A DNA stretch of 64,000 nucleotides from Escherichia coli (GTDB lineage: Bacteria; Pseudomonadota; Gammaproteobacteria; Enterobacterales; Enterobacteriaceae), in the NCBI RefSeq assembly GCF_044324875.1, contig NZ_CP172185.1; one strand, given 5' to 3'. The translations under genes and the position numbers were made by a program. Numbering within the stretch: the first letter of the stretch is position 1; each line of letters starts with the position of its first letter. The notes beneath the pieces were generated by a model. That model searched no databases and was not told the DNA's origin. It saw only the letters and a list, made by a program, of their open reading frames with translations. This document shows, one piece after another, positions 1-64,000 of this stretch.

Positions 1-12899: not shown

Positions 12900-14138
12900 A
12901 TGGCTGACACTCGCCCTGAACGTCGCTTTACGCGCATTGATCGTCTCCCGCCCTACGTTTTTAATATTACCGCTGAACTGAAAATGGCTGCGCGTCGGCG
13001 CGGCGAAGATATTATCGATTTCAGTATGGGTAACCCGGACGGTGCGACTCCGCCGCATATCGTCGAAAAATTATGTACGGTGGCCCAGCGCCCGGACACG
13101 CATGGTTACTCCACGTCACGCGGCATTCCGCGGCTACGTCGCGCCATTTCCCGCTGGTATCAGGATCGCTACGACGTCGAGATCGACCCGGAATCAGAAG
13201 CCATCGTCACCATTGGTTCGAAAGAGGGACTGGCGCATCTGATGCTGGCGACGCTGGATCATGGTGACACTGTACTAGTGCCTAATCCAAGCTACCCGAT
13301 TCATATTTACGGCGCGGTGATTGCCGGGGCGCAGGTACGCTCAGTGCCGCTGGTGGAAGGTGTCGATTTCTTCAACGAACTGGAACGCGCCATTCGCGAA
13401 AGTTATCCGAAACCGAAGATGATGATCCTCGGCTTCCCGTCGAACCCAACCGCGCAATGCGTGGAACTGGAATTCTTTGAGAAGGTTGTGGCGCTGGCAA
13501 AACGCTACGATGTGCTGGTGGTCCATGACCTGGCCTATGCCGATATCGTCTACGATGGCTGGAAAGCGCCGTCAATCATGCAGGTGCCGGGCGCACGCGA
13601 CGTGGCGGTCGAGTTCTTTACCCTGTCGAAAAGTTACAACATGGCGGGCTGGCGTATCGGCTTTATGGTTGGCAACAAAACGCTGGTCAGCGCGTTGGCA
13701 CGTATTAAAAGCTATCACGATTACGGCACCTTTACGCCGTTGCAGGTGGCAGCGATTGCGGCGCTGGAGGGCGATCAACAGTGCGTGCGCGACATTGCTG
13801 AACAGTACAAACGCCGCCGTGATGTACTGGTAAAAGGGCTGCATGAAGCGGGCTGGATGGTCGAAATGCCGAAGGCTTCGATGTATGTCTGGGCGAAAAT
13901 CCCGGAACCGTATGCTGCCATGGGCTCGCTGGAATTTGCCAAGAAGCTGCTGAACGAAGCGAAGGTCTGTGTCTCTCCGGGGATTGGCTTTGGCGACTAC
14001 GGCGACACGCATGTTCGCTTTGCACTGATTGAAAACCGCGACCGTATTCGTCAGGCGATTCGTGGGATTAAAGCGATGTTCCGTGCCGATGGTTTACTAC
14101 CCGCCAGCAGCAAACATATTCACGAAAACGCGGAATAA
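12900..14138 (+). CDS. alaC: Glutamate-pyruvate aminotransferase AlaC (PLP-dependent class I aminotransferase)
   Basis: 412-aa ORF with aminotransferase PLP-lysine region ([15 protein letters not shown]); synteny. Confidence 0.9.
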
Positions 14139-14157
14139 ACACCGACCTCAAAAATGC

Positions 14158-14186
14158 AAACAGGAGCCTGATGGCTCCTGTTTTTC
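14158..14186. terminator. Rho-independent terminator between convergent alaC and ypdK
   Basis: Stem aaacaggagcc/ggctcctgttt with 4-nt loop followed by T-run. Confidence 0.65.
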
Positions 14187-14202
14187 ATTGCACAGTTTGC
14201 TT

Positions 14203-14274
14203 TTAGATCATCAGGGCAAAAGTACCGGCCCAAACGATGACCATAAAAGAAATGCCCATAAAGAAATATTTCAC
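14203..14274 (-). CDS. ypdK: Small membrane protein YpdK (23 aa)
   Basis: Reverse complement reads VKYFFMGISFMVIVWAGTFALMI, matching recalled YpdK; start appears to be GTG in this sequence; not in ORF track because of small size. Confidence 0.6.
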   Translation of the reverse strand: MKYFFMGISFMVIVWAGTFALMI

Positions 14275-14629
14275 TTTACATCTCTCCGCGTAATTACTGT
14301 TACGCCTGAATGACTTCATTACACCTGATACAGTGAGTTGACACCGGGCAAAACGACCTTAAAAGTCCTGTATTTTACCGTGGGCATCACCCCAGAATTC
14401 TGAGCTAAACTGCTCCAGACGGCGCTAATGTACGCCTAAAACTGAAACGAGACAAGAGGCATTTTCTTATTTACTTTTAGTAACTTACAGGTGTCTCATA
14501 TCGGCGACAGTTTAATTTCTGACGGTAATAATTAGAGATTCAGCGAAGGAAAAAACCTTAAGAAAAAAGCCATAAAAACCATGAGGTTATTATGGCTGAT
14601 TTGAGGAGGGAAAGAGTAAGAGCAGTTTG

Positions 14630-15550
14630 TTAAATGTATAGCGACGATTCACCCACCGGGCGCGTTTTAAAGCGACGGTGGATCCAGAGGTACTGCTCCG
14701 GTGCGCGCATGATCTCTTTTTCGATAATCTTGTTCATATAGGCAGCGGCTTGATTTTCATCTGCCGGGTAGCCTTCCATCTCTGGGGTGATGTACAAACG
14801 ATATCCGCTGTAATCCGCTTTTCTTACCATCGTTACGGTTAACATGGCTGCGCCAGAGAGACGTGAAAGGACATACGTACCATTGGTTGTGGCGACATTT
14901 TCCACCGCAAAGAACGGCGCGAAGGAGCTGCCTTTACGACCATAATCCTGATCGGGAGCAAACCATACCGCTTCACCTTTCTTCAGTGCACCAACAATGC
15001 CGCGCAGATTATTTCTGCCGATCATCGCTTTGTTAGAGCGCATGCGCCCACGGGTCTGCACCCATTCCATCAGCTGATTATTATGTGGACGATAGGTAGC
15101 CATCATTGGTTGACACAGTCCCATCACGCGGCCGCCCAGCTCCAGCGACATAAAATGGACGCCGACAACCATTACGCCGCGATTTTGCATTTGTGCGCGT
15201 TTAAGGTTATCCAACCCTTCAACATCAAACCATTTACGTACGCGACTGTCGGGCCAGAACCACGCCATGCCGGTTTCTACCAGCGCCATGCCGAGTGAAC
15301 GAAAGTTTTCGGCAATCATCTTCTCGCGTTCTTCCGCAGAATGCTGTGGGAAACAAAGTTCCAGGTTTTTACGGGCGATAGATTCACGCCGTTTCAGGAA
15401 TGGTCGCGCCATTGCGCCAATACGCGTGCCGAGAAAGCAGAGAACAGGATAAGGAAGCTGTACCCAAAGCCAGAGTACACCAAGCCCAAACCATGTGAGC
15501 CAGTAGCGAGGATGTAGAAACTCGCGGGAAAATTTGCATTGTGGAAACAT
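14630..15550 (-). CDS. lpxP: Lipid A palmitoleoyltransferase (cold-induced)
   Basis: Internal start MFPQCKFSREFLHPRYWLTWFG gives ~306 aa matching LpxP; track ORF extends to 15616 with a non-native 5' extension. Confidence 0.9.
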   Translation of the reverse strand: MFPQCKFSREFLHPRYWLTWFGLGVLWLWVQLPYPVLCFLGTRIGAMARPFLKRRESIARKNLELCFPQHSAEEREKMIAENFRSLGMALVETGMAWFWPDSRVRKWFDVEGLDNLKRAQMQNRGVMVVGVHFMSLELGGRVMGLCQPMMATYRPHNNQLMEWVQTRGRMRSNKAMIGRNNLRGIVGALKKGEAVWFAPDQDYGRKGSSFAPFFAVENVATTNGTYVLSRLSGAAMLTVTMVRKADYSGYRLYITPEMEGYPADENQAAAYMNKIIEKEIMRAPEQYLWIHRRFKTRPVGESSLYI

Positions 15551-15902
15551 AGTTACCTTCTGTAGATACGAATTGTTGTATCGCAGAAGATTCCATGTCG
15601 ACAGCGGTACACTCAATTGGTTGGGCCATCATGTACGACAATGGTTCCTGTAAAGAGTGTAAAGACTAGTCAGGACATAACCACGAGGAGCATGAATGCG
15701 GTGGCTCTACTTTATCACTGGCTGACTGCTTTCAGCTACTGATTATTAATCGTGCAAAGTAAAAAGTTTTCCCCACGCAATAGTGTTGCATTTAAGGTGC
15801 TGTTTTCATTGATGCTTAGCAAAAATTGCCAGAGGTTAAGGATTGTCTTACTATTAAAGTGACTGAAGTTACAGGTTTTTTAGCGCGGCAGGAGGTTGAG
15901 CT

Positions 15903-16145
15903 ATGATTTATTTATGGATGTTTCTCGCCCTGTGTATTGTCTGCGTAAGCGGCTACATTGGTCAGGTCCTGAACGTGGTATCGGCGGTCTCTTCTTTCTT
16001 CGGCATGGTGATCCTCGCTGCACTCATTTATTACTTCACCATGTGGTTAACTAGCGGTAATGAACTGGTGACGGGGATATTTATGTTTCTTGCCCCGGCT
16101 TGTGGCTTGATGATTCGCTTTATGGTGGGGTATGGCAGGCGGTAG
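15903..16145 (+). CDS. yfdY: Small inner-membrane protein YfdY
   Basis: 80-aa hydrophobic ORF; position between lpxP and ypdI as in K-12. Confidence 0.75.
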   Translation: MIYLWMFLALCIVCVSGYIGQVLNVVSAVSSFFGMVILAALIYYFTMWLTSGNELVTGIFMFLAPACGLMIRFMVGYGRR

Positions 16146-16221
16146 TGGGTCAGGATGGTTCATTTGGGCAGGTGCTCACATCATCAACAGACATGATTGT
16201 TCACCTGCCATGTGACAGACG

Positions 16222-16497
16222 CTATCGCACAGGATGAATAAGATAATTCGCCTTTGTCGAAAAAGGGGGCGTAATGTCTTCTGTGAGATTTAATGGTGGC
16301 GCATCTTCTCTCAACTTAAACAAAATCGCCTGTGATGGCTGAAGTTTTGTAGAATGAGTTGTCGTCATCACTGACGTTTTCTCTGTCTCTTTATAGCTCG
16401 TCTCACTTCCACCACCGGAAATGGAAAATGCAAAAACATTGCATGCCATAATAGAGACCAATAAAAATAAGCTAAAAAGCATTAAGTTTACTTTCAT
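16222..16497 (-). CDS. ypdI: Putative lipoprotein YpdI
   Basis: 91-aa ORF with signal peptide and lipobox-like ...SIMAC; synteny. Confidence 0.75.
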   Translation of the reverse strand: MKVNLMLFSLFLLVSIMACNVFAFSISGGGSETSYKETEKTSVMTTTHSTKLQPSQAILFKLREDAPPLNLTEDITPPFSTKANYLIHPVR

Positions 16498-16639
16498 AGA
16501 AAGTTATCCTGAATATGGTTCACTGAGAACTTACGATGTTATGGCTGTATTTACATTTAATTAATCAGTATTTACATCGATATAATAAATGACATCTCTT
16601 TGTGGTATATAAGAATAGTTCTCTGCGACAGGAAGCATA

Positions 16640-16657
16640 TTCCTACAATTGTAAGAC
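16640..16657. promoter_or_regulatory. EvgA-box-like inverted repeat upstream of yfdX
   Basis: ttcctacaATtgtaagac matches the recalled EvgA consensus TTCYTACA-N2-TGTARGAA. Confidence 0.55.
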
Positions 16658-16792
16658 TAAAATACTTCTTGCGATAATAACTACAGCTGTAAGATAACCC
16701 TTTCAAAATGACCGTTGCTCTCTGATTTCTCATTTCATGCTCACCCAATATGATGGCGGCGTTTTCTAAAACTGTTAAAGAATGAGGTAAGT

Positions 16793-17425
16793 ATGAAACG
16801 TTTAATTATGGCTACGATGGTCACAGCAATTCTGGCATCTTCAACTGTATGGGCGGCTGATAATGCACCGGTAGCGGCACAACAGCAAACTCAGCAAGTT
16901 CAGCAAACCCAGAAAACGGCAGCAGCAGAGCGTATCTCTGAACAAGGTTTATATGCGATGCGTGACGTGCAGGTAGCGCGCCTGGCTCTGTTTCATGGCG
17001 ATCCGGAAAAGGCAAAAGAACTGACCAATGAAGCTTCAGCTTTGTTGTCAGATGACAGTACCGAATGGGCAAAGTTCGCTAAGCCAGGTAAAAAGACCAA
17101 TGTCAATGATGACCAATATATTGTCATTAATGCATCTGTCGGAATTTCTGAGAGTTATGTAGCTACACCCGAAAAAGAAGCCGCGATAAAAATTGCCAAC
17201 GAAAAAATGGCGAAAGGGGATAAAAAGGGCGCAATGGAAGAGCTGCGCCTGGCCGGTGTTGGCGTAATGGAAAACCAATATCTGATGCCGCTCAAACAGA
17301 CTCGTAATGCACTTGCTGATGCGCAGAAACTGCTTGATAAAAAGCAATACTACGAGGCAAACCTGGCGCTTAAAGGTGCGGAAGATGGAATCATCGTCGA
17401 TAGCGAAGCACTGTTTGTGAACTAA
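16793..17425 (+). CDS. yfdX: Periplasmic protein YfdX (EvgA regulon)
   Basis: 210-aa ORF with signal peptide; synteny upstream of frc. Confidence 0.85.
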
Positions 17426-17668
17426 CGCTGACAGGCAGTATATTGAGGTAAAGGATTTAACTCCCTCCAGCCGACAATTTTTTATGACCACAATACGACA
17501 GGTTGTGGTCATAAAATTATTTGGCGCTCGCGGTTCTATAAACTCGCATTTTATCTTCCTCAAAGTAAACCGCAATAATCCCGTGTCATCACAAATCATT
17601 TATTATGTTATGTTTTATGGTACGCTTTAAAAAGCGTAATCATACCCTTACTTGTAAATCACCGGCGC

Positions 17669-17686
17669 TTCTTACAGTTGTAAGAA
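17669..17686. promoter_or_regulatory. EvgA box upstream of frc
   Basis: Perfect ttcttacaGTtgtaagaa inverted repeat about 250 bp upstream of the frc start. Confidence 0.6.
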
Positions 17687-17936
17687 TAACATCACAAATG
17701 TCGCGGCTCTCTCTGATTACCGCGAACCAATATTTATCATATTCTTCTTTTCGTCCTCACTACTTACCATGCAGAAAGGAATTGGAAGTAGCGATGAAAT
17801 GATTTTCAGTACTTGATACAGGAATTTAAAAATATCGAGTGCAGCTACGACGATATTTTGCGGATTATTTATAGAGGCGTTATGTCTTAAATAAACGCTA
17901 AATTAACACATATTTAATTAACTAATAGGTATTGCT

Positions 17937-19187
17937 ATGTCAACTCCACTTCAAGGAATTAAAGTTCTCGATTTCACCGGTGTGCAATCTGGCCCATCTT
18001 GTACTCAAATGCTGGCCTGGTTTGGCGCTGACGTCATTAAAATTGAACGTCCCGGCGTTGGTGACGTAACGCGTCACCAGCTGCGAGATATTCCTGATAT
18101 CGATGCGCTTTACTTCACCATGCTTAACAGTAACAAACGTTCTATTGAATTAAATACCAAAACAGCGGAAGGCAAAGAGGTAATGGAAAAGCTGATCCGC
18201 GAAGCTGATATCTTAGTCGAGAACTTTCATCCAGGGGCCATTGATCACATGGGCTTCACCTGGGAGCATATTCAAGAAATCAATCCACGTCTGATTTTTG
18301 GTTCGATCAAAGGGTTTGATGAGTGTTCGCCTTATGTGAATGTAAAAGCCTATGAAAACGTTGCTCAGGCAGCGGGTGGCGCGGCATCCACTACGGGTTT
18401 TTGGGACGGTCCGCCGCTGGTAAGCGCTGCAGCGTTGGGTGACAGCAACACCGGAATGCATTTACTGATCGGTTTACTTGCTGCTTTGCTGCATCGCGAA
18501 AAAACGGGGCGTGGGCAACGAGTCACCATGTCAATGCAGGATGCCGTATTGAACCTTTGCCGCGTGAAATTACGCGACCAGCAGCGTCTCGATAAATTGG
18601 GTTATCTGGAAGAATACCCGCAGTATCCGAATGGCACATTTGGTGATGCAGTTCCCCGCGGAGGTAATGCGGGTGGTGGCGGTCAGCCTGGCTGGATCCT
18701 GAAATGTAAAGGCTGGGAAACCGATCCTAACGCCTATATTTATTTCACTATTCAGGAGCAAAACTGGGAAAACACCTGTAAAGCCATCGGCAAACCAGAT
18801 TGGATTACCGATCCGGCATACAGTACAGCCCATGCCCGACAGCCACATATTTTCGATATTTTTGCTGAAATCGAAAAATACACTGTCACTATTGATAAAC
18901 ATGAAGCGGTGGCCTATTTGACTCAGTTTGATATTCCTTGTGCACCGGTTTTAAGTATGAAAGAAATTTCACTTGATCCCTCTTTGCGCCAAAGTGGCAG
19001 TGTTGTTGAAGTGGAACAACCGTTGCGTGGAAAATATCTGACAGTTGGTTGTCCAATGAAATTCTCTGCCTTTACGCCGGATATTAAAGCTGCGCCGCTA
19101 TTAGGTGAACATACCGCTGCTGTATTGCAGGAGCTGGGTTATAGCGACGATGAAATTGCTGCAATGAAGCAAAACCACGCCATCTGA
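17937..19187 (+). CDS. frc: Formyl-CoA:oxalate CoA-transferase
   Basis: 416-aa family III CoA-transferase ORF; synteny with oxc. Confidence 0.92.
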
Positions 19188-19240
19188 TATTAACGGGGGC
19201 TTCTGGCTCCCAATTTATAAAAATTTCGAGGTTATTAATC

Positions 19241-20935
19241 ATGTCAGATCAACTTCAAATGACAGATGGTATGCATATCATCGTTGAAGCATTAAAACAG
19301 AATAATATTGACACTATTTATGGTGTTGTAGGTATTCCTGTGACGGATATGGCACGCCATGCCCAGGCGGAAGGCATTCGTTATATTGGTTTTCGTCATG
19401 AGCAGTCGGCAGGCTATGCCGCTGCGGCAAGCGGTTTTCTTACCCAAAAACCAGGGATCTGCCTGACAGTGTCTGCGCCAGGATTCCTCAATGGTTTGAC
19501 CGCATTGGCCAACGCAACGGTAAATGGTTTTCCGATGATCATGATTAGCGGCTCCAGCGACCGCGCGATCGTCGACCTACAGCAAGGTGATTATGAAGAG
19601 CTGGACCAAATGAATGCGGCAAAACCGTATGCCAAAGCAGCATTTCGCGTTAATCAGCCGCAGGATCTTGGCATTGCATTGGCACGCGCTATCCGGGTCT
19701 CAGTATCGGGTCGCCCTGGCGGAGTTTATCTTGATTTGCCTGCAAATGTCCTGGCCGCGACGATGGAAAAAGACGAAGCGTTAACCACGATTGTAAAAGT
19801 TGAAAATCCGTCGCCAGCATTATTGCCATGCCCGAAGTCAGTCGCTAGCGCAATTTCGCTTTTAGCAAAAGCTGAACGACCATTAGTTATCCTTGGCAAA
19901 GGCGCGGCGTATTCACAAGCGGATGAACAGCTTCGTGAATTTATTGAAAGTGCCCAGATTCCATTCCTGCCAATGTCTATGGCGAAAGGGATCCTCGAAG
20001 ATACACATCCACTTTCTGCGGCAACTGCGCGTTCGTTTGCCCTGGCAAATGCTGACGTTGTCATGCTTGTTGGTGCACGACTGAATTGGTTACTGGCACA
20101 CGGTAAAAAAGGATGGGCGGCAGATACACAGTTTATTCAACTGGATATTGAACCGCAGGAAATTGACAGCAACCGCCCCATTGCTGTGCCAGTCGTTGGC
20201 GATATTGCATCCAGTATGCAAGGTATGCTGGCAGAACTGAAACAAAACACATTTACGACTCCACTGGTATGGCGCGATATTTTAAATATCCACAAGCAGC
20301 AAAATGCACAAAAAATGCATGAAAAATTAAGTACAGATACTCAACCATTAAATTACTTTAATGCATTAAGTGCTGTGCGCGATGTATTGCGCGAGAACCA
20401 GGATATTTATTTAGTTAATGAAGGTGCAAATACCCTGGATAATGCACGAAATATTATTGATATGTATAAACCACGTCGCCGTCTGGATTGTGGTACCTGG
20501 GGTGTCATGGGCATCGGTATGGGCTATGCCATCGGTGCTAGCGTGACCTCTGGTTCTCCGGTTGTCGCCATTGAAGGTGATAGTGCTTTTGGTTTCAGTG
20601 GGATGGAGATTGAAACGATTTGTCGATATAACCTGCCGGTGACGATCGTTATTTTTAATAATGGCGGCATCTACAGAGGAGACGGTGTTGATCTCAGTGG
20701 CGCTGGTGCACCATCACCAACAGATCTATTGCACCATGCAAGGTATGACAAATTAATGGATGCGTTTCGTGGCGTTGGCTATAACGTCACTACGACAGAT
20801 GAACTTCGTCATGCTTTAACCACCGGTATTCAGTCGCGCAAACCGACCATTATTAATGTGGTCATCGACCCTGCAGCAGGAACTGAAAGTGGCCATATTA
20901 CCAAACTTAACCCAAAACAAGTCGCTGGTAATTAA
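19241..20935 (+). CDS. oxc: Oxalyl-CoA decarboxylase (ThDP-dependent)
   Basis: 564-aa ORF with ThDP-binding motif (GDSAFGFSGME...NNGGIY). Confidence 0.92.
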   Translation: MSDQLQMTDGMHIIVEALKQNNIDTIYGVVGIPVTDMARHAQAEGIRYIGFRHEQSAGYAAAASGFLTQKPGICLTVSAPGFLNGLTALANATVNGFPMIMISGSSDRAIVDLQQGDYEELDQMNAAKPYAKAAFRVNQPQDLGIALARAIRVSVSGRPGGVYLDLPANVLAATMEKDEALTTIVKVENPSPALLPCPKSVASAISLLAKAERPLVILGKGAAYSQADEQLREFIESAQIPFLPMSMAKGILEDTHPLSAATARSFALANADVVMLVGARLNWLLAHGKKGWAADTQFIQLDIEPQEIDSNRPIAVPVVGDIASSMQGMLAELKQNTFTTPLVWRDILNIHKQQNAQKMHEKLSTDTQPLNYFNALSAVRDVLRENQDIYLVNEGANTLDNARNIIDMYKPRRRLDCGTWGVMGIGMGYAIGASVTSGSPVVAIEGDSAFGFSGMEIETICRYNLPVTIVIFNNGGIYRGDGVDLSGAGAPSPTDLLHHARYDKLMDAFRGVGYNVTTTDELRHALTTGIQSRKPTIINVVIDPAAGTESGHITKLNPKQVAGN

Positions 20936-21004
20936 ATACTGACATCGTCTCCTCTTGCCAACTCATTATGCGATGGTGAGGGGACCCTTATCGGAAATAC
21001 TATT

Positions 21005-21949
21005 ATGCTAACATTTTTTATTGGCGATTTATTGCCTATTATCGTAATCATGCTGTTGGGTTATTTTAGCGGCAGACGAGAAACTTTTTCAGAAGATCAA
21101 GCCCGGGCATTTAATAAACTGGTATTAAACTACGCTCTTCCTGCGGCTCTATTTGTATCTATTACCCGGGCAAACAGGGAAATGATTTTTGCGGACACTC
21201 GTCTGACCCTTGTATCACTTGTGGTTATTGTCGGATGTTTCTTTTTCTCCTGGTTCGGTTGCTACAAATTTTTTAAACGTACTCATGCAGAAGCAGCAGT
21301 ATGTGCATTAATTGCAGGTTCACCTACCATTGGATTCCTGGGATTTGCAGTTCTCGATCCTATTTATGGTGATTCCGTATCAACAGGTTTAGTGGTAGCA
21401 ATTATTTCAATTATCGTTAACGCAATTACTATTCCTATTGGTCTGTATTTGCTGAATCCCTCCTCAGGAGCGGATGGTAAGAAGAATAGTAATCTGAGCG
21501 CATTAATTTCTGCGGCAAAGGAGCCAGTAGTATGGGCACCTGTTCTGGCAACGATCCTGGTGTTGGTTGGGGTAAAAATTCCGGCAGCATGGGACCCAAC
21601 CTTTAATCTGATTGCGAAGGCTAACTCAGGGGTAGCGGTATTCGCTGCGGGGTTGACTCTGGCTGCACATAAATTCGAGTTCAGTGCCGAAATTGCTTAT
21701 AACACCTTCCTGAAGCTAATTCTGATGCCACTGGCGCTGCTTCTCGTTGGTATGGCATGTCATTTGAACAGCGAACATTTGCAGATGATGGTACTGGCAG
21801 GCGCCTTACCGCCGGCATTCTCCGGAATCATTATTGCCAGCCGGTTTAATGTCTACACCCGCACTGGTACAGCGTCACTGGCTGTGAGCGTACTGGGCTT
21901 TGTCGTCACGGCTCCTTTGTGGATTTATGTCAGTCGACTGGTTTCATAA
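21005..21949 (+). CDS. yfdV: AEC-family membrane transporter YfdV
   Basis: 314-aa polytopic membrane ORF; synteny. Confidence 0.85.
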
Positions 21950-21977
21950 TTAATCATGTTATTGATTTTACATAAAT

Positions 21978-22008
21978 GCCGAAGTGTCTTTTCACCTTCG
22001 GCTTTTTT
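21978..22008 (+). terminator. Rho-independent terminator after yfdV
   Basis: gccgaag...cttcggc hairpin followed by tttttt; lies inside the 5' extension of the track ORF for yfdE, supporting the internal yfdE start. Confidence 0.6.
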
Positions 22009-22022
22009 CAAGGCATAAGCAA

Positions 22023-23168
22023 ATGACAAATAATGAATGCAAAGGGCCGTTTGAAGGCTTATTAGTTATCGATATGACACATGTCCTTAATGGACCTTTC
22101 GGAACTCAACTTCTTTGTAATATGGGCGCAAGGGTAATTAAAGTTGAGCCGCCGGGTCATGGTGATGATACCCGCACATTTGGTCCCTATGTGGATGGAC
22201 AGTCACTCTATTACAGTTTTATTAATCATGGCAAAGAGAGTGTGGTTCTTGATTTAAAGAATGATCACGATAAAAGTATATTTATAAATATGCTTAAACA
22301 AGCTGATGTATTAGCTGAGAATTTTCGCCCAGGTACAATGGAAAAACTGGGGTTTTCATGGGAAACGCTACAAGAAATCAACCCGCGTCTCATCTATGCT
22401 TCATCGTCAGGTTTTGGGCATACCGGCCCGCTAAAAGATGCTCCAGCCTACGATACCATCATTCAGGCAATGAGCGGGATAATGATGGAAACAGGGTACC
22501 CTGATGCTCCGCCAGTGCGCGTGGGTACCTCTCTTGCGGATTTATGTGGCGGTGTCTATTTATTCAGTGGAATAGTGAGTGCACTTTATGGCCGCGAAAA
22601 GAGCCAGAGAGGGGCGCATGTCGATATAGCGATGTTTGATGCCACGCTGAGTTTTCTGGAGCATGGTCTGATGGCATATATTGCGACAGGGAAGTCACCA
22701 CAACGTCTGGGAAATCGCCATCCCTACATGGCACCTTTTGATGTTTTTGATACTCAGGATAAGCCGATTACTATTTGTTGTGGTAATGACAAGCTTTTTT
22801 CTGCGTTATGCCAGGCACTGGATCTGACGGAGCTGGTTGATGATCCCCGATTTATCAGCAATATTTTACGCGTACAAAACCAGGCTATTCTTAAACAATA
22901 TATTGAGCGAACGTTAAAAACGCAGGCAGCTGAAGTTTGGTTAGCCAAAATACATGAAGTTGGTGTGCCCGTCGCGCCGTTATTAAGTGTGGCTGAGGCC
23001 ATTAATTTGCCACAAACTCAGGCGAGAAATATGTTGATTGAAGCCGGAGGAATAATGATGCCAGGTAATCCGATAAAAATCAGCGGCTGCGCGGACCCGC
23101 ATGTTATGCCGGGAGCGGCAACGCTCGACCAGCATGGGGAACAAATTCGCCAGGAGTTCTCATCATAA
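22023..23168 (+). CDS. yfdE: Acetyl-CoA:oxalate CoA-transferase (family III)
   Basis: Internal start MTNNECKGPFEGLLVIDMTHVLNGPFG (~381 aa); paralogous to Frc; synteny. Confidence 0.88.
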   Translation: MTNNECKGPFEGLLVIDMTHVLNGPFGTQLLCNMGARVIKVEPPGHGDDTRTFGPYVDGQSLYYSFINHGKESVVLDLKNDHDKSIFINMLKQADVLAENFRPGTMEKLGFSWETLQEINPRLIYASSSGFGHTGPLKDAPAYDTIIQAMSGIMMETGYPDAPPVRVGTSLADLCGGVYLFSGIVSALYGREKSQRGAHVDIAMFDATLSFLEHGLMAYIATGKSPQRLGNRHPYMAPFDVFDTQDKPITICCGNDKLFSALCQALDLTELVDDPRFISNILRVQNQAILKQYIERTLKTQAAEVWLAKIHEVGVPVAPLLSVAEAINLPQTQARNMLIEAGGIMMPGNPIKISGCADPHVMPGAATLDQHGEQIRQEFSS

Positions 23169-23190
23169 ATGTAAGATGTGCTGGTAAATA

Positions 23191-23217
23191 GCTCCCACAT
23201 TTGAATATTGTGGGAGC
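23191..23217. terminator. Hairpin between convergent yfdE and evgS (possible bidirectional terminator)
   Basis: gctcccaca/tgtgggagc 9-bp stem with 9-nt loop. Confidence 0.4.
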
Positions 23218-23223
23218 CGCTAT

Positions 23224-26200
23224 TTAGTCATTTCGTTGACAGAAAACAGCTATCTCCTGGTCCAGCTCTGCAATGTGTTCTTTAACAGAGTTCAGCAGCT
23301 GAAGAATTTCAGGCTTACTGTCATCTGAAACAGGTGTTATTTCTAACTGATGGCTAATATTAATCAACTTTTGCAAATTCAGGATGTTAGCCGCACCGTG
23401 GATGCGATGAATACACTGATGGAAAGTTCTGTTGTCGCCAGCTTCTAGTGCATGAAACGCAGCGGGTAGATCTTTATGCGTTTCATGCTGGAAAGTCATG
23501 AGAATCTCCTGCATCAGTTGTAGATCGTTCGCCGTATTATTTTTCAGGGCCTCGATATCAAGGTGGCGATACTGAGGTGCAATAGGCGCAACCTGGTGTA
23601 ACTGACTTAAATGTGTTTTCAGTACATCCAGGGTCAACGGTTTGAACAAACATAAGTTCATGCCGCAATTTAACCCTTTTTCACGTTCGTTAGCCTGTGC
23701 GTTGGCTGTAAGCCCCCAGATGGGTAAGGAAGAATTTTGCTCACGGAGTTTGCGAGTCAACTCAAAACCATCCATATTCGGCATATTAACGTCAGTAATA
23801 AGCAGGTCATAATGTTGCATACTGACTTTGTGTAGCGCTTGCACACCATCAGTTGCTTCATCAACATCATATCCTAATAGGTTTAGCTGGCGTTTGAGTA
23901 ATAGCCTGTTGGTCGGATGATCATCCGCGATTAATATGCTCAACTTTTCAGGGAGTGTCATGGGTTGTTCTGCTTTTGCCTCGACAGTCGCCACTTGTTG
24001 GGTAATTTCTACCGGGATTGTGATCGTAAATGTCGTTCCTATGCCTGGATGACTTTCTAATGACAAATCGCCCTGCATGTTTTTAATTAATTCTTTGCAG
24101 ATCATTAAGCCTAAACCAGAACCTGTTTGCTGACGACCTGCACTTGTTTGGCTATAGCGTTTAAACAGTTGTTGTTGTTCTTCCTGTGATAATCCACTTC
24201 CAGAATCCATAATCGTCATTTTGATTACAGCGTGGTTGTCATCAATGTTAACCAGGGAGGTCGTAATTTTTACTGCCCCCTCGGTGGTAAATTTGAGAGC
24301 ATTGCTCAGTAAATTAGATAAGACCTGCTTAAACGCCTGAGGGTCGATCTTAACCAGGTAATGTTCAGGAAACGTACTGCTGCAACTTAATGCGATCGAT
24401 TTGCTTGCAGCAATCGCACCGAAAGAGTGACAAGTGTTCTGGACTAAAGTAGGGATATCGACCCATTGTGGTTGAAGTTGATAGTTACCCGACTCAATTT
24501 TGTCGACATCAAGGATTTCACCAATTAAGCCGAGGAGTGATTGTCCGGTGGCGTAGGCAAGTGAAATCGCCTCCACCCGTTGTTCCTTGCTAAGACCAGA
24601 ACCCGACAGAAGTTCCAGGAAGCCCATAATGGAGCTTATTGGTGTTCTTATTTCGTGACTCATTGTTGCCAGAAACTGACTTTTTGCGACAGTTGCATTG
24701 ATCGCTTTATTTCTCTCTACTTCGAGAGCGTGAATTAAATCACGCGTCTCGGTAATATCTTGCCAACCACAAATATAAACAGCATGATCGCTGGCTGGCA
24801 GATTGCATAATGTATGCCAGTGATTAATGCATCTTTTCTCGATGCCATTATCAATTTCAAATACCTGTGTGTATATTGTTCGATTTTCTTTCGTTTCTGC
24901 TGTGACTTCATGCGCATTAGAAAAAACATCTTTAAAGGGTGAGTCACTGTTTTCTAATGGTAACATTGCATTTTTGTAGTAATCCGCAGTGAAATAATGT
25001 TCAAAAGCACTATTATGACTAATGACATTACCTTGCCAGTTTACAACATAAGTTGGATTCGGTAAGGAATCCGAGAGTGCTTTTCGGAATGATATTTGGT
25101 TTTCTAAATCACCCTGAATGACTTTACGACGACGAACTGAGCGTAACAGGTAGAATCCCCATAAAAGGCTACTGCCAACTAATAAAACGGATAATGTCGT
25201 GACAATATAAAATTGCTCGCTATAGAGGTCCCATGTGTCAATGGTCACATTGGGCATTTTAATCCATTTTTCCGTCAGGCGCAGAACTTCGCTTGGGGGA
25301 ATTGCATTCAGTGCTTTATTAATAATATCCTTAAGTTCCGGTTCTCCGCGAGGAAAAGCGAACGAAAGCGATGCATTCGGAACGCCGGGAATAAGAAAAT
25401 GATAAAGTTCATTAGGATAGTAATGGTCGATCATGTAACGTGAATTTAACTGTGTCGCGACCAGAGCATCAAGTTCGCCTTCCTTGACCTTGTGAAATGC
25501 AGCGCTGGCGTTATCGACTTTTATCCACTCTACCTCCGGATACATCTCTTTTAATTGCGAATGAAGCTCATAATAATAGGGAATGGCAACTTTCATTCCT
25601 TTTTTTAATGTTTGTTCACTGTCAGGCGCTTTTTGCATGACAAAAACGTAAGGCGTTGTTATGAAGGCTTCAGCAAATAAAACATTATTTTCTCTATCTT
25701 CACTATAAATAGCGGCGGGCAATATATCCCATCCACCGGGGTTAAGCTGTGTCCCCGCATGAATATTGTGTGAAACGGTGATCGGAGAAAAATTTAAACC
25801 TGTTTGCAAGGTAATAATATTAAGAATATCACCCATCACGCCCCGAACTGAGCCAGTTTCATCTGTCATAGAATAGGGTGGCGAGTAAGGATTTTCCAGC
25901 ACCTTTAAATCGGGATGCTGCTTAATCCACTGTTTTTCATGTTCAGTGAGTTCTAATGGTTTGTTCAGAAAGGCCAGGTTTCCTGTATCAAGCCAATTTT
26001 GTGATACTTCATAGCGAACTTCATTTGTTAAAGCATCAACAAATCGATTGAGTACTTCATTAAGAACGACTGAATCTTTTCTGGTTAAGAAAAAGTTATA
26101 TTGACGCGGCGAGTTATAATATTTCACTACATTTAAGGAGTGAGTGAAATAGCGGGAAATCATACTGCTGGTAATAATGTTACTACCAATAAAGTAATCA

Positions 26201-26817
26201 TTCTGTCCGGCTGAGACGGATGCTAATGCCTGATATAAATTTGTAAAAGAGATAATTGTTGCTTTTGGAAATGATTGATGAATTACCTCATCTGGAGGGT
26301 AATTTGCTACCCGAGCAATATTTACTGGTTTTGATGAGGTAAGCGGTCTCATTGAATCGTGAAGGGTGGTGACCAGCGCCGGAAAGGTAATTATCAGCGG
26401 TTTGGTTGCAGCAATGTCATCATTAAGAGGCGGCGAAGCAACTAAATGTGATAACACTATATCGACTTCCCCTTCTGTAAGCGCGTCCATTGCTTTTTGA
26501 TGATCTGCGTATTCCCGGAGTGTTAATTTGATATTTAACGCTCTTTTTAAAAGATTTAAATAATCAGCATTAATACCACGAACCCGTTGCTGCGAATCGG
26601 TATGCAACAAAGTAGCCGTTTGGGACTTGTGTACTGCAATCACAAGATTTTTTTTGCTCGCTAACCAACGTAATTCCTTGTTGCTCAGACGTAGTGGATC
26701 AAGCGTGACACGGTTGTTACTACTGATGCCACGATATTCGATGTAATCTTCGTCTGCGAAACTTATGGTCGACCAAAGACCACAACAGAGAAGAATAATA
26801 TAGGGTAAAAACTTCAT
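23224..26817 (-). CDS. evgS: Hybrid sensor histidine kinase EvgS
   Basis: 1197-aa ORF: two periplasmic binding-protein-like domains, HisKA/ATPase, receiver and HPt domains; adjacent to evgA. Confidence 0.95.
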   Translation of the reverse strand: MKFLPYIILLCCGLWSTISFADEDYIEYRGISSNNRVTLDPLRLSNKELRWLASKKNLVIAVHKSQTATLLHTDSQQRVRGINADYLNLLKRALNIKLTLREYADHQKAMDALTEGEVDIVLSHLVASPPLNDDIAATKPLIITFPALVTTLHDSMRPLTSSKPVNIARVANYPPDEVIHQSFPKATIISFTNLYQALASVSAGQNDYFIGSNIITSSMISRYFTHSLNVVKYYNSPRQYNFFLTRKDSVVLNEVLNRFVDALTNEVRYEVSQNWLDTGNLAFLNKPLELTEHEKQWIKQHPDLKVLENPYSPPYSMTDETGSVRGVMGDILNIITLQTGLNFSPITVSHNIHAGTQLNPGGWDILPAAIYSEDRENNVLFAEAFITTPYVFVMQKAPDSEQTLKKGMKVAIPYYYELHSQLKEMYPEVEWIKVDNASAAFHKVKEGELDALVATQLNSRYMIDHYYPNELYHFLIPGVPNASLSFAFPRGEPELKDIINKALNAIPPSEVLRLTEKWIKMPNVTIDTWDLYSEQFYIVTTLSVLLVGSSLLWGFYLLRSVRRRKVIQGDLENQISFRKALSDSLPNPTYVVNWQGNVISHNSAFEHYFTADYYKNAMLPLENSDSPFKDVFSNAHEVTAETKENRTIYTQVFEIDNGIEKRCINHWHTLCNLPASDHAVYICGWQDITETRDLIHALEVERNKAINATVAKSQFLATMSHEIRTPISSIMGFLELLSGSGLSKEQRVEAISLAYATGQSLLGLIGEILDVDKIESGNYQLQPQWVDIPTLVQNTCHSFGAIAASKSIALSCSSTFPEHYLVKIDPQAFKQVLSNLLSNALKFTTEGAVKITTSLVNIDDNHAVIKMTIMDSGSGLSQEEQQQLFKRYSQTSAGRQQTGSGLGLMICKELIKNMQGDLSLESHPGIGTTFTITIPVEITQQVATVEAKAEQPMTLPEKLSILIADDHPTNRLLLKRQLNLLGYDVDEATDGVQALHKVSMQHYDLLITDVNMPNMDGFELTRKLREQNSSLPIWGLTANAQANEREKGLNCGMNLCLFKPLTLDVLKTHLSQLHQVAPIAPQYRHLDIEALKNNTANDLQLMQEILMTFQHETHKDLPAAFHALEAGDNRTFHQCIHRIHGAANILNLQKLINISHQLEITPVSDDSKPEILQLLNSVKEHIAELDQEIAVFCQRND

Positions 26818-26821
26818 GTGG

Positions 26822-27436
26822 TTAGCCGATTTTGTTACGTTGTGCGAATGTGTAAAGATCCATCAGTGATTTACATTCTAATTTTTCCATCAGGCGACTT
26901 TTATAAGTGCTGACAGTTTTGTTGCTGATGAACATTTTTTCCGCAATGTCATTATTATCCTTGCCATCAAGAATATATCGCATGACACTAATTTCTTGTT
27001 TCGATAAGGAGTCGAGTTTTTGCTGGTCGGACGTTAAACTTCCAACAAACCGGTTGAGAGAGAAGGGGAAATAGCAGTAGCCATTTTTTGCAGCTTCAAT
27101 AGCCGCAATGATATTGTTCATGCCTTCTTTTTTACTCACGAAACCATTAGCGCCAGCATCAGCACAATGTTTCCCGTAAAAATGGTCATTTTTAGCGGAG
27201 ACGATAATAATAATTCCGCTATATTGGCGCTTCCTCAGCGTTTCTAACACCTGGATACCGTTAACTCCGGGGATATCGACATCAATGATGACGATATCAG
27301 GTTTAAGTGTTTCCACCCGCTGAACGGCACTTCCCCCTTCAGTCAACTCCGCTAAGATTTCAATATCGTTTTTGATCAATAAATTACGAATTGCTGCGAT
27401 AGCAAGAGGATGGTCATCAATAATTATTGCGTTCAT
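26822..27436 (-). CDS. evgA: Response regulator EvgA (NarL/LuxR family)
   Basis: 204-aa ORF with receiver domain and C-terminal LuxR-type HTH; synteny. Confidence 0.95.
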   Translation of the reverse strand: MNAIIIDDHPLAIAAIRNLLIKNDIEILAELTEGGSAVQRVETLKPDIVIIDVDIPGVNGIQVLETLRKRQYSGIIIIVSAKNDHFYGKHCADAGANGFVSKKEGMNNIIAAIEAAKNGYCYFPFSLNRFVGSLTSDQQKLDSLSKQEISVMRYILDGKDNNDIAEKMFISNKTVSTYKSRLMEKLECKSLMDLYTFAQRNKIG

Positions 27437-27660
27437 AGATTATTCCCTTTGCAATGAAGCATCTCCCTTCTCCCTGTAGTAATACAGACATAAGGCATCA
27501 TCTCATTTTCTCAATAAAAATAAGAAAATTTGAGCTTCCTTTAAGATAATTCGACAAGTATACCATATAAATAGTCGGCATAAATGAAATGTCAACAATA
27601 AAATCAGGGATTGTACCGATGATTTATAGTTTCACATTAGCACTATAAGTCTTCTCACTA

Positions 27661-27678
27661 ATCCTACAGGCGTAAGAA
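27661..27678. promoter_or_regulatory. EvgA-box-like inverted repeat in the evgA-emrK divergent intergenic region
   Basis: atcctacaGGcgtaagaa, two mismatches to the recalled EvgA consensus. Confidence 0.4.
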
Positions 27679-27851
27679 TTGTATTGCAAAAGCCACGGTT
27701 TAGTCCTCTGTTGTTTTTTTTGCACCTCATTTAAATTAGGCCTCCAACGTTCCTGGGACAATGTGCAACACATGCACTGTGTTTGATATGAAGCATGAAT
27801 ACTCTTTTCATTCAATTCATAAATTTCATCTATGCGAAATGAGAGATAATA

Positions 27852-29015
27852 GTGGAACAGATTAATTCAAATAAAAAACATTCTAACAGAAGAAAATACT
27901 TTTCTTTATTGGCGGTAGTTTTATTTATTGCGTTTTCAGGTGCCTATGCCTATTGGTCAATGGAATTAGAAGACATGATTAGTACAGATGACGCCTATGT
28001 CACGGGGAATGCAGATCCAATTTCTGCACAAGTTTCAGGCAGCGTCACTGTCGTTAATCATAAAGATACGAACTACGTTCGACAGGGTGACATTTTAGTC
28101 TCACTGGATAAGACTGATGCCACTATCGCACTCAATAAAGCTAAAAATAATCTGGCCAATATTGTTCGGCAAACGAATAAACTGTACTTACAGGATAAAC
28201 AATACAGTGCCGAAGTCGCTTCAGCACGTATTCAGTATCAACAATCTTTAGAAGATTATAACCGTCGTGTACCTTTAGCGAAGCAGGGGGTTATTTCAAA
28301 AGAAACGCTGGAGCATACCAAAGATACGTTAATAAGTAGCAAAGCGGCATTGAATGCTGCTATTCAGGCTTATAAAGCGAATAAAGCTTTAGTAATGAAC
28401 ACACCATTAAACCGTCAGCCACAAGTCGTTGAAGCGGCGGATGCAACCAAAGAAGCCTGGTTGGCGCTTAAACGTACGGATATTAAGAGTCCGGTTACCG
28501 GCTATATTGCCCAGCGAAGTGTTCAGGTCGGCGAAACAGTGAGTCCCGGACAATCGTTAATGGCTGTCGTACCGGCACGTCAAATGTGGGTTAATGCTAA
28601 CTTTAAAGAAACACAACTCACGGATGTACGGATTGGTCAATCGGTCAATATTATCAGCGATCTTTATGGTGAAAATGTTGTGTTTCATGGTCGGGTGACA
28701 GGGATCAATATGGGAACCGGCAATGCGTTCTCCTTATTACCTGCACAAAATGCGACAGGGAATTGGATCAAAATCGTTCAGCGTGTACCGGTTGAGGTTT
28801 CTCTTGATCCAAAAGAACTCATGGAACATCCCTTGCGTATTGGTTTATCGATGACTGCAACTATTGATACCAGGAACGAAGACATTGCCGATATGCCCGA
28901 TCTGGCTTCAACCGTGACGTCCATGCCTGCTTATACCAGTAAGGCTTTAGTTATCGATACCAGTCCGATAGAAAAAGAAATTAGCAACATTATTTCGCAT
29001 AATGGACAACTTTAA
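27852..29015 (+). CDS. emrK: Multidrug efflux membrane fusion protein EmrK
   Basis: 387-aa HlyD-family ORF; start-stop overlap with emrY. Confidence 0.92.
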   Translation: MEQINSNKKHSNRRKYFSLLAVVLFIAFSGAYAYWSMELEDMISTDDAYVTGNADPISAQVSGSVTVVNHKDTNYVRQGDILVSLDKTDATIALNKAKNNLANIVRQTNKLYLQDKQYSAEVASARIQYQQSLEDYNRRVPLAKQGVISKETLEHTKDTLISSKAALNAAIQAYKANKALVMNTPLNRQPQVVEAADATKEAWLALKRTDIKSPVTGYIAQRSVQVGETVSPGQSLMAVVPARQMWVNANFKETQLTDVRIGQSVNIISDLYGENVVFHGRVTGINMGTGNAFSLLPAQNATGNWIKIVQRVPVEVSLDPKELMEHPLRIGLSMTATIDTRNEDIADMPDLASTVTSMPAYTSKALVIDTSPIEKEISNIISHNGQL

Positions 29016-30553
29016 TGGCAATCACTAAATCAACTCCGGCACCATTAACCGGTGGGACGTTATGGTGCGTCACTATTGCATTGTCATTAGCGACGTTTAT
29101 GCAAATGTTGGATTCCACTATTTCTAACGTCGCAATACCGACAATATCTGGCTTTCTGGGAGCATCAACAGACGAAGGCACCTGGGTTATCACTTCGTTT
29201 GGTGTAGCAAATGCCATTGCGATCCCTGTTACCGGCAGGTTGGCACAAAGAATAGGCGAATTAAGATTATTTTTACTTTCAGTAACCTTTTTTTCGCTAT
29301 CTTCATTAATGTGTAGCCTATCGACCAATCTTGATGTGCTGATATTTTTTAGAGTCGTTCAGGGGTTAATGGCGGGGCCGTTAATTCCACTGTCACAGAG
29401 TTTATTATTAAGGAATTATCCGCCAGAAAAAAGAACATTTGCTCTGGCATTATGGTCTATGACCGTGATTATCGCTCCGATATGTGGGCCGATATTGGGC
29501 GGTTATATTTGTGATAACTTTAGCTGGGGTTGGATATTTTTAATCAATGTCCCTATGGGGATTATCGTCCTGACATTATGCTTAACCTTACTTAAAGGAA
29601 GAGAAACTGAGACTTCACCGGTCAAAATGAATCTGCCAGGACTGACCCTGTTAGTGCTCGGTGTTGGTGGCTTGCAAATTATGCTTGATAAAGGGCGCGA
29701 TCTGGATTGGTTCAACTCGAGTACAATAATAATACTAACAGTAGTGTCAGTTATTTCTCTGATTTCTTTAGTCATTTGGGAGTCGACCTCAGAGAATCCG
29801 ATTCTTGATCTCAGTTTGTTTAAGTCCCGTAATTTCACCATTGGTATTGTGAGTATCACATGCGCATATTTATTTTACTCTGGGGCGATAGTCCTTATGC
29901 CGCAGTTACTCCAGGAAACGATGGGGTATAATGCGATATGGGCCGGACTTGCCTATGCGCCCATCGGCATCATGCCGCTATTAATATCACCTTTGATAGG
30001 ACGTTATGGCAACAAAATTGATATGCGGTTGTTGGTGACATTTAGTTTTTTAATGTATGCGGTTTGCTATTACTGGCGTTCTGTGACATTTATGCCAACG
30101 ATTGATTTTACAGGCATCATTTTGCCACAGTTTTTTCAGGGATTCGCCGTCGCCTGTTTCTTTTTACCCTTAACAACGATTTCGTTTTCAGGCTTGCCAG
30201 ATAATAAATTTGCCAATGCCTCGAGTATGAGTAATTTTTTTCGTACCTTGTCAGGATCAGTTGGTACGTCGTTGACAATGACGCTGTGGGGACGACGAGA
30301 ATCATTACACCATAGTCAGTTGACAGCAACCATCGATCAATTTAACCCCGTGTTTAATTCATCGTCACAAATTATGGATAAATATTATGGTTCGCTTTCA
30401 GGGGGTCTTAATGAAATTAATAATGAAATAACTCAGCAGTCACTTTCAATTTCTGCAAATGAGATTTTCCGTATGGCGGCTATTGCTTTTATCTTACTTA
30501 CAGTTTTGGTTTGGTTTGCGAAACCGCCGTTTACAGCGAAAGGTGTTGGGTGA
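29015..30553 (+). CDS. emrY: MFS multidrug efflux pump EmrY
   Basis: 512-aa 14-TM MFS ORF. Confidence 0.92.
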   Translation: MAITKSTPAPLTGGTLWCVTIALSLATFMQMLDSTISNVAIPTISGFLGASTDEGTWVITSFGVANAIAIPVTGRLAQRIGELRLFLLSVTFFSLSSLMCSLSTNLDVLIFFRVVQGLMAGPLIPLSQSLLLRNYPPEKRTFALALWSMTVIIAPICGPILGGYICDNFSWGWIFLINVPMGIIVLTLCLTLLKGRETETSPVKMNLPGLTLLVLGVGGLQIMLDKGRDLDWFNSSTIIILTVVSVISLISLVIWESTSENPILDLSLFKSRNFTIGIVSITCAYLFYSGAIVLMPQLLQETMGYNAIWAGLAYAPIGIMPLLISPLIGRYGNKIDMRLLVTFSFLMYAVCYYWRSVTFMPTIDFTGIILPQFFQGFAVACFFLPLTTISFSGLPDNKFANASSMSNFFRTLSGSVGTSLTMTLWGRRESLHHSQLTATIDQFNPVFNSSSQIMDKYYGSLSGGLNEINNEITQQSLSISANEIFRMAAIAFILLTVLVWFAKPPFTAKGVG

Positions 30554-30661
30554 TGGTAAAAAGAGAGAGCTATAGCAGGTAAGACGGTAGAATCTTAAGC
30601 CTGCGCCATCGGCAGCATCGCTCACCCAGGGAAAGGATGGCGATGCTGCATTGAAAATTAA

Positions 30662-31990
30662 TTAGCGGCCTTTTGCCAGATATTGCTCCATCTCTTCTTC
30701 CGGCACCATTCCACCTCCCGTCGCCCACACCAGATGAGTGGCATTATGCAGTTGTTCTGCGCTGAAACCGTGCATCTGTTGGTAACTTACTGATGCGCAC
30801 ACGCGCTGAGGCCCGGCCATACCCGCCAGTGCCGAAGGTTCAAGACGAATACCTTCTTCCTGCGCCAGCCAGCCAAGCATGTCATACATGGTTTGATCGC
30901 TAAGGGTATAGAAGCCATCCAGTAGACGCTCCATTGCCCGCCCGACAAAGCCTGATGCGCGACCAACTGCAAGGCCATCCGCTGCGGTAAGGTTGTCGAT
31001 ACCAATATCCTGAACAGAAATCTGATCGTGTAATCCTGTATGGACGCCTAACAGCATACAAGGGGAGTGCGTTGGTTCGGCAAAAAAGCAGTGAACATGA
31101 TCGCCAAATGCCAGTTTAAGCCCGAATGCGACGCCACCAGGACCACCGCCAACACCACACGGCAGATAGACAAACAGAGGGTTATCAGCATCGACGATAC
31201 GACCTTGCTCGGCAAATTGCGCTTTAAGACGCTGGCCAGCGACGGAATACCCAAGGAACAATGTGCGGGAATTCTCGTCATCAATAAAGAAACAGTTCGG
31301 GTCAGACTGCGCTGCTTTACGTCCTTCCTCGACGGCAACACCATAATCTTGCTCATATTCCACGACCGTAACGCCATGGCTGCGCAGTTTCGCTTTTTTC
31401 CATGCCCGGGCATCAGCAGACATATGCACTGTCACCTTAAAGCCAATGCGGGCGCTCATTATGCCGATTGATAACCCCAGATTTCCGGTTGAGCCCACAG
31501 CAATGCTGTATTGACTAAAGAACTGTTTAAACTCCGGGGAAAGCAGTTTGCTGTAGTCATCTTCAGGCGTCAGCAACCCCGCTTCCAGAGCCAGTTTTTC
31601 TGCATGTGCCAGGACTTCATAAATCCCGCCGCGTGCTTTTATGGAGCCGGAAATAGGCAAATGGCTATCTTTTTTCAGTAACAGTTGCCCGCTGATCGGT
31701 TGTTGATATTCCTTTTCCAGCCGTTTTTGCATAGTCGGAATGGCAACCAGTTCTGATTCAATAATCCCCCCAGTAGCAGCAGTTTCAGGAAATGCTTTTG
31801 CCAGATAGGGTGCAAAACGAGATAAGCGCGCATGGGCGTCCTGAACATCCTGTTCGGTCAGGCCAACATAAGGTAAACCTTCAGCCAATGAGGTCGTGCC
31901 AGGATTAAACCAGGTGGTTTCTTTAAGAGCAACCAGATCCTTTACCAACGGATACTGGGCGATGAGCGAGTTCATTTTAGCGTTTTCCAT
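30662..31990 (-). CDS. dsdA: D-serine ammonia-lyase (dehydratase)
   Basis: 442-aa PLP-dependent ORF (SGSIKARGG motif). Confidence 0.95.
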
Positions 31991-32007
31991 AGTACGTCTC
32001 TTTGCGC

Positions 32008-33345
32008 TTAGATGATAAATGACAGCAGGAATGTGCCCGCCAGAGCGACGACTGAAGCGATAAATGTCGCTGTCGTATAGTATTTAAATGTTTCATTGAG
32101 CGTAGCGCCGCAATATTGCTTCACCAGCCAGAAAAGCGAGTCCGTAACGATCGTGCAGCCAATCGCACCTGAACCGATAGCAATCGCAATAATTTCCGGG
32201 CTGATGTCGGGATACAGCGGCAGCATGGGTGCAACAATTGCCGTTGCCCCCATCATTGCCACTGTAGCGGAGCCCACTGCAGCATGCAGAATAAGAGCCA
32301 CTAACCAGGCCAGAAGAATCGGGTGCATATGCATATTAGAGAGAATAACTGCCAGCGTATCAGCGAGACTGCTGCTTTTTAAAATGGCGTTGAATGCGCC
32401 TCCGGCCCCGATAATCAGCAAAATATTAGCAATAGAACCGAAGCCATTTTCCGTATGTGTGAGCATCGTCCCCATGCTCATATGTTGACGTATACCCAAC
32501 ACATAATAGGCGACAAATACGGCGATAAACATGGCAGTGATAGGGTTGCCAATAAACTCAAGCAAGGTATACAAACCACTCTCACGCGCCATATTCAATT
32601 CGGCAATCGTTTTCACCAACATCAGCGCAATGGGCAGCAGTACGGTGAATAACGTTGCGCCTAATGACGGTAGTGTTTTTTCATCGCGAACTTTGAGATC
32701 GGCAAACTCTGTGGGTACAGGCTTAAAGGGCAGTCGTTGACCCAGAAATTTAAGGAAAAGCGGGCCACCGATCAGTGATGCCATCAGCCCAACCAGCAAA
32801 CCGTAGACGATCACCGAACCGATATCTGCGCCCAGCTTATTGGCAACATATAAAGCAGCCGGATGTGGAGGAACCACGCAGTGCACTGCCATCAATGCGG
32901 TACACAGCGGAATGGCCAGCTTTAACAATGAGGTATTGGTTTTTTTGGCAATTGAAAAAGCCAGAGGAATCAATAGTACGACGCCCACTTCAACAAACAG
33001 CGTGATGCCGCAAATCAGGCCAACCAGCACCATAATGACATCAGCCGAAAGCCAGCGGCAGCGCTGAAGTGTCAGACCAATTCTTTCTGCGGCACCGGAT
33101 ACTTCCATCATTTTTCCCAGTATCGTGCCAAGGCCGATAACCGCAGCGAGGAAACCCAGCGTTCCGCCAATTCCACTTTCAATAGCATTTACCATATCCA
33201 GTGGTCCCATACCCATCATCGTTCCCACGAAGAAGCTGGCCAGCAACAGCGCCAGAAACGGGTGGAATTTGAACTTCACGATGGTCAGTACAATTAACAC
33301 GATGCTGATAAGCAGCGTGCTCACAACCCAGATTTGAGAGTGCAT
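32008..33345 (-). CDS. dsdX: D-serine/gluconate-family permease DsdX
   Basis: 445-aa GntP-family membrane ORF. Confidence 0.93.
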
Positions 33346-33562
33346 ATCTCACCTTCCCCTGTGATTAACCTGATGATATTGGACAAAAAAACAACGCAGG
33401 CTGACAAACGATAAAATTTGCCTTTCACATGAGATAAATTGCAGCAAAGGAGTGATTTACATCTAAAAATGAAGGTGAATTGAGATATGGTTCACTTTAG
33501 CTCACCTTACAGCTGAAATTTTGCCGCTATTTTTTTACACTTAAAATAAAAATGAGGTGATT

Positions 33563-34510
33563 ATGGAACCCCTTCGTGAAATAAGAAATCGACTGCTTAA
33601 CGGCTGGCAACTATCAAAAATGCATACTTTTGAAGTGGCTGCCAGGCATCAGTCCTTCGCCCTGGCGGCAGAGGAGTTGTCGCTGAGCCCCAGTGCGGTA
33701 AGTCACCGTATCAATCAGCTGGAAGAAGAATTGGGTATTCAGTTGTTTGTCCGTTCCCATCGCAAAGTGGAATTAACGCACGAAGGGAAACGCGTTTATT
33801 GGGCGCTAAAATCGTCGCTGGATACCCTGAACCAGGAAATTCTTGATATCAAAAATCAGGAGTTATCGGGAACGTTAACTCTGTACTCCCGACCCTCTAT
33901 CGCCCAATGCTGGTTGGTGCCTGCATTAGGTGACTTTACACGCCGCTATCCGTCTATTTCGCTCACCGTGCTCACTGGTAATGACAATGTCAATTTGCAA
34001 CGTGCCGGAATCGATTTGGCGATCTACTTTGATGACGCGCCGTCAGCGCAACTGACTCATCACTTTCTGATGGATGAAGAAATCCTGCCAGTATGTAGTC
34101 CGGAATACGCTCAAAGACATGCTTTAACCAATACTGTAATTAACCTGCGTCACTGTACGTTGCTCCATGACAGACAGGCATGGAGCAACGACTCCGGAAC
34201 GGATGAATGGCATAGTTGGGCGCAACATTATGCGGTTAATTTGCCGACATCTTCAGGAATTGGCTTTGATCGTTCTGATTTAGCTGTTATCGCCGCAATG
34301 AATCATGTTGGGGTGGCGATGGGAAGAAAACGCCTGGTACAAAAAAGGCTTGCCAGTGGTGAGCTCGTTGCACCGTTTGGCGATATGACGGTGAAATGCC
34401 ATCAGCATTATTACATCACCACATTACCGGGCAGGCAGTGGCCAAAAATTGAAGCGTTTATTACCTGGTTAAGAGAACAGGTAAGTCAATATGAATGTTA
34501 TACCTTATAA
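33563..34510 (+). CDS. dsdC: LysR-family activator of dsdXA
   Basis: Start MEPLREIRNRLLNGWQLSKMHTFEV (track ORF begins 2 codons upstream); LysR HTH and divergent arrangement with dsdX. Confidence 0.92.
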   Translation: MEPLREIRNRLLNGWQLSKMHTFEVAARHQSFALAAEELSLSPSAVSHRINQLEEELGIQLFVRSHRKVELTHEGKRVYWALKSSLDTLNQEILDIKNQELSGTLTLYSRPSIAQCWLVPALGDFTRRYPSISLTVLTGNDNVNLQRAGIDLAIYFDDAPSAQLTHHFLMDEEILPVCSPEYAQRHALTNTVINLRHCTLLHDRQAWSNDSGTDEWHSWAQHYAVNLPTSSGIGFDRSDLAVIAAMNHVGVAMGRKRLVQKRLASGELVAPFGDMTVKCHQHYYITTLPGRQWPKIEAFITWLREQVSQYECYTL

Positions 34511-34868
34511 TACATTAAATCATCTGGTTCCTAAATAACCTTATTATGCACTATAAGTGTATGTTGGCTTTATAAATTGCGATTTTTATATGGGAATTGT
34601 TTTGTCAATAGTTACGAAAATGATAAATAAAATAACCACATCTTCTTGGCGTCGAATATTGGAGAGCGATAATTCATAGTAAACTATGATTACCAGAGAA
34701 AAGATAAGTGGCAATATATTTGCTGGTGGCATTTTTATTAAATATTATGTGTGTTGGTTTGTGACTTTAAAAAAATTAATTTTTTAATAAAAAGGTGATT
34801 TGTTTCTCATTTTGATTAATATTGAGGATCCATTATGATTATCAGTTGTATGTCATAAAAATGAGGGG

Positions 34869-34898
34869 CTAAAGGCCTCAATGAATTGAGGCCTTTAG
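34869..34898 (-). terminator. Strong hairpin immediately 3' of the recombinase gene
   Basis: 13-bp perfect stem ctaaaggcctcaa/ttgaggcctttag with tgaa loop, followed on the minus strand by a T-containing tract. Confidence 0.5.
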
Positions 34899-34906
34899 AA
34901 CAGGGG

Positions 34907-51116: not shown

Positions 51117-52682
51117 TCAGTGGTAGTAGCCCGGACCACGCAGGTTTTCATGCTCTGAAGCATATGCCGGATGTTGTTCGCCCTGGCGGGATAATGGAAG
51201 CTCCAGGTTCTCCCGATGGTGACGCAGCAGATTGTCGATAAAGCGTCTGTCAGGGGCGTTATAGTGCAGGGCAACGTAACAGGCCTTTTCCAGCCGTTCC
51301 GGGCCGTATTTTTTCTGAAGTGCCAGCAGCCCCAGAACTGCACGATAAGCCAGTTCCGGATGGGGTTTTGCCTTCAGCATGGATTCAACCACCCGGCCTG
51401 TGGACGGGCCCGTACGTTTTCCCTGCTCGATCAGGCGTTCCGGTGTCCATGTCCCGTGCTGCCGGTGGCGCTCTGGCATGTGAAGCGGATTGGTTGTGTG
51501 TTTATATTCATGTGTGCTGCGCGGATGTTGCGCCACACACTGCCCCTTGTGCCAGAGCTGTACCACCGACTGCCCCGCCTTCAGTGACAGACGCTGACCG
51601 ACCAGTTCGTGTGGAACGGAGTACCAGTGACGGGCATATTCAACGTGGTAGTCAGGGCCAACCTTCACAGCTTTGTATTCCGTGTATTCATAAGGTGCCA
51701 GAGGCAGCGGAGAGAGTGCTGGCGCATCCAGTATGCGGAAGCGTTCTGCACGGGTTTGATTGCCGTACCCCTTCATTGGCCGGTTATTCATGTCTGTCAG
51801 TAACTCCCTAAGGCGCGCATTCAGCGCCCTGAGCGTGTGGAAGGTTTCATTACGGATGCGGGCAAGAAGCCATCGTTCAACGATGAGGACGCCGTTTTCT
51901 GCTTTTGGTTTATCTTTAGGTTTGCGTGGTCGGGCCGGGATGATAACCGTGCCATAGTGCTCAGCCAGTGCCTGATAACTGTCGTTGATGACAGGCTCAT
52001 ATCGATCGGCCTTTTTCACTGCGCTTCTGAGGTTATCGGGGATGAGCAGCTTCGGTACGCCGCCCAGGAAGGTCAGGCAACGGCTGTGGGCATTTAACCA
52101 TGACATCATGTCCTGACCTTCGCACGCTTCAACGTAGGTATAGTTGGACGCCCCCATTACGGCCACGAAGATTGCCACGCGGCGTATCTCACCGGTGTCC
52201 GGATTAATAACAGGAACCGTAGGACCACAGAAGTCGATAAAAAGCTTTTCGCCGGCACGATGCTCCTGGCGCATGGAGAGACGTCGCGTTTTTTTCCACT
52301 CCCGGTAGCAACGGCAGAAGTGCGAGTATCCCATCGCTTTGTTACCCGCCTGTGCCTTGTATTCCATCCACAACAGTTGCCGCGTCACACCTGGTTTTCT
52401 CATTTCCGTATCGAAGTACAACATGTCAGGCATTACAAGCTCTGATGCAAAGGTGTCTTTGGGCGGAAAAATGAGTTTCTCCAGCGTGTCATGGGATATA
52501 TCAGCAGGTAATGGCCATGACAGAGAAGAGGCTTTGAAGCGGGCAAGAACCTCAAAAACGGTTGAGGCGCTGATGTGTAACGTCAGTCCGATACAACGGT
52601 TAGTCAGCTTCTTGTCGAACTTGAGCTGAAGGATCTTAAAACAGGTTTCCATAGTGCTCCTGGATTTTCTCTTTCTGGACAT
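51117..52682 (-). CDS. istA: IS21-family transposase IstA
   Basis: N-terminal HTH then DDE integrase core; likely ATG start at about 52682 (MSRKRK..., with GGAGA RBS) or 52652 (METCFK...); the track start at 52763 is a TTG. Confidence 0.8.
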   Translation of the reverse strand: MSRKRKSRSTMETCFKILQLKFDKKLTNRCIGLTLHISASTVFEVLARFKASSLSWPLPADISHDTLEKLIFPPKDTFASELVMPDMLYFDTEMRKPGVTRQLLWMEYKAQAGNKAMGYSHFCRCYREWKKTRRLSMRQEHRAGEKLFIDFCGPTVPVINPDTGEIRRVAIFVAVMGASNYTYVEACEGQDMMSWLNAHSRCLTFLGGVPKLLIPDNLRSAVKKADRYEPVINDSYQALAEHYGTVIIPARPRKPKDKPKAENGVLIVERWLLARIRNETFHTLRALNARLRELLTDMNNRPMKGYGNQTRAERFRILDAPALSPLPLAPYEYTEYKAVKVGPDYHVEYARHWYSVPHELVGQRLSLKAGQSVVQLWHKGQCVAQHPRSTHEYKHTTNPLHMPERHRQHGTWTPERLIEQGKRTGPSTGRVVESMLKAKPHPELAYRAVLGLLALQKKYGPERLEKACYVALHYNAPDRRFIDNLLRHHRENLELPLSRQGEQHPAYASEHENLRGPGYYH

Positions 52683-53233
52683 TGACGTCTCCACTGGTTT
52701 AAACACGGCAATGGAGACTGTGGTGAAAAGAGTTAATTCCCGGAGTGACTGGCAGGATGCCAATCAATGATCGGAAGCATGCCAAATCGTGATCGATTGT
52801 GATGCCAAACTGTGATCGGAGATGGATGCCAAATCATGATCGATTCGAATGCCAAACTGCGATCGATTCAGATGCCATTTTGCATCTTACTGGTGTGAAA
52901 TTTGACCTATTATATCTTCTGCCGCCCCCTCTGGCTGTATCAAATAAACCCGCAGCAGTCGCCGCGTATTACGGACGGACGCACCGTTCCCATGCTCACT
53001 CGTCACATTCCCCGTATCAGTTTCTCTTACCGTAAGAACGGCTCTGGCTGGCGATAAAACTAACCCGGTCGGGCATTCCCACAGTCTTTAGAGAAAATGT
53101 AATTTACCCCCTGAAACGCGGGCTGTTCCCCCGTCACCTGCGCGCGAAAAACTCACCGTTTTTTGTGCACGCACGAAATCGCCCTCCGGGCGCGCCAGTA
53201 CTGGGCCGGATGGGCAAAAAGTTACTCTAAAAA

Positions 53234-53263
53234 ATTGTGCAAATTTGTGCACTTTTGTGCAGA
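53234..53263. repeat. Three tandem 10-bp repeats with TTGTGCA core
   Basis: attgtgcaaa-tttgtgcact-tttgtgcaga, exact 10-bp periodicity; a fourth TTGTGCAC lies about 70 bp upstream. Confidence 0.5.
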
Positions 53264-53487
53264 TGGACAATAGCGTCAAAAAGAGTGCTTTTGAGAGATT
53301 TTTTATGGCAACTGCGCCGCGTGTATTACGTTTTTTACCATCCCCGCCGCGCATGTACATACTTCATTTTTCTGCCAGACAACAGGGCAACTCCCCGTGA
53401 CTGACAGCCCCAAAAAATCAATGATTGATGTTGCATTTTTGTTAAAGGTTAGACCAGTTGTTTTGGGGCTCTGCCTCATAATCCGGT

Positions 53488-53804
53488 GGGGGGTGCGCAA
53501 ACCGGTTACAACGGTTACAACACTCAAAAACACCACTTAACAGCATGATTTTAATGGATATTGTTTGTAACCGCTTTGCGGTTACACTGCGGTTACAACG
53601 GTTACAGGTTTCAAAAAGTACTTTATTATCAATCAATTAAAAACTTAACCTGTAACCGCCTGTAACCTAACAAAACGGTTACATGTAACCGCGTTGTAAC
53701 CGCTTTTGTAACTCATCGGACCAGTTATAATATATTGATATATAATACAAAAATAAGTAATTTTAAATTTGTAACCGTTGTAACCGCTTTGCGCACCCCC
53801 CCCC
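53488..53804. repeat. Iteron cluster (about 12 GGTTACA/TGTAACC heptamers) bounded by about 33-bp inverted repeats, with AT-rich core; candidate replication origin (ori/crr-like)
   Basis: Left arm ggggggtgcgcaaaccggttacaacggttacaac and right arm gttgtaaccgttgtaaccgctttgcgcaccccccccc are reverse complements; AT-rich segment about 53726-53770; G6 and C9 homopolymer tracts at the ends. Confidence 0.6.
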
Positions 53805-54052
53805 AAACTTTAGCGCGACCCTTTAAAATGTTAATTAAACTCACTTACTCTGTATCTCTCTAGTTAACTCTCTGTTATTGAAATGTATCTCTCCACTGTT
53901 TCACTCTTTCTGATAATCAGGGGAAGCAAAAAATTGATGGCGGCACTACTGCAATATGGCCACCATTGCATTGCTGTTACCGTTGGTTCTGGCCAACAAA
54001 AAAGGTCAGCGGGAAACTGACCTCTTTTGCTGTGAATGCGGCGTTCTGCGGG

Positions 54053-55057
54053 TTACTCTGCTGGCTCTTTTTCTTCGGTGATCACTATGTTGGCTACCGG
54101 GTTAAATCTCATGGCATCTGCCAGATAATCCGGTGCAAAATGTGCGTATGCCATAGTCTGCTGAATTGTCGCATGCCCAAGGATTTTTTGTAGCGCAAGA
54201 ATGTTGCCACCGTTCATCACAAAGTGACTGGCGAATGTATGCCGCAATACATGCGCAGCCTGCCCCCTCGGTAAATCGGGTTTTATTTTTTTTAATGCCC
54301 GGCAAAACTCTCTGTACTTCACATCAAACAGTCGCCCGGTTTCTTTTGTTTTTACGGCATCGCATATTTCCTGCGACACAGGCACCGTTCTTTTTCTACC
54401 GTTTTTGGTTTCCAGAAACGTTATTCTGTTATGAACTATTTGCTCTCCATGCAATCTGCTGGCCTCACTCCAGCGGGCTCCGGTACAAAGACACAAGAGC
54501 GCAACCCTTCGTTGATCTCCATTCAGCCCGTCAAGCAACAATGTGACCTCGTTTTTTGATAAAAAGGCCATTTCCCGCTGCTTTACATAAAGAACAGGAA
54601 TACCACGAACCGGATGCTCTGCATCCCACAAACCGATCTTTTTCAGGGCTGTAAACATCCCCGATAATCTGTTCATGTATCTGTTTGCTGAGGACGGCTT
54701 TAATCCTTCCGCAATTTTCTGCGATCGCCATGCAATGATTTTTAATTTGTTGAGTTCTGCCGCAAACATGTCAGCTCCAAGCTCATTAATAATTTTGCCA
54801 AGTTGCTGTTTATCCGTGTTTGCCTTTCGCCTGTGCTGACCGTGATAGACCCACCACAATTCCAGTAAATCGCTAAGCGTTCTCCGGTCGCGATAGCCCT
54901 GTATAAACTCGCGCTTTTCGGCGTTCGCTATGATGTACCGTTCAGTTGCTGTAGCTATCGATTTTTTGTCAAATATTCTTCTGATGCGCTTCCCTTTACG
55001 TCCGCATGGCCTGATATCGAGCAGCCACCGCCCATCATGCATCTTTCTGATCGGCAT
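54053..55057 (-). CDS. Tyrosine recombinase, P2/186-type integrase family
   Basis: From MPIRKMHDGRWLLDIRPCGRKGKRIRR; C-terminus GQAAHVLRHTFASHFVMNGGNILALQKILGHATIQQTMAYAHFAPDYLADAMRFNP closely resembles the recalled phage 186 integrase; start lies 2-3 nt after the primase stop. Confidence 0.8.
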   Translation of the reverse strand: MPIRKMHDGRWLLDIRPCGRKGKRIRRIFDKKSIATATERYIIANAEKREFIQGYRDRRTLSDLLELWWVYHGQHRRKANTDKQQLGKIINELGADMFAAELNKLKIIAWRSQKIAEGLKPSSANRYMNRLSGMFTALKKIGLWDAEHPVRGIPVLYVKQREMAFLSKNEVTLLLDGLNGDQRRVALLCLCTGARWSEASRLHGEQIVHNRITFLETKNGRKRTVPVSQEICDAVKTKETGRLFDVKYREFCRALKKIKPDLPRGQAAHVLRHTFASHFVMNGGNILALQKILGHATIQQTMAYAHFAPDYLADAMRFNPVANIVITEEKEPAE

Positions 55058-55059
55058 GT

Positions 55060-57753
55060 TTAACTCCCCTCCTTGTAACTGAATATCCGGCATTTCAGTA
55101 CTTCCGGCTCTCTGGCCTCGGCGACCCCTCTTCCGGCGTTTGCCTGTCTGGAGACCTCACTACGAATGGTTTTGCGGCCTGTCAAAGGTCGGGAACGTCC
55201 GGCTGCGAGCAACTCAATCATTTCGCGGTCAGTTCGGATCTCCACGCGGTGAATAGCGGCAGCCTGTGCCAGTTGCGGAATACTGATAGCAATCCCCTCG
55301 CGGCATCCCTTGCCGTAGTGGTTTACACCGTATTTTGTTATGCCGTCCAGATAGTCGAACGCCTCCCAGAACGCTATTACTTCCGGCAAGTCATCCGTTA
55401 CCGCTTTAACTTGTTCCGCTGCCATTCGTTCCAGTTCCTGGCATGTGGCATTAAGCCATTCATCCGGGATATCAATAACGCATTTCAGCGCCCTGACCAG
55501 CGCAATAAGTTGCGCGTGATTTTTGGCAATACGGGGATGGAGAATATTTTCGCAACCGCAAAGGCGGGTCGTTTCAGGCTCTGAGAGCGCCAGAAACATT
55601 TCCATAATTGCCCGTTCACGGCTGACTGCCCGATGAATAAACCCTGACACCTTCTCAACGGGGTAGAGTTCCAGTCGTCTCGCCGCCAGGCGGGTATCAG
55701 GTGAATGGCGTTTTTTATCGGTGTATATGCGTATCAGGCGCTCAATAATTGCAAGTGAGGCGTTTACCCTCGCATTCTGTGCAATCACGATAGCGCCCTT
55801 AAAATCCGGGTCATAGGTGTTGTTATTGTTGGTCTTAACGCCACGAACGCCGATACCGCCGCCGTTATAGAGGCTTTTCAGGTTATCGAAGTCAAACGCA
55901 CCTCTTTTTTGCGCATTGCCTCCCCGGTCTGCTTCAATCAGAACAACAGGTAATCCGGCGACCTGTCCAAAGGTGCGCTTCCAGCCCGCCTCTGATCCTT
56001 TGGTTGGATCAACGCCTTCATAGTTGTCACGACCGCACAACCGCCAGCAAAAATCAATCAATGTTGATTTACCCGTTCCGGGCTCCCCGGTGACTTCAAG
56101 GAAGGGGAAGGATTCTTCTTTATCCCGGATTTGTTCGCTGAACAGGGAGCCCAACCAGAAAGCCAGGGTAATAATTCCTTTTTCACCAAAAGCCAGCCAG
56201 AGATCTTCCACCCAGGACTCTGTAAACTCATCCGGTTTTTTGTAGTTAATCTGTAATGTGGGTTTTTCGCTTAATGGTTTTGCGTTTATGCCATCAATTT
56301 CAAAATAATCTTCGTCATTGATTTCATAAGTTTTTCCCTTGTAAACAGCAATATCATTAAACAGCCATGCCCCAATCGCCTTGTTGTATCCGATAAAATC
56401 CTGACCAATAACCTCTTTTATTGCGGGAAGGTCATTTTTTATTAATGCGTCAAGCTGCGTAGTCGTTCCGGTATAAATACCGCCTTTTGCCACATGCAAC
56501 AGGCGTTTTTTAAATTCAGATGCGGATGTCAATTGTCCTGATGTAAAGGTGTTTTTCACCGTAGCACCATCCGGGAACGTAACACGGAAGTAATACCATG
56601 CTTCATCCGTGTCATTATTTCGAATGTAATAAAGCGACGCTGGGTTACAGTTTGCGATTTCTTTTACTGCGCCAGATTCCTTAAGTGCAATTTTGCGCGC
56701 TTCATCCTCATCAACACTTCTCTCATTCTTGGCACGCTCTACAGCTTTCATATAGCGCTCAATGTCCAGTTTGAACCAGAAAACACGGTTATCAAAAGTA
56801 AAATGAAATTCCTTCCGCTCACGAAAGGAAAATATTATTAGCGCCTTATCTCTCGGAGATTTCGCCAGCAATAAATCACCGTAATGACGGTATCTTTTCA
56901 CATCATGGCCACGCAGCTTTCCGGCGATGTGTAAATCATTCCAGTCGCGTTTATTGTTGTTTTTACCTGGCAACGCCGCTGCCGTTCTCCAGCCGTCTTC
57001 GGCGCTGCGTTCTGCATGTTTTTTCGCGTAACGCTCACCCGCACGCCCGTTATCCAGCGCCCACACAATAACCGGACGGGGATTATCCCCGCACAGCTTC
57101 GCCAGCTCTTCCAGCGCCTTATCAGGGTAGTTCACGGCAGACATGACAGAAACGGCCGCAATGCCATTCTGGTTAAGGCTGATGGCATCAAAGATGCCCT
57201 CACAAATCCAGATTTCTTTGGCCTTGCTTAAATCTGCTCCCGGATAAGCCCACCACAACCCCTTGTAGCTGCCGGAAAAATTCGCCTTGCGCGCGAAGCG
57301 TCCCGGTCGGTCTATGATGCGCTCCCACCACACGCCGTCAGCCAGCGTAAAACGCACAGTAGCGGCCTGTTCGCCGTTTTCCTTGTCCTGGTATCGCTCC
57401 TGAGTAAATGCGCCCTTCAGTGGCCCCACAGCAATATTGCGCGCCTCCTGAAGATAAGCTGCCACCGCTGCATATGGCTCGTCTTTCGTGCTGATATAAC
57501 GATCTGACCATGATGAAAACACATCCGGGTAAAGTTCTTTGGTCAGCAGGTCTGTACCGCATTTATTTTCGCGCCCACAGTGTACGATGTACGGCCTTTC
57601 AAGGCTGGTAAACAACTCTTTCTTTCCACATTGCGGACAAACACCATACCGGAGGTAGTTATTTTCTTCTTTGAAGTTGTAATCACGGATAAGACGGTTA
57701 ATAATCTCTTTTCTGATGTCAGATTTCATATATAAAACTCCACCCCACTGCAC
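55060..57753 (-). CDS. Primase-helicase (P4 alpha-like replication protein)
   Basis: 897-aa ORF with N-terminal zinc finger (CPQCGKK...HCGRENKCG), TOPRIM-like WICEGIFDAISL and P-loop VTGEPGTGKST. Confidence 0.75.
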   Translation of the reverse strand: MQWGGVLYMKSDIRKEIINRLIRDYNFKEENNYLRYGVCPQCGKKELFTSLERPYIVHCGRENKCGTDLLTKELYPDVFSSWSDRYISTKDEPYAAVAAYLQEARNIAVGPLKGAFTQERYQDKENGEQAATVRFTLADGVWWERIIDRPGRFARKANFSGSYKGLWWAYPGADLSKAKEIWICEGIFDAISLNQNGIAAVSVMSAVNYPDKALEELAKLCGDNPRPVIVWALDNGRAGERYAKKHAERSAEDGWRTAAALPGKNNNKRDWNDLHIAGKLRGHDVKRYRHYGDLLLAKSPRDKALIIFSFRERKEFHFTFDNRVFWFKLDIERYMKAVERAKNERSVDEDEARKIALKESGAVKEIANCNPASLYYIRNNDTDEAWYYFRVTFPDGATVKNTFTSGQLTSASEFKKRLLHVAKGGIYTGTTTQLDALIKNDLPAIKEVIGQDFIGYNKAIGAWLFNDIAVYKGKTYEINDEDYFEIDGINAKPLSEKPTLQINYKKPDEFTESWVEDLWLAFGEKGIITLAFWLGSLFSEQIRDKEESFPFLEVTGEPGTGKSTLIDFCWRLCGRDNYEGVDPTKGSEAGWKRTFGQVAGLPVVLIEADRGGNAQKRGAFDFDNLKSLYNGGGIGVRGVKTNNNNTYDPDFKGAIVIAQNARVNASLAIIERLIRIYTDKKRHSPDTRLAARRLELYPVEKVSGFIHRAVSRERAIMEMFLALSEPETTRLCGCENILHPRIAKNHAQLIALVRALKCVIDIPDEWLNATCQELERMAAEQVKAVTDDLPEVIAFWEAFDYLDGITKYGVNHYGKGCREGIAISIPQLAQAAAIHRVEIRTDREMIELLAAGRSRPLTGRKTIRSEVSRQANAGRGVAEAREPEVLKCRIFSYKEGS

Positions 57754-57777
57754 CTTTTGCCGTGGGGTTTTTATTAA

Positions 57778-58077
57778 TTACTCGTTACTTATTGCTTTGG
57801 CAATCCCGGCGGTTTCAGCACTATGCCATGAAAAAATTCCGCCAGAAGTATGCATTCCTGACTTAATCACTCGTAATTCCCGATAAAGAATGTTAGTTAA
57901 TGATTCCATTTCATTAATTTGCACTGGCATTCTCTCACTGGTATTAATTTCACCTGTCAATGCTGAAAGGAGCGCAATAACATTTATTACATCTTCAAGA
58001 TTCTGAATGGAATCTTCCGTGAAAAAACCAGCGTATTCTTTTTTGTATATATTGCGGATATTCTGATTTTCAGACAT
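57778..58077 (-). CDS. Hypothetical protein (99 aa), satellite small-ORF operon
   Basis: ORF co-directional and closely spaced with the primase; no recognisable domain. Confidence 0.4.
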   Translation of the reverse strand: MSENQNIRNIYKKEYAGFFTEDSIQNLEDVINVIALLSALTGEINTSERMPVQINEMESLTNILYRELRVIKSGMHTSGGIFSWHSAETAGIAKAISNE

Positions 58078-58144
58078 AAAAACTCCCCGACCCGTTAAGA
58101 TCGAAATATAAATTTAATTCAGTTATCAGTTGGTAATTCGGTAA

Positions 58145-58363
58145 TCAGTCGGAAAGCTGCGTCACCTTCAACGCTTTGAAATGTGTCATTCCCAGCTCTT
58201 CCAGCCCTTCGGCTGCGCGGCGTATGGCTTCGCCCGGTCCCGTTCCGTATACCGTTGCATGTGCATGTTTGGTTAACCCACGTTTATTAACGGCATAACC
58301 CAACACAAAGAAACGTTTTTCACCACTGCCATTATTTTTACGGGATATTGAACGGCTTTTCAT
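58145..58363 (-). CDS. Hypothetical protein (72 aa)
   Basis: Start overlaps the stop of the upstream ORF (ATGA); operon context. Confidence 0.4.
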   Translation of the reverse strand: MKSRSISRKNNGSGEKRFFVLGYAVNKRGLTKHAHATVYGTGPGEAIRRAAEGLEELGMTHFKALKVTQLSD

Positions 58364-58548
58364 TTCTTCACCTTTACCACTGATGCTGTGAGTTCTTCTT
58401 CTGGCAATTGATATTTCGGCGCAATTTCTTCCGTATACCTGATAGCGTCCCTTGCCGCTTTTCCTTTTGATTTATATTTACGTATCGTGTGGAAGTTTTC
58501 TTCCTCTCCTGTTACCACATTACGCAATTTAATATGAATCTCGTACAT
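58360..58548 (-). CDS. Hypothetical protein (~62 aa)
   Basis: Likely start MYEIHIKLRNVV; track ORF 58360..58578 extended; operon context. Confidence 0.4.
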   Translation of the reverse strand: MYEIHIKLRNVVTGEEENFHTIRKYKSKGKAARDAIRYTEEIAPKYQLPEEELTASVVKVKK

Positions 58549-58550
58549 CG

Positions 58551-58811
58551 TTACCCCTCCATGATTTTTACTGCGCATTTGTGGGTTAATCGCCCCTGTT
58601 TGTCATTGCGGGAATATGCCATACGACAGGCATCACGCCATACATCGTCATAAGTCGGATATTCCCGGGAATGAATCATCTGGCGAACGTCGCCGTTCTG
58701 GTAGTTAATCAGGGTGATAAGGAGCTTAAACATGGCACGCCTCCCGGACACGGATACGGGCAACAAAGACCAGACGAGATGCCGGAAGCAGGGCGCGCGC
58801 TTCGCGCTCAC
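58551..58811 (-). CDS. Hypothetical protein (60-86 aa)
   Basis: ORF in the operon between alpA and the primase; overlaps the next ORF, exact start unclear. Confidence 0.3.
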   Translation of the reverse strand: MSAKRAPCFRHLVWSLLPVSVSGRRAMFKLLITLINYQNGDVRQMIHSREYPTYDDVWRDACRMAYSRNDKQGRLTHKCAVKIMEG

Positions 58812-59253
58812 TGGCAGCGGTAACGGTATGAAGGCGGATATTTTTACCGTGGCACTGCATAAAGCGCCAGATAAAATCAGGGCGTGTTGATATAGCCATT
58901 TTGGCGGCTCCTTCTACTGATTTACGGAGTCTCGCCAGCACGCTGCTAAACATGGTGGCGGGACGTAACAGGGTTAGCAGACTGGCGTAGAAGAAACCAG
59001 CGAGCGCAAAGGCTCCCCCATTACGCCCCGCCATAATACGGGGTAGGGTGGAATTACGGGCACAAAAAAACCGCATTACGGAAATATAGCGGCTACCCGC
59101 TTCTACTATCAGGCTGCTAAACCCGGCACCCGCTTTATGAGGTGCGGGCAAACGATACGCCATGACAAAAAAGCGAGTCAAGCAATATTGCAAATTATTT
59201 TTGCGCGATTGCGCTGAGTGATTGATTTTTAAGAGTAAAAAAGTCATAATCAT
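58726..59253 (-). CDS. Hypothetical protein (up to 175 aa)
   Basis: Longest ORF in the alpA-proximal part of the operon; start uncertain; overlaps 58551..58811 in another frame (possible frameshift or overlapping genes). Confidence 0.3.
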   Translation of the reverse strand: MIMTFLLLKINHSAQSRKNNLQYCLTRFFVMAYRLPAPHKAGAGFSSLIVEAGSRYISVMRFFCARNSTLPRIMAGRNGGAFALAGFFYASLLTLLRPATMFSSVLARLRKSVEGAAKMAISTRPDFIWRFMQCHGKNIRLHTVTAASEREARALLPASRLVFVARIRVREACHV

Positions 59254-59806
59254 TTCTGGCTATTGTTTCTTATTGTTGGTTTCAGGTGCACTAAATGCAC
59301 ATCCTTGACTGGTTGGCTCGCTGGCTTTAGCGAGCTTCTTTTTTGCTCTGCTGTCAGTGATCGGCCTCCTTCCCTCACATGTAGTCATGTGCTCATTCCA
59401 GTCAGGTGGATAATGCTGTATTACCGGACATCCGGTTATGATGTTTAAAGCGTTTGTTTGTTTATGCCACGTGGAGAATATACCCCCACCGCCATTACTT
59501 GTATTTATCATAACAGTTCACCCAATTCGGTTAATGTAACCGGAATAACTCAATTTCATACACTGTAAATAAATGCTGATTTTAAACTTAGCTCCTTGGA
59601 ATATATTTCTTACGTGTGACGCACAGGTGAAAATATCCCTCTGATAGTCCATTTTCTTTTATTTTGTCACATCTGTTTACTCCGGTTCCCTTAACAAGGG
59701 TAGAGCATCTTTTAAACCATGAATGCATCTTCGGTTAAGTGATGTTTCTTATTGTATGAAATATTTAGGCGCATATCGCGCCATGCTGACTATAAAATGA
59801 AAATAA

Positions 59807-60028
59807 TTAAGCCTGAAAACGTTGTTGTTTTCTTTCTTCTATCCAGTCGATAATTTCCTCTTCAACCCATGCAACCGCACGAGGGCCTATTTTTATTGGT
59901 TTGGGGAATATATCAGATTTTATATCTTCGTAAATTCGAGCTCTTGATCTCCCTGTGATTTCAATGACTCTGGGGAGTCTTATTAATTTTTGAATCCGCC
60001 TTTCGCTGGTCTGTGAGTATGCTGACAT
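59807..60028 (-). CDS. alpA: AlpA-family transcriptional regulator / excisionase
   Basis: 73-aa ORF; LIRLPRVIEITGRSRARIYEDIKSDIFPKPIKIGPRAVAWVEEEIIDWI matches the AlpA HTH consensus. Confidence 0.8.
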   Translation of the reverse strand: MSAYSQTSERRIQKLIRLPRVIEITGRSRARIYEDIKSDIFPKPIKIGPRAVAWVEEEIIDWIEERKQQRFQA

Positions 60029-60638
60029 ATTGGCCTCCTGTATATGCTGACATTTTACGTTAGCTCACAGCGGGAGCATGTAAGATCTCGCGGTCGTCTG
60101 CGGGACGAGAAAAATCATAAACAACGAAAAGCGGATTTGTAAATCAGGTCGATTTTCAGGCGGGGTTGACATGGACAGTGAGATTTGTTCCATGTGTGCA
60201 ATATACATTTTAGGACCACTTTAAGCCACTTTAAACCGCCAGAAAGCGACAAAGAATAACAAGTTAGTGCCAGAAAGGTTTGCTGACTTACCCTTTTAGG
60301 TACCAGAAAAAGCCCTTTCAGGTCGGTGTAATGCTTGTGAACGCTGAAATAGTGGTTTCTGAAAACAAAAAAAGAATTGAAAATGTGATACATATCACAA
60401 AATAATATCGATAAAATAGTTTGATTTTTTTGTTTTTATTAAAAGCACTGGTTAATTGTAAAAAATTAATTATAAATCAAATGGATATATCTGTTTTTTT
60501 AGGGTAAAAATCACTAGGTGCTTTTAGCAGTATCTTATTCTATTGATTTTAAAAGATAAAAAAATCGGCGTGTCCACATATTGTCCACGCCTTGAGTTTA
60601 ATTCAGCCGCTTGGGATAGTTTAGTTTGTTGAGTTGAT

Positions 60639-64000: not shown

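Follow-up and report, generated by a model that had tools for sequence, protein, structure and literature searches.

EvgA boxes upstream of yfdX, frc and emrK in an Escherichia coli chromosome, with a weaker second site at yfdX

The closest well-studied homologue of EvgAS is BvgAS, and the BvgA operators of Bordetella are inverted heptads (TTTCCTA). The two systems resemble each other in their proteins, a NarL/FixJ-family regulator and an unorthodox hybrid kinase, as well as in their DNA sites, which are inverted repeats with a TTCCTA-like half-site. BvgA promoters combine strong upstream sites with weaker promoter-proximal ones, and several adjacent dimers occupy them with a spacing of about 22 bp, down to the -35 element. 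NarL sites of the "7-2-7" type provide a second parallel, with inverted half-sites, an unspecified 2-bp spacer and binding by a dimer of the GerE/LuxR-type helix-turn-helix, although NarL differs from EvgA in its half-site (TACYYMT versus TTCYTACA), its regulon and its signal. For EvgA itself, the AlignACE analysis of Masuda and Church in 2003 is said to have found an 18-bp inverted repeat upstream of six of seven directly regulated operons, and this repeat was reportedly gel-shifted by EvgA.

The binding of EvgA to inverted repeats through which yfdX and yfdWUVE are induced is described in the passage of PMC3720670 that cites Masuda & Church 2003, and direct binding to the emrKY promoter in the passages of PMC9496106 and PMC8174306 that cite Kato 2000. 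PyfdX-yfp and PemrK-yfp serve as direct reporters of phosphorylated EvgA, and EvgS1 as well as low pH elicits a response from both promoters (PMC5706723). In an evgS constitutive mutant, frc was the most strongly induced gene, and EvgA sites occur solely at known direct targets (PMC4283999). The motif string itself gave no match in our literature search.

We analysed a 64-kb stretch of an E. coli chromosome, called the window throughout, in which the gene order is alaC, lpxP, yfdY, ypdI, yfdX, frc, oxc, yfdV, yfdE, evgS (minus strand), evgA (minus strand), emrK, emrY and dsdA. Gene identities were checked against annotated E. coli genomes, and the 4 kb around the boxes are matched in 5,423 of 5,426 complete E. 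coli genomes. Scanning the whole window for TTCYTACA-N2-TGTARGAA, an 18-bp inverted repeat, returned exactly three matches with at most two mismatches, all of them intergenic and located before yfdX, frc and emrK (Table 1). An earlier note on this DNA had placed inverted repeats at these very positions, in front of yfdX and frc and in the evgA-emrK region, and the scan bears this out, with one, zero and two mismatches, respectively. The same note described the frc site as a perfect palindrome. This holds for the 8-nt arms, which a repeat finder scored as 100% complementary around a 2-nt gap, but not for the central GT, which is not self-complementary; the site is therefore a perfect inverted repeat rather than a strict 18-bp palindrome.

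Table 1. Boxes, candidate promoter elements and genes of the EvgA locus (window coordinates), with two K-12 elements for comparison
Feature	Coordinates	Strand	Sequence	Remarks
EvgA box, yfdX distal (site 1)	16640-16657		TTCCTACAATTGTAAGAC	1 mismatch; starts 153 bp before yfdX ATG (16793)
Weaker EvgA-box-like site (site 2)	16678-16695		TAACTACAGCTGTAAGAT	3 mismatches; 38 bp downstream of site 1
EvgA box, frc (yfdW)	17669-17686		TTCTTACAGTTGTAAGAA	0 mismatches; 268 bp before frc ATG (17937)
EvgA box, imperfect, evgA-emrK intergenic	27661-27678		ATCCTACAGGCGTAAGAA	2 mismatches; 191 bp before emrK start (27852)
Alternative candidate yfdX promoter	16649-16678	+	TTGTAA; TGcGATAAT	TTGTAA in site 1, 18-bp spacer, extended -10; putative
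Candidate yfdX -10 hexamer	16749-16754	+	TATGAT	starts 62.5 bp downstream of site 2 centre; putative
Candidate frc -10 cluster	17735-17745	+	TATCAT, CATATT, TATTCT	57.5-62.5 bp downstream of box centre; putative
Candidate emrK -10 hexamer	27732-27737	+	TAAATT	62.5 bp downstream of box centre; putative
Candidate safA -10 hexamer (K-12)			TATATT	
Candidate yegR -10 hexamer (K-12)			TATTAT	
yfdX	16793-17425	+		210 aa, Pfam YfdX; EvgA-activated gene
Terminator-like hairpin 3' of yfdX	17480-17516	+		splits yfdX and frc transcription units
frc-oxc-yfdV-yfdE	17937-23168	+		formyl-CoA transferase, oxalyl-CoA decarboxylase, transporter, acetyl-CoA:oxalate CoA-transferase; every ORF full length
evgS	23224-26817	-		sensor kinase, 1197 aa
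evgA	26822-27436	-		response regulator, 204 aa
emrK-emrY	27852-30553	+		efflux pump operon; EvgA-activated target

None of the three boxes differs at any base from the 18-mer that K-12 MG1655 carries before the same gene, and the operons downstream of them (yfdX, frc-oxc-yfdV-yfdE and emrKY) are all documented as direct targets of EvgA activation. They are the same sites as those described in K-12, where EvgA boxes are known for ydeP, safA(b1500)-ydeO, yegR, yfdX, yfdW(frc)UVE and emrKY (Masuda & Church 2003; Kato et al. 2000; Itou et al. 2009); the differences from K-12 consist of SNPs in the flanking intergenic sequence, the spacer of site 2 (GC here, AC in K-12) and 26 substitutions in EvgS. 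When the K-12 ydeP-safA and yegR regions were scanned, the motif was also recovered upstream of ydeP (2 mismatches), safA (1) and yegR (1), which places it at all six documented direct EvgA targets.

That the repeats are chance palindromes, or sites of another LuxR/NarL-type regulator such as RcsB, is extremely improbable. Dinucleotide shuffles of the window gave an expectation of 0.03 matches with at most two mismatches, against the 3 observed, and none of 100 shuffles reached 3, which excludes chance. RcsB deserves consideration, given that Yfdx is RcsB-dependent in Klebsiella (PMC6394985), but the literature assigns binding to EvgA, and the occurrence of the motif at all six direct EvgA targets argues against RcsB as it does against chance. 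The RcsAB box does have TCCTA/TAAGA-like half-sites that resemble the repeats; however, they stand in the opposite relative orientation.

For a test of conservation, the three intergenic regions were aligned across 10 genomes, comprising the window, K-12, CFT073, an O157:H7 strain, an APEC O1 strain, four other E. coli and L003, a divergent Escherichia labelled E. coli (contig NZ_JAATUR010000016.1) whose EvgS and EvgA are 90.9% and 97.5% identical to those of the window. Half-site positions varied at 5 of 64 columns, the weak fourth site included, versus 245 of 1149 for the other intergenic columns (Fisher p=0.004, on 10 non-independent sequences), and the unspecified central dinucleotide varied at 4 of 8 columns. 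Constrained half-sites around a free spacer are the pattern expected when a protein reads each half-site and leaves the 2 bp between them unread, and the free variation of the central NN fits the 7-2-7 mode of NarL. At site 1, variation was confined to position 6 (in one strain) and spacer position 10, and at the frc box to spacer position 10. On a larger scale, the 40-mer centred on the frc box was present in 5,406 of 5,426 genomes and that of the emrK box in 5,397 of 5,426; of the 5407 E. coli records matching the former, 4176 did so at 99% identity or more. L003 keeps all four box sites. Its emrK box (19729-19746), TTCCTACAGGTGTAAGAA, matches the consensus perfectly, in contrast to the two mismatches of E. 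coli, so that the mismatches in the window represent the common E. coli allele rather than damage.

With their identity to the K-12 sites, the published binding, the motif at the other targets and the conserved half-sites, the reading of these repeats as EvgA boxes proposed in the earlier note is upheld, and they are very probably operators of the EvgS/EvgA acid-response phosphorelay. EvgS would phosphorylate EvgA, which belongs to the NarL/FixJ family and has a LuxR-type helix-turn-helix. A phosphorylated EvgA dimer would then occupy each 18-bp inverted repeat, one helix-turn-helix per 8-bp half-site (TTCYTACA), without reading the 2-bp spacer, and the bound regulator would activate the downstream promoter. 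The expected outputs are the periplasmic protein YfdX, oxalate-dependent acid tolerance through frc-oxc-yfdV-yfdE, and the EmrKY efflux pump. What the window can be taken to establish in this scheme is the sequence, position and conservation of the sites and the identity of the regulator; binding and activation are taken from the K-12 literature. The boxes are members of the known, already published EvgA-box family, an assignment that is correct but ordinary, and, the local EvgA circuit being the textbook K-12 arrangement, they offer nothing new in themselves. What is new is minor, namely the additional site at yfdX, a shared box-to-promoter spacing and a 38-bp duplication polymorphism, which may concern users of PyfdX as an EvgA reporter and students of cis-regulatory variation.

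The imperfect box sits between two divergent starts, that of evgA (27436, minus strand) and that of emrK (27852), and most likely serves emrKY, not evgAS. Its position between divergent operons would also suit a shared operator that autoregulates evgAS, and early EvgA-overexpression arrays reportedly listed evgAS among the EvgA-dependent operons. Such a dual role is nevertheless improbable: evgAS expression is reported as not autoregulated in the passage of PMC8174306 that cites Eguchi 2003, and evgA mRNA in Shigella is described in the literature as unchanged under inducing conditions. In the evgA direction, near-consensus sigma-70 elements (TTGACA; TGgTATACT) start about 95 bp past the box, versus about 62 bp at the activated promoters.

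This distance of about 62 bp emerged from a comparison of the EvgA promoters. In five of the six, a -10-like hexamer begins 61.5-62.5 bp downstream of the box centre, ydeP being the exception; the arrangement was matched in 47 of 2000 shuffles (p about 0.02), a modest and post hoc result. The candidate hexamers, including those of K-12 safA and yegR, are given in Table 1; of the frc cluster, TATTCT is the one at this distance. The common spacing suggests that EvgA may act in a class-I-like manner from a box centred near -74, some 62 bp before the -10 element. Consensus scans for sigma-70 promoters did no better than shuffles (7 found versus 4.3 expected; 1 versus 2.3) and are unable to place activator-dependent promoters. 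Literature searches for the start sites of yfdX, frc and emrK and for ChIP-type EvgA data gave nothing usable.

At yfdX, the spacing is provided by a second, weaker box that the earlier note had missed and that we have not seen described (site 2). It was also recovered as a direct repeat by the repeat finder and shares its box-to-"-10" spacing with the other EvgA promoters. Matches with three mismatches are expected 0.73 times per window, which puts the chance expectation for one lying no more than 60 bp from a true site at about 0.004 (0.73 x 360/64000). Site 2 was present in all 10 aligned strains, where it varied at both spacer positions, at position 2 (L003) and at position 18 (OW1E2), and the candidate -10 hexamer TATGAT at 16749 was invariant. 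The element CTCTGATT occurs exactly 33.5 bp downstream of the centres of both site 2 (16720-16727) and the frc box (17711-17718), and this common spacing suggests that the yfdX and frc promoters are paralogous or have an unrecognised element in common. Taken together, the geometry suggests that the weak site 2 may be the promoter-proximal operator of yfdX and that the strong site 1 would lie around -112. No further convincing sites were found in the three intergenic regions by a scan allowing up to five mismatches and a search for isolated half-sites.

A different geometry has to be weighed at this promoter. The strong site 1 could be the working site of a class-II activator, its right half covering the -35 hexamer (TTGTAA), followed by an 18-bp spacer and the extended -10 TGcGATAAT at 16670-16678; site 2 would then lie over the transcription start and be incidental or repressive. 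A consensus scan found this promoter with 9 of 12 matches plus a TG, and in the 10 strains its hexamers and TG are invariant, the spacer between them being the most variable stretch of the region. The frc, emrK, safA and yegR boxes, however, show no -10-like element at the corresponding distance, the half-sites of site 2 are kept across strains, the divergent L003 included, and the 33.5-bp distance to CTCTGATT is common to site 2 and the frc box. We regard the class-II arrangement as a real possibility but a lesser one.

A two-operator system at yfdX can be imagined as well, in which the weak site 2 stands at the activating distance, the strong site 1 recruits EvgA from 38 bp upstream, and the 38-bp unit varies in copy number. 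In its complete form this proposal is rather doubtful. Its layout recalls the strong upstream and weaker promoter-proximal sites of BvgA promoters; in contrast to the BvgA spacing of about 22 bp between several adjacent dimers, the yfdX promoter has two sites spaced by 38 bp, and one site is present at each of frc and emrK.

Variation in the 38-bp unit is found in other E. coli genomes. Strain UMB200201_11 carries a 38-bp tandem duplication (locus L088, 10743-10836, equivalent to 16640-16695 of the window) that results in three boxes at 38-bp spacing, of which the middle one is a chimera, TAACTACAATTGTAAGAC, with the left half of site 2 and the right half of site 1. The duplication is absent from the window. 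Of 5,426 complete E. coli genomes, 414 contain a match of 100% identity to a 40-mer spanning the duplication junction, and a single genome can hold as many as three such junctions. Sites 1 and 2 are identical at 14 of 18 positions, and unequal recombination between them may account for the variable copy number envisaged in the two-operator proposal. If so, the polymorphism would make the dosage of EvgA boxes at yfdX a source of natural cis-regulatory variation, beyond the known variation in EvgS.

At frc, an unusually conserved block (17687-17830) and a long leader come after the box, with 268 bp from box to ATG; the K-12 ydeP box lies at a similarly long distance from its ATG (261 bp). A 15-codon ORF-like stretch (MQKGIGSSDEMIFST*) occupies positions 17769-17816 of this block, with no obvious Shine-Dalgarno sequence. 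A search of positions 16400-18000 against Rfam returned just a sub-threshold match at the yfdX terminator hairpin, so that the long 5' region of frc contains no leader or sRNA of a known kind.

The claim of the earlier note that the regulon is intact in this strain stands for its local part: the boxes are present, and yfdX, frc, oxc, yfdV, yfdE, evgS, evgA, emrK and emrY are all full length. Since ydeP, safA-ydeO, yegR and gadE lie outside the 64-kb window, the judgement extends to this local part only; safA-ydeO is missing from some natural strains, for example MP1. EvgA is identical to the K-12 protein at 204 of 204 residues, with its Response_reg and GerE (LuxR-type helix-turn-helix) domains. 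EvgS is identical to K-12 at 1171 of 1197 positions, hence the 26 substitutions mentioned above, and it keeps F577, so that it is not the constitutive evgS1 allele. At the sequence level, the part of the EvgA circuit found in the window, from regulator and kinase ORF to the three operators and their target operons, is intact, in the textbook K-12 arrangement. The 9-codon leader ORF evgL (MLHCKGNNL*, 27433-27462, minus strand; K-12 annotation b4781), which overlaps the evgA start codon, is intact as well.

Intact boxes do not predict acid-inducible resistance, because pH sensing varies among the EvgS alleles of natural strains, and most of the B2 strains tested were unresponsive (Roggiani et al.). 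The EvgS of the window differs from that of CFT073 at 26 positions, the same number as from K-12, and from that of an O157 strain at 19. Most of the changes from K-12 are shared with CFT073, and many with B2 strains that are unresponsive to pH; judged by its substitutions, the allele is intermediate between the K-12 and the non-responsive B2 types.

A species scan based on frc, with one genome per species, yielded among the matches listed one Escherichia locus; the others came from Moellerella, Providencia and distant taxa, and neither E. albertii nor E. fergusonii was part of the species sample. The closest non-Escherichia frc loci among the matches listed were those of Moellerella and Providencia (86% Frc identity). 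They retain frc-oxc-yfdV, and the loci examined contained neither yfdX nor evgAS nor a box, a co-occurrence in favour of the EvgA reading. Within E. coli, yfdE, intact in the window, is annotated as frameshifted in the O157:H7 strain H6437 (locus L084, 16130-17271).

In K-12, the stretches that follow the safA and ydeP boxes resemble each other (…TCCGC.CA…TGAAGC…AGTC.TATTT…; locus L090, 6072-6089 and 8731-8748), and these two EvgA promoters look like duplicates.

Elsewhere in the window, the region 3' of dsdC (about 34900-45730) carries two invertase genes, ipuB and ipuA, together with a 2637-aa ORF (37817-45730), annotated in a near-identical genome as the phase-variable autotransporter adhesin UpaE. 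One further match to the motif, with three mismatches (42495-42512), was attributed to chance because it falls inside this ORF. The UpaE ORF is followed, at about 46800-64000, by a lambdoid prophage with torI, bet, gam, exo, replication genes and Q.

Follow-up and report, generated by a model that had tools for sequence, protein, structure and literature searches.

The window analysed here, a stretch of 64,000 nucleotides of Escherichia coli DNA, contains a mobile element of about 12.5 kb, and uninterrupted copies of this element, 97-99% identical, are present at differing chromosomal positions in 55 complete E. coli genomes. The element carries a tyrosine integrase gene, a second integrase-like gene, a large primase gene, an Ogr/Delta zinc-finger gene and the gene of a P2-family major capsid protein (Table 1). 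Based on this gene content, we regard the element as a P4-like satellite, which is unusual in encoding its own capsid protein. Classical P4-like satellites carry sid, psu and delta and have no capsid gene, and we found no paper describing a satellite type with its own capsid. The satellite capsid protein is about 35% identical to the gpN protein of P88-like phages and has an N-terminal extension, and the coiled-coil protein encoded directly upstream of the capsid gene is possibly a scaffold or a size determinant.

The copy in the window is interrupted by an IS21-family element, which enlarges the satellite by 2.6 kb. The insertion lies 15 bp upstream of the start codon of the ogr-like gene and probably separates the ogr and capsid genes from the promoter that drives them. 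About five tandem repeats of about 22 bp (ATGCCAAA..TGATCG) occupy its right end at 52757-52884. To the right of the insertion, 13 of the 16 copies of GGTTACA/TGTAACC in the window are gathered within about 280 bp (53504-53785), together with AT-rich stretches, and an inverted repeat of 36 nt (53485-53520 and 53769-53804) flanks this block. The block is placed between the putative cos site described below and the second integrase-like gene, and might serve as the origin of the satellite, in the way of the P4 crr region, or as an attP-like site, as in the int-attP-cos order of phiCTX. The second integrase-like gene is 40-80% identical to the integrases of P88-like helpers and is kept in satellite copies that reside at different sites with different terminal integrases.

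Table 1. Genes of the satellite, the inserted element and parts of the putative cos site (positions in the window)
Feature	Position	Strand	Basis or remark
P2-family major capsid protein	47618-49030	minus	PF05125
Coiled-coil protein, 236 residues	48889-49599	minus	no family match
Ogr/Delta zinc-finger gene	50048-50230		
IS21-family element	50246-52884		5-bp TCTTA target duplication
istB	50345-51343		within the IS21-family element
istA	51117-52763		within the IS21-family element
RefSeq hypothetical protein, 90 residues (e.g. WP_073267721.1)	53088-53360	minus	only ORF across the cos site
Conserved flank of cos, toward portal gene Q, ATTTACCCCCTGAAACGC	53102-53119		near-invariant between satellite and P88-like phages (alignment, conservation profile)
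Putative 19-nt cohesive-end segment, GGTGACGGGGGAACAGCCC in minus-strand reading	53120-53138	minus	homology
GC palindrome TGCGCGCG, abutting the cohesive-end segment	53139-53146		invariant in alignment and conservation profile
Putative proximal recognition site TTTTTTGTGCAC, corresponding to the fourth repeat copy	53159-53170	plus	conservation of offset
Exact TTGTGCA	53163-53169, 53235-53241, 53245-53251, 53255-53261	plus (all)	exact search
Spacer, conserved in length and variable in sequence	53171-53228		low conservation, almost no indels
Distal array: A6 tract, then three TTGTGCA decamers with 10-bp period	53229-53263	plus	outer edge of cos
Second integrase-like gene	54053-55093	minus	Int_N and Phage_integrase domains
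Large primase	55060-57753		toprim domain, phrog_1139
Icd-like/repressor-like protein	58726-59253		
Tyrosine integrase	60639-61943		

Between the inserted element and the GGTTACA block lies a cluster of short direct repeats. The preliminary description had listed three decamers spaced by 10 bp with a fourth copy nearby, and all of them were found exactly as described: attgtgcaaa at 53234-43, tttgtgcact at 53244-53, tttgtgcaga at 53254-63, and the fourth copy, TTGTGCAC, at 53163-70. The insertion stops 278 bp short of the fourth copy, on its left side, and leaves the repeats untouched. When we counted the shared heptamer TTGTGCA over the whole 64-kb window, its overall number was unremarkable, with 12 copies observed and 15 expected. 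However, TTGTGCA is the sole exact 7-mer in the window that has three recurrences at any fixed period of 8-13 bp, and a 7-mer phased in this way three times was seen in none of 200 first-order Markov simulations. What is unusual in TTGTGCA is thus its clustering and phasing and not its overall abundance. In addition, A/T tracts with the same phasing precede the GTGCA cores of the three decamers (A6 at 53229-34, AAATTT at 53241-46, and TTTT at 53253-56).

In P2-family phages, the terminase cuts the DNA at cos, a site sufficient for packaging, to leave 5' cohesive ends of 19 nt, and the cos site is common to P2 and P4. The repeats of the satellite fall within a block of about 160 bp (53102-53263) that resembles such a site. 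We take the segment at 53120-53138 to be the cohesive-end segment, with cleavage positions predicted from homology. Its minus-strand reading, GGTGACGGGGGAACAGCCC, aligns column for column with the version in Klebsiella phages, GGCGAGGCGGGGGAGCAAG, of which the first 12 bases are those of P2. GGTGACGGGGGAACAGCCC itself has 13 of the 19 bases in common with the annotated P2 cos, GGCGAGGCGGGGAAAGCAC. It is also similar to the cos of phiRSA1, GGTGAGGCGGGG..., in the form in which that sequence is quoted in PMC5694545. The neighbouring GC palindrome has its counterpart in P2, 186 and P4, which all carry GCGCGC beside cos. Measured from the predicted nick, which lies 235 bp from the inserted element, the TGCA core of the proximal repeat is 31 bp away, and those of the three distal repeats are 103, 113 and 123 bp away. 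Midway along the spacer between the proximal and distal repeats, at 53195-53204, lies a dyad, CCAGTACTGG, and the spacer also holds a block, GGGCAAAAA, of moderate conservation. A similar dyad, GCCAG-NN-CTGGC, stands about as far from the nick in 186 and in Klebsiella phages and is moderately conserved in P2-type cos regions, and the dyad may represent a further subsite.

We then compared this region with phage genomes. The window segment 53096-53262 is 80-84% identical to DNA of P88-like (Xuanwuvirus) phages of the P2 family; the phages examined were P88, vB_EcoM-705R2, Citrobacter phage Shae_phiSM, Chuche, Klebsiella phage 3LV2017, Enterobacter phage phiT5282H and the Klebsiella record CP052639. 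Three features of the comparison agree with a P2-family cos. First, in all annotated phages examined, the homologous DNA occupies the non-coding gap directly beyond the portal gene Q, which is also the place of the annotated cos sites of P2 and 186, and the same portal-side position was seen in 86 viral contigs in addition to the named phages. Second, a G-rich cohesive-end segment related to GGCGAGGCGGGGAAAGCAC is present with GCGCGC adjoining it. Third, the same site is shared by the satellite and the helper phages. Across the satellite and the phages, the blocks ATTTACCCCCTGAAACGCGGGCTGTTCCCCCGTCACCTGCGCGC, TTTTTGTGCA and AAAAAATTGTGCAAATTTGTGCACTWTTGTGCA are near-invariant, while the 60 bp separating TTTTTGTGCA from AAAAAATTGTGCAAATTTGTGCACTWTTGTGCA have diverged and divergence is complete past the third repeat. 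Based on these observations, we suggest that, most likely, the phased TTGTGCA repeats belong to the cos signal of this P4-like satellite, a signal common to P2-family helpers. The matching packaging signal identifies the helper type of this satellite family as P88-like.

To extend the comparison, viral contigs were scanned for the exact 17-mer TTGTGCAAATTTGTGCA, which gave at least 120 loci. Among the matches listed, 86 have a P88-like portal or large-terminase gene beside the 17-mer (49-100% identity by tblastn), four are satellites of the type in the window, one or two are more distant satellites, and about six are chance loci without cos. The order portal, cos, repeats was the same in every inspected contig. 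A second scan was anchored on the cos core CTGTTCCCCCGTCACCTGCGC alone and was thereby unbiased with respect to the repeats; it yielded 122 unique viral sequences, in which a motif was counted if it stood at a given offset from the anchor or 1 bp to either side. The exact heptamer TTGTGCA was found at offset +40 in 117 of the 122 sequences, at +112 in 116, at +122 in 110 and at +132 in 82, and the GTGC[AG] core was found at each of these four offsets in 116-120 of them, the GTGC core being present at +132 in about 117. All four GTGC cores stand at their fixed offsets in about 95% of the 122 sequences. Of the 96 unique extracts with a proximal copy, 95 place it precisely 72 bp ahead of the first distal repeat, and the TTGTGCA architecture is common to at least five different cohesive-end sequences. 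Since the repeats recur in such numbers, at a fixed 72 bp and beside at least five cohesive-end sequences, their conservation is no lower than that of the cut site itself. When conservation was calculated per column for 73 representatives, it fell to zero directly past the third distal repeat. The repeats are under strong purifying conservation, against a diverged background. Since the compared sequences are related, part of this conservation reflects shared ancestry, but the divergence of the spacer and the flank argues against ancestry as the whole explanation. Two variants of the array were also observed. In the viral contig IMGVR_UViG_2778261593_000009, near 5589-5609, a P88-type cos has lost the spacer, so that the proximal TTGTGCAC directly adjoins the last distal repeat, apparently after recombination between the repeats had caused a deletion, and another locus has four distal repeats and not three.

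The geometry of the repeats was then compared with cos sites of other P2-family members; here, the first base of the annotated cos served as the origin, and distances run toward the right end of the genome. In P2, TGCAT is found at distal positions -123, -111 and -101 and at the proximal position -29, and in both 186 and P4 the same motif is found at -124, -111 and -101 and at -29. The TGCA core of TTGTGCA in the window, P88 and phiT5282H takes the positions -123, -113 and -103 and, on the proximal side, -31. Ralstonia phage phiRSA1 has TGCA(T) at -129, -110 and -100 and at -29, and Pseudomonas phage phiCTX has GCAG at -108 and -98 and at -36 and -27. HP1 contains three copies of CACGGAAA(A/T)T in its last 115 bp or so. 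P2, 186 and P4 have only the core in common otherwise, and since P2 and P4 are unrelated outside it, the shared positions of the motif are informative. In a set of 52 unique cos regions of the P2 type, for which the proximal site together with the core served as anchor, 44 have TGCAT 72 bp upstream of the proximal site and 41 have it 82 bp upstream, allowing 1 bp either way, and the background around these sites is unconserved.

The sites of P2, 186 and P4 thus resemble the one in the satellite in several respects: the cohesive-end segment is G-rich with GCGCGC beside it, helper and satellite have the site in common, a single proximal site stands near -30, and three distal sites with a TGCA core are phased between about -100 and -124; in P2 and 186, as in the P88-like phages, cos adjoins the portal gene. 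They differ from it in the cohesive-end sequence, in the motif, which is TGCAT in place of TTGTGCA, and in the distal period, which is 12-13 and 10 bp in contrast to the regular 10 and 10 bp of the satellite. The surroundings of the satellite sites also differ, since the P4 cos lies between psu and the int-side hotspot, whereas that in the window lies between the ogr-like and integrase-like genes. phiCTX (NC_003278) is likewise a member of the P2 family, and its record marks the repeats R4, R5 and R6 spanning cos in the attP-cos-ctx region; its paired GCAG motifs stand at the same distances as the satellite repeats, although the motif and the host are different and the record gives the repeats no function. 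The motif is therefore replaced in other lineages while the geometry is kept, and it appears that the family as a whole has short direct repeats of lineage-specific sequence, set at conserved distances to one side of cos.

Taking the position next to the cohesive ends, the fixed distances, the helical phasing and the sharing between helper and satellite together, we consider it probable that the four TTGTGCA copies are subsites of a cos packaging site of the P88-like helper type, carried by a P4-like satellite. The helper terminase, formed by the small subunit gpM and the ATPase gpP, would bind the phased direct repeats, and its binding would wrap or loop the 72-bp spacer and place the enzyme to nick the core. 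The three distal decamers, each with an A/T tract before it, would be presented on one face of the helix. By keeping the array, the satellite would have its own DNA packaged by the enzyme of the helper. The array would act either at initiation, like lambda cosB, or at termination, in the manner of cosQ. The P2 record calls gpM "probably the endonuclease subunit", gpM of P2 and gpM of the P88 type are 36% identical, and the gpM family has no solved structure related by sequence.

The closest analogy for such an arrangement is found in phage lambda. Lambda cosB consists of R3, I1, R2 and R1 and is bound by the small terminase subunit gpNu1 together with IHF. As proposed for the satellite array, it places several short terminase-recognition repeats on one side of the nick site, over 100-150 bp and with a bendable spacer. 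Unlike lambda cosB, however, the satellite array has no sequence similarity to the R sites, and its repeats are direct with a strict period of 10 bp. The satellite array may work like lambda cosB without being a member of that class, and the layout is only analogous. The minimal P2 cos is reportedly about 125 bp, which might exclude the distal trio, and in that case the trio would be an enhancer and not an essential part.

The distribution of the site among E. coli genomes was also examined. A match to this cos type is present in 1130 of 5426 complete E. coli genomes (about 21%), mostly at 80-90% identity, and these matches are presumably P88-like prophages. Among the best 25 satellite carriers, 16 genomes matched this region again at another place, which agrees, though weakly, with helpers of that cos type residing beside the satellite.

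Since the A/T tracts are phased at 10 bp, the array might instead be DNA with an intrinsic bend, or a host architectural protein of the IHF, Fis or HU type might bind to it; either would aid cos cleavage or genome circularisation without any contact with the terminase. The use of IHF between the R sites of lambda cos offers a precedent for such a role, and the phiCTX record annotates IHF sites near cos. However, the invariant part of the satellite repeats is the GTGCA core and not the A/T tracts, and no good IHF consensus was seen in the array or in 53171-53263 as a whole. Moreover, lineages that differ in the core (TGCAT, TTGTGCA or GCAG) keep the same distances, which fits recognition by a phage-specific protein better than binding of one common host protein. 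We thus consider bending or host-protein binding as the sole function of the array unlikely, while a host bending protein as a cofactor of the terminase is possible.

The edge of the conserved block also needs to be considered, since the third repeat is precisely where conservation stops and the variable cargo starts. Hotspots adjoining cos are described in PMC9122126, and the array could accordingly be a promoter, a regulatory site or a recombination boundary for a hotspot of variable cargo. In P2, the transcript of the old gene starts about 30-55 bp from the TGCAT trio, and the natural deletion described above, which fuses the proximal copy to a distal repeat, would also agree with recombination at the repeats. 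On the contrary, the cargo varies in content and in orientation, the unconserved flank leaves no room for a conserved -10 element, and the role of a hotspot needs no fixed distance to the nick. In the satellite of the window, moreover, the DNA beside the array is the iteron block and not cargo genes. A function of the array itself in the hotspot is thus quite improbable, and the hotspot boundary is better seen as a consequence of the edge of cos.

The preliminary description had read the repeats as an operator or activator-binding array, either a late-promoter control region responding to an Ogr/Delta-type activator or binding sites of a satellite regulator. Much of what that reading was built on is borne out: the repeats are conserved and helically phased, which would suit recognition by a protein, they reside in a P4-like element with an Ogr/Delta-type gene nearby, and the search in related elements that it had proposed showed TTGTGCA to be conserved in satellites and helper phages alike. 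The transcriptional interpretation fared differently. Ogr/Delta-dependent late promoters have a TGT-N12-ACA dyad about 55 bp upstream of the transcription start, a -10 element and a late gene downstream. The satellite array resembles the P2 late promoters solely in the nearby Ogr/Delta-family gene and in partial matches to the dyad, and differs from them in having no exact dyad, promoter or late gene downstream and in its fixed distance to cos. No exact TGT-N12-ACA dyad occurs in 52400-54300 and no sigma-70-like promoter was predicted in 53160-53265. Two matches at five of the six dyad positions do fall within the array, but several such matches are to be expected in every kb. The layout of the P2 activator site annotated at pO/pP is different. 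With the IS element excised, the nearest gene to the left (ogr) is about 350 bp away, and cos and a terminator-like hairpin (52951-52966) intervene. The array also recurs in the helpers after the portal gene, where the neighbouring genes vary in identity and orientation. Since the distance to cos is fixed, the neighbours differ and conservation ends at the third repeat, the array points to DNA packaging and not to transcription, and late-promoter or operator control is very unlikely.

Least likely of all, and hardly credible, is that the repeats are replication or partition iterons: P4 ori does contain three tandem 10-bp type 2 decamers at 9176-9205, and parM/parR-type genes occur within 1-2 kb in P88-like phages, but the array is common to gpA-type phages and the primase-type satellite, which replicate differently, so that a P4-type origin of type 2 decamers and alpha-binding type 1 iterons does not suit it, and it is unlike a ParR/parC centromere, whose repeats lie just upstream of parM, in being present in phages and satellites without par genes and in lying on the downstream side, while the upstream side of the par operon faces away from cos; the satellite also has its separate block of GGTTACA iterons.

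Coding and RNA readings of the region were rejected as well. The ORF that spans the cos site has no Pfam or PHROG match, and its frame contains one to three stops in 113 of the 120 homologous regions listed. Since the frame is broken in nearly all homologous cos regions, the annotated 90-residue protein is probably a spurious gene call. An Rfam scan of 52880-54100 gave just a chance snoRNA match with an E-value of 0.9.

Taken as a P88-type P2-family cos site in a satellite, the element is of an ordinary kind. PMC9122126, PMC9594776 and PMC5694545, which cite Ziermann and Calendar (1990) for the P2/P4 cos, describe only a conserved core of 55 bp. In the open literature, we found neither the phased distal repeats nor their fixed register described, although they may be noted in the 1990 primary paper, and the family-wide geometry of the repeats is thus a modestly new description. 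The analysis corrects a likely misreading of the region as a promoter or operator and the misannotation of a 90-residue RefSeq gene over cos. It also provides a signature, consisting of the core, the proximal site, the 72-bp spacer and the phased trio, by which cos can be located and typed in P2-family prophages and satellites.

We further propose, tentatively and as something that may well prove wrong, that the array is the P2-family-wide equivalent of cosB, so far undescribed. In this proposal, gpM and gpP would recognise an array held in a fixed helical register at about -29, -100, -110 and -123 in phages from E. coli to Ralstonia and Pseudomonas, and the variant of the motif (TGCAT, TTGTGCA or GCAG), and not the cohesive-end sequence, would set the match between helper and satellite. 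If this is true, satellites would sort into helper-specific packaging groups. If the repeats do set packaging specificity, they could guide the design of P2/P4-based cosmids for DNA delivery, and they would make it possible to predict which helpers mobilise which satellites, together with the defence and virulence cargo that these satellites carry.

What the first reader, a model, noticed from the sequence alone, without database searches (positions are those of the whole stretch)
53488..53804. Dense GGTTACA iteron cluster bounded by about 33-bp inverted repeats and homopolymer tracts
About twelve copies of GGTTACA/TGTAACC in both orientations within 320 bp, an AT-rich core, and flanking inverted repeats ending in G6 and C9 runs. 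The architecture resembles a replication origin (P4 ori/crr uses TGTTCACC iterons bound by the alpha C-terminal domain); here it sits just downstream of the primase-integrase operon. The C9 tract is also a potential slipped-strand site.
Basis: seen in the sequence. Interest (0 to 1): 0.6.

Follow-up and report, generated by a model that had tools for sequence, protein, structure and literature searches.

The report
Satellite phage replication origin, iteron type
The repeat cluster is real and is most likely the replication origin used by the primase-helicase of a P4-like satellite prophage; the same 13-site layout is found in relatives from E. coli to Pseudomonas phage phiCTX, so it is a useful but unsurprising kind of element.

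Summary
There are 13 exact GGTTACA/TGTAACC copies in 53504-53785 and only 3 in the other 63.7 kb. A 36-nt inverted repeat (94% complementary) bounds the cluster and ends in G6 and C9 runs. Three AT-rich spacers and two IHF-consensus sites lie inside.

The window is E. coli chromosome. The cluster lies in a P4-like satellite prophage at tRNA-Arg, 249 bp past the primase-integrase operon.

About 30 distinct relatives keep the same roughly 310-bp module, with the site order ++ |64| +++-+ |39-51| ---+ |52| --. They come from E. coli, Providencia, Xenorhabdus, Arsenophonus, Pectobacterium, Comamonas, Escherichia phage ESSI2_ev239 and Pseudomonas phage phiCTX. The repeat word itself changes between loci: GGTTACA, CGTTACA, CCTTACA, GTCACA, GGTAAT.

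The one partner found wherever the DNA held allows a check is the ~890-aa zinc-finger/Toprim/SF3-helicase protein, whose C-terminus models as a winged helix. The tyrosine integrase is a swapped cassette, often absent or 5 kb away. The module stays intact inside integrated prophages, never inverts, and can lie 4 kb from cos.

Best reading (about 0.7): an iteron origin bound by the primase-helicase, working like P4 ori/crr or the SaPI ori. No binding or origin activity has been shown. I rate it a new member of a known kind.

The parts
53485..53804 (-). Whole repeat module, about 320 bp. Read in the direction of the primase gene (- strand), the sites run ++ |63| +++-++ |51| ---+ |53| --.
   Evidence: an nhmmer profile of the module finds relatives in about 36 loci
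53769..53804 (.). Primase-proximal arm of the inverted repeat: two repeats (53770, 53779), the box CTTTGCGCA (53787-53795), and the C9 run (53796-53804; G9 on the primase strand).
   Evidence: The run is 7-10 long among E. coli isolates.
53485..53520 (.). Distal arm of the inverted repeat: G6 run (53488-53493), the box TGCGCAAAC (53494-53502), and two repeats (53504, 53513).
   Evidence: Lineage-specific changes in the box are mirrored in both arms.
53566..53606 (.). Inner repeat group: TGTAACC at 53566, GGTTACA at 53580, 53591 and 53600.
   Evidence: these columns are conserved
53651..53713 (.). Inner repeat group: TGTAACC at 53651 and 53661; the abutting palindrome GGTTACATGTAACC at 53677-53690; TGTAACC at 53695; degenerate TGTAACT at 53707.
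53712..53769 (.). The most AT-rich spacer (81% AT, with TATAATATATTGATATATAATA). Candidate DNA-unwinding element. Contains the IHF-consensus site TATCAATATATTA at 53728-53740 (- strand).
   Evidence: position conserved in all relatives
53627..53639 (+). Central IHF-consensus site TATCAATCAATTA (WATCAANNNNTTR), inside the 77% AT spacer 53607-53650.
   Evidence: 2 of the 6 consensus matches in the whole 64-kb window fall in the module. The TTGAT core is conserved. The phiCTX counterpart carries two annotated IHF sites.
55060..57753 (-). 897-aa ORF (889 aa as annotated in relatives). Domains: zinc finger (about aa 39-65), Toprim (aa 180-276), SF3-type helicase with Walker A GEPGTGKS (aa 556-563), and a C-terminal domain. 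This is the proposed initiator that binds the repeats.
   Evidence: (phrog_1139, 2e-297)
55063..55389 (-). Coding region for the last 109 residues of the primase-helicase. Predicted winged-helix domain and proposed repeat reader.
54053..55093 (-). P2/186-type tyrosine integrase (334-346 aa), sitting as a cassette between the primase gene and the module. Neighbour only; probably not part of the origin.
54003..54023 (.). Hairpin terminator of the primase-integrase operon. T-runs lie on both sides.
   Evidence: sequence

Best explanation
The module is the vegetative replication origin, or an origin-plus-crr-like cis site, of a P4-like satellite prophage.

Proposed mechanism (all steps inferred):
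- The element's own primase-helicase reads the 13-14 GGTTACA sites with its C-terminal winged-helix domain.
- Sites about one helical turn apart, in two opposed sets, place protomers on both halves of a roughly dyad-symmetric, 320-bp stretch.
- IHF bends the two AT-rich spacers.
- The SF3 helicase rings assemble and open the 81% AT tract next to the primase-proximal arm.
- The Toprim domain primes, and the host polymerase takes over, as in P4 theta replication.

Shown here: the sequence architecture; its conservation; concerted change of the repeat word; linkage to the primase gene and independence from the integrase; the predicted fold of the C-terminal domain.

Not shown: binding, melting, helicase loading and origin activity.
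For: 1. Linkage to the primase.
- In 80 loci fetched by primase homology, the profile finds the module in L005-L013, L018, L019, L028 and L084. It is always downstream of the primase gene and on the same strand.
- A scan of viral contigs for the repeat pattern, blind to proteins, gave 13 module loci on 12 contigs. Ten contigs have the primase directly upstream in the same orientation. The other two give no test: one contig ends 0.4 kb past the module and one has only 1.2 kb of stored flank with no primase in it.

2. Independence from the integrase.
- The module occurs with no integrase homologue in the fetched flanks in L008, L009, L013, L019 and L084.
- The integrase lies 5 kb away on the other side of the primase in L010, L011, L018 and L028.
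- Integrase homologues occur without the module in L014-L017, L020 and L062.
- Between the window and L002 the primase gene is 71-99% identical, apart from its misaligned first 100 nt. The integrase gene is only 43-64% identical, and the module region returns to 68-90%.
- In L004 the order is primase-module-integrase.

3. Conserved layout with a changing word.
- The order ++ |64| +++-+ |39-51| ---+ |52| -- is kept in E. coli, Providencia, Pectobacterium and phiCTX. Arsenophonus and ESSI2_ev239 keep it with small departures.
- The word changes: GGTTACA, CGTTACA, CCTTACA, GTCACA, GGTAAT.
- Repeat columns are 0.78 conserved against 0.49 elsewhere over 22 distinct modules.
- The two arms of one locus resemble each other more than the same arm resembles its counterpart in other loci: box 0.82 against 0.68.

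4. Origin-like features.
- Spacing of 9-11 bp, three AT-rich tracts and two IHF-consensus sites.
- The phiCTX counterpart ('region 3, R3 repeats') has two annotated IHF sites.

5. The protein.
- It has a zinc finger, a Toprim domain and an SF3 Walker A motif, the same domain order as P4 alpha.
- It is the 'DNA primase' of P2-like phages that lack the gene A initiator.
- Its C-terminal 109 aa model as a winged helix whose best matches include the SaPI Rep and oriT- or ori-binding winged helices.
- The C-terminus is the most variable part of the protein.

6. Precedent. P4 crr lies directly downstream of alpha. Each crr repeat begins T8-CGAAAGAAC followed by two repeats 9 bp apart, the same end grammar as [run]-TTCGGAAA-repeat-repeat here.
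Against: - There is no experimental evidence of binding or origin activity for any member.
- Most of the fetched primase loci (61 of 80) show no module within 7 kb. The phiCTX and ESSI2 arrangements explain this plausibly, because there the module lies beyond attP and so at the far end of a prophage, but I did not check it locus by locus.
- In ESSI2_ev239 and phiCTX the module is 4-5 kb from the primase gene and close to attP and cos, so adjacency is not universal.
- I could not show covariation between repeat word and specific residues.
- No DnaA box is present. This is neutral for a self-contained initiator.
Confidence: 0.72

Rival explanations
1. It is a cis-acting accessory replication site like P4 crr. 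The primase-helicase binds it and replication needs it, but initiation happens at a different, unrecognised site.
For: The module sits downstream of the primase gene, as crr does in P4, and shares the end grammar of the crr repeats.
Against: No second cluster of the repeat exists in the satellite or anywhere in the window. The module has its own 81% AT tract and IHF-consensus sites.
Confidence: 0.1
2. It is the attP or arm-site array of the adjacent P2/186-type integrase, which would use it to integrate or excise the element.
For: It abuts the integrase gene in the window and in L004. IHF sites and repeats in both orientations are also typical of attP. In phiCTX the counterpart lies next to attP.
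Against: - The module is intact and internal in integrated prophages whose integrase of this family sits at the prophage end (L011, L028), and at the end opposite the integrase in L215.
- It occurs without any such integrase (L008, L013, L084), and integrases occur without it.
- Integrase alleles only 51-54% identical sit beside modules with the same repeat core.
- In phiCTX the attP core and its R1/R2 repeats are annotated separately from the R3 region.
- A relative's integrase gene has TGTGGAC-type repeats beside it instead (L062).
Confidence: 0.05
3. It is an invertible switch or a multimer-resolution site. The neighbouring tyrosine recombinase would act on the 36-bp inverted repeats.
For: Inverted repeats flanking about 250 bp beside a recombinase gene is the classic inverton layout. 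The integrase catalytic residues look intact.
Against: - All E. coli hits listed in full match as one collinear piece: 40 of the 65 carrier genomes, and the 15 listed.
- Every module found by the profile has the same orientation relative to the primase.
- The module exists where no recombinase is nearby.
Confidence: 0.04
4. It is a packaging element, a cosB-like binding array for the helper's small terminase, or some other protein-binding array such as a partition centromere or copy-control site.
For: In phiCTX the counterpart lies between attP and cos. In the window a cos-like sequence lies about 350 bp away. P1 parS also has repeats around an IHF site (own knowledge).
Against: - In Providencia and Xenorhabdus prophages the cos-like sequence is 2.6-5.5 kb from the module; in L011, at 4 kb, a restriction-modification pair lies between them.
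- The satellites encode no terminase and no ParA/ParB.
- The repeat word differs between E. coli satellites (GGTTACA) and the E. coli P2-like phage ESSI2_ev239 (GTCACA). That would defeat packaging by this phage if it were the helper, which is not known.
Confidence: 0.07

Closest known systems
Bacteriophage P4 ori and crr (type I repeats TGTTCACC, bound by the C-terminal domain of the alpha primase-helicase)
   Same: - Both are satellites of P2-like phages.
- Both initiators have a zinc finger, Toprim domain, SF3 helicase and C-terminal DNA-binding domain.
- In both, a repeat cluster in both orientations lies directly downstream of the primase gene (crr), with AT-rich stretches.
- The end grammar matches: homopolymer run, TTCG(G)AAA box, two repeats 9 bp apart.
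   Different: - Protein similarity is only local: Toprim and Walker A, E 2e-4.
- The repeat word differs.
- There is one dyad-symmetric 320-bp module instead of ori plus crr 4.5 kb apart.
- P4 crr is two direct 120-bp repeats, not an inverted pair.
- Alpha binding to P4 repeats is experimental knowledge that I cite from memory.
Pseudomonas phage phiCTX 'region 3 containing R3 repeats' between attP and cos (annotation of NC_003278)
   Same: It has the same 13-site order and spacing: ++ |65| +++-+ |51| ---+ |54| --. The end grammar is ATTACC-AAA-ATTACC-TTTTCCCAA-GGGG. It has two IHF sites and the same orientation relative to a 41%-identical primase gene.
   Different: The repeat word is GGTAAT. 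It lies about 4.4 kb downstream of the primase, beyond int and attP. The nhmmer profile does not detect it. The record gives it no function, and I found none stated in the papers searched.
SaPI (Staphylococcus aureus pathogenicity island) ori downstream of the rep helicase gene
   Same: It is a satellite origin next to its initiator gene, with repeats flanking an AT-rich region. The initiator's C-terminal part sets specificity. SaPI Rep (8tch_B) is among the best structural matches to the C-terminal domain modelled here. SaPI biology is cited from my own knowledge.
   Different: The initiator family is unrelated at sequence level, the host is Gram-positive, the primase is a separate protein, and the repeat layout differs.
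Origins of eukaryotic viruses with SF3 helicase initiators (SV40 large T antigen site II, papillomavirus E1 binding sites)
   Same: This is a resemblance in how it may work only. Short recognition words sit in opposed sets around a dyad next to an AT-rich tract, which lets two helicase hexamers assemble head to head (own knowledge).
   Different: There is no homology of the DNA. The module is much larger, with 13 sites and IHF sites. Double-hexamer loading is pure inference here.

Membership tests
Iteron-type replication origin served by an element-encoded primase-helicase (the functional class of P4 ori/crr and the SaPI ori) | Many copies of one short word, in both orientations, about one helical turn apart | tested here: met
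   13 exact copies plus 1-2 degenerate ones; spacings mostly 9-11 bp
Iteron-type replication origin served by an element-encoded primase-helicase (the functional class of P4 ori/crr and the SaPI ori) | An AT-rich unwinding tract next to the repeats | tested here: met
   53712-53769 is 81% AT; GC is 0.20 at 53730-53789; position conserved
Iteron-type replication origin served by an element-encoded primase-helicase (the functional class of P4 ori/crr and the SaPI ori) | Genetic linkage to the initiator gene across diverged genomes, with the repeat word changing in concert | tested here: met
   In phiCTX and ESSI2_ev239 the module is in the same genome but 4-5 kb from the gene.
Iteron-type replication origin served by an element-encoded primase-helicase (the functional class of P4 ori/crr and the SaPI ori) | The initiator's DNA-binding domain binds the repeats | not testable with these tools
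   Only a predicted winged-helix fold. Needs EMSA or footprinting.
Iteron-type replication origin served by an element-encoded primase-helicase (the functional class of P4 ori/crr and the SaPI ori) | The fragment supports replication in cis when the initiator is supplied in trans | not testable with these tools
   Needs a plasmid replication assay.
P4 alpha / P4 ori-crr sequence family in the strict sense | The initiator is homologous to P4 alpha along its length | tested here: not met
   BLASTP gives only two short local matches, Walker A (E 2e-4) and Toprim (E 0.004). tblastn against the phage collection listed no P4 among the 25 rows shown of 41 records.
P4 alpha / P4 ori-crr sequence family in the strict sense | Type I repeat TGTTCACC, and a bipartite ori plus crr | tested here: not met
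   The word is GGTTACA and there is a single cluster.
attP of a heterobivalent tyrosine integrase | The site is split on integration, with its core inside it | tested here: not met
   The module is intact inside integrated elements and prophages (window, L001-L004, L011, L028, L215).
attP of a heterobivalent tyrosine integrase | Co-occurs and co-varies with its integrase | tested here: not met
Invertible DNA switch (inverton) | Inverted repeats flank a segment beside a recombinase gene | tested here: met
   (true for the window only)
Invertible DNA switch (inverton) | Both orientations are found among isolates | tested here: not met
   Single collinear matches in the listed E. coli genomes. 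Orientation relative to the primase is constant in every module the profile detects.
cos / terminase recognition region of P2-like phages | Contains or abuts the cohesive-end sequence | tested here: not met
   No P2/P4 cos within 3 mismatches in the window. The cos-like sequence is 2.6-5.5 kb from the module in L010, L011, L019 and L028.
phiCTX 'region 3 / R3 repeat' element | About 280-320 bp with 12-13 short repeats in the order ++ / +++-+ / ---+ / --, two IHF sites, and ends of the form box plus two repeats | tested here: met

The most novel reading that the evidence does not exclude
The module may be a fixed-geometry origin built for two SF3 helicase hexamers. Twelve to thirteen reading sites in two opposed sets of six, with IHF bends, would be a bacterial counterpart of the SV40 and papillomavirus origin logic. 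The ordered block primase, integrase, putative attP (inferred from phiCTX), origin, cos-like site in the satellite is syntenic with phiCTX. It would then be a portable replication, integration and packaging cassette exchanged between P2-like helpers and their satellites. The differing repeat words (GGTTACA in the satellites, GTCACA in the E. coli phage ESSI2_ev239) would keep satellite and helper replicons from cross-firing.
Probability: 0.25. Interest if true: 0.6.

Novelty: new member of a known kind. Interest (0 to 1): 0.42.

Why it matters
- It links the long-annotated but unexplained 'R3 repeats' of phiCTX to the phage's primase-helicase.
- It gives a compact, testable system of 13 sites plus a 109-residue winged helix for asking how a bacterial SF3 primase-helicase recognises and opens an origin.
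- It offers a cis marker for finding these replicons and predicting their incompatibility or cross-talk with helpers.
- A specialist would not find it surprising that a satellite has an iteron origin beside its replication gene.

Tried and rejected
- Second cluster (an ori separate from a crr): none in the window, even with one mismatch allowed.
- DNA-level relatives in the phage and plasmid collections: none. Relatives had to be reached through the primase and through a repeat pattern (where most of the 120 matched stretches were chance singles).
- Inversion: rejected. All listed E. coli matches are single and collinear.
- Mobile MITE-like element: rejected. There is one locus per genome; the second 'place' reported is most likely the self-complementary match, which I did not inspect.
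- cos: no P2/P4 cos within 3 mismatches. With 5 mismatches I found only a weak cos-like string outside the module.
- DnaA boxes: none.
- Known RNA families: none in the module.
- Sequence search of the PDB with the whole primase and with the C-terminal profile: nothing useful.
- Foldseek on the 208-residue model: nothing significant; the best hit was the Cch helicase at E 0.35.
- Covariation between the repeat word and the primase C-terminus: the C-terminus is the most divergent part. However, pairs sharing a word are not consistently closer there, so no specificity code could be read.
- Ogr/Delta-type TGT-N12-ACA dyads within the module: none, judged by inspecting the spacings.
- Literature searches for this origin, the GGTTACA word, phiCTX R3 repeats or an origin for this primase family found no description.

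Full report
**1. The observation**

- GGTTACA/TGTAACC occurs 16 times in the 64-kb window, against 5.9 +/- 2.3 expected; no shuffle reached 16. Thirteen copies lie in 53504-53785.
- With one mismatch allowed, 15 sites fall in 300 bp, against a background of 0.8. There is no second cluster.
- A 36-nt inverted repeat (94% complementary) forms the two ends, 53485-53520 and 53769-53804. It ends in a G6 run and a C9 run.
- Three AT-rich spacers (70%, 77%, 81% AT) separate the repeat groups.
- Two of the six IHF-consensus matches in the whole window fall inside the module, at 53627-53639 and 53728-53740. There is no DnaA box.

**2. Context**

- The window is E. coli chromosome. 62-65 of 5426 complete E. 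coli genomes carry the same region, always on the chromosome.
- The annotation of the best match (99.3% identical) and of three diverged relatives shows a P4-like satellite prophage, at tRNA-Arg beside yfdC in the window. Its genes are a P4-type integrase, an HTH regulator, an Icd-like gene, small ORFs, a 'toprim domain-containing protein', a 'phage integrase', the repeat module, ogr/delta, a 236-aa ORF, a P2-family capsid-like gene and MazEF.
- Rfam finds the P4-type immunity RNA (C4 family), isrK and the tRNA.
- The 897-aa ORF matches PHROG 1139 'DNA primase' end to end. It has a Toprim domain and a Walker A motif.
- The 346-aa ORF is a tyrosine recombinase with Int_N and Phage_integrase domains.
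- A hairpin terminator at 54003-54023 ends the two-gene operon.

**3. Which partner does the module follow?**

*Loci fetched by primase homology.* I collected 80 loci from species-representative genomes and searched them with a profile built from nine modules.
- The module is found in L005-L013, L018, L019, L028 and L084, the last being Comamonas with a 41%-identical primase.
- In every case it is downstream of the primase gene and on the same strand.

*Integrase.*
- There is no integrase homologue in the fetched flanks in L008, L009, L013, L019 and L084.
- In L010, L011, L018 and L028 the integrase is about 5 kb away, at the end of a P2-like prophage with the order int, C, cox, primase, module, cos, portal.
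- Integrase homologues occur without a module in L014-L017, L020 and L062.

*Protein-blind scan.* A scan of viral contigs for GGTTACAANGGTTACA gave 13 module loci on 12 contigs. Ten contigs have the primase directly upstream. The other two give no test: one contig ends just past the module and one has only 1.2 kb of stored flank with no primase in it.

*Within E. coli.*
- The integrase gene behaves as a swapped cassette. Between the window and L002 the primase gene is 71-99% identical (apart from its misaligned first 100 nt), the integrase gene 43-64%, and the module region 68-90%.
- The integrase proteins are 51-54% identical, with catalytic residues intact.
- In L004 the order is primase, module, integrase.

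**4. Conserved layout, changing word**

- Read in the primase direction, the sites run ++ |64| +++-+ |39-51| ---+ |52| --. This holds in the E. coli satellites, Providencia, Pectobacterium and Pseudomonas phage phiCTX. Arsenophonus and Escherichia phage ESSI2_ev239 keep it with small departures.
- The word differs between loci: GGTTACA, CGTTACA, CCTTACA, GTCACA, GGTAAT. Within a locus all copies change together.
- Over 22 distinct modules, repeat columns are 0.78 conserved against 0.49 for the rest. The sequences are related, so the p-value is not a true probability.
- Both ends carry a box, T(T/C)CGGAAA (TGCGCAAA in the window's lineage), followed by two repeats 9 bp apart. Lineage-specific changes in the box are mirrored in both arms.
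- The G and C runs are lineage features, not universal ones.

This is what a nucleoprotein complex with a co-evolving reader protein would look like. The only protein family common to all these elements that I could identify is the primase-helicase.

**5. The reader domain**

- The last roughly 200 residues are the most divergent part of the protein.
- The last 109 residues model with pLDDT 93.6 as a winged helix.
- The longer model matched the Cch and SaPI Rep helicases.
- This is consistent with repeat reading but does not prove it.

**6. Rivals**

- *attP.* Rejected as the main reading. The module is intact inside integrated elements. In an E. coli prophage of the ESSI2 type it sits at the end opposite the integrase, separated from the attachment site by an acyltransferase gene. 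In phiCTX the attP core and its R1/R2 repeats are annotated apart from the R3 region.
- *Inverton or resolution site.* No inversion appears in any listed genome or locus.
- *Packaging site.* In Providencia-type prophages the cos-like sequence is 2.6-5.5 kb from the module.
- *crr-like accessory role.* This remains possible.

**7. Comparison with known systems**

- P4 is the nearest worked example. Alpha has the same domain order, crr lies just downstream of alpha, and each crr repeat begins T8-CGAAAGAAC followed by two TGTTCAC repeats 9 bp apart.
- The proteins share only local similarity, the word differs, and there is one symmetric module rather than ori plus crr. It therefore works like P4 but is not a member of the P4 sequence family.
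- The closest counterpart, probably homologous, is phiCTX 'region 3 with R3 repeats'. Its record lists two IHF sites and no function.
- I found no paper in the held library that describes an origin for this primase family.

**8. The homopolymer tracts**

- The primase-proximal run is 7-10 long among E. coli isolates and the distal run 4-6.
- Most differences are substitutions at the first base. One isolate is a base shorter and one a base longer.
- Nothing suggests phase variation.

**9. Verdict**

This is a real, strongly conserved cis element. It is most likely the iteron origin of the satellite's primase-helicase (confidence about 0.7). I rate it a new member of a known kind, of moderate interest.

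Noticed in passing
window 50246-52884: An IS21-family element (istA 51117-52763, istB 50345-51343) is inserted with a 5-bp duplication (TCTTA) about 10 bp upstream of the ogr/delta start codon. It separates the satellite's late genes from their upstream region, so this copy is probably defective for late gene expression. The closest relative, L001, lacks the insertion.
   Followed up: yes
window 53120-53138: A cos-like string, GGGCTGTTCCCCCGTCACC followed by TGCGCGCG, lies about 350 bp from the module. Its reverse complement matches the P2/P4 cos at 13 of 19 positions. The order primase, int, module, cos-like is the same as primase, int, attP, R3, cos in phiCTX. No canonical P2/P4 cos exists in the window.
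   Followed up: partly
window 53235-53261: Three direct TTGTGCA repeats lie exactly 10 bp apart and overlap a small hairpin (53237-53252). They are conserved in L002 and L003. They recall the three 10-bp 'type 2' repeats beside the P4 ori. Alternatively they may belong to the Ogr/Delta-activated late promoter.
   Followed up: no
window 54053-55093; L002 9648-10649; L004 7970-8935: A second, internal P2/186-type integrase with intact catalytic residues is kept in all the E. coli relatives whose annotation I fetched (L001-L004 and the short-flank loci). The element integrates through a different terminal integrase: P4-type at tRNA-Arg in the window, another type and another site in L003. Alleles are only 51-54% identical between elements whose primases are 89% identical, and the gene lies on either side of the module. 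Its role is unknown; candidates are a second attachment site, multimer resolution, or a relic of a phiCTX-like block.
   Followed up: partly
window 53805-53935: A CT-rich stretch between the terminator and the module contains TGTATCTCTC twice, 33 bp apart (53851, 53884). A similar TATCTTCTCTC stretch precedes the module in L011, which has no adjacent integrase. It may therefore belong to the replication region.
   Followed up: partly
window 47618-49599: The satellite encodes its own P2-family major-capsid-like protein (470 aa, with an N-terminal extension of about 165 aa) preceded by a 236-aa protein with no family match. Classical P4 has sid and psu here instead.
   Followed up: no
window 53088-53360: The 90-aa 'hypothetical protein' annotated here in relatives overlaps the cos-like string and the TTGTGCA repeats and has no family match. 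It is probably not a gene.
   Followed up: partly
L019 5157-5290 and 5794-6016; L010 11206-11338: Extra partial copies of the module flank the complete one. In L019 the partial copy next to the primase has GGTTACA-type repeats while the complete module has CGTTACA-type repeats. This suggests origin replacement by recombination at the 3' end of the primase gene.
   Followed up: partly
L086 1-77 (end of record LR597637.1, Escherichia phage ESSI2_ev239): The public record ends in an Illumina Nextera adapter sequence (CAAGCAGAAGACGGCATACGAGAT...AGATGTGTATAAGAGACAG) after a poly-T run. This is contamination in the deposited genome.
   Followed up: no
window 58951-59145 and 46982-47574: A P4-type immunity RNA (Rfam C4, 73 bits) and isrK lie in the satellite's early region. 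A MazE/MazF toxin-antitoxin pair sits at the far end of the satellite.
   Followed up: no
window 34907-45730: Next to the satellite lies the phase-variable UpaE autotransporter gene (2637 aa) with the tyrosine invertases ipuA and ipuB. This is a genuine invertible-switch system in the same window and is unrelated to the repeat module.
   Followed up: no

What the first reader, a model, noticed from the sequence alone, without database searches (positions are those of the whole stretch)
54053..57753. Second integrase (P2/186-type) translationally coupled to the primase-helicase inside an element that already has a P4-type integrase
The 186-like recombinase start lies 2-3 nt after the primase stop, in the same operon, while a separate P4-type integrase sits next to argW. 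Two tyrosine recombinases of different lineages in one 15-kb element suggests a composite or tandem element, or a recombinase co-opted for another function.
Basis: partly seen in the sequence, partly recalled or inferred. Interest (0 to 1): 0.5.

Follow-up and report, generated by a model that had tools for sequence, protein, structure and literature searches.

The report
Helper-phage integrase kept inside a satellite
A small phage-parasite island at the E. coli argW tRNA gene carries, besides the integrase that inserts it there, a second intact integrase derived from its P2-like helper phages but with no attachment site of its own, which suggests the parasite acts on the helper's integration or excision.

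Summary
A 334-aa P2-type tyrosine integrase (Int2, 54053-55057, minus strand) starts 2 nt after the primase-helicase stop, behind a GGAGG. It lies inside a 15.3-kb argW island (46745-62100) that has its own P4-type integrase.

It is not a tandem or composite element. There is one att pair. The same primase-Int2-origin-ogr backbone occurs in 64 of 5426 complete E. coli genomes, and in Salmonella and Yersinia. It appears with different terminal integrases, insertion sites and replicases.

Int2 comes in at least three E. coli alleles, about 54% identical to each other. Each is 77-89% identical to the integrase of a different P88-like (Xuanwuvirus-type) P2-like phage. These are the same phages that share a cos-like segment with the island.

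The alleles are mosaics. The body is phage-like (allele B 83-100% nt identical), while the flanks and the C-terminal tail are satellite-specific.

The island carries no phage attP core or allele-linked arm sites. Catalytic residues are intact and the satellite-specific part is under purifying selection.

Best reading (inferred, about 0.4): an orphan helper-type integrase, made with the replication operon, that acts in trans on helper att sites, most likely excising the prophage with helper Cox. I found no description of it in the literature searched.

The parts
54053..55057 (-). Int2: 334-aa P2-type tyrosine integrase, allele A; orphan, with no adjacent attP
   Evidence: ORF and junction. Pfam Int_N + Phage_integrase. 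Catalytic R195/K218/H269/R272/H295/Y304. 80-82% identical to Xuanwuvirus/Chuche integrases over residues 1-321.
55060..57729 (-). Toprim primase-helicase (889 aa from the annotated ATG; the ORF extends to GTG at 57753); Int2 is coupled to its stop codon
   Evidence: phrog_1139 DNA primase 2e-297. RefSeq 'toprim domain-containing protein'. TAA-AC-ATG junction.
55055..55075 (-). Coupling junction: AAGGAGGGGAG Shine-Dalgarno, primase TAA (55062-55060), 2-nt gap, Int2 ATG (55057-55055)
   Evidence: Sequence read. The same 2-nt gap (or an 11-nt overlap) occurs in other E. coli and Yersinia loci.
53990..54030 (.). Bidirectional intrinsic terminator hairpin (AGGTCAG-TTTCCCG-CTGACC + T run) ending the primase-Int2 operon
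   Evidence: conserved in the alignment.
53495..53810 (.). Probable replication origin: 13-16 GGTTACA/TGTAACC iterons around an AT-rich centre, flanked by inverted G-run/GCGCAAA repeats
   Evidence: The iterons are kept across Int2 alleles. Their flanking base co-varies with the primase. They are absent from Salmonella satellites that have other primases.
53102..53262 (.). cos-like segment shared with P88-like helper phages (lies inside a probably spurious 90-aa ORF)
   Evidence: 77-82% nt identity to unannotated segments of P88, 569R5, PhiR44_2, Shae_phiSM, Chuche, 500465-2 (record positions 133-293) and phiT5282H. Window coordinates are mapped by offset from L001.
50048..50230 (-). ogr/delta-like zinc-finger late-gene activator
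   Evidence: RefSeq annotation; phrog_603; Pfam Ogr_Delta in related loci.
47618..49599 (-). 236-aa protein of unknown family plus a 423-aa diverged P2 gpN-like major capsid homologue
   Evidence: TIGR01551 1.4e-39, below cut-off. phrog_70 6e-78. The pair is conserved in all related loci.
60639..61901 (-). Int1: P4-type terminal integrase, the enzyme that fits the argW insertion
   Evidence: NF007246 1.4e-63. Adjacent to tRNA-Arg. Replaced by a 24%-identical integrase in hpt/gcd copies of the same satellite.
59807..60028 (-). AlpA/Vis-type excisionase-regulator
   Evidence: phrog_2790 / phrog_66; Pfam Phage_AlpA in L013 and L017.
62079..62154 (-). argW tRNA-Arg(CCT); its 3' end is the island-proximal att repeat (ATGGTGTCCCCTGCAGGAATC)
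46745..46765 (.). Distal att repeat (ATGGTGTCCCTGCAGAAATC), the far end of the island

Best explanation
Int2 is an 'orphan' helper-type integrase.

Shown. It is a fixed gene of a family of P2-dependent satellites, placed just after the replicase and before the origin. It is not the enzyme that inserts the island; the terminal P4-type integrase does that. Its core-binding and catalytic parts derive from, and are repeatedly exchanged with, integrases of P88-like (Xuanwuvirus-type) Peduoviridae. Those phages also share a cos-like segment with the island, so they are its likely helpers. The island itself has no matching attP core or allele-linked arm sites.

Inferred. When the satellite's replication operon is switched on, Int2 is made together with the primase and acts in trans on the helper's attachment sites. 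The most likely reaction is excision of a derepressed helper prophage (attL x attR), together with helper Cox and host IHF. The reasoning is that in P2-like phages Cox shuts off Pc, the promoter that makes Int, so Int should be limiting exactly when the helper is derepressed. Swapping the Int2 body, probably by recombination with co-resident helpers, keeps its site specificity matched to the local helper.
For: (1) Conserved backbone gene.
- 64 of 5426 complete E. coli genomes carry the origin-Int2-primase block, and 'phage integrase' is annotated after the primase in every listed row.
- The same order occurs in Yersinia and Salmonella, even behind two other replicase types, DUF927 and D5_N.

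(2) Not the insertion enzyme.
- Alleles A and B each occur at both argW and hpt/gcd.
- The terminal integrases of the two sites are only 24% identical.

(3) Helper origin.
- Allele A is 80-82% identical to Chuche/Xuanwuvirus integrases. Allele B is 89% identical to 569R5/P88-type. Allele C is 77% identical to phiT5282H/SEN4. In every case the match stops at residue 319-321.
- The same phages share a 160-bp cos-like segment with the satellite.

(4) Mosaic structure.
- Satellites A and B are about 90% nt identical on both sides of the gene but 33-67% identical in the int body.
- The allele B body is 83-100% nt identical to the phage gene, and 99% aa identical over residues 160-300.
- In four body clusters, satellite-tailed and phage-tailed integrases group together.

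(5) No cis site.
- The phage P-arm repeats are encoded in the phage int 3' end, which the satellite replaces.
- The A-type core, AAAATCCTTGTTGATGAAAA at the pdxB start, is absent from the window at up to 3 mismatches.
- No phage attP segment is found in the satellites.
- No noncoding segment co-varies with the Int2 allele.
- The iterons follow the primase, not Int2.

(6) Function retained.
- The catalytic hexad is intact in all alleles.
- dN/dS is 0.06-0.20 in the satellite-specific C-terminal part, which holds Tyr304.

(7) Ecology.
- A B-type phage is present in 8 of 22 B-allele satellite genomes, versus 1 of 28 A-allele, 0 of the other alleles listed, and 5.5% of genomes without the satellite. 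Fisher p = 5e-4 and 1.5e-5.
- An A-type phage is present in about 17 of 64 satellite genomes versus 5.4%.

(8) Rationale.
- Cox represses Pc, the promoter of C and int, and directs excision. Cox also activates P4 (PMC3936717).
Against: - No experiment exists. The trans reaction and its direction are inference.
- The A-type phage is as common with B-allele as with A-allele satellites (7/28 vs 10/36).
- The strain closest to the window has an empty flk-pdxB site.
- In the P2-P4 paradigm the satellite exploits an unexcised prophage (my knowledge), so helper excision is not obviously needed.
- The E. coli A/B alleles carry W11 at a position proposed to discriminate arm-site type, Y in P2-type and W in 186-type (PMC3448106). 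Their first 45 residues are only 67-73% identical to the phage proteins, so binding to helper arm sites is not assured.
- The replaced C-terminal tail could alter activity.
- Allele matching and co-occurrence could arise passively, from gene conversion between co-resident homologous genes.
- Low dN/dS in the body may be inherited from the phage donors.
Confidence: 0.4

Rival explanations
1. Interference. Int2 is used against the helper. It may compete for helper arm or core sites, form mixed complexes with helper Int through its altered tail, or drive the wrong reaction (re-integration). The effect would be to keep helper DNA out of the packaging pool while its late genes serve the satellite.
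For: - The C-terminal tail is satellite-specific and conserved across genera.
- The N-terminal signature is altered in E. coli alleles.
- The body matches helper specificity.
- The satellite also has capsid-like genes, which suggests active hijacking.
Against: - A pure binding competitor would not need the catalytic residues, yet all six are kept, including Tyr304 in the satellite-specific segment.
- With Cox present, integration is inhibited (PMC3936717).
Confidence: 0.15
2. Passenger kept fresh by gene conversion. An integrase captured long ago has no role in the satellite. It stays intact because recombination with helper int genes keeps overwriting it.
For: - Long tracts are 95-100% nt identical to a phage gene.
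- Co-residence with B-type phages provides the opportunity.
- Low dN/dS in the body may be inherited.
Against: - The 3' segment that is never exchanged (aa 300-334, with the Tyr nucleophile) has dN/dS 0.06-0.20 across E. coli, Salmonella and Yersinia.
- None of the loci I fetched has an Int2 pseudogene flag, and 'phage integrase' is annotated in all 56 listed full-length hits.
- The gene keeps its position behind three unrelated replicases.
- Coupling to the primase is conserved.
Confidence: 0.15
3. Second integration module. Int2 lets the satellite insert at the helper's attB (pdxB, dmsA region, and so on) or into helper attL/attR, through a cryptic attP on the satellite.
For: - The integrase is complete and heterobivalent.
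- argW-type islands carry one P2-type arm-site pair, TGTCCAC-N4-TGTCCAC, at 60571-60589.
Against: - The window has no core, and no allele-linked cis segment exists.
- The arm pair follows the argW int1 module, not the Int2 allele, and is missing from hpt/gcd copies.
- In every locus examined Int2 is internal and never at an element end.
Confidence: 0.1
4. Replication accessory. Int2 resolves satellite multimers into monomer circles for replication or cos packaging, as Cre or Xer do.
For: The gene sits between the primase and its origin, in the same operon.
Against: - Swapping core-binding and catalytic domains between alleles only 33-60% identical would break recognition of a fixed site, yet no nearby sequence co-varies with the allele.
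- The protein keeps an arm-binding N-domain typical of directional integrases.
- In Salmonella it follows other replicases after a 400-455-bp gap.
Confidence: 0.07
5. Composite or tandem element: two islands, each with its own integrase, fused at argW.
For: Two tyrosine recombinases of different lineages sit within 15 kb.
Against: - There is one att pair only.
- The gene order is identical in 64 genomes at two sites.
- The size, 12.7 kb without the IS, is that of a single satellite.
Confidence: 0.02

Closest known systems
Integrases of P2-like phages (P2 Int; closest are P88-like/Xuanwuvirus phages such as Chuche, P884B11, PhiR44_2, vB_EcoM-569R5)
   Same: Same fold and domain order: arm-binding N-terminus, Int_N core-binding domain, catalytic domain. 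Same catalytic residues. 77-89% identity to particular phage integrases and about 51-55% to P2 Int.
   Different: No attP follows the gene. The last ~13 residues, which in the phages are encoded by the P-arm repeats, are replaced by a satellite-specific tail. The gene is internal to a satellite and coupled to a primase, instead of following the C repressor at a prophage end.
Satellite phage P4 and P4-like satellites
   Same: A 12-13-kb island at a tRNA gene with a P4-type integrase, AlpA, a primase-helicase with an iteron origin, an Ogr/Delta-type activator and a cos site like that of a P2-like helper.
   Different: No Psu, Sid or epsilon homologue was detected (only the 236-aa protein, the 99-aa ORF and the small ORFs were screened, with no hits). 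Instead there is a gpN-like capsid homologue plus a 236-aa partner, in a different gene order. P4 has one integrase, and published satellite-finding pipelines assume one and discard extras (PMC10085698; PMC8628076).
P2 Cox / P4 epsilon mutual derepression circuit
   Same: Satellite and helper exchange regulators. Cox represses the helper's Pc (C and int), directs excision and activates P4 (PMC3936717). A Salmonella relative of this satellite has a Pfam 'Derepression' gene just upstream of its primase.
   Different: In the known circuit the satellite supplies regulators, not a recombinase. A satellite supplying the helper's integrase would be an added layer. It is untested here.
Vibrio PLE and ICP1 PexA (satellite integrase using a phage-encoded directionality factor; my knowledge)
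   Same: Site-specific recombination split between satellite and helper.
   Different: The logic is reversed. There the phage supplies the accessory factor for the satellite's own excision. Here the satellite would supply the recombinase for the helper's sites.

Membership tests
Tyrosine site-specific recombinases, P2-type heterobivalent phage integrases | Catalytic domain with R-K-H-x-x-R-H/W-Y residues | tested here: met
   R195, K218, H269, R272, H295, Y304; PF00589 6.7e-19.
Tyrosine site-specific recombinases, P2-type heterobivalent phage integrases | Core-binding domain (Int_N) plus an N-terminal arm-binding domain homologous to P2 Int | tested here: met
   PF24624 1.5e-23. Residues 1-56 align with P2, Chuche and 569R5 Int. 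W11 replaces the Y typical of P2-type arm binders.
Tyrosine site-specific recombinases, P2-type heterobivalent phage integrases | Cognate attP next to the gene: arm-type direct repeats on both sides of a core identical to attB | tested here: not met
   The phage arms lie in the phage int 3' end, which the satellite lacks. The A-type core is absent. blastn-short finds no attP. No 186-type arms.
Tyrosine site-specific recombinases, P2-type heterobivalent phage integrases | Gene lies at the edge of the integrated element, and its type predicts the insertion site | tested here: not met
   Internal in all loci examined. Alleles A and B each occur at both argW and hpt/gcd.
Tyrosine site-specific recombinases, P2-type heterobivalent phage integrases | Catalyses integration or excision with IHF and Cox | not testable with these tools
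   Needs in vivo or in vitro recombination assays.
P4-like satellites (markers: int, psu, delta, sid, alpA, epsilon, alpha) | Integrase, AlpA, primase-helicase and Delta/Ogr-type activator clustered in about 10-15 kb | tested here: met
P4-like satellites (markers: int, psu, delta, sid, alpha, epsilon, alpA) | Psu and Sid capsid-size genes and epsilon antirepressor | tested here: inconclusive
   The 236-aa and 99-aa proteins and the small ORFs have no PHROG hits (the 236-aa also no NCBIfam hit). A gpN-like capsid homologue is present instead. No profile-profile or fold comparison with Sid, Psu or epsilon was run.
Xer / Cre-type resolvases | Simple recombinase without an arm-binding domain, acting on a fixed site beside the gene | tested here: not met
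   NCBIfam Xer models score far below cut-off, 72-79 bits against 220-335. An arm-binding N-terminus is present. No allele-linked site exists.

The most novel reading that the evidence does not exclude
A family of P2-dependent satellites keeps an attP-less copy of its helper's integrase and uses it as a trans-acting tool on the helper genome: excising the prophage, or otherwise setting its integration state. It retunes the enzyme's site specificity by swapping in the core-binding and catalytic body of whichever helper integrase it meets. That would be a satellite-encoded recombinase directed at another element's att sites, a kind of satellite-helper interaction I did not find described.
Probability: 0.35. 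Interest if true: 0.8.

Novelty: new variant of a known kind. Interest (0 to 1): 0.6.

Why it matters
Satellite-finding pipelines assume one integrase per satellite and discard extras, so this conserved second integrase has gone unremarked.

If it acts on the helper's att sites, satellites would control more than helper gene expression and capsid size. They would also control whether the helper is integrated or free. That affects prophage induction, helper loss, and the co-transfer of the toxin-antitoxin and defence cargo these islands carry in E. coli, Salmonella and Yersinia.

The mosaic alleles also offer a natural experiment. The arm-binding end, the tail and the specificity-determining body of a heterobivalent integrase have been recombined repeatedly, which is useful for understanding and engineering integrase specificity.

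Tried and rejected
1. **Tandem TGTCCAC-N4-TGTCCAC at 60571-60589 as an Int2 attP arm.** It matches the Chuche P arm at 18 of 20 positions. But it travels with the argW-type int1 module whatever the Int2 allele, and it is absent from hpt/gcd satellites. It also forms the int1 terminator hairpin, with compensatory stem changes in Yersinia. The 'P-prime' copy at 60825 and the adjacent cox-box are not conserved. I keep it as unexplained, not as evidence of an attP.

2. **GGTTACA iterons as Int2 arm sites.** Rejected. They are constant across Int2 alleles, their flanks co-vary with the primase, and they are absent where the primase type differs.

3. **'GCCAT' repeats just after Int2 as 186-type arm sites.** The W11 residue prompted this. 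Rejected. The variation there has a codon-like pattern. The region is a conserved 27-codon ORF on the other strand, and no 186-type consensus is present.

4. **P2 cos (GGCGAGGCGGGGAAAGCAC).** Not present at up to 3 mismatches. The cos-like segment was found instead by homology to P88-like phages.

5. **Scan of genome contigs with the primase.** It returned only two loci. The Thauera relative has no integrase after its primase.

6. **Prophage at pdxB in the strain closest to the window.** The site is empty.

7. **Literature.** Searches for a second integrase in P4-like satellites, for satellite-driven helper excision by an integrase, and for gpN-encoding satellites found nothing specific.


Full report
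**1. Observation**

All the genes below are on the minus strand.

- An 889-aa toprim primase-helicase occupies 55060-57729. The mechanical ORF runs on to a GTG at 57753.
- It ends with TAA at 55062-55060. Two bases later, ATG at 55057 opens a 334-aa ORF that ends at 54053. AAGGAGGGGAG lies just upstream.
- The scan finds no terminator-like site on the minus strand at the junction between the two genes. A strong hairpin plus T-run follows the second gene.
- The protein has Pfam Int_N and Phage_integrase domains and matches PHROG 'integrase' at 2e-74. NCBIfam Xer and integron models score far below their cut-offs.
- It has the full catalytic set R195, K218, H269, R272, H295, Y304.
- A different integrase, of P4 type, lies at 60639-61901 next to tRNA-Arg(CCT) at 62080-62154. 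The two proteins share no BLASTP similarity beyond a weak match in the N-terminal 36 residues (E 0.008).

**2. The element**

- The argW 3' end (ATGGTGTCCCCTGCAGGAATC) recurs imperfectly at 46745-46765, so the island spans 46745-62100.
- Comparison with a 99.5%-identical island in E. coli ECCNB12-2 shows that 50246-52884 is an IS21-family insertion with a 5-bp duplication. The native element is about 12.7 kb.
- From argW inwards the order is:
  - Int1
  - an AlpA-type regulator
  - an Icd-like gene and several small ORFs
  - the primase
  - Int2
  - a terminator shared with a small convergent ORF
  - an iteron-rich origin
  - a cos-like segment
  - an ogr/delta zinc-finger gene
  - a 236-aa protein and a diverged P2 gpN-like capsid homologue
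  - MazEF

- No second att pair was found.

**3. Int2 is a backbone gene, not a second island**

- The block origin-Int2-primase is present in 64 of 5426 complete E. coli genomes. 'Phage integrase' is annotated after the primase in every listed row.
- The same satellite sits at two chromosomal sites. At argW it has the P4-type Int1 plus AlpA. Between hpt and gcd it has a different terminal integrase (24% identical), a 350-aa protein and an HTH regulator.
- Related satellites in Yersinia, in Salmonella and in another E. coli lineage keep the order primase-Int2-Ogr/Delta. In Salmonella the replicase is of another family (Zn-ribbon primase/DUF927, or D5_N/DUF5906) and a 400-455-bp gap replaces the coupling.

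**4. Alleles and their origin**

- Int2 exists in at least three E. coli alleles.
  - Allele A: the window, L001, L002, L006.
  - Allele B: L007-L009, 54% identical to A.
  - Allele C: P0036/L013.
- Alleles A and B each occur at both insertion sites.
- Each allele is closest to the integrase of a different group of P2-like phages.
  - Allele A is 80-82% identical to Chuche, Xuanwuvirus P884B11, PhiR44_2 and Shae_phiSM.
  - Allele B is 89% identical to vB_EcoM-569R5, 705R2 and a P88-type prophage.
  - Allele C is 77% identical to phiT5282H and SEN4/5.
- In all cases the match ends at residue 319-321.
- A-type phages are prophages at the 5' end of pdxB. B-type phages lie upstream of dmsA.

**5. 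Mosaic structure**

- In nucleotide alignments, satellites A and B are about 90% identical in the primase 3' end and again from int nucleotide ~907 onwards. Between, they are 33-67% identical.
- The allele B body is 83-100% identical to the phage 569R5 gene. That is 99% at protein level over residues 160-300.
- The last ~30 residues, including Tyr304, and the tail (ADAMRFNP[VI]AN...EPAE) are satellite-specific. They are recognisably shared with Salmonella and Yersinia satellites (ADAMKFNPVAG..., ADAIKFNPTAN...).
- Phage integrases end instead in ...LNPLxGGxSVHxxST. That sequence is the translation of the attP P-arm repeats TGTCCAC-N4-TGTCCAC, which lie inside the phage int 3' end. It matches the published P2-type arm consensus tgTGGaCa (PMC3448106).
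- Among the best 120 cluster representatives, 33 have satellite-type tails and 90 have phage-type tails. Four body clusters (75% identity) contain both kinds.
- Every satellite-tailed protein is closer to a phage-tailed one (65-94%, all but one at least 73%) than to satellite proteins of other clusters (49-59%).
- I verified the genomic context for P0036, P0012, P0042 and P0044 (satellites) and P0018 (prophage). The remaining tail classes are inference.

**6. No cis site**

- The satellite lacks the phage arms next to Int2.
- The 20-bp core of the A-type att site is AAAATCCTTGTTGATGAAAA, derived from Chuche attP, a lysogen junction and an empty site. It is absent from the whole window at up to 3 mismatches.
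- blastn-short of both phage att regions against the satellites gives only chance-level words.
- Sliding identity between satellites that differ in Int2 allele shows no noncoding segment co-varying with the allele. The only other repeatedly variable piece is the 99-101-aa ORF upstream of the primase.
- The 13-16 GGTTACA iterons after Int2 are constant across alleles. Their flanking base changes with primase divergence. They are missing where the primase family differs, so they mark the origin.

**7. Helper identity**

A 160-bp noncoding segment (window about 53102-53262) is 77-82% identical to unannotated segments of exactly the P88-like phages whose integrases match Int2. These include a record where the segment lies at positions 133-293, next to the genome end. 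I read it as cos. The P2 cos sequence itself is absent.

**8. Selection**

- The never-exchanged 3' part of Int2 has dN/dS 0.06-0.20 between E. coli alleles and against Salmonella and Yersinia.
- Within allele B, dN/dS is 0.06-0.12 at dS 0.23-0.63.
- The body values may partly be inherited from phage donors.

**9. Co-occurrence**

I used chimeric queries (primase plus a phage marker) and compared places-per-genome between searches.

- An A-type phage integrase is present in about 17 of 64 satellite genomes against about 5.4% of the rest (Fisher 5e-8; 0.003 after rough clone collapsing). There is no allele preference: 7 of 28 A-allele versus 10 of 36 other satellite genomes.
- A B-type phage is present in 8 of 22 B-allele satellite genomes, 1 of 28 A-allele and none of the other-allele genomes listed. 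The background is 5.5% (p = 5e-4 and 1.5e-5; 0.003 when collapsed by lineage). A marker made only of phage-specific flanks picked out the same genomes.
- The strain closest to the window has an empty pdxB site.
- Clonality limits these statistics. Gene conversion during co-residence could produce the B pattern without any function.

**10. Mechanism**

What is shown:
- Int2 is conserved, intact and selected.
- It is expressed from the replicase operon by its position.
- It derives from helper integrases and has been exchanged with them repeatedly.
- It is unrelated to where the island inserts.
- It has no cognate site in cis.

What is inferred: it acts in trans on helper att sites.

I favour excision of the helper prophage for three reasons.
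- In P2-like phages Cox represses Pc, which drives C and int.
- Cox is the excision directionality factor, and it inhibits integration.
- Cox is also the signal that activates P4 (PMC3936717).

So a satellite switched on in a derepressed lysogen would meet Cox but little Int. One Salmonella relative encodes a Pfam 'Derepression' protein just upstream of its primase, which fits an operon that derepresses the helper and then supplies Int.

Confidence is about 0.4. The rivals are interference with the helper, a passenger gene refreshed by gene conversion, a cryptic second integration module, and multimer resolution. They are weighed in the Rival explanations section. The cis-acting ones are weakened by sections 3 to 6.

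**11. Comparison with what is known, and novelty**

- Int2 is a member of the P2-type integrase protein family by sequence. It fails two features that define a phage integrase module: an adjacent attP, and a terminal position that predicts the insertion site.
- The island resembles P4-like satellites. It lacks detectable Psu, Sid and epsilon, and it has a gpN-like gene.
- The satellite literature I could read treats multiple integrases as artefacts of neighbouring elements or removes them (PMC8628076; PMC10085698). It does not mention this gene.
- I classify the finding as a new variant of a known kind, with interest 0.6.

Noticed in passing
window 60568-60601: A perfect P2-type arm-site pair, GCGTGTCCACATATTGTCCACGCC, lies 50 nt past the Int1 stop. 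It matches 18 of 20 positions of the phage Chuche P arm. A P2 cox-box (TTAAACTCA, minus strand) follows directly. The pair is conserved in all argW-type satellites including Yersinia, with compensatory changes in the flanking stem, so it doubles as the int1 terminator hairpin. It is absent from hpt/gcd-type satellites. It may be a binding site for Int2 or for helper Int near the alpA control region.
   Followed up: partly
window 50246-52884: An IS21-family element (istA 548-aa ORF, istB 332-aa ORF) with a 5-bp target duplication is inserted 15 bp upstream of the ogr/delta start codon. It separates that gene from its upstream region and from cos. This copy of the satellite may therefore be crippled. 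The 99.5%-identical island in strain ECCNB12-2 lacks the IS.
   Followed up: yes
window 47618-49599: The satellite encodes a diverged homologue of the P2 major capsid protein gpN (423 aa, with a ~118-residue N-terminal extension; phrog_70 6e-78; below the TIGR01551 cut-off). A conserved 236-aa protein with no family match precedes it. This is unlike P4 (Sid/Psu) and suggests a different way of taking over or rebuilding the helper capsid.
   Followed up: partly
window 53937-54020 (+): A conserved 27-codon ORF (MAALLQYGHHCIAVTVGSGQQKRSAGN) converges on Int2 and shares its terminator. Substitutions among satellites follow a codon-like pattern. It is not annotated in RefSeq. It could be a small membrane peptide or toxin.
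   Followed up: partly
window 53495-53810: The origin-like region has 13-16 GGTTACA iterons in both orientations around an AT-rich centre. It is bracketed by inverted GGGGGGGGTGCGCAAA / TTTGCGCACCCCCC repeats. The base before each iteron (C or A) changes together with primase divergence.
   Followed up: partly
window 57778-58077: The 99-aa ORF immediately upstream of the primase is the only other hypervariable gene among otherwise near-identical satellites (49-71% nt identity where the flanks are above 95%). It has no family match. It occupies the position where a Salmonella relative has a Pfam 'Derepression' gene, so it may be a helper-specific antirepressor.
   Followed up: partly
window 53088-53360: The 90-aa 'hypothetical protein' annotated here in RefSeq relatives overlaps the 160-bp segment shared with P88-like phages. 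It is probably not a gene but the cos region.
   Followed up: partly
window 46982-47574: A MazE/MazF (PemK) toxin-antitoxin pair sits at the distal end of the satellite in E. coli and Salmonella copies. Salmonella relatives add HigB/HigA-like and HicA/HicB pairs right after Int2.
   Followed up: no
window 37817-45730: A 2637-aa ORF just outside the island is annotated in the near-identical strain as the phase-variable autotransporter adhesin UpaE. An HTH regulator precedes it. In strain TOE17 the argW satellite instead abuts dsdC directly, so this flank is itself variable.
   Followed up: no

Follow-up and report, generated by a model that had tools for sequence, protein, structure and literature searches.

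A probable immunity-controlled early operon of P4 type in a satellite prophage integrated at argW of Escherichia coli

The left operon of satellite phage P4 is arranged in the order PLE, seqA, cI RNA, seqC, nested eta/kil, epsilon, orf151, cnr and alpha. The immI region of phages P1 and P7 consists of the c4 RNA, the paired targets a1/b1 and a2/b2, icd and ant. In the heteroimmunity of P1 and P7, immunity specificity is set by loop and target sequences, as it is in the locus described here. A further relevant locus is isrK-orf45-anrP of Salmonella Gifsy-1, in which an isrK-type leader with a terminator precedes a short ORF coupled to downstream genes; it controls the antirepressor-like AnrP, and IsrK acts there as an activator in trans (PMC4825925). 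The isrK and C4 RNA families correspond to seqA and CI of P4, the mechanism of eta and kil has been described (PMC3632133, PMC4825925, PMC10111431), and P4 eta provides the precedent for a long open frame of the sort found here (PMC10111431). The biology of such an operon is therefore largely known, its mechanism having already been established from P4 and P1.

Here we present the analysis of a locus in a 64,000-nt stretch of Escherichia coli DNA (the window), which holds a satellite island at tRNA-Arg (argW). All features discussed below are on the minus strand, in the interval from alpA to a toprim primase gene, where an earlier note, made from the letters of the sequence, had placed five small ORFs. 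These are present as maximal ORFs at 57778-58077 (99 aa), 58145-58363 (72 aa), 58360-58578, 58551-58811 and 58726-59253 (175 aa). The PGAP annotation (NCBI) of related E. coli genomes has the same five coding sequences, every one of the five is preceded by a Shine-Dalgarno sequence, and all have same-length homologues. Together with pN/pS values of 0.14-0.55, these features establish that the five ORFs exceed what chance would produce. The note's reading, that closely packed genes form an operon in the early part of a satellite, is supported, with the P4 left operon as the right comparison, and a lack of conservation among related elements, which it had named as the finding that would count against it, is not observed, since the ORFs are conserved there. 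We consider it likely, with a probability of roughly 0.8, that a P4-type satellite prophage is integrated at argW and that the region is its early ("left") operon, under immunity control.

On its upstream side the operon is flanked by a P4 vis-like alpA gene (59807..60028; Pfam Phage_AlpA PF05930, E 5.5e-17), the product of which is 35% identical to P4 Vis (E 8e-13). At the other end lies a Toprim/DUF5906-type primase of 889 aa (55060..57729, from ATG 57729; Pfam Toprim_2, 5.6e-13; phrog_1139 DNA primase, 2e-297). Only 48 nt separate the 99-aa ORF (ORF1) from this gene, and the operon of the four small downstream ORFs (ORF4 to ORF1 in the order of transcription) probably ends with the primase. 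P4 eta is coupled to the alpA homologue, whereas the 175-codon ORF of the window is not adjacent to alpA: about 550 nt lie between the alpA stop (59807) and ATG 59253, and the sole ORF there is not conserved in frame. A P2-type late promoter motif, TGT-N12-ACA, has no copy upstream of or near alpA and occurs in the window at chance frequency, so this motif did not identify an immunity-insensitive upstream promoter.

Like the P4 left operon, the locus runs from alpA/vis through an internal promoter, an isrK-type leader, a C4-type RNA and a target over the kil ribosome-binding site to a long open frame in which an Icd-like kil is nested, and continues by an 8-nt coupling overlap into small ORFs and then the primase; the same Rfam and NCBIfam models match both elements. 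The locus departs from P4 in its four downstream proteins, none of them related to epsilon, orf151 or cnr, and in its primase, which is of another family (phrog_1139, with only ~30 bits to alpha). Where P4 has sid/psu, the island has a P2-family capsid gene; searching the literature for P4-like satellites with a capsid gene turned up nothing relevant. As in immI of P1 and P7, the C4 RNA has two recognition segments and its targets are duplicated, the downstream one lying over the icd ribosome-binding site, and the first ORF is Icd-like and coupled to the genes that follow. The locus differs from immI in its cargo, with small proteins and a primase where immI has the Ant antirepressor, and in the nesting of the Icd-like ORF within a longer open frame, which is a P4 feature. 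The leader with its terminator and the coupled short ORF recall Gifsy-1, although the genes controlled there are, as noted above, of the antirepressor kind.

The putative counterpart of PLE is a predicted sigma-70 promoter at 59152..59181 (minus strand; TTGACT, an 18-nt spacer and TATCGT, 9/12 consensus matches), which sits within the 175-codon ORF and has a predicted transcript start at ~59145. The match to the isrK model starts at 59145 and defines a leader RNA of the isrK / P4 seqA type (59064..59145, minus strand; Rfam RF01394, 50.6 bits against a gathering score of 50). The score of this match falls right at the gathering score. The same model also matches nine relatives of the element and P4 itself (60.8 bits). 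Within the leader, on the minus strand, are the targets a1 (UUAGCAG, 59114-59120) and b1 (GUAGAAG, 59100-59106), as well as a terminator hairpin with a U7 run (59064-59094).

Downstream of the leader lies an 88-nt antisense immunity RNA of the C4 / P4 CI type (58951..59038, minus strand; Rfam RF01695, 73.3 bits against a gathering score of 45, E 3e-13). For comparison, the CI RNA of P4 scores 74.9 bits with this model, and the relatives of the window element match it too. Folding of the region gave a minimum free energy of -45 kcal/mol (z -5.7), with equal stability in none of 200 shuffles; the C4 structure is supported by pairing in 95.6% of cells and by double changes at 7 pairs, a result that 0 of 500 shuffles match. 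The RNA has a b' loop, CUUCUAC (58987-58993, minus strand), and an a' single strand, CUGCUAA (58974-58980, minus strand). The downstream target region, equivalent to P4 seqC and to P1 a2-b2, was read from the sequence at 58907..58951 (minus strand), shows the complementarity and covariation described below, and contains a2 (UUAGCAG, 58943-58949, minus strand) and b2 (GUAGAAG, 58911-58917, minus strand). The latter overlaps AAGGAG (58908-58913), the Shine-Dalgarno sequence of a kil-like ORF, 8 nt before its ATG at 58899. Complementarity to the C4 RNA is perfect over 7 nt at all four target sites (a1, b1, a2 and b2). The window thus contains a C4/CI antisense RNA with the secondary structure of its family and with targets both upstream and downstream.

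Alignment of 11 elements revealed that the C4 loops and both target pairs vary in concert. In the matrix of matches, the cognate pairs on the diagonal have 7-9 nt of perfect complementarity, as against 2-5 nt for non-cognate pairs. Six b types and two a types occur among the 11 elements, in 7 combinations. The RNA elements and their covariation are direct observations, and they mean that satellites at 85-99% DNA identity carry at least seven immunity-RNA specificity combinations, the changes in each being matched at three sites. Nature here offers a clean example of the diversification of RNA-based self-recognition.

How the operon would be controlled can be proposed by following P4 and P1, and it is on their precedent that the termination and processing steps rest. 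In the prophage state, the constitutive promoter at ~59152-59181 would start a transcript with the isrK/seqA-like leader, and this transcript would be processed, by RNase P in P4/P1-type modules, to the 88-nt C4/CI-type RNA. The single-stranded CUUCUAC and CUGCUAA segments of that RNA would pair with a1/b1 upstream and a2/b2 downstream. As b2 overlaps the ribosome-binding site of the 57-aa Icd/Kil-like ORF, pairing there would block kil translation. Pairing would also lead to premature termination, in this model Rho-dependent, leaving the translationally coupled ORF4, ORF3, ORF2, ORF1 and primase silent. Escape would require transcription from further upstream, in which case ribosomes would read through the RNA region in the eta-like frame, along all of its 175 codons, and thereby override termination and turn the operon on. 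A test of C/G skew for a Rho utilisation site found a mild C>G stretch within kil, a weak signal.

The four small proteins encoded between kil and the primase are genuine gene products under purifying selection (pN/pS 0.14-0.55). They form narrow families of same-length homologues found only in satellites of the Enterobacterales, and among complete E. coli genomes ~1% have them; 65 E. coli genomes carry the cassette. When 1.84 billion representatives were searched exhaustively with HMMER, using a fused four-protein query, only 32 narrow matches resulted. ORF1-ORF4 had no matches in Pfam, NCBIfam, PHROGs or PADLOC, nor in profile searches against PDB sequences, and no database gives a name to any of them. 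In a more distant relative (L021), the order of the four-gene cassette is kept beside a different primase type and a P4-type CI RNA. A further 80 more distant primase loci (41-53% identity) contain no cassette genes and so provide no functional context.

ORF4 (58551..58733, minus strand; 60 aa, MFKLLITLINYQ..., with Shine-Dalgarno GGGAGG upstream) has same-length homologues and a pN/pS of 0.47, and was predicted by AlphaFold2 to adopt a strand-strand-helix-strand-strand fold (pLDDT 85-91). ORF3 (58360..58548, minus strand; 62 aa, MYEIHIKLRNV..., with Shine-Dalgarno GGAGGGG upstream) starts 2 nt after the ORF4 stop; it too has homologues, with a pN/pS of 0.45. The ORF3 and ORF4 families align in hhalign with a probability of 83.6% (E 8e-6), and the L021 copy of ORF3 also matches the ORF4 HMM (3.4e-7); the two are paralogues. 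ORF2 (58145..58363, minus strand; 72 aa), which overlaps ORF3 by ATGA, is the most conserved of the four (pN/pS 0.14). Its homologues come from E. coli, Salmonella, Klebsiella and Yersinia, and every one is annotated as hypothetical. The predicted structure of ORF2 has an N-terminal tail, basic and disordered, ahead of a strand-strand-helix-strand domain (pLDDT ~90), and in the models the protein shares this small fold with ORF3 and ORF4, while comparison with either of them found no sequence relation. Across the AlphaFold2 domains as a whole, pLDDT was ~73-91. The models of ORF4, ORF3 and ORF2 come from one artificial fusion with Gly-Ser linkers; the individual domains were confident, and the packing between them was not (pTM 0.29). 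An initial idea, that ORF2-4 have a HicB-N / UPF0150-like antitoxin fold, was dropped when profile and structural comparison gave no such match.

ORF1 (57778..58077, minus strand; 99 aa; pS 0.44, pN/pS 0.55) is predicted to form a helical hairpin. Its alignment (A8) has conserved ends and a hypervariable centre at approximately residues 33-58, and its homologues fall into 50 clusters at 90% identity, of which none is named and none has a Pfam domain. The AlphaFold2 model is weak (pLDDT 64), and a Foldseek search against the PDB returned generic helical hairpins only, with no fold matches.

ORF4, ORF3, ORF2 and ORF1 are real early products of this satellite lineage and specific to it, for which functions can be suggested from P4 and P1 precedent or from gene position. 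None of the four is similar to P4 epsilon, orf151 or cnr. For ORF1 and epsilon (PF25738), there was no Pfam match, hhalign gave a probability of 0.3% and blastp found nothing. In related loci (L017-L020), the gene in the place of ORF1, directly ahead of a primase of the same family and after homologues of ORF4 and ORF2, is a homologue of epsilon (PF25738). Our best guess is that ORF1 may be a specificity-determining protein that engages the helper phage, performing the job of epsilon without being its kin. Being hypervariable and interchangeable by position with epsilon, ORF1 is therefore a tractable candidate for the way in which such satellites activate helpers. More tentatively, ORF1 could found a new family of helper-engaging satellite proteins that displaces the unrelated epsilon, with the central hairpin setting which helper repressor or factor is targeted, and with ORF4, ORF3 and ORF2 as new early effectors. 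If this were true, the lineage, whose immunity-RNA specificities are shuffled 6 x 2, would offer a compact model of the independent diversification of self-recognition and helper recognition. The four conserved early proteins are in any case candidates for experiment.

For the four small proteins, the functions that the earlier note had named as frequent among such genes (regulation, helper interference, anti-defence) are hypotheses. Two other roles for the small proteins have to be weighed. They could control the replication or copy number of the satellite through the primase or the origin, with ORF1 as a functional analogue of Cnr (P4 ORF106) and no manipulation of the helper, and this we likewise regard as a possibility of low probability. 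The small genes do directly precede the primase, as cnr immediately precedes alpha in P4, and the cassette is found with two different primase types. On the other hand, ORF1-ORF4 lack DUF5375/Cnr similarity (no Pfam match to P4 Cnr and nothing in blastp), the type of ORF1 tracks no segment of the primase (Spearman rho <=0.44), and what replaces ORF1 in L017-L020 is an epsilon homologue, not a cnr homologue. Alternatively, the proteins could be anti-defence or host-takeover inhibitors, that is, phage-type binders of host or helper enzymes. The hypervariability of ORF1 and a gene placement suited to early expression would fit such inhibitors. We find the idea rather doubtful, as structural scores are low and the fold is a common one, PADLOC and PHROGs contain no matches, and the strong purifying selection on ORF2 is unusual for a protein in an arms race.

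The long ORF at the head of the operon (58726..59253, minus strand; 175 codons) resembles P4 eta in that its frame is kept open over the RNA genes. This frame has no stops in any of the 11 variants, the other frames having 5-11, and among shuffles just 0.4% leave it open; its register relative to the C4 RNA is that of P4 despite indels. The earlier note had found none of the ORFs recognisable, which is incorrect for this one: its last 57 codons match the Icd-like model NCBIfam NF033153, and the Rfam C4 and isrK matches lie within it. The Icd-like model covers just these last 57 codons, which form a nested kil / Icd-like ORF (58726..58899, minus strand; 57 aa, MAISTRPDFIW...) that shares the frame and the stop of the long ORF. 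The score is 55.7 bits against a cut-off of 25 (P4 Kil, 76.1 bits), pN/pS is 0.30 and the relatives are 94-100% identical. The note's suggestion of nested genes was in this respect right by accident: a kil-like gene is nested in the eta-like ORF, in the same frame and over the RNA genes, and the pair it had in mind, 58551-58811 and 58726-59253, is not nested.

It is very unlikely that the 175-aa ORF (173 aa in PGAP) is an ordinary gene, an Ash/"cI repressor"-like or long Icd-like one, whose whole sequence makes a functional protein. Such a gene would agree with the PGAP call of a 173-aa Icd-like protein, with the PHROG profiles named "transcriptional repressor" that align over residues 29-174, and with the open frame kept by all relatives. 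Over codons 1-118, however, pN/pS is 0.89 and the variable columns are spread 25/29/28 by codon position, with no periodicity, so that this part of the ORF bears no coding signature or protein-level constraint and is occupied by the RNA genes. Variation falls exactly on the RNA pairing sites, which co-vary in three places; two Rfam RNA families fill the segment, and the predicted promoter is inside the ORF. Moreover, both the PHROG families and Pfam Phage_ASH (PF10554) go back to the old "cI ORF137" annotation of P4, which overlaps the CI RNA. Phage_ASH matches P4 eta and the L021 ORF; unlike them, the window ORF remains unmatched at E values up to 1. The reading of an RNA-immunity operon with an eta-like frame corrects a widely repeated annotation, in which the "173-aa Icd-like protein", the "Ash" family and the "cI transcriptional repressor" are mostly translations of the RNA-immunity system; the real gene under the "173-aa Icd-like protein" label is the nested 57-aa ORF.

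The earlier note had also drawn attention to the overlap in different frames between 58551..58811 and 58726..59253. This 86-nt overlap is an artefact of choosing the most upstream GTG as the start. All ORF4 homologues begin with MFKL/MYKL; in the window this start corresponds to ATG 58733, and the real overlap with the kil stop is therefore 8 nt (ATGTTTAA), the same length as at the kil/epsilon junction of P4. A programmed ribosomal frameshift joining the two ORFs, or substantial nesting in different frames, either of which the note had taken the shared 86 nt of the maximal ORFs to suggest, is highly improbable given this coupling overlap of P4 length, the start of all family members at ATG 58733 behind a Shine-Dalgarno sequence of its own, and the absence of a conserved upstream extension of the downstream frame in homologues and distant relatives, in which there is little or none (stop to stop, 65 codons in L017 and 81 codons for a 63-aa protein in L021). 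The start of the ORF at 58360-58578 likewise moves, its true position being ATG 58548.

The 175-codon ORF at 58726-59253 (minus strand), upstream of four smaller ORFs, is an RNA immunity module together with a short nested gene. Two Rfam RNAs fall within it, a C4 antisense RNA (58951-59038, minus; 73.3 bits, gathering score 45) and an isrK-type leader RNA (59064-59145, minus; 50.6 bits, gathering score 50). A consensus-like promoter is predicted on the same strand at 59181-59152, with a predicted transcription start at ~59145, the first position of the isrK match. The C4 segment (-45 kcal/mol, z -5.7) adopts the family structure and was equalled in stability by none of 200 shuffles; aligned with ten relatives, including P4, 95.6% of cells are paired, with double changes at seven pairs, matched in none of 500 shuffles. 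GUAGAAG, the complement of its hairpin loop CUUCUAC, occurs at two target sites, b1 in the leader and b2 downstream (58911-58917), the latter overlapping the AAGGAG ribosome-binding site of the nested 57-aa ORF. A single-stranded segment, CUGCUAA, is likewise complementary to UUAGCAG at a1 in the leader and at a2 (58943-58949). Most prominent among the variable positions across 11 closely related elements are these pairing sites, with a three-way covariation of loops and both targets; there are six b types and two a types in seven combinations, and perfect complementarity spans 7-9 nt in cognate pairs versus 2-5 nt in non-cognate ones.

Within the long ORF, the match to the NCBIfam Icd-like model is confined to the final 57 codons (58726-58899); this nested kil-like gene is 94-100% identical among relatives, with a pN/pS of 0.30. 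Codons 1-118 are without coding signature: variable columns are spread 25/29/28 over the codon positions, and the pN/pS of 0.89 exceeds that of both other frames of the segment (0.68-0.78). The long frame has no stops and is open in 11/11 variants, while the other frames contain 5-11 stops and 0.4% of shuffles stay open. Moreover, its register relative to the terminator U-run and the C4 RNA is identical to that of P4 despite offsetting indels. Thus, the long ORF has probably been selected to be translatable, not for its protein sequence. The 550-nt spacer between alpA and the long ORF holds an 83-codon ORF (59260-59511, minus) that stops 6 nt short of ATG 59253; +2, +3 and -11 indels disrupt its frame in two related loci (L009 and L012), PGAP does not call it, and it may be translated spacer only.

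The same models find their counterparts in phage P4, C4 matching the CI RNA (74.9 bits) and isrK the PLE leader (60.8 bits). The old "cI ORF137" coding sequence contains the CI RNA, and the PLE leader is directly upstream of that ORF. P4 Kil (65 aa) scores 76 bits against the Icd-like model that also matches the 57-aa ORF, and P4 eta has a Pfam Phage_ASH match over the segment overlapping the RNAs. The isrK and C4 RNAs are structural homologues of P4 seqA and CI, and P4 CI is processed from the leader and pairs with seqA and seqC, resulting in termination of replication operon transcription (PMC3632133, PMC4825925). In addition, the P4 promoter lies inside eta; read-through allows translation of Kil, a truncated form of Eta, and full-length Eta, translated solely from an upstream promoter, prevents termination by its translation (PMC10111431, summarising Forti et al. 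1999). By analogy, the region fits this eta/kil/CI model, although alpA and the long ORF are not contiguous as they are in P4. Pfam Phage_ASH (PF10554) and the "transcriptional repressor" PHROGs phrog_1743, phrog_6928 and phrog_6196 are largely the translated seqA/CI RNA region of P4 (L016, 8168-8584). PF10554 serves as the "epsilon" marker in PMC8628076, but the true P4 epsilon is PF25738.

All five maximal ORFs listed in the earlier note were recovered by ORF calling, but two of the starts were misplaced (58811 and 58578) and the 175-codon ORF is composite. The frame at 58551-58811 actually starts at ATG 58733, preceded by GGGAGG, to give ORF4 (58551-58733, 60 aa), the homologues of which all begin MFKL, MYKL or MxFKL; the supposed 86-nt out-of-frame overlap with 58726-59253 therefore shrinks to 8 nt (ATGTTTAA). 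In P4, the kil stop and epsilon start also overlap by 8 nt. Similarly, the frame at 58360-58578 starts at ATG 58548 (ORF3, 58360-58548, 62 aa). With ORF2 (58145-58363, 72 aa) and ORF1 (57778-58077, 99 aa), the spacing from kil through the primase is -8, +2, -4, +67 and +48 nt, with coupling overlaps and a Shine-Dalgarno sequence at every start.

ORF1-ORF4 are real genes, and the small proteins are conserved, with pN/pS values of 0.55 (ORF1), 0.14 (ORF2), 0.45 (ORF3) and 0.47 (ORF4). In related E. coli argW islands, 92-98% identical, PGAP annotates exactly five CDS in the interval, one as a 173-aa "Icd-like" protein and the other four as hypothetical. ORF1-ORF4 had no match in Pfam, NCBIfam, PHROGs, PADLOC or PDB sequences; 1.84 billion representatives, searched exhaustively, gave only 32 matches, each similar in length to the matching ORF, and wider searches found homologues in E. 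coli, Salmonella, Klebsiella and Yersinia, every one annotated as hypothetical. The four-gene cassette is present in 65 of 5426 complete E. coli genomes. Its order is kept in the related locus L021 (63, 64, 76 and 121 aa), after a P4-type CI/eta module and before a different primase type. Judged by their sequences, ORF4 and ORF3 are paralogues (hhalign probability 83.6%, E 8e-6, full length), and the L021 ORF3 homologue also matches the ORF4 HMM. ORF2 has no sequence similarity to either; AlphaFold2, run on an artificial ORF4-ORF3-ORF2 fusion, predicted strand-strand-helix-strand in all three (pLDDT ~73-91).

ORF1, predicted at low confidence to be a helical hairpin (pLDDT 64), has conserved motifs at its N-terminus (YxGFFTE, then LxDVIN) and C-terminus (RELxxIKSGMHxSGGIFSW) flanking a hypervariable centre with indels. 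At 0.44, its pS exceeds the values for ORF2-ORF4 (0.11-0.20) by a factor of two to four, which points to a shuffling of old alleles; ORF1 type tracks with neither immunity type nor any primase segment. In four related loci (L017-L020), homologues of ORF4 and ORF2 are followed in the operon by a gene clearly homologous to P4 epsilon (PF25738), which precedes a primase of the same family as here, so that epsilon occupies the position of ORF1. ORF3 is absent from these loci, no kil-like gene was detected in the sequence examined, and no C4 RNA was found in L018, the one locus of the four run with the RNA models. Neither epsilon nor cnr shows detectable similarity to ORF1. From its position and variability, ORF1 could be a functional analogue of epsilon acting on the helper phage; alternatively, any of the four small proteins may have a role in replication control or anti-defence. 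Upstream of the L017-L020 operon are ORFs of 260 and 132 aa (L018 62-1178), by eye putatively Bro/antirepressor-like and LuxR-type HTH, respectively; portal and terminase genes are also present in L017.

On the precedent of P4 and P1, processing of the leader would release the C4 RNA, the pairing of which would block kil translation and cause premature termination, so that neither the primase nor ORF4 to ORF1 would be expressed in the lysogen; the block would be overridden when transcripts from upstream are translated in the eta-like frame. In architecture this is an already known type, the antisense immunity system of P4/P1 together with eta/kil. New in detail are how extensively immunity types are combined among near-identical satellites, four protein families without a name, and the apparent replacement of epsilon by a hypervariable protein unrelated to it.

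The island lies at tRNA-Arg(CCU) (62080-62154, minus), which adjoins yfdC; on the same strand follow a P4-type integrase (60639-61943), alpA (59807-60028), the operon (57778-59253) and the toprim primase (55060-57729). A second tyrosine recombinase gene (54053-55093, minus; Int_N and Phage_integrase domains) overlaps the primase 3' end and is kept in the related loci L001, L002 and L021. Directly downstream of it, GGTTACAA / TTGTAACCG repeats in both orientations cluster at 53503-53793 and probably serve the satellite primase as an iteron-type origin or crr-like site. An IS21-family element (50345-52763, minus), between a 90-aa ORF and the Ogr/Delta gene, codes for IstA (548 aa, rve and Mu-transposase C domains) and IstB (332 aa) and is not present in the related islands L001 and L002. 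Farther along, sid and psu are missing, and in their place (47618-50230, minus) are an Ogr/Delta zinc finger, a 236-aa coiled-coil protein and a P2-family major capsid homologue (Pfam Phage_cap_P2, 1.5e-73, residues 179-466) with a long N-terminal extension outside the capsid domain. A capsid gene is unusual for a P4-type satellite, and our literature search found no paper on one. A MazE/MazF-type toxin-antitoxin pair (46982-47574, plus) is located at the far island end, and a 2637-aa ORF (37817-45730, plus) lies directly outside.
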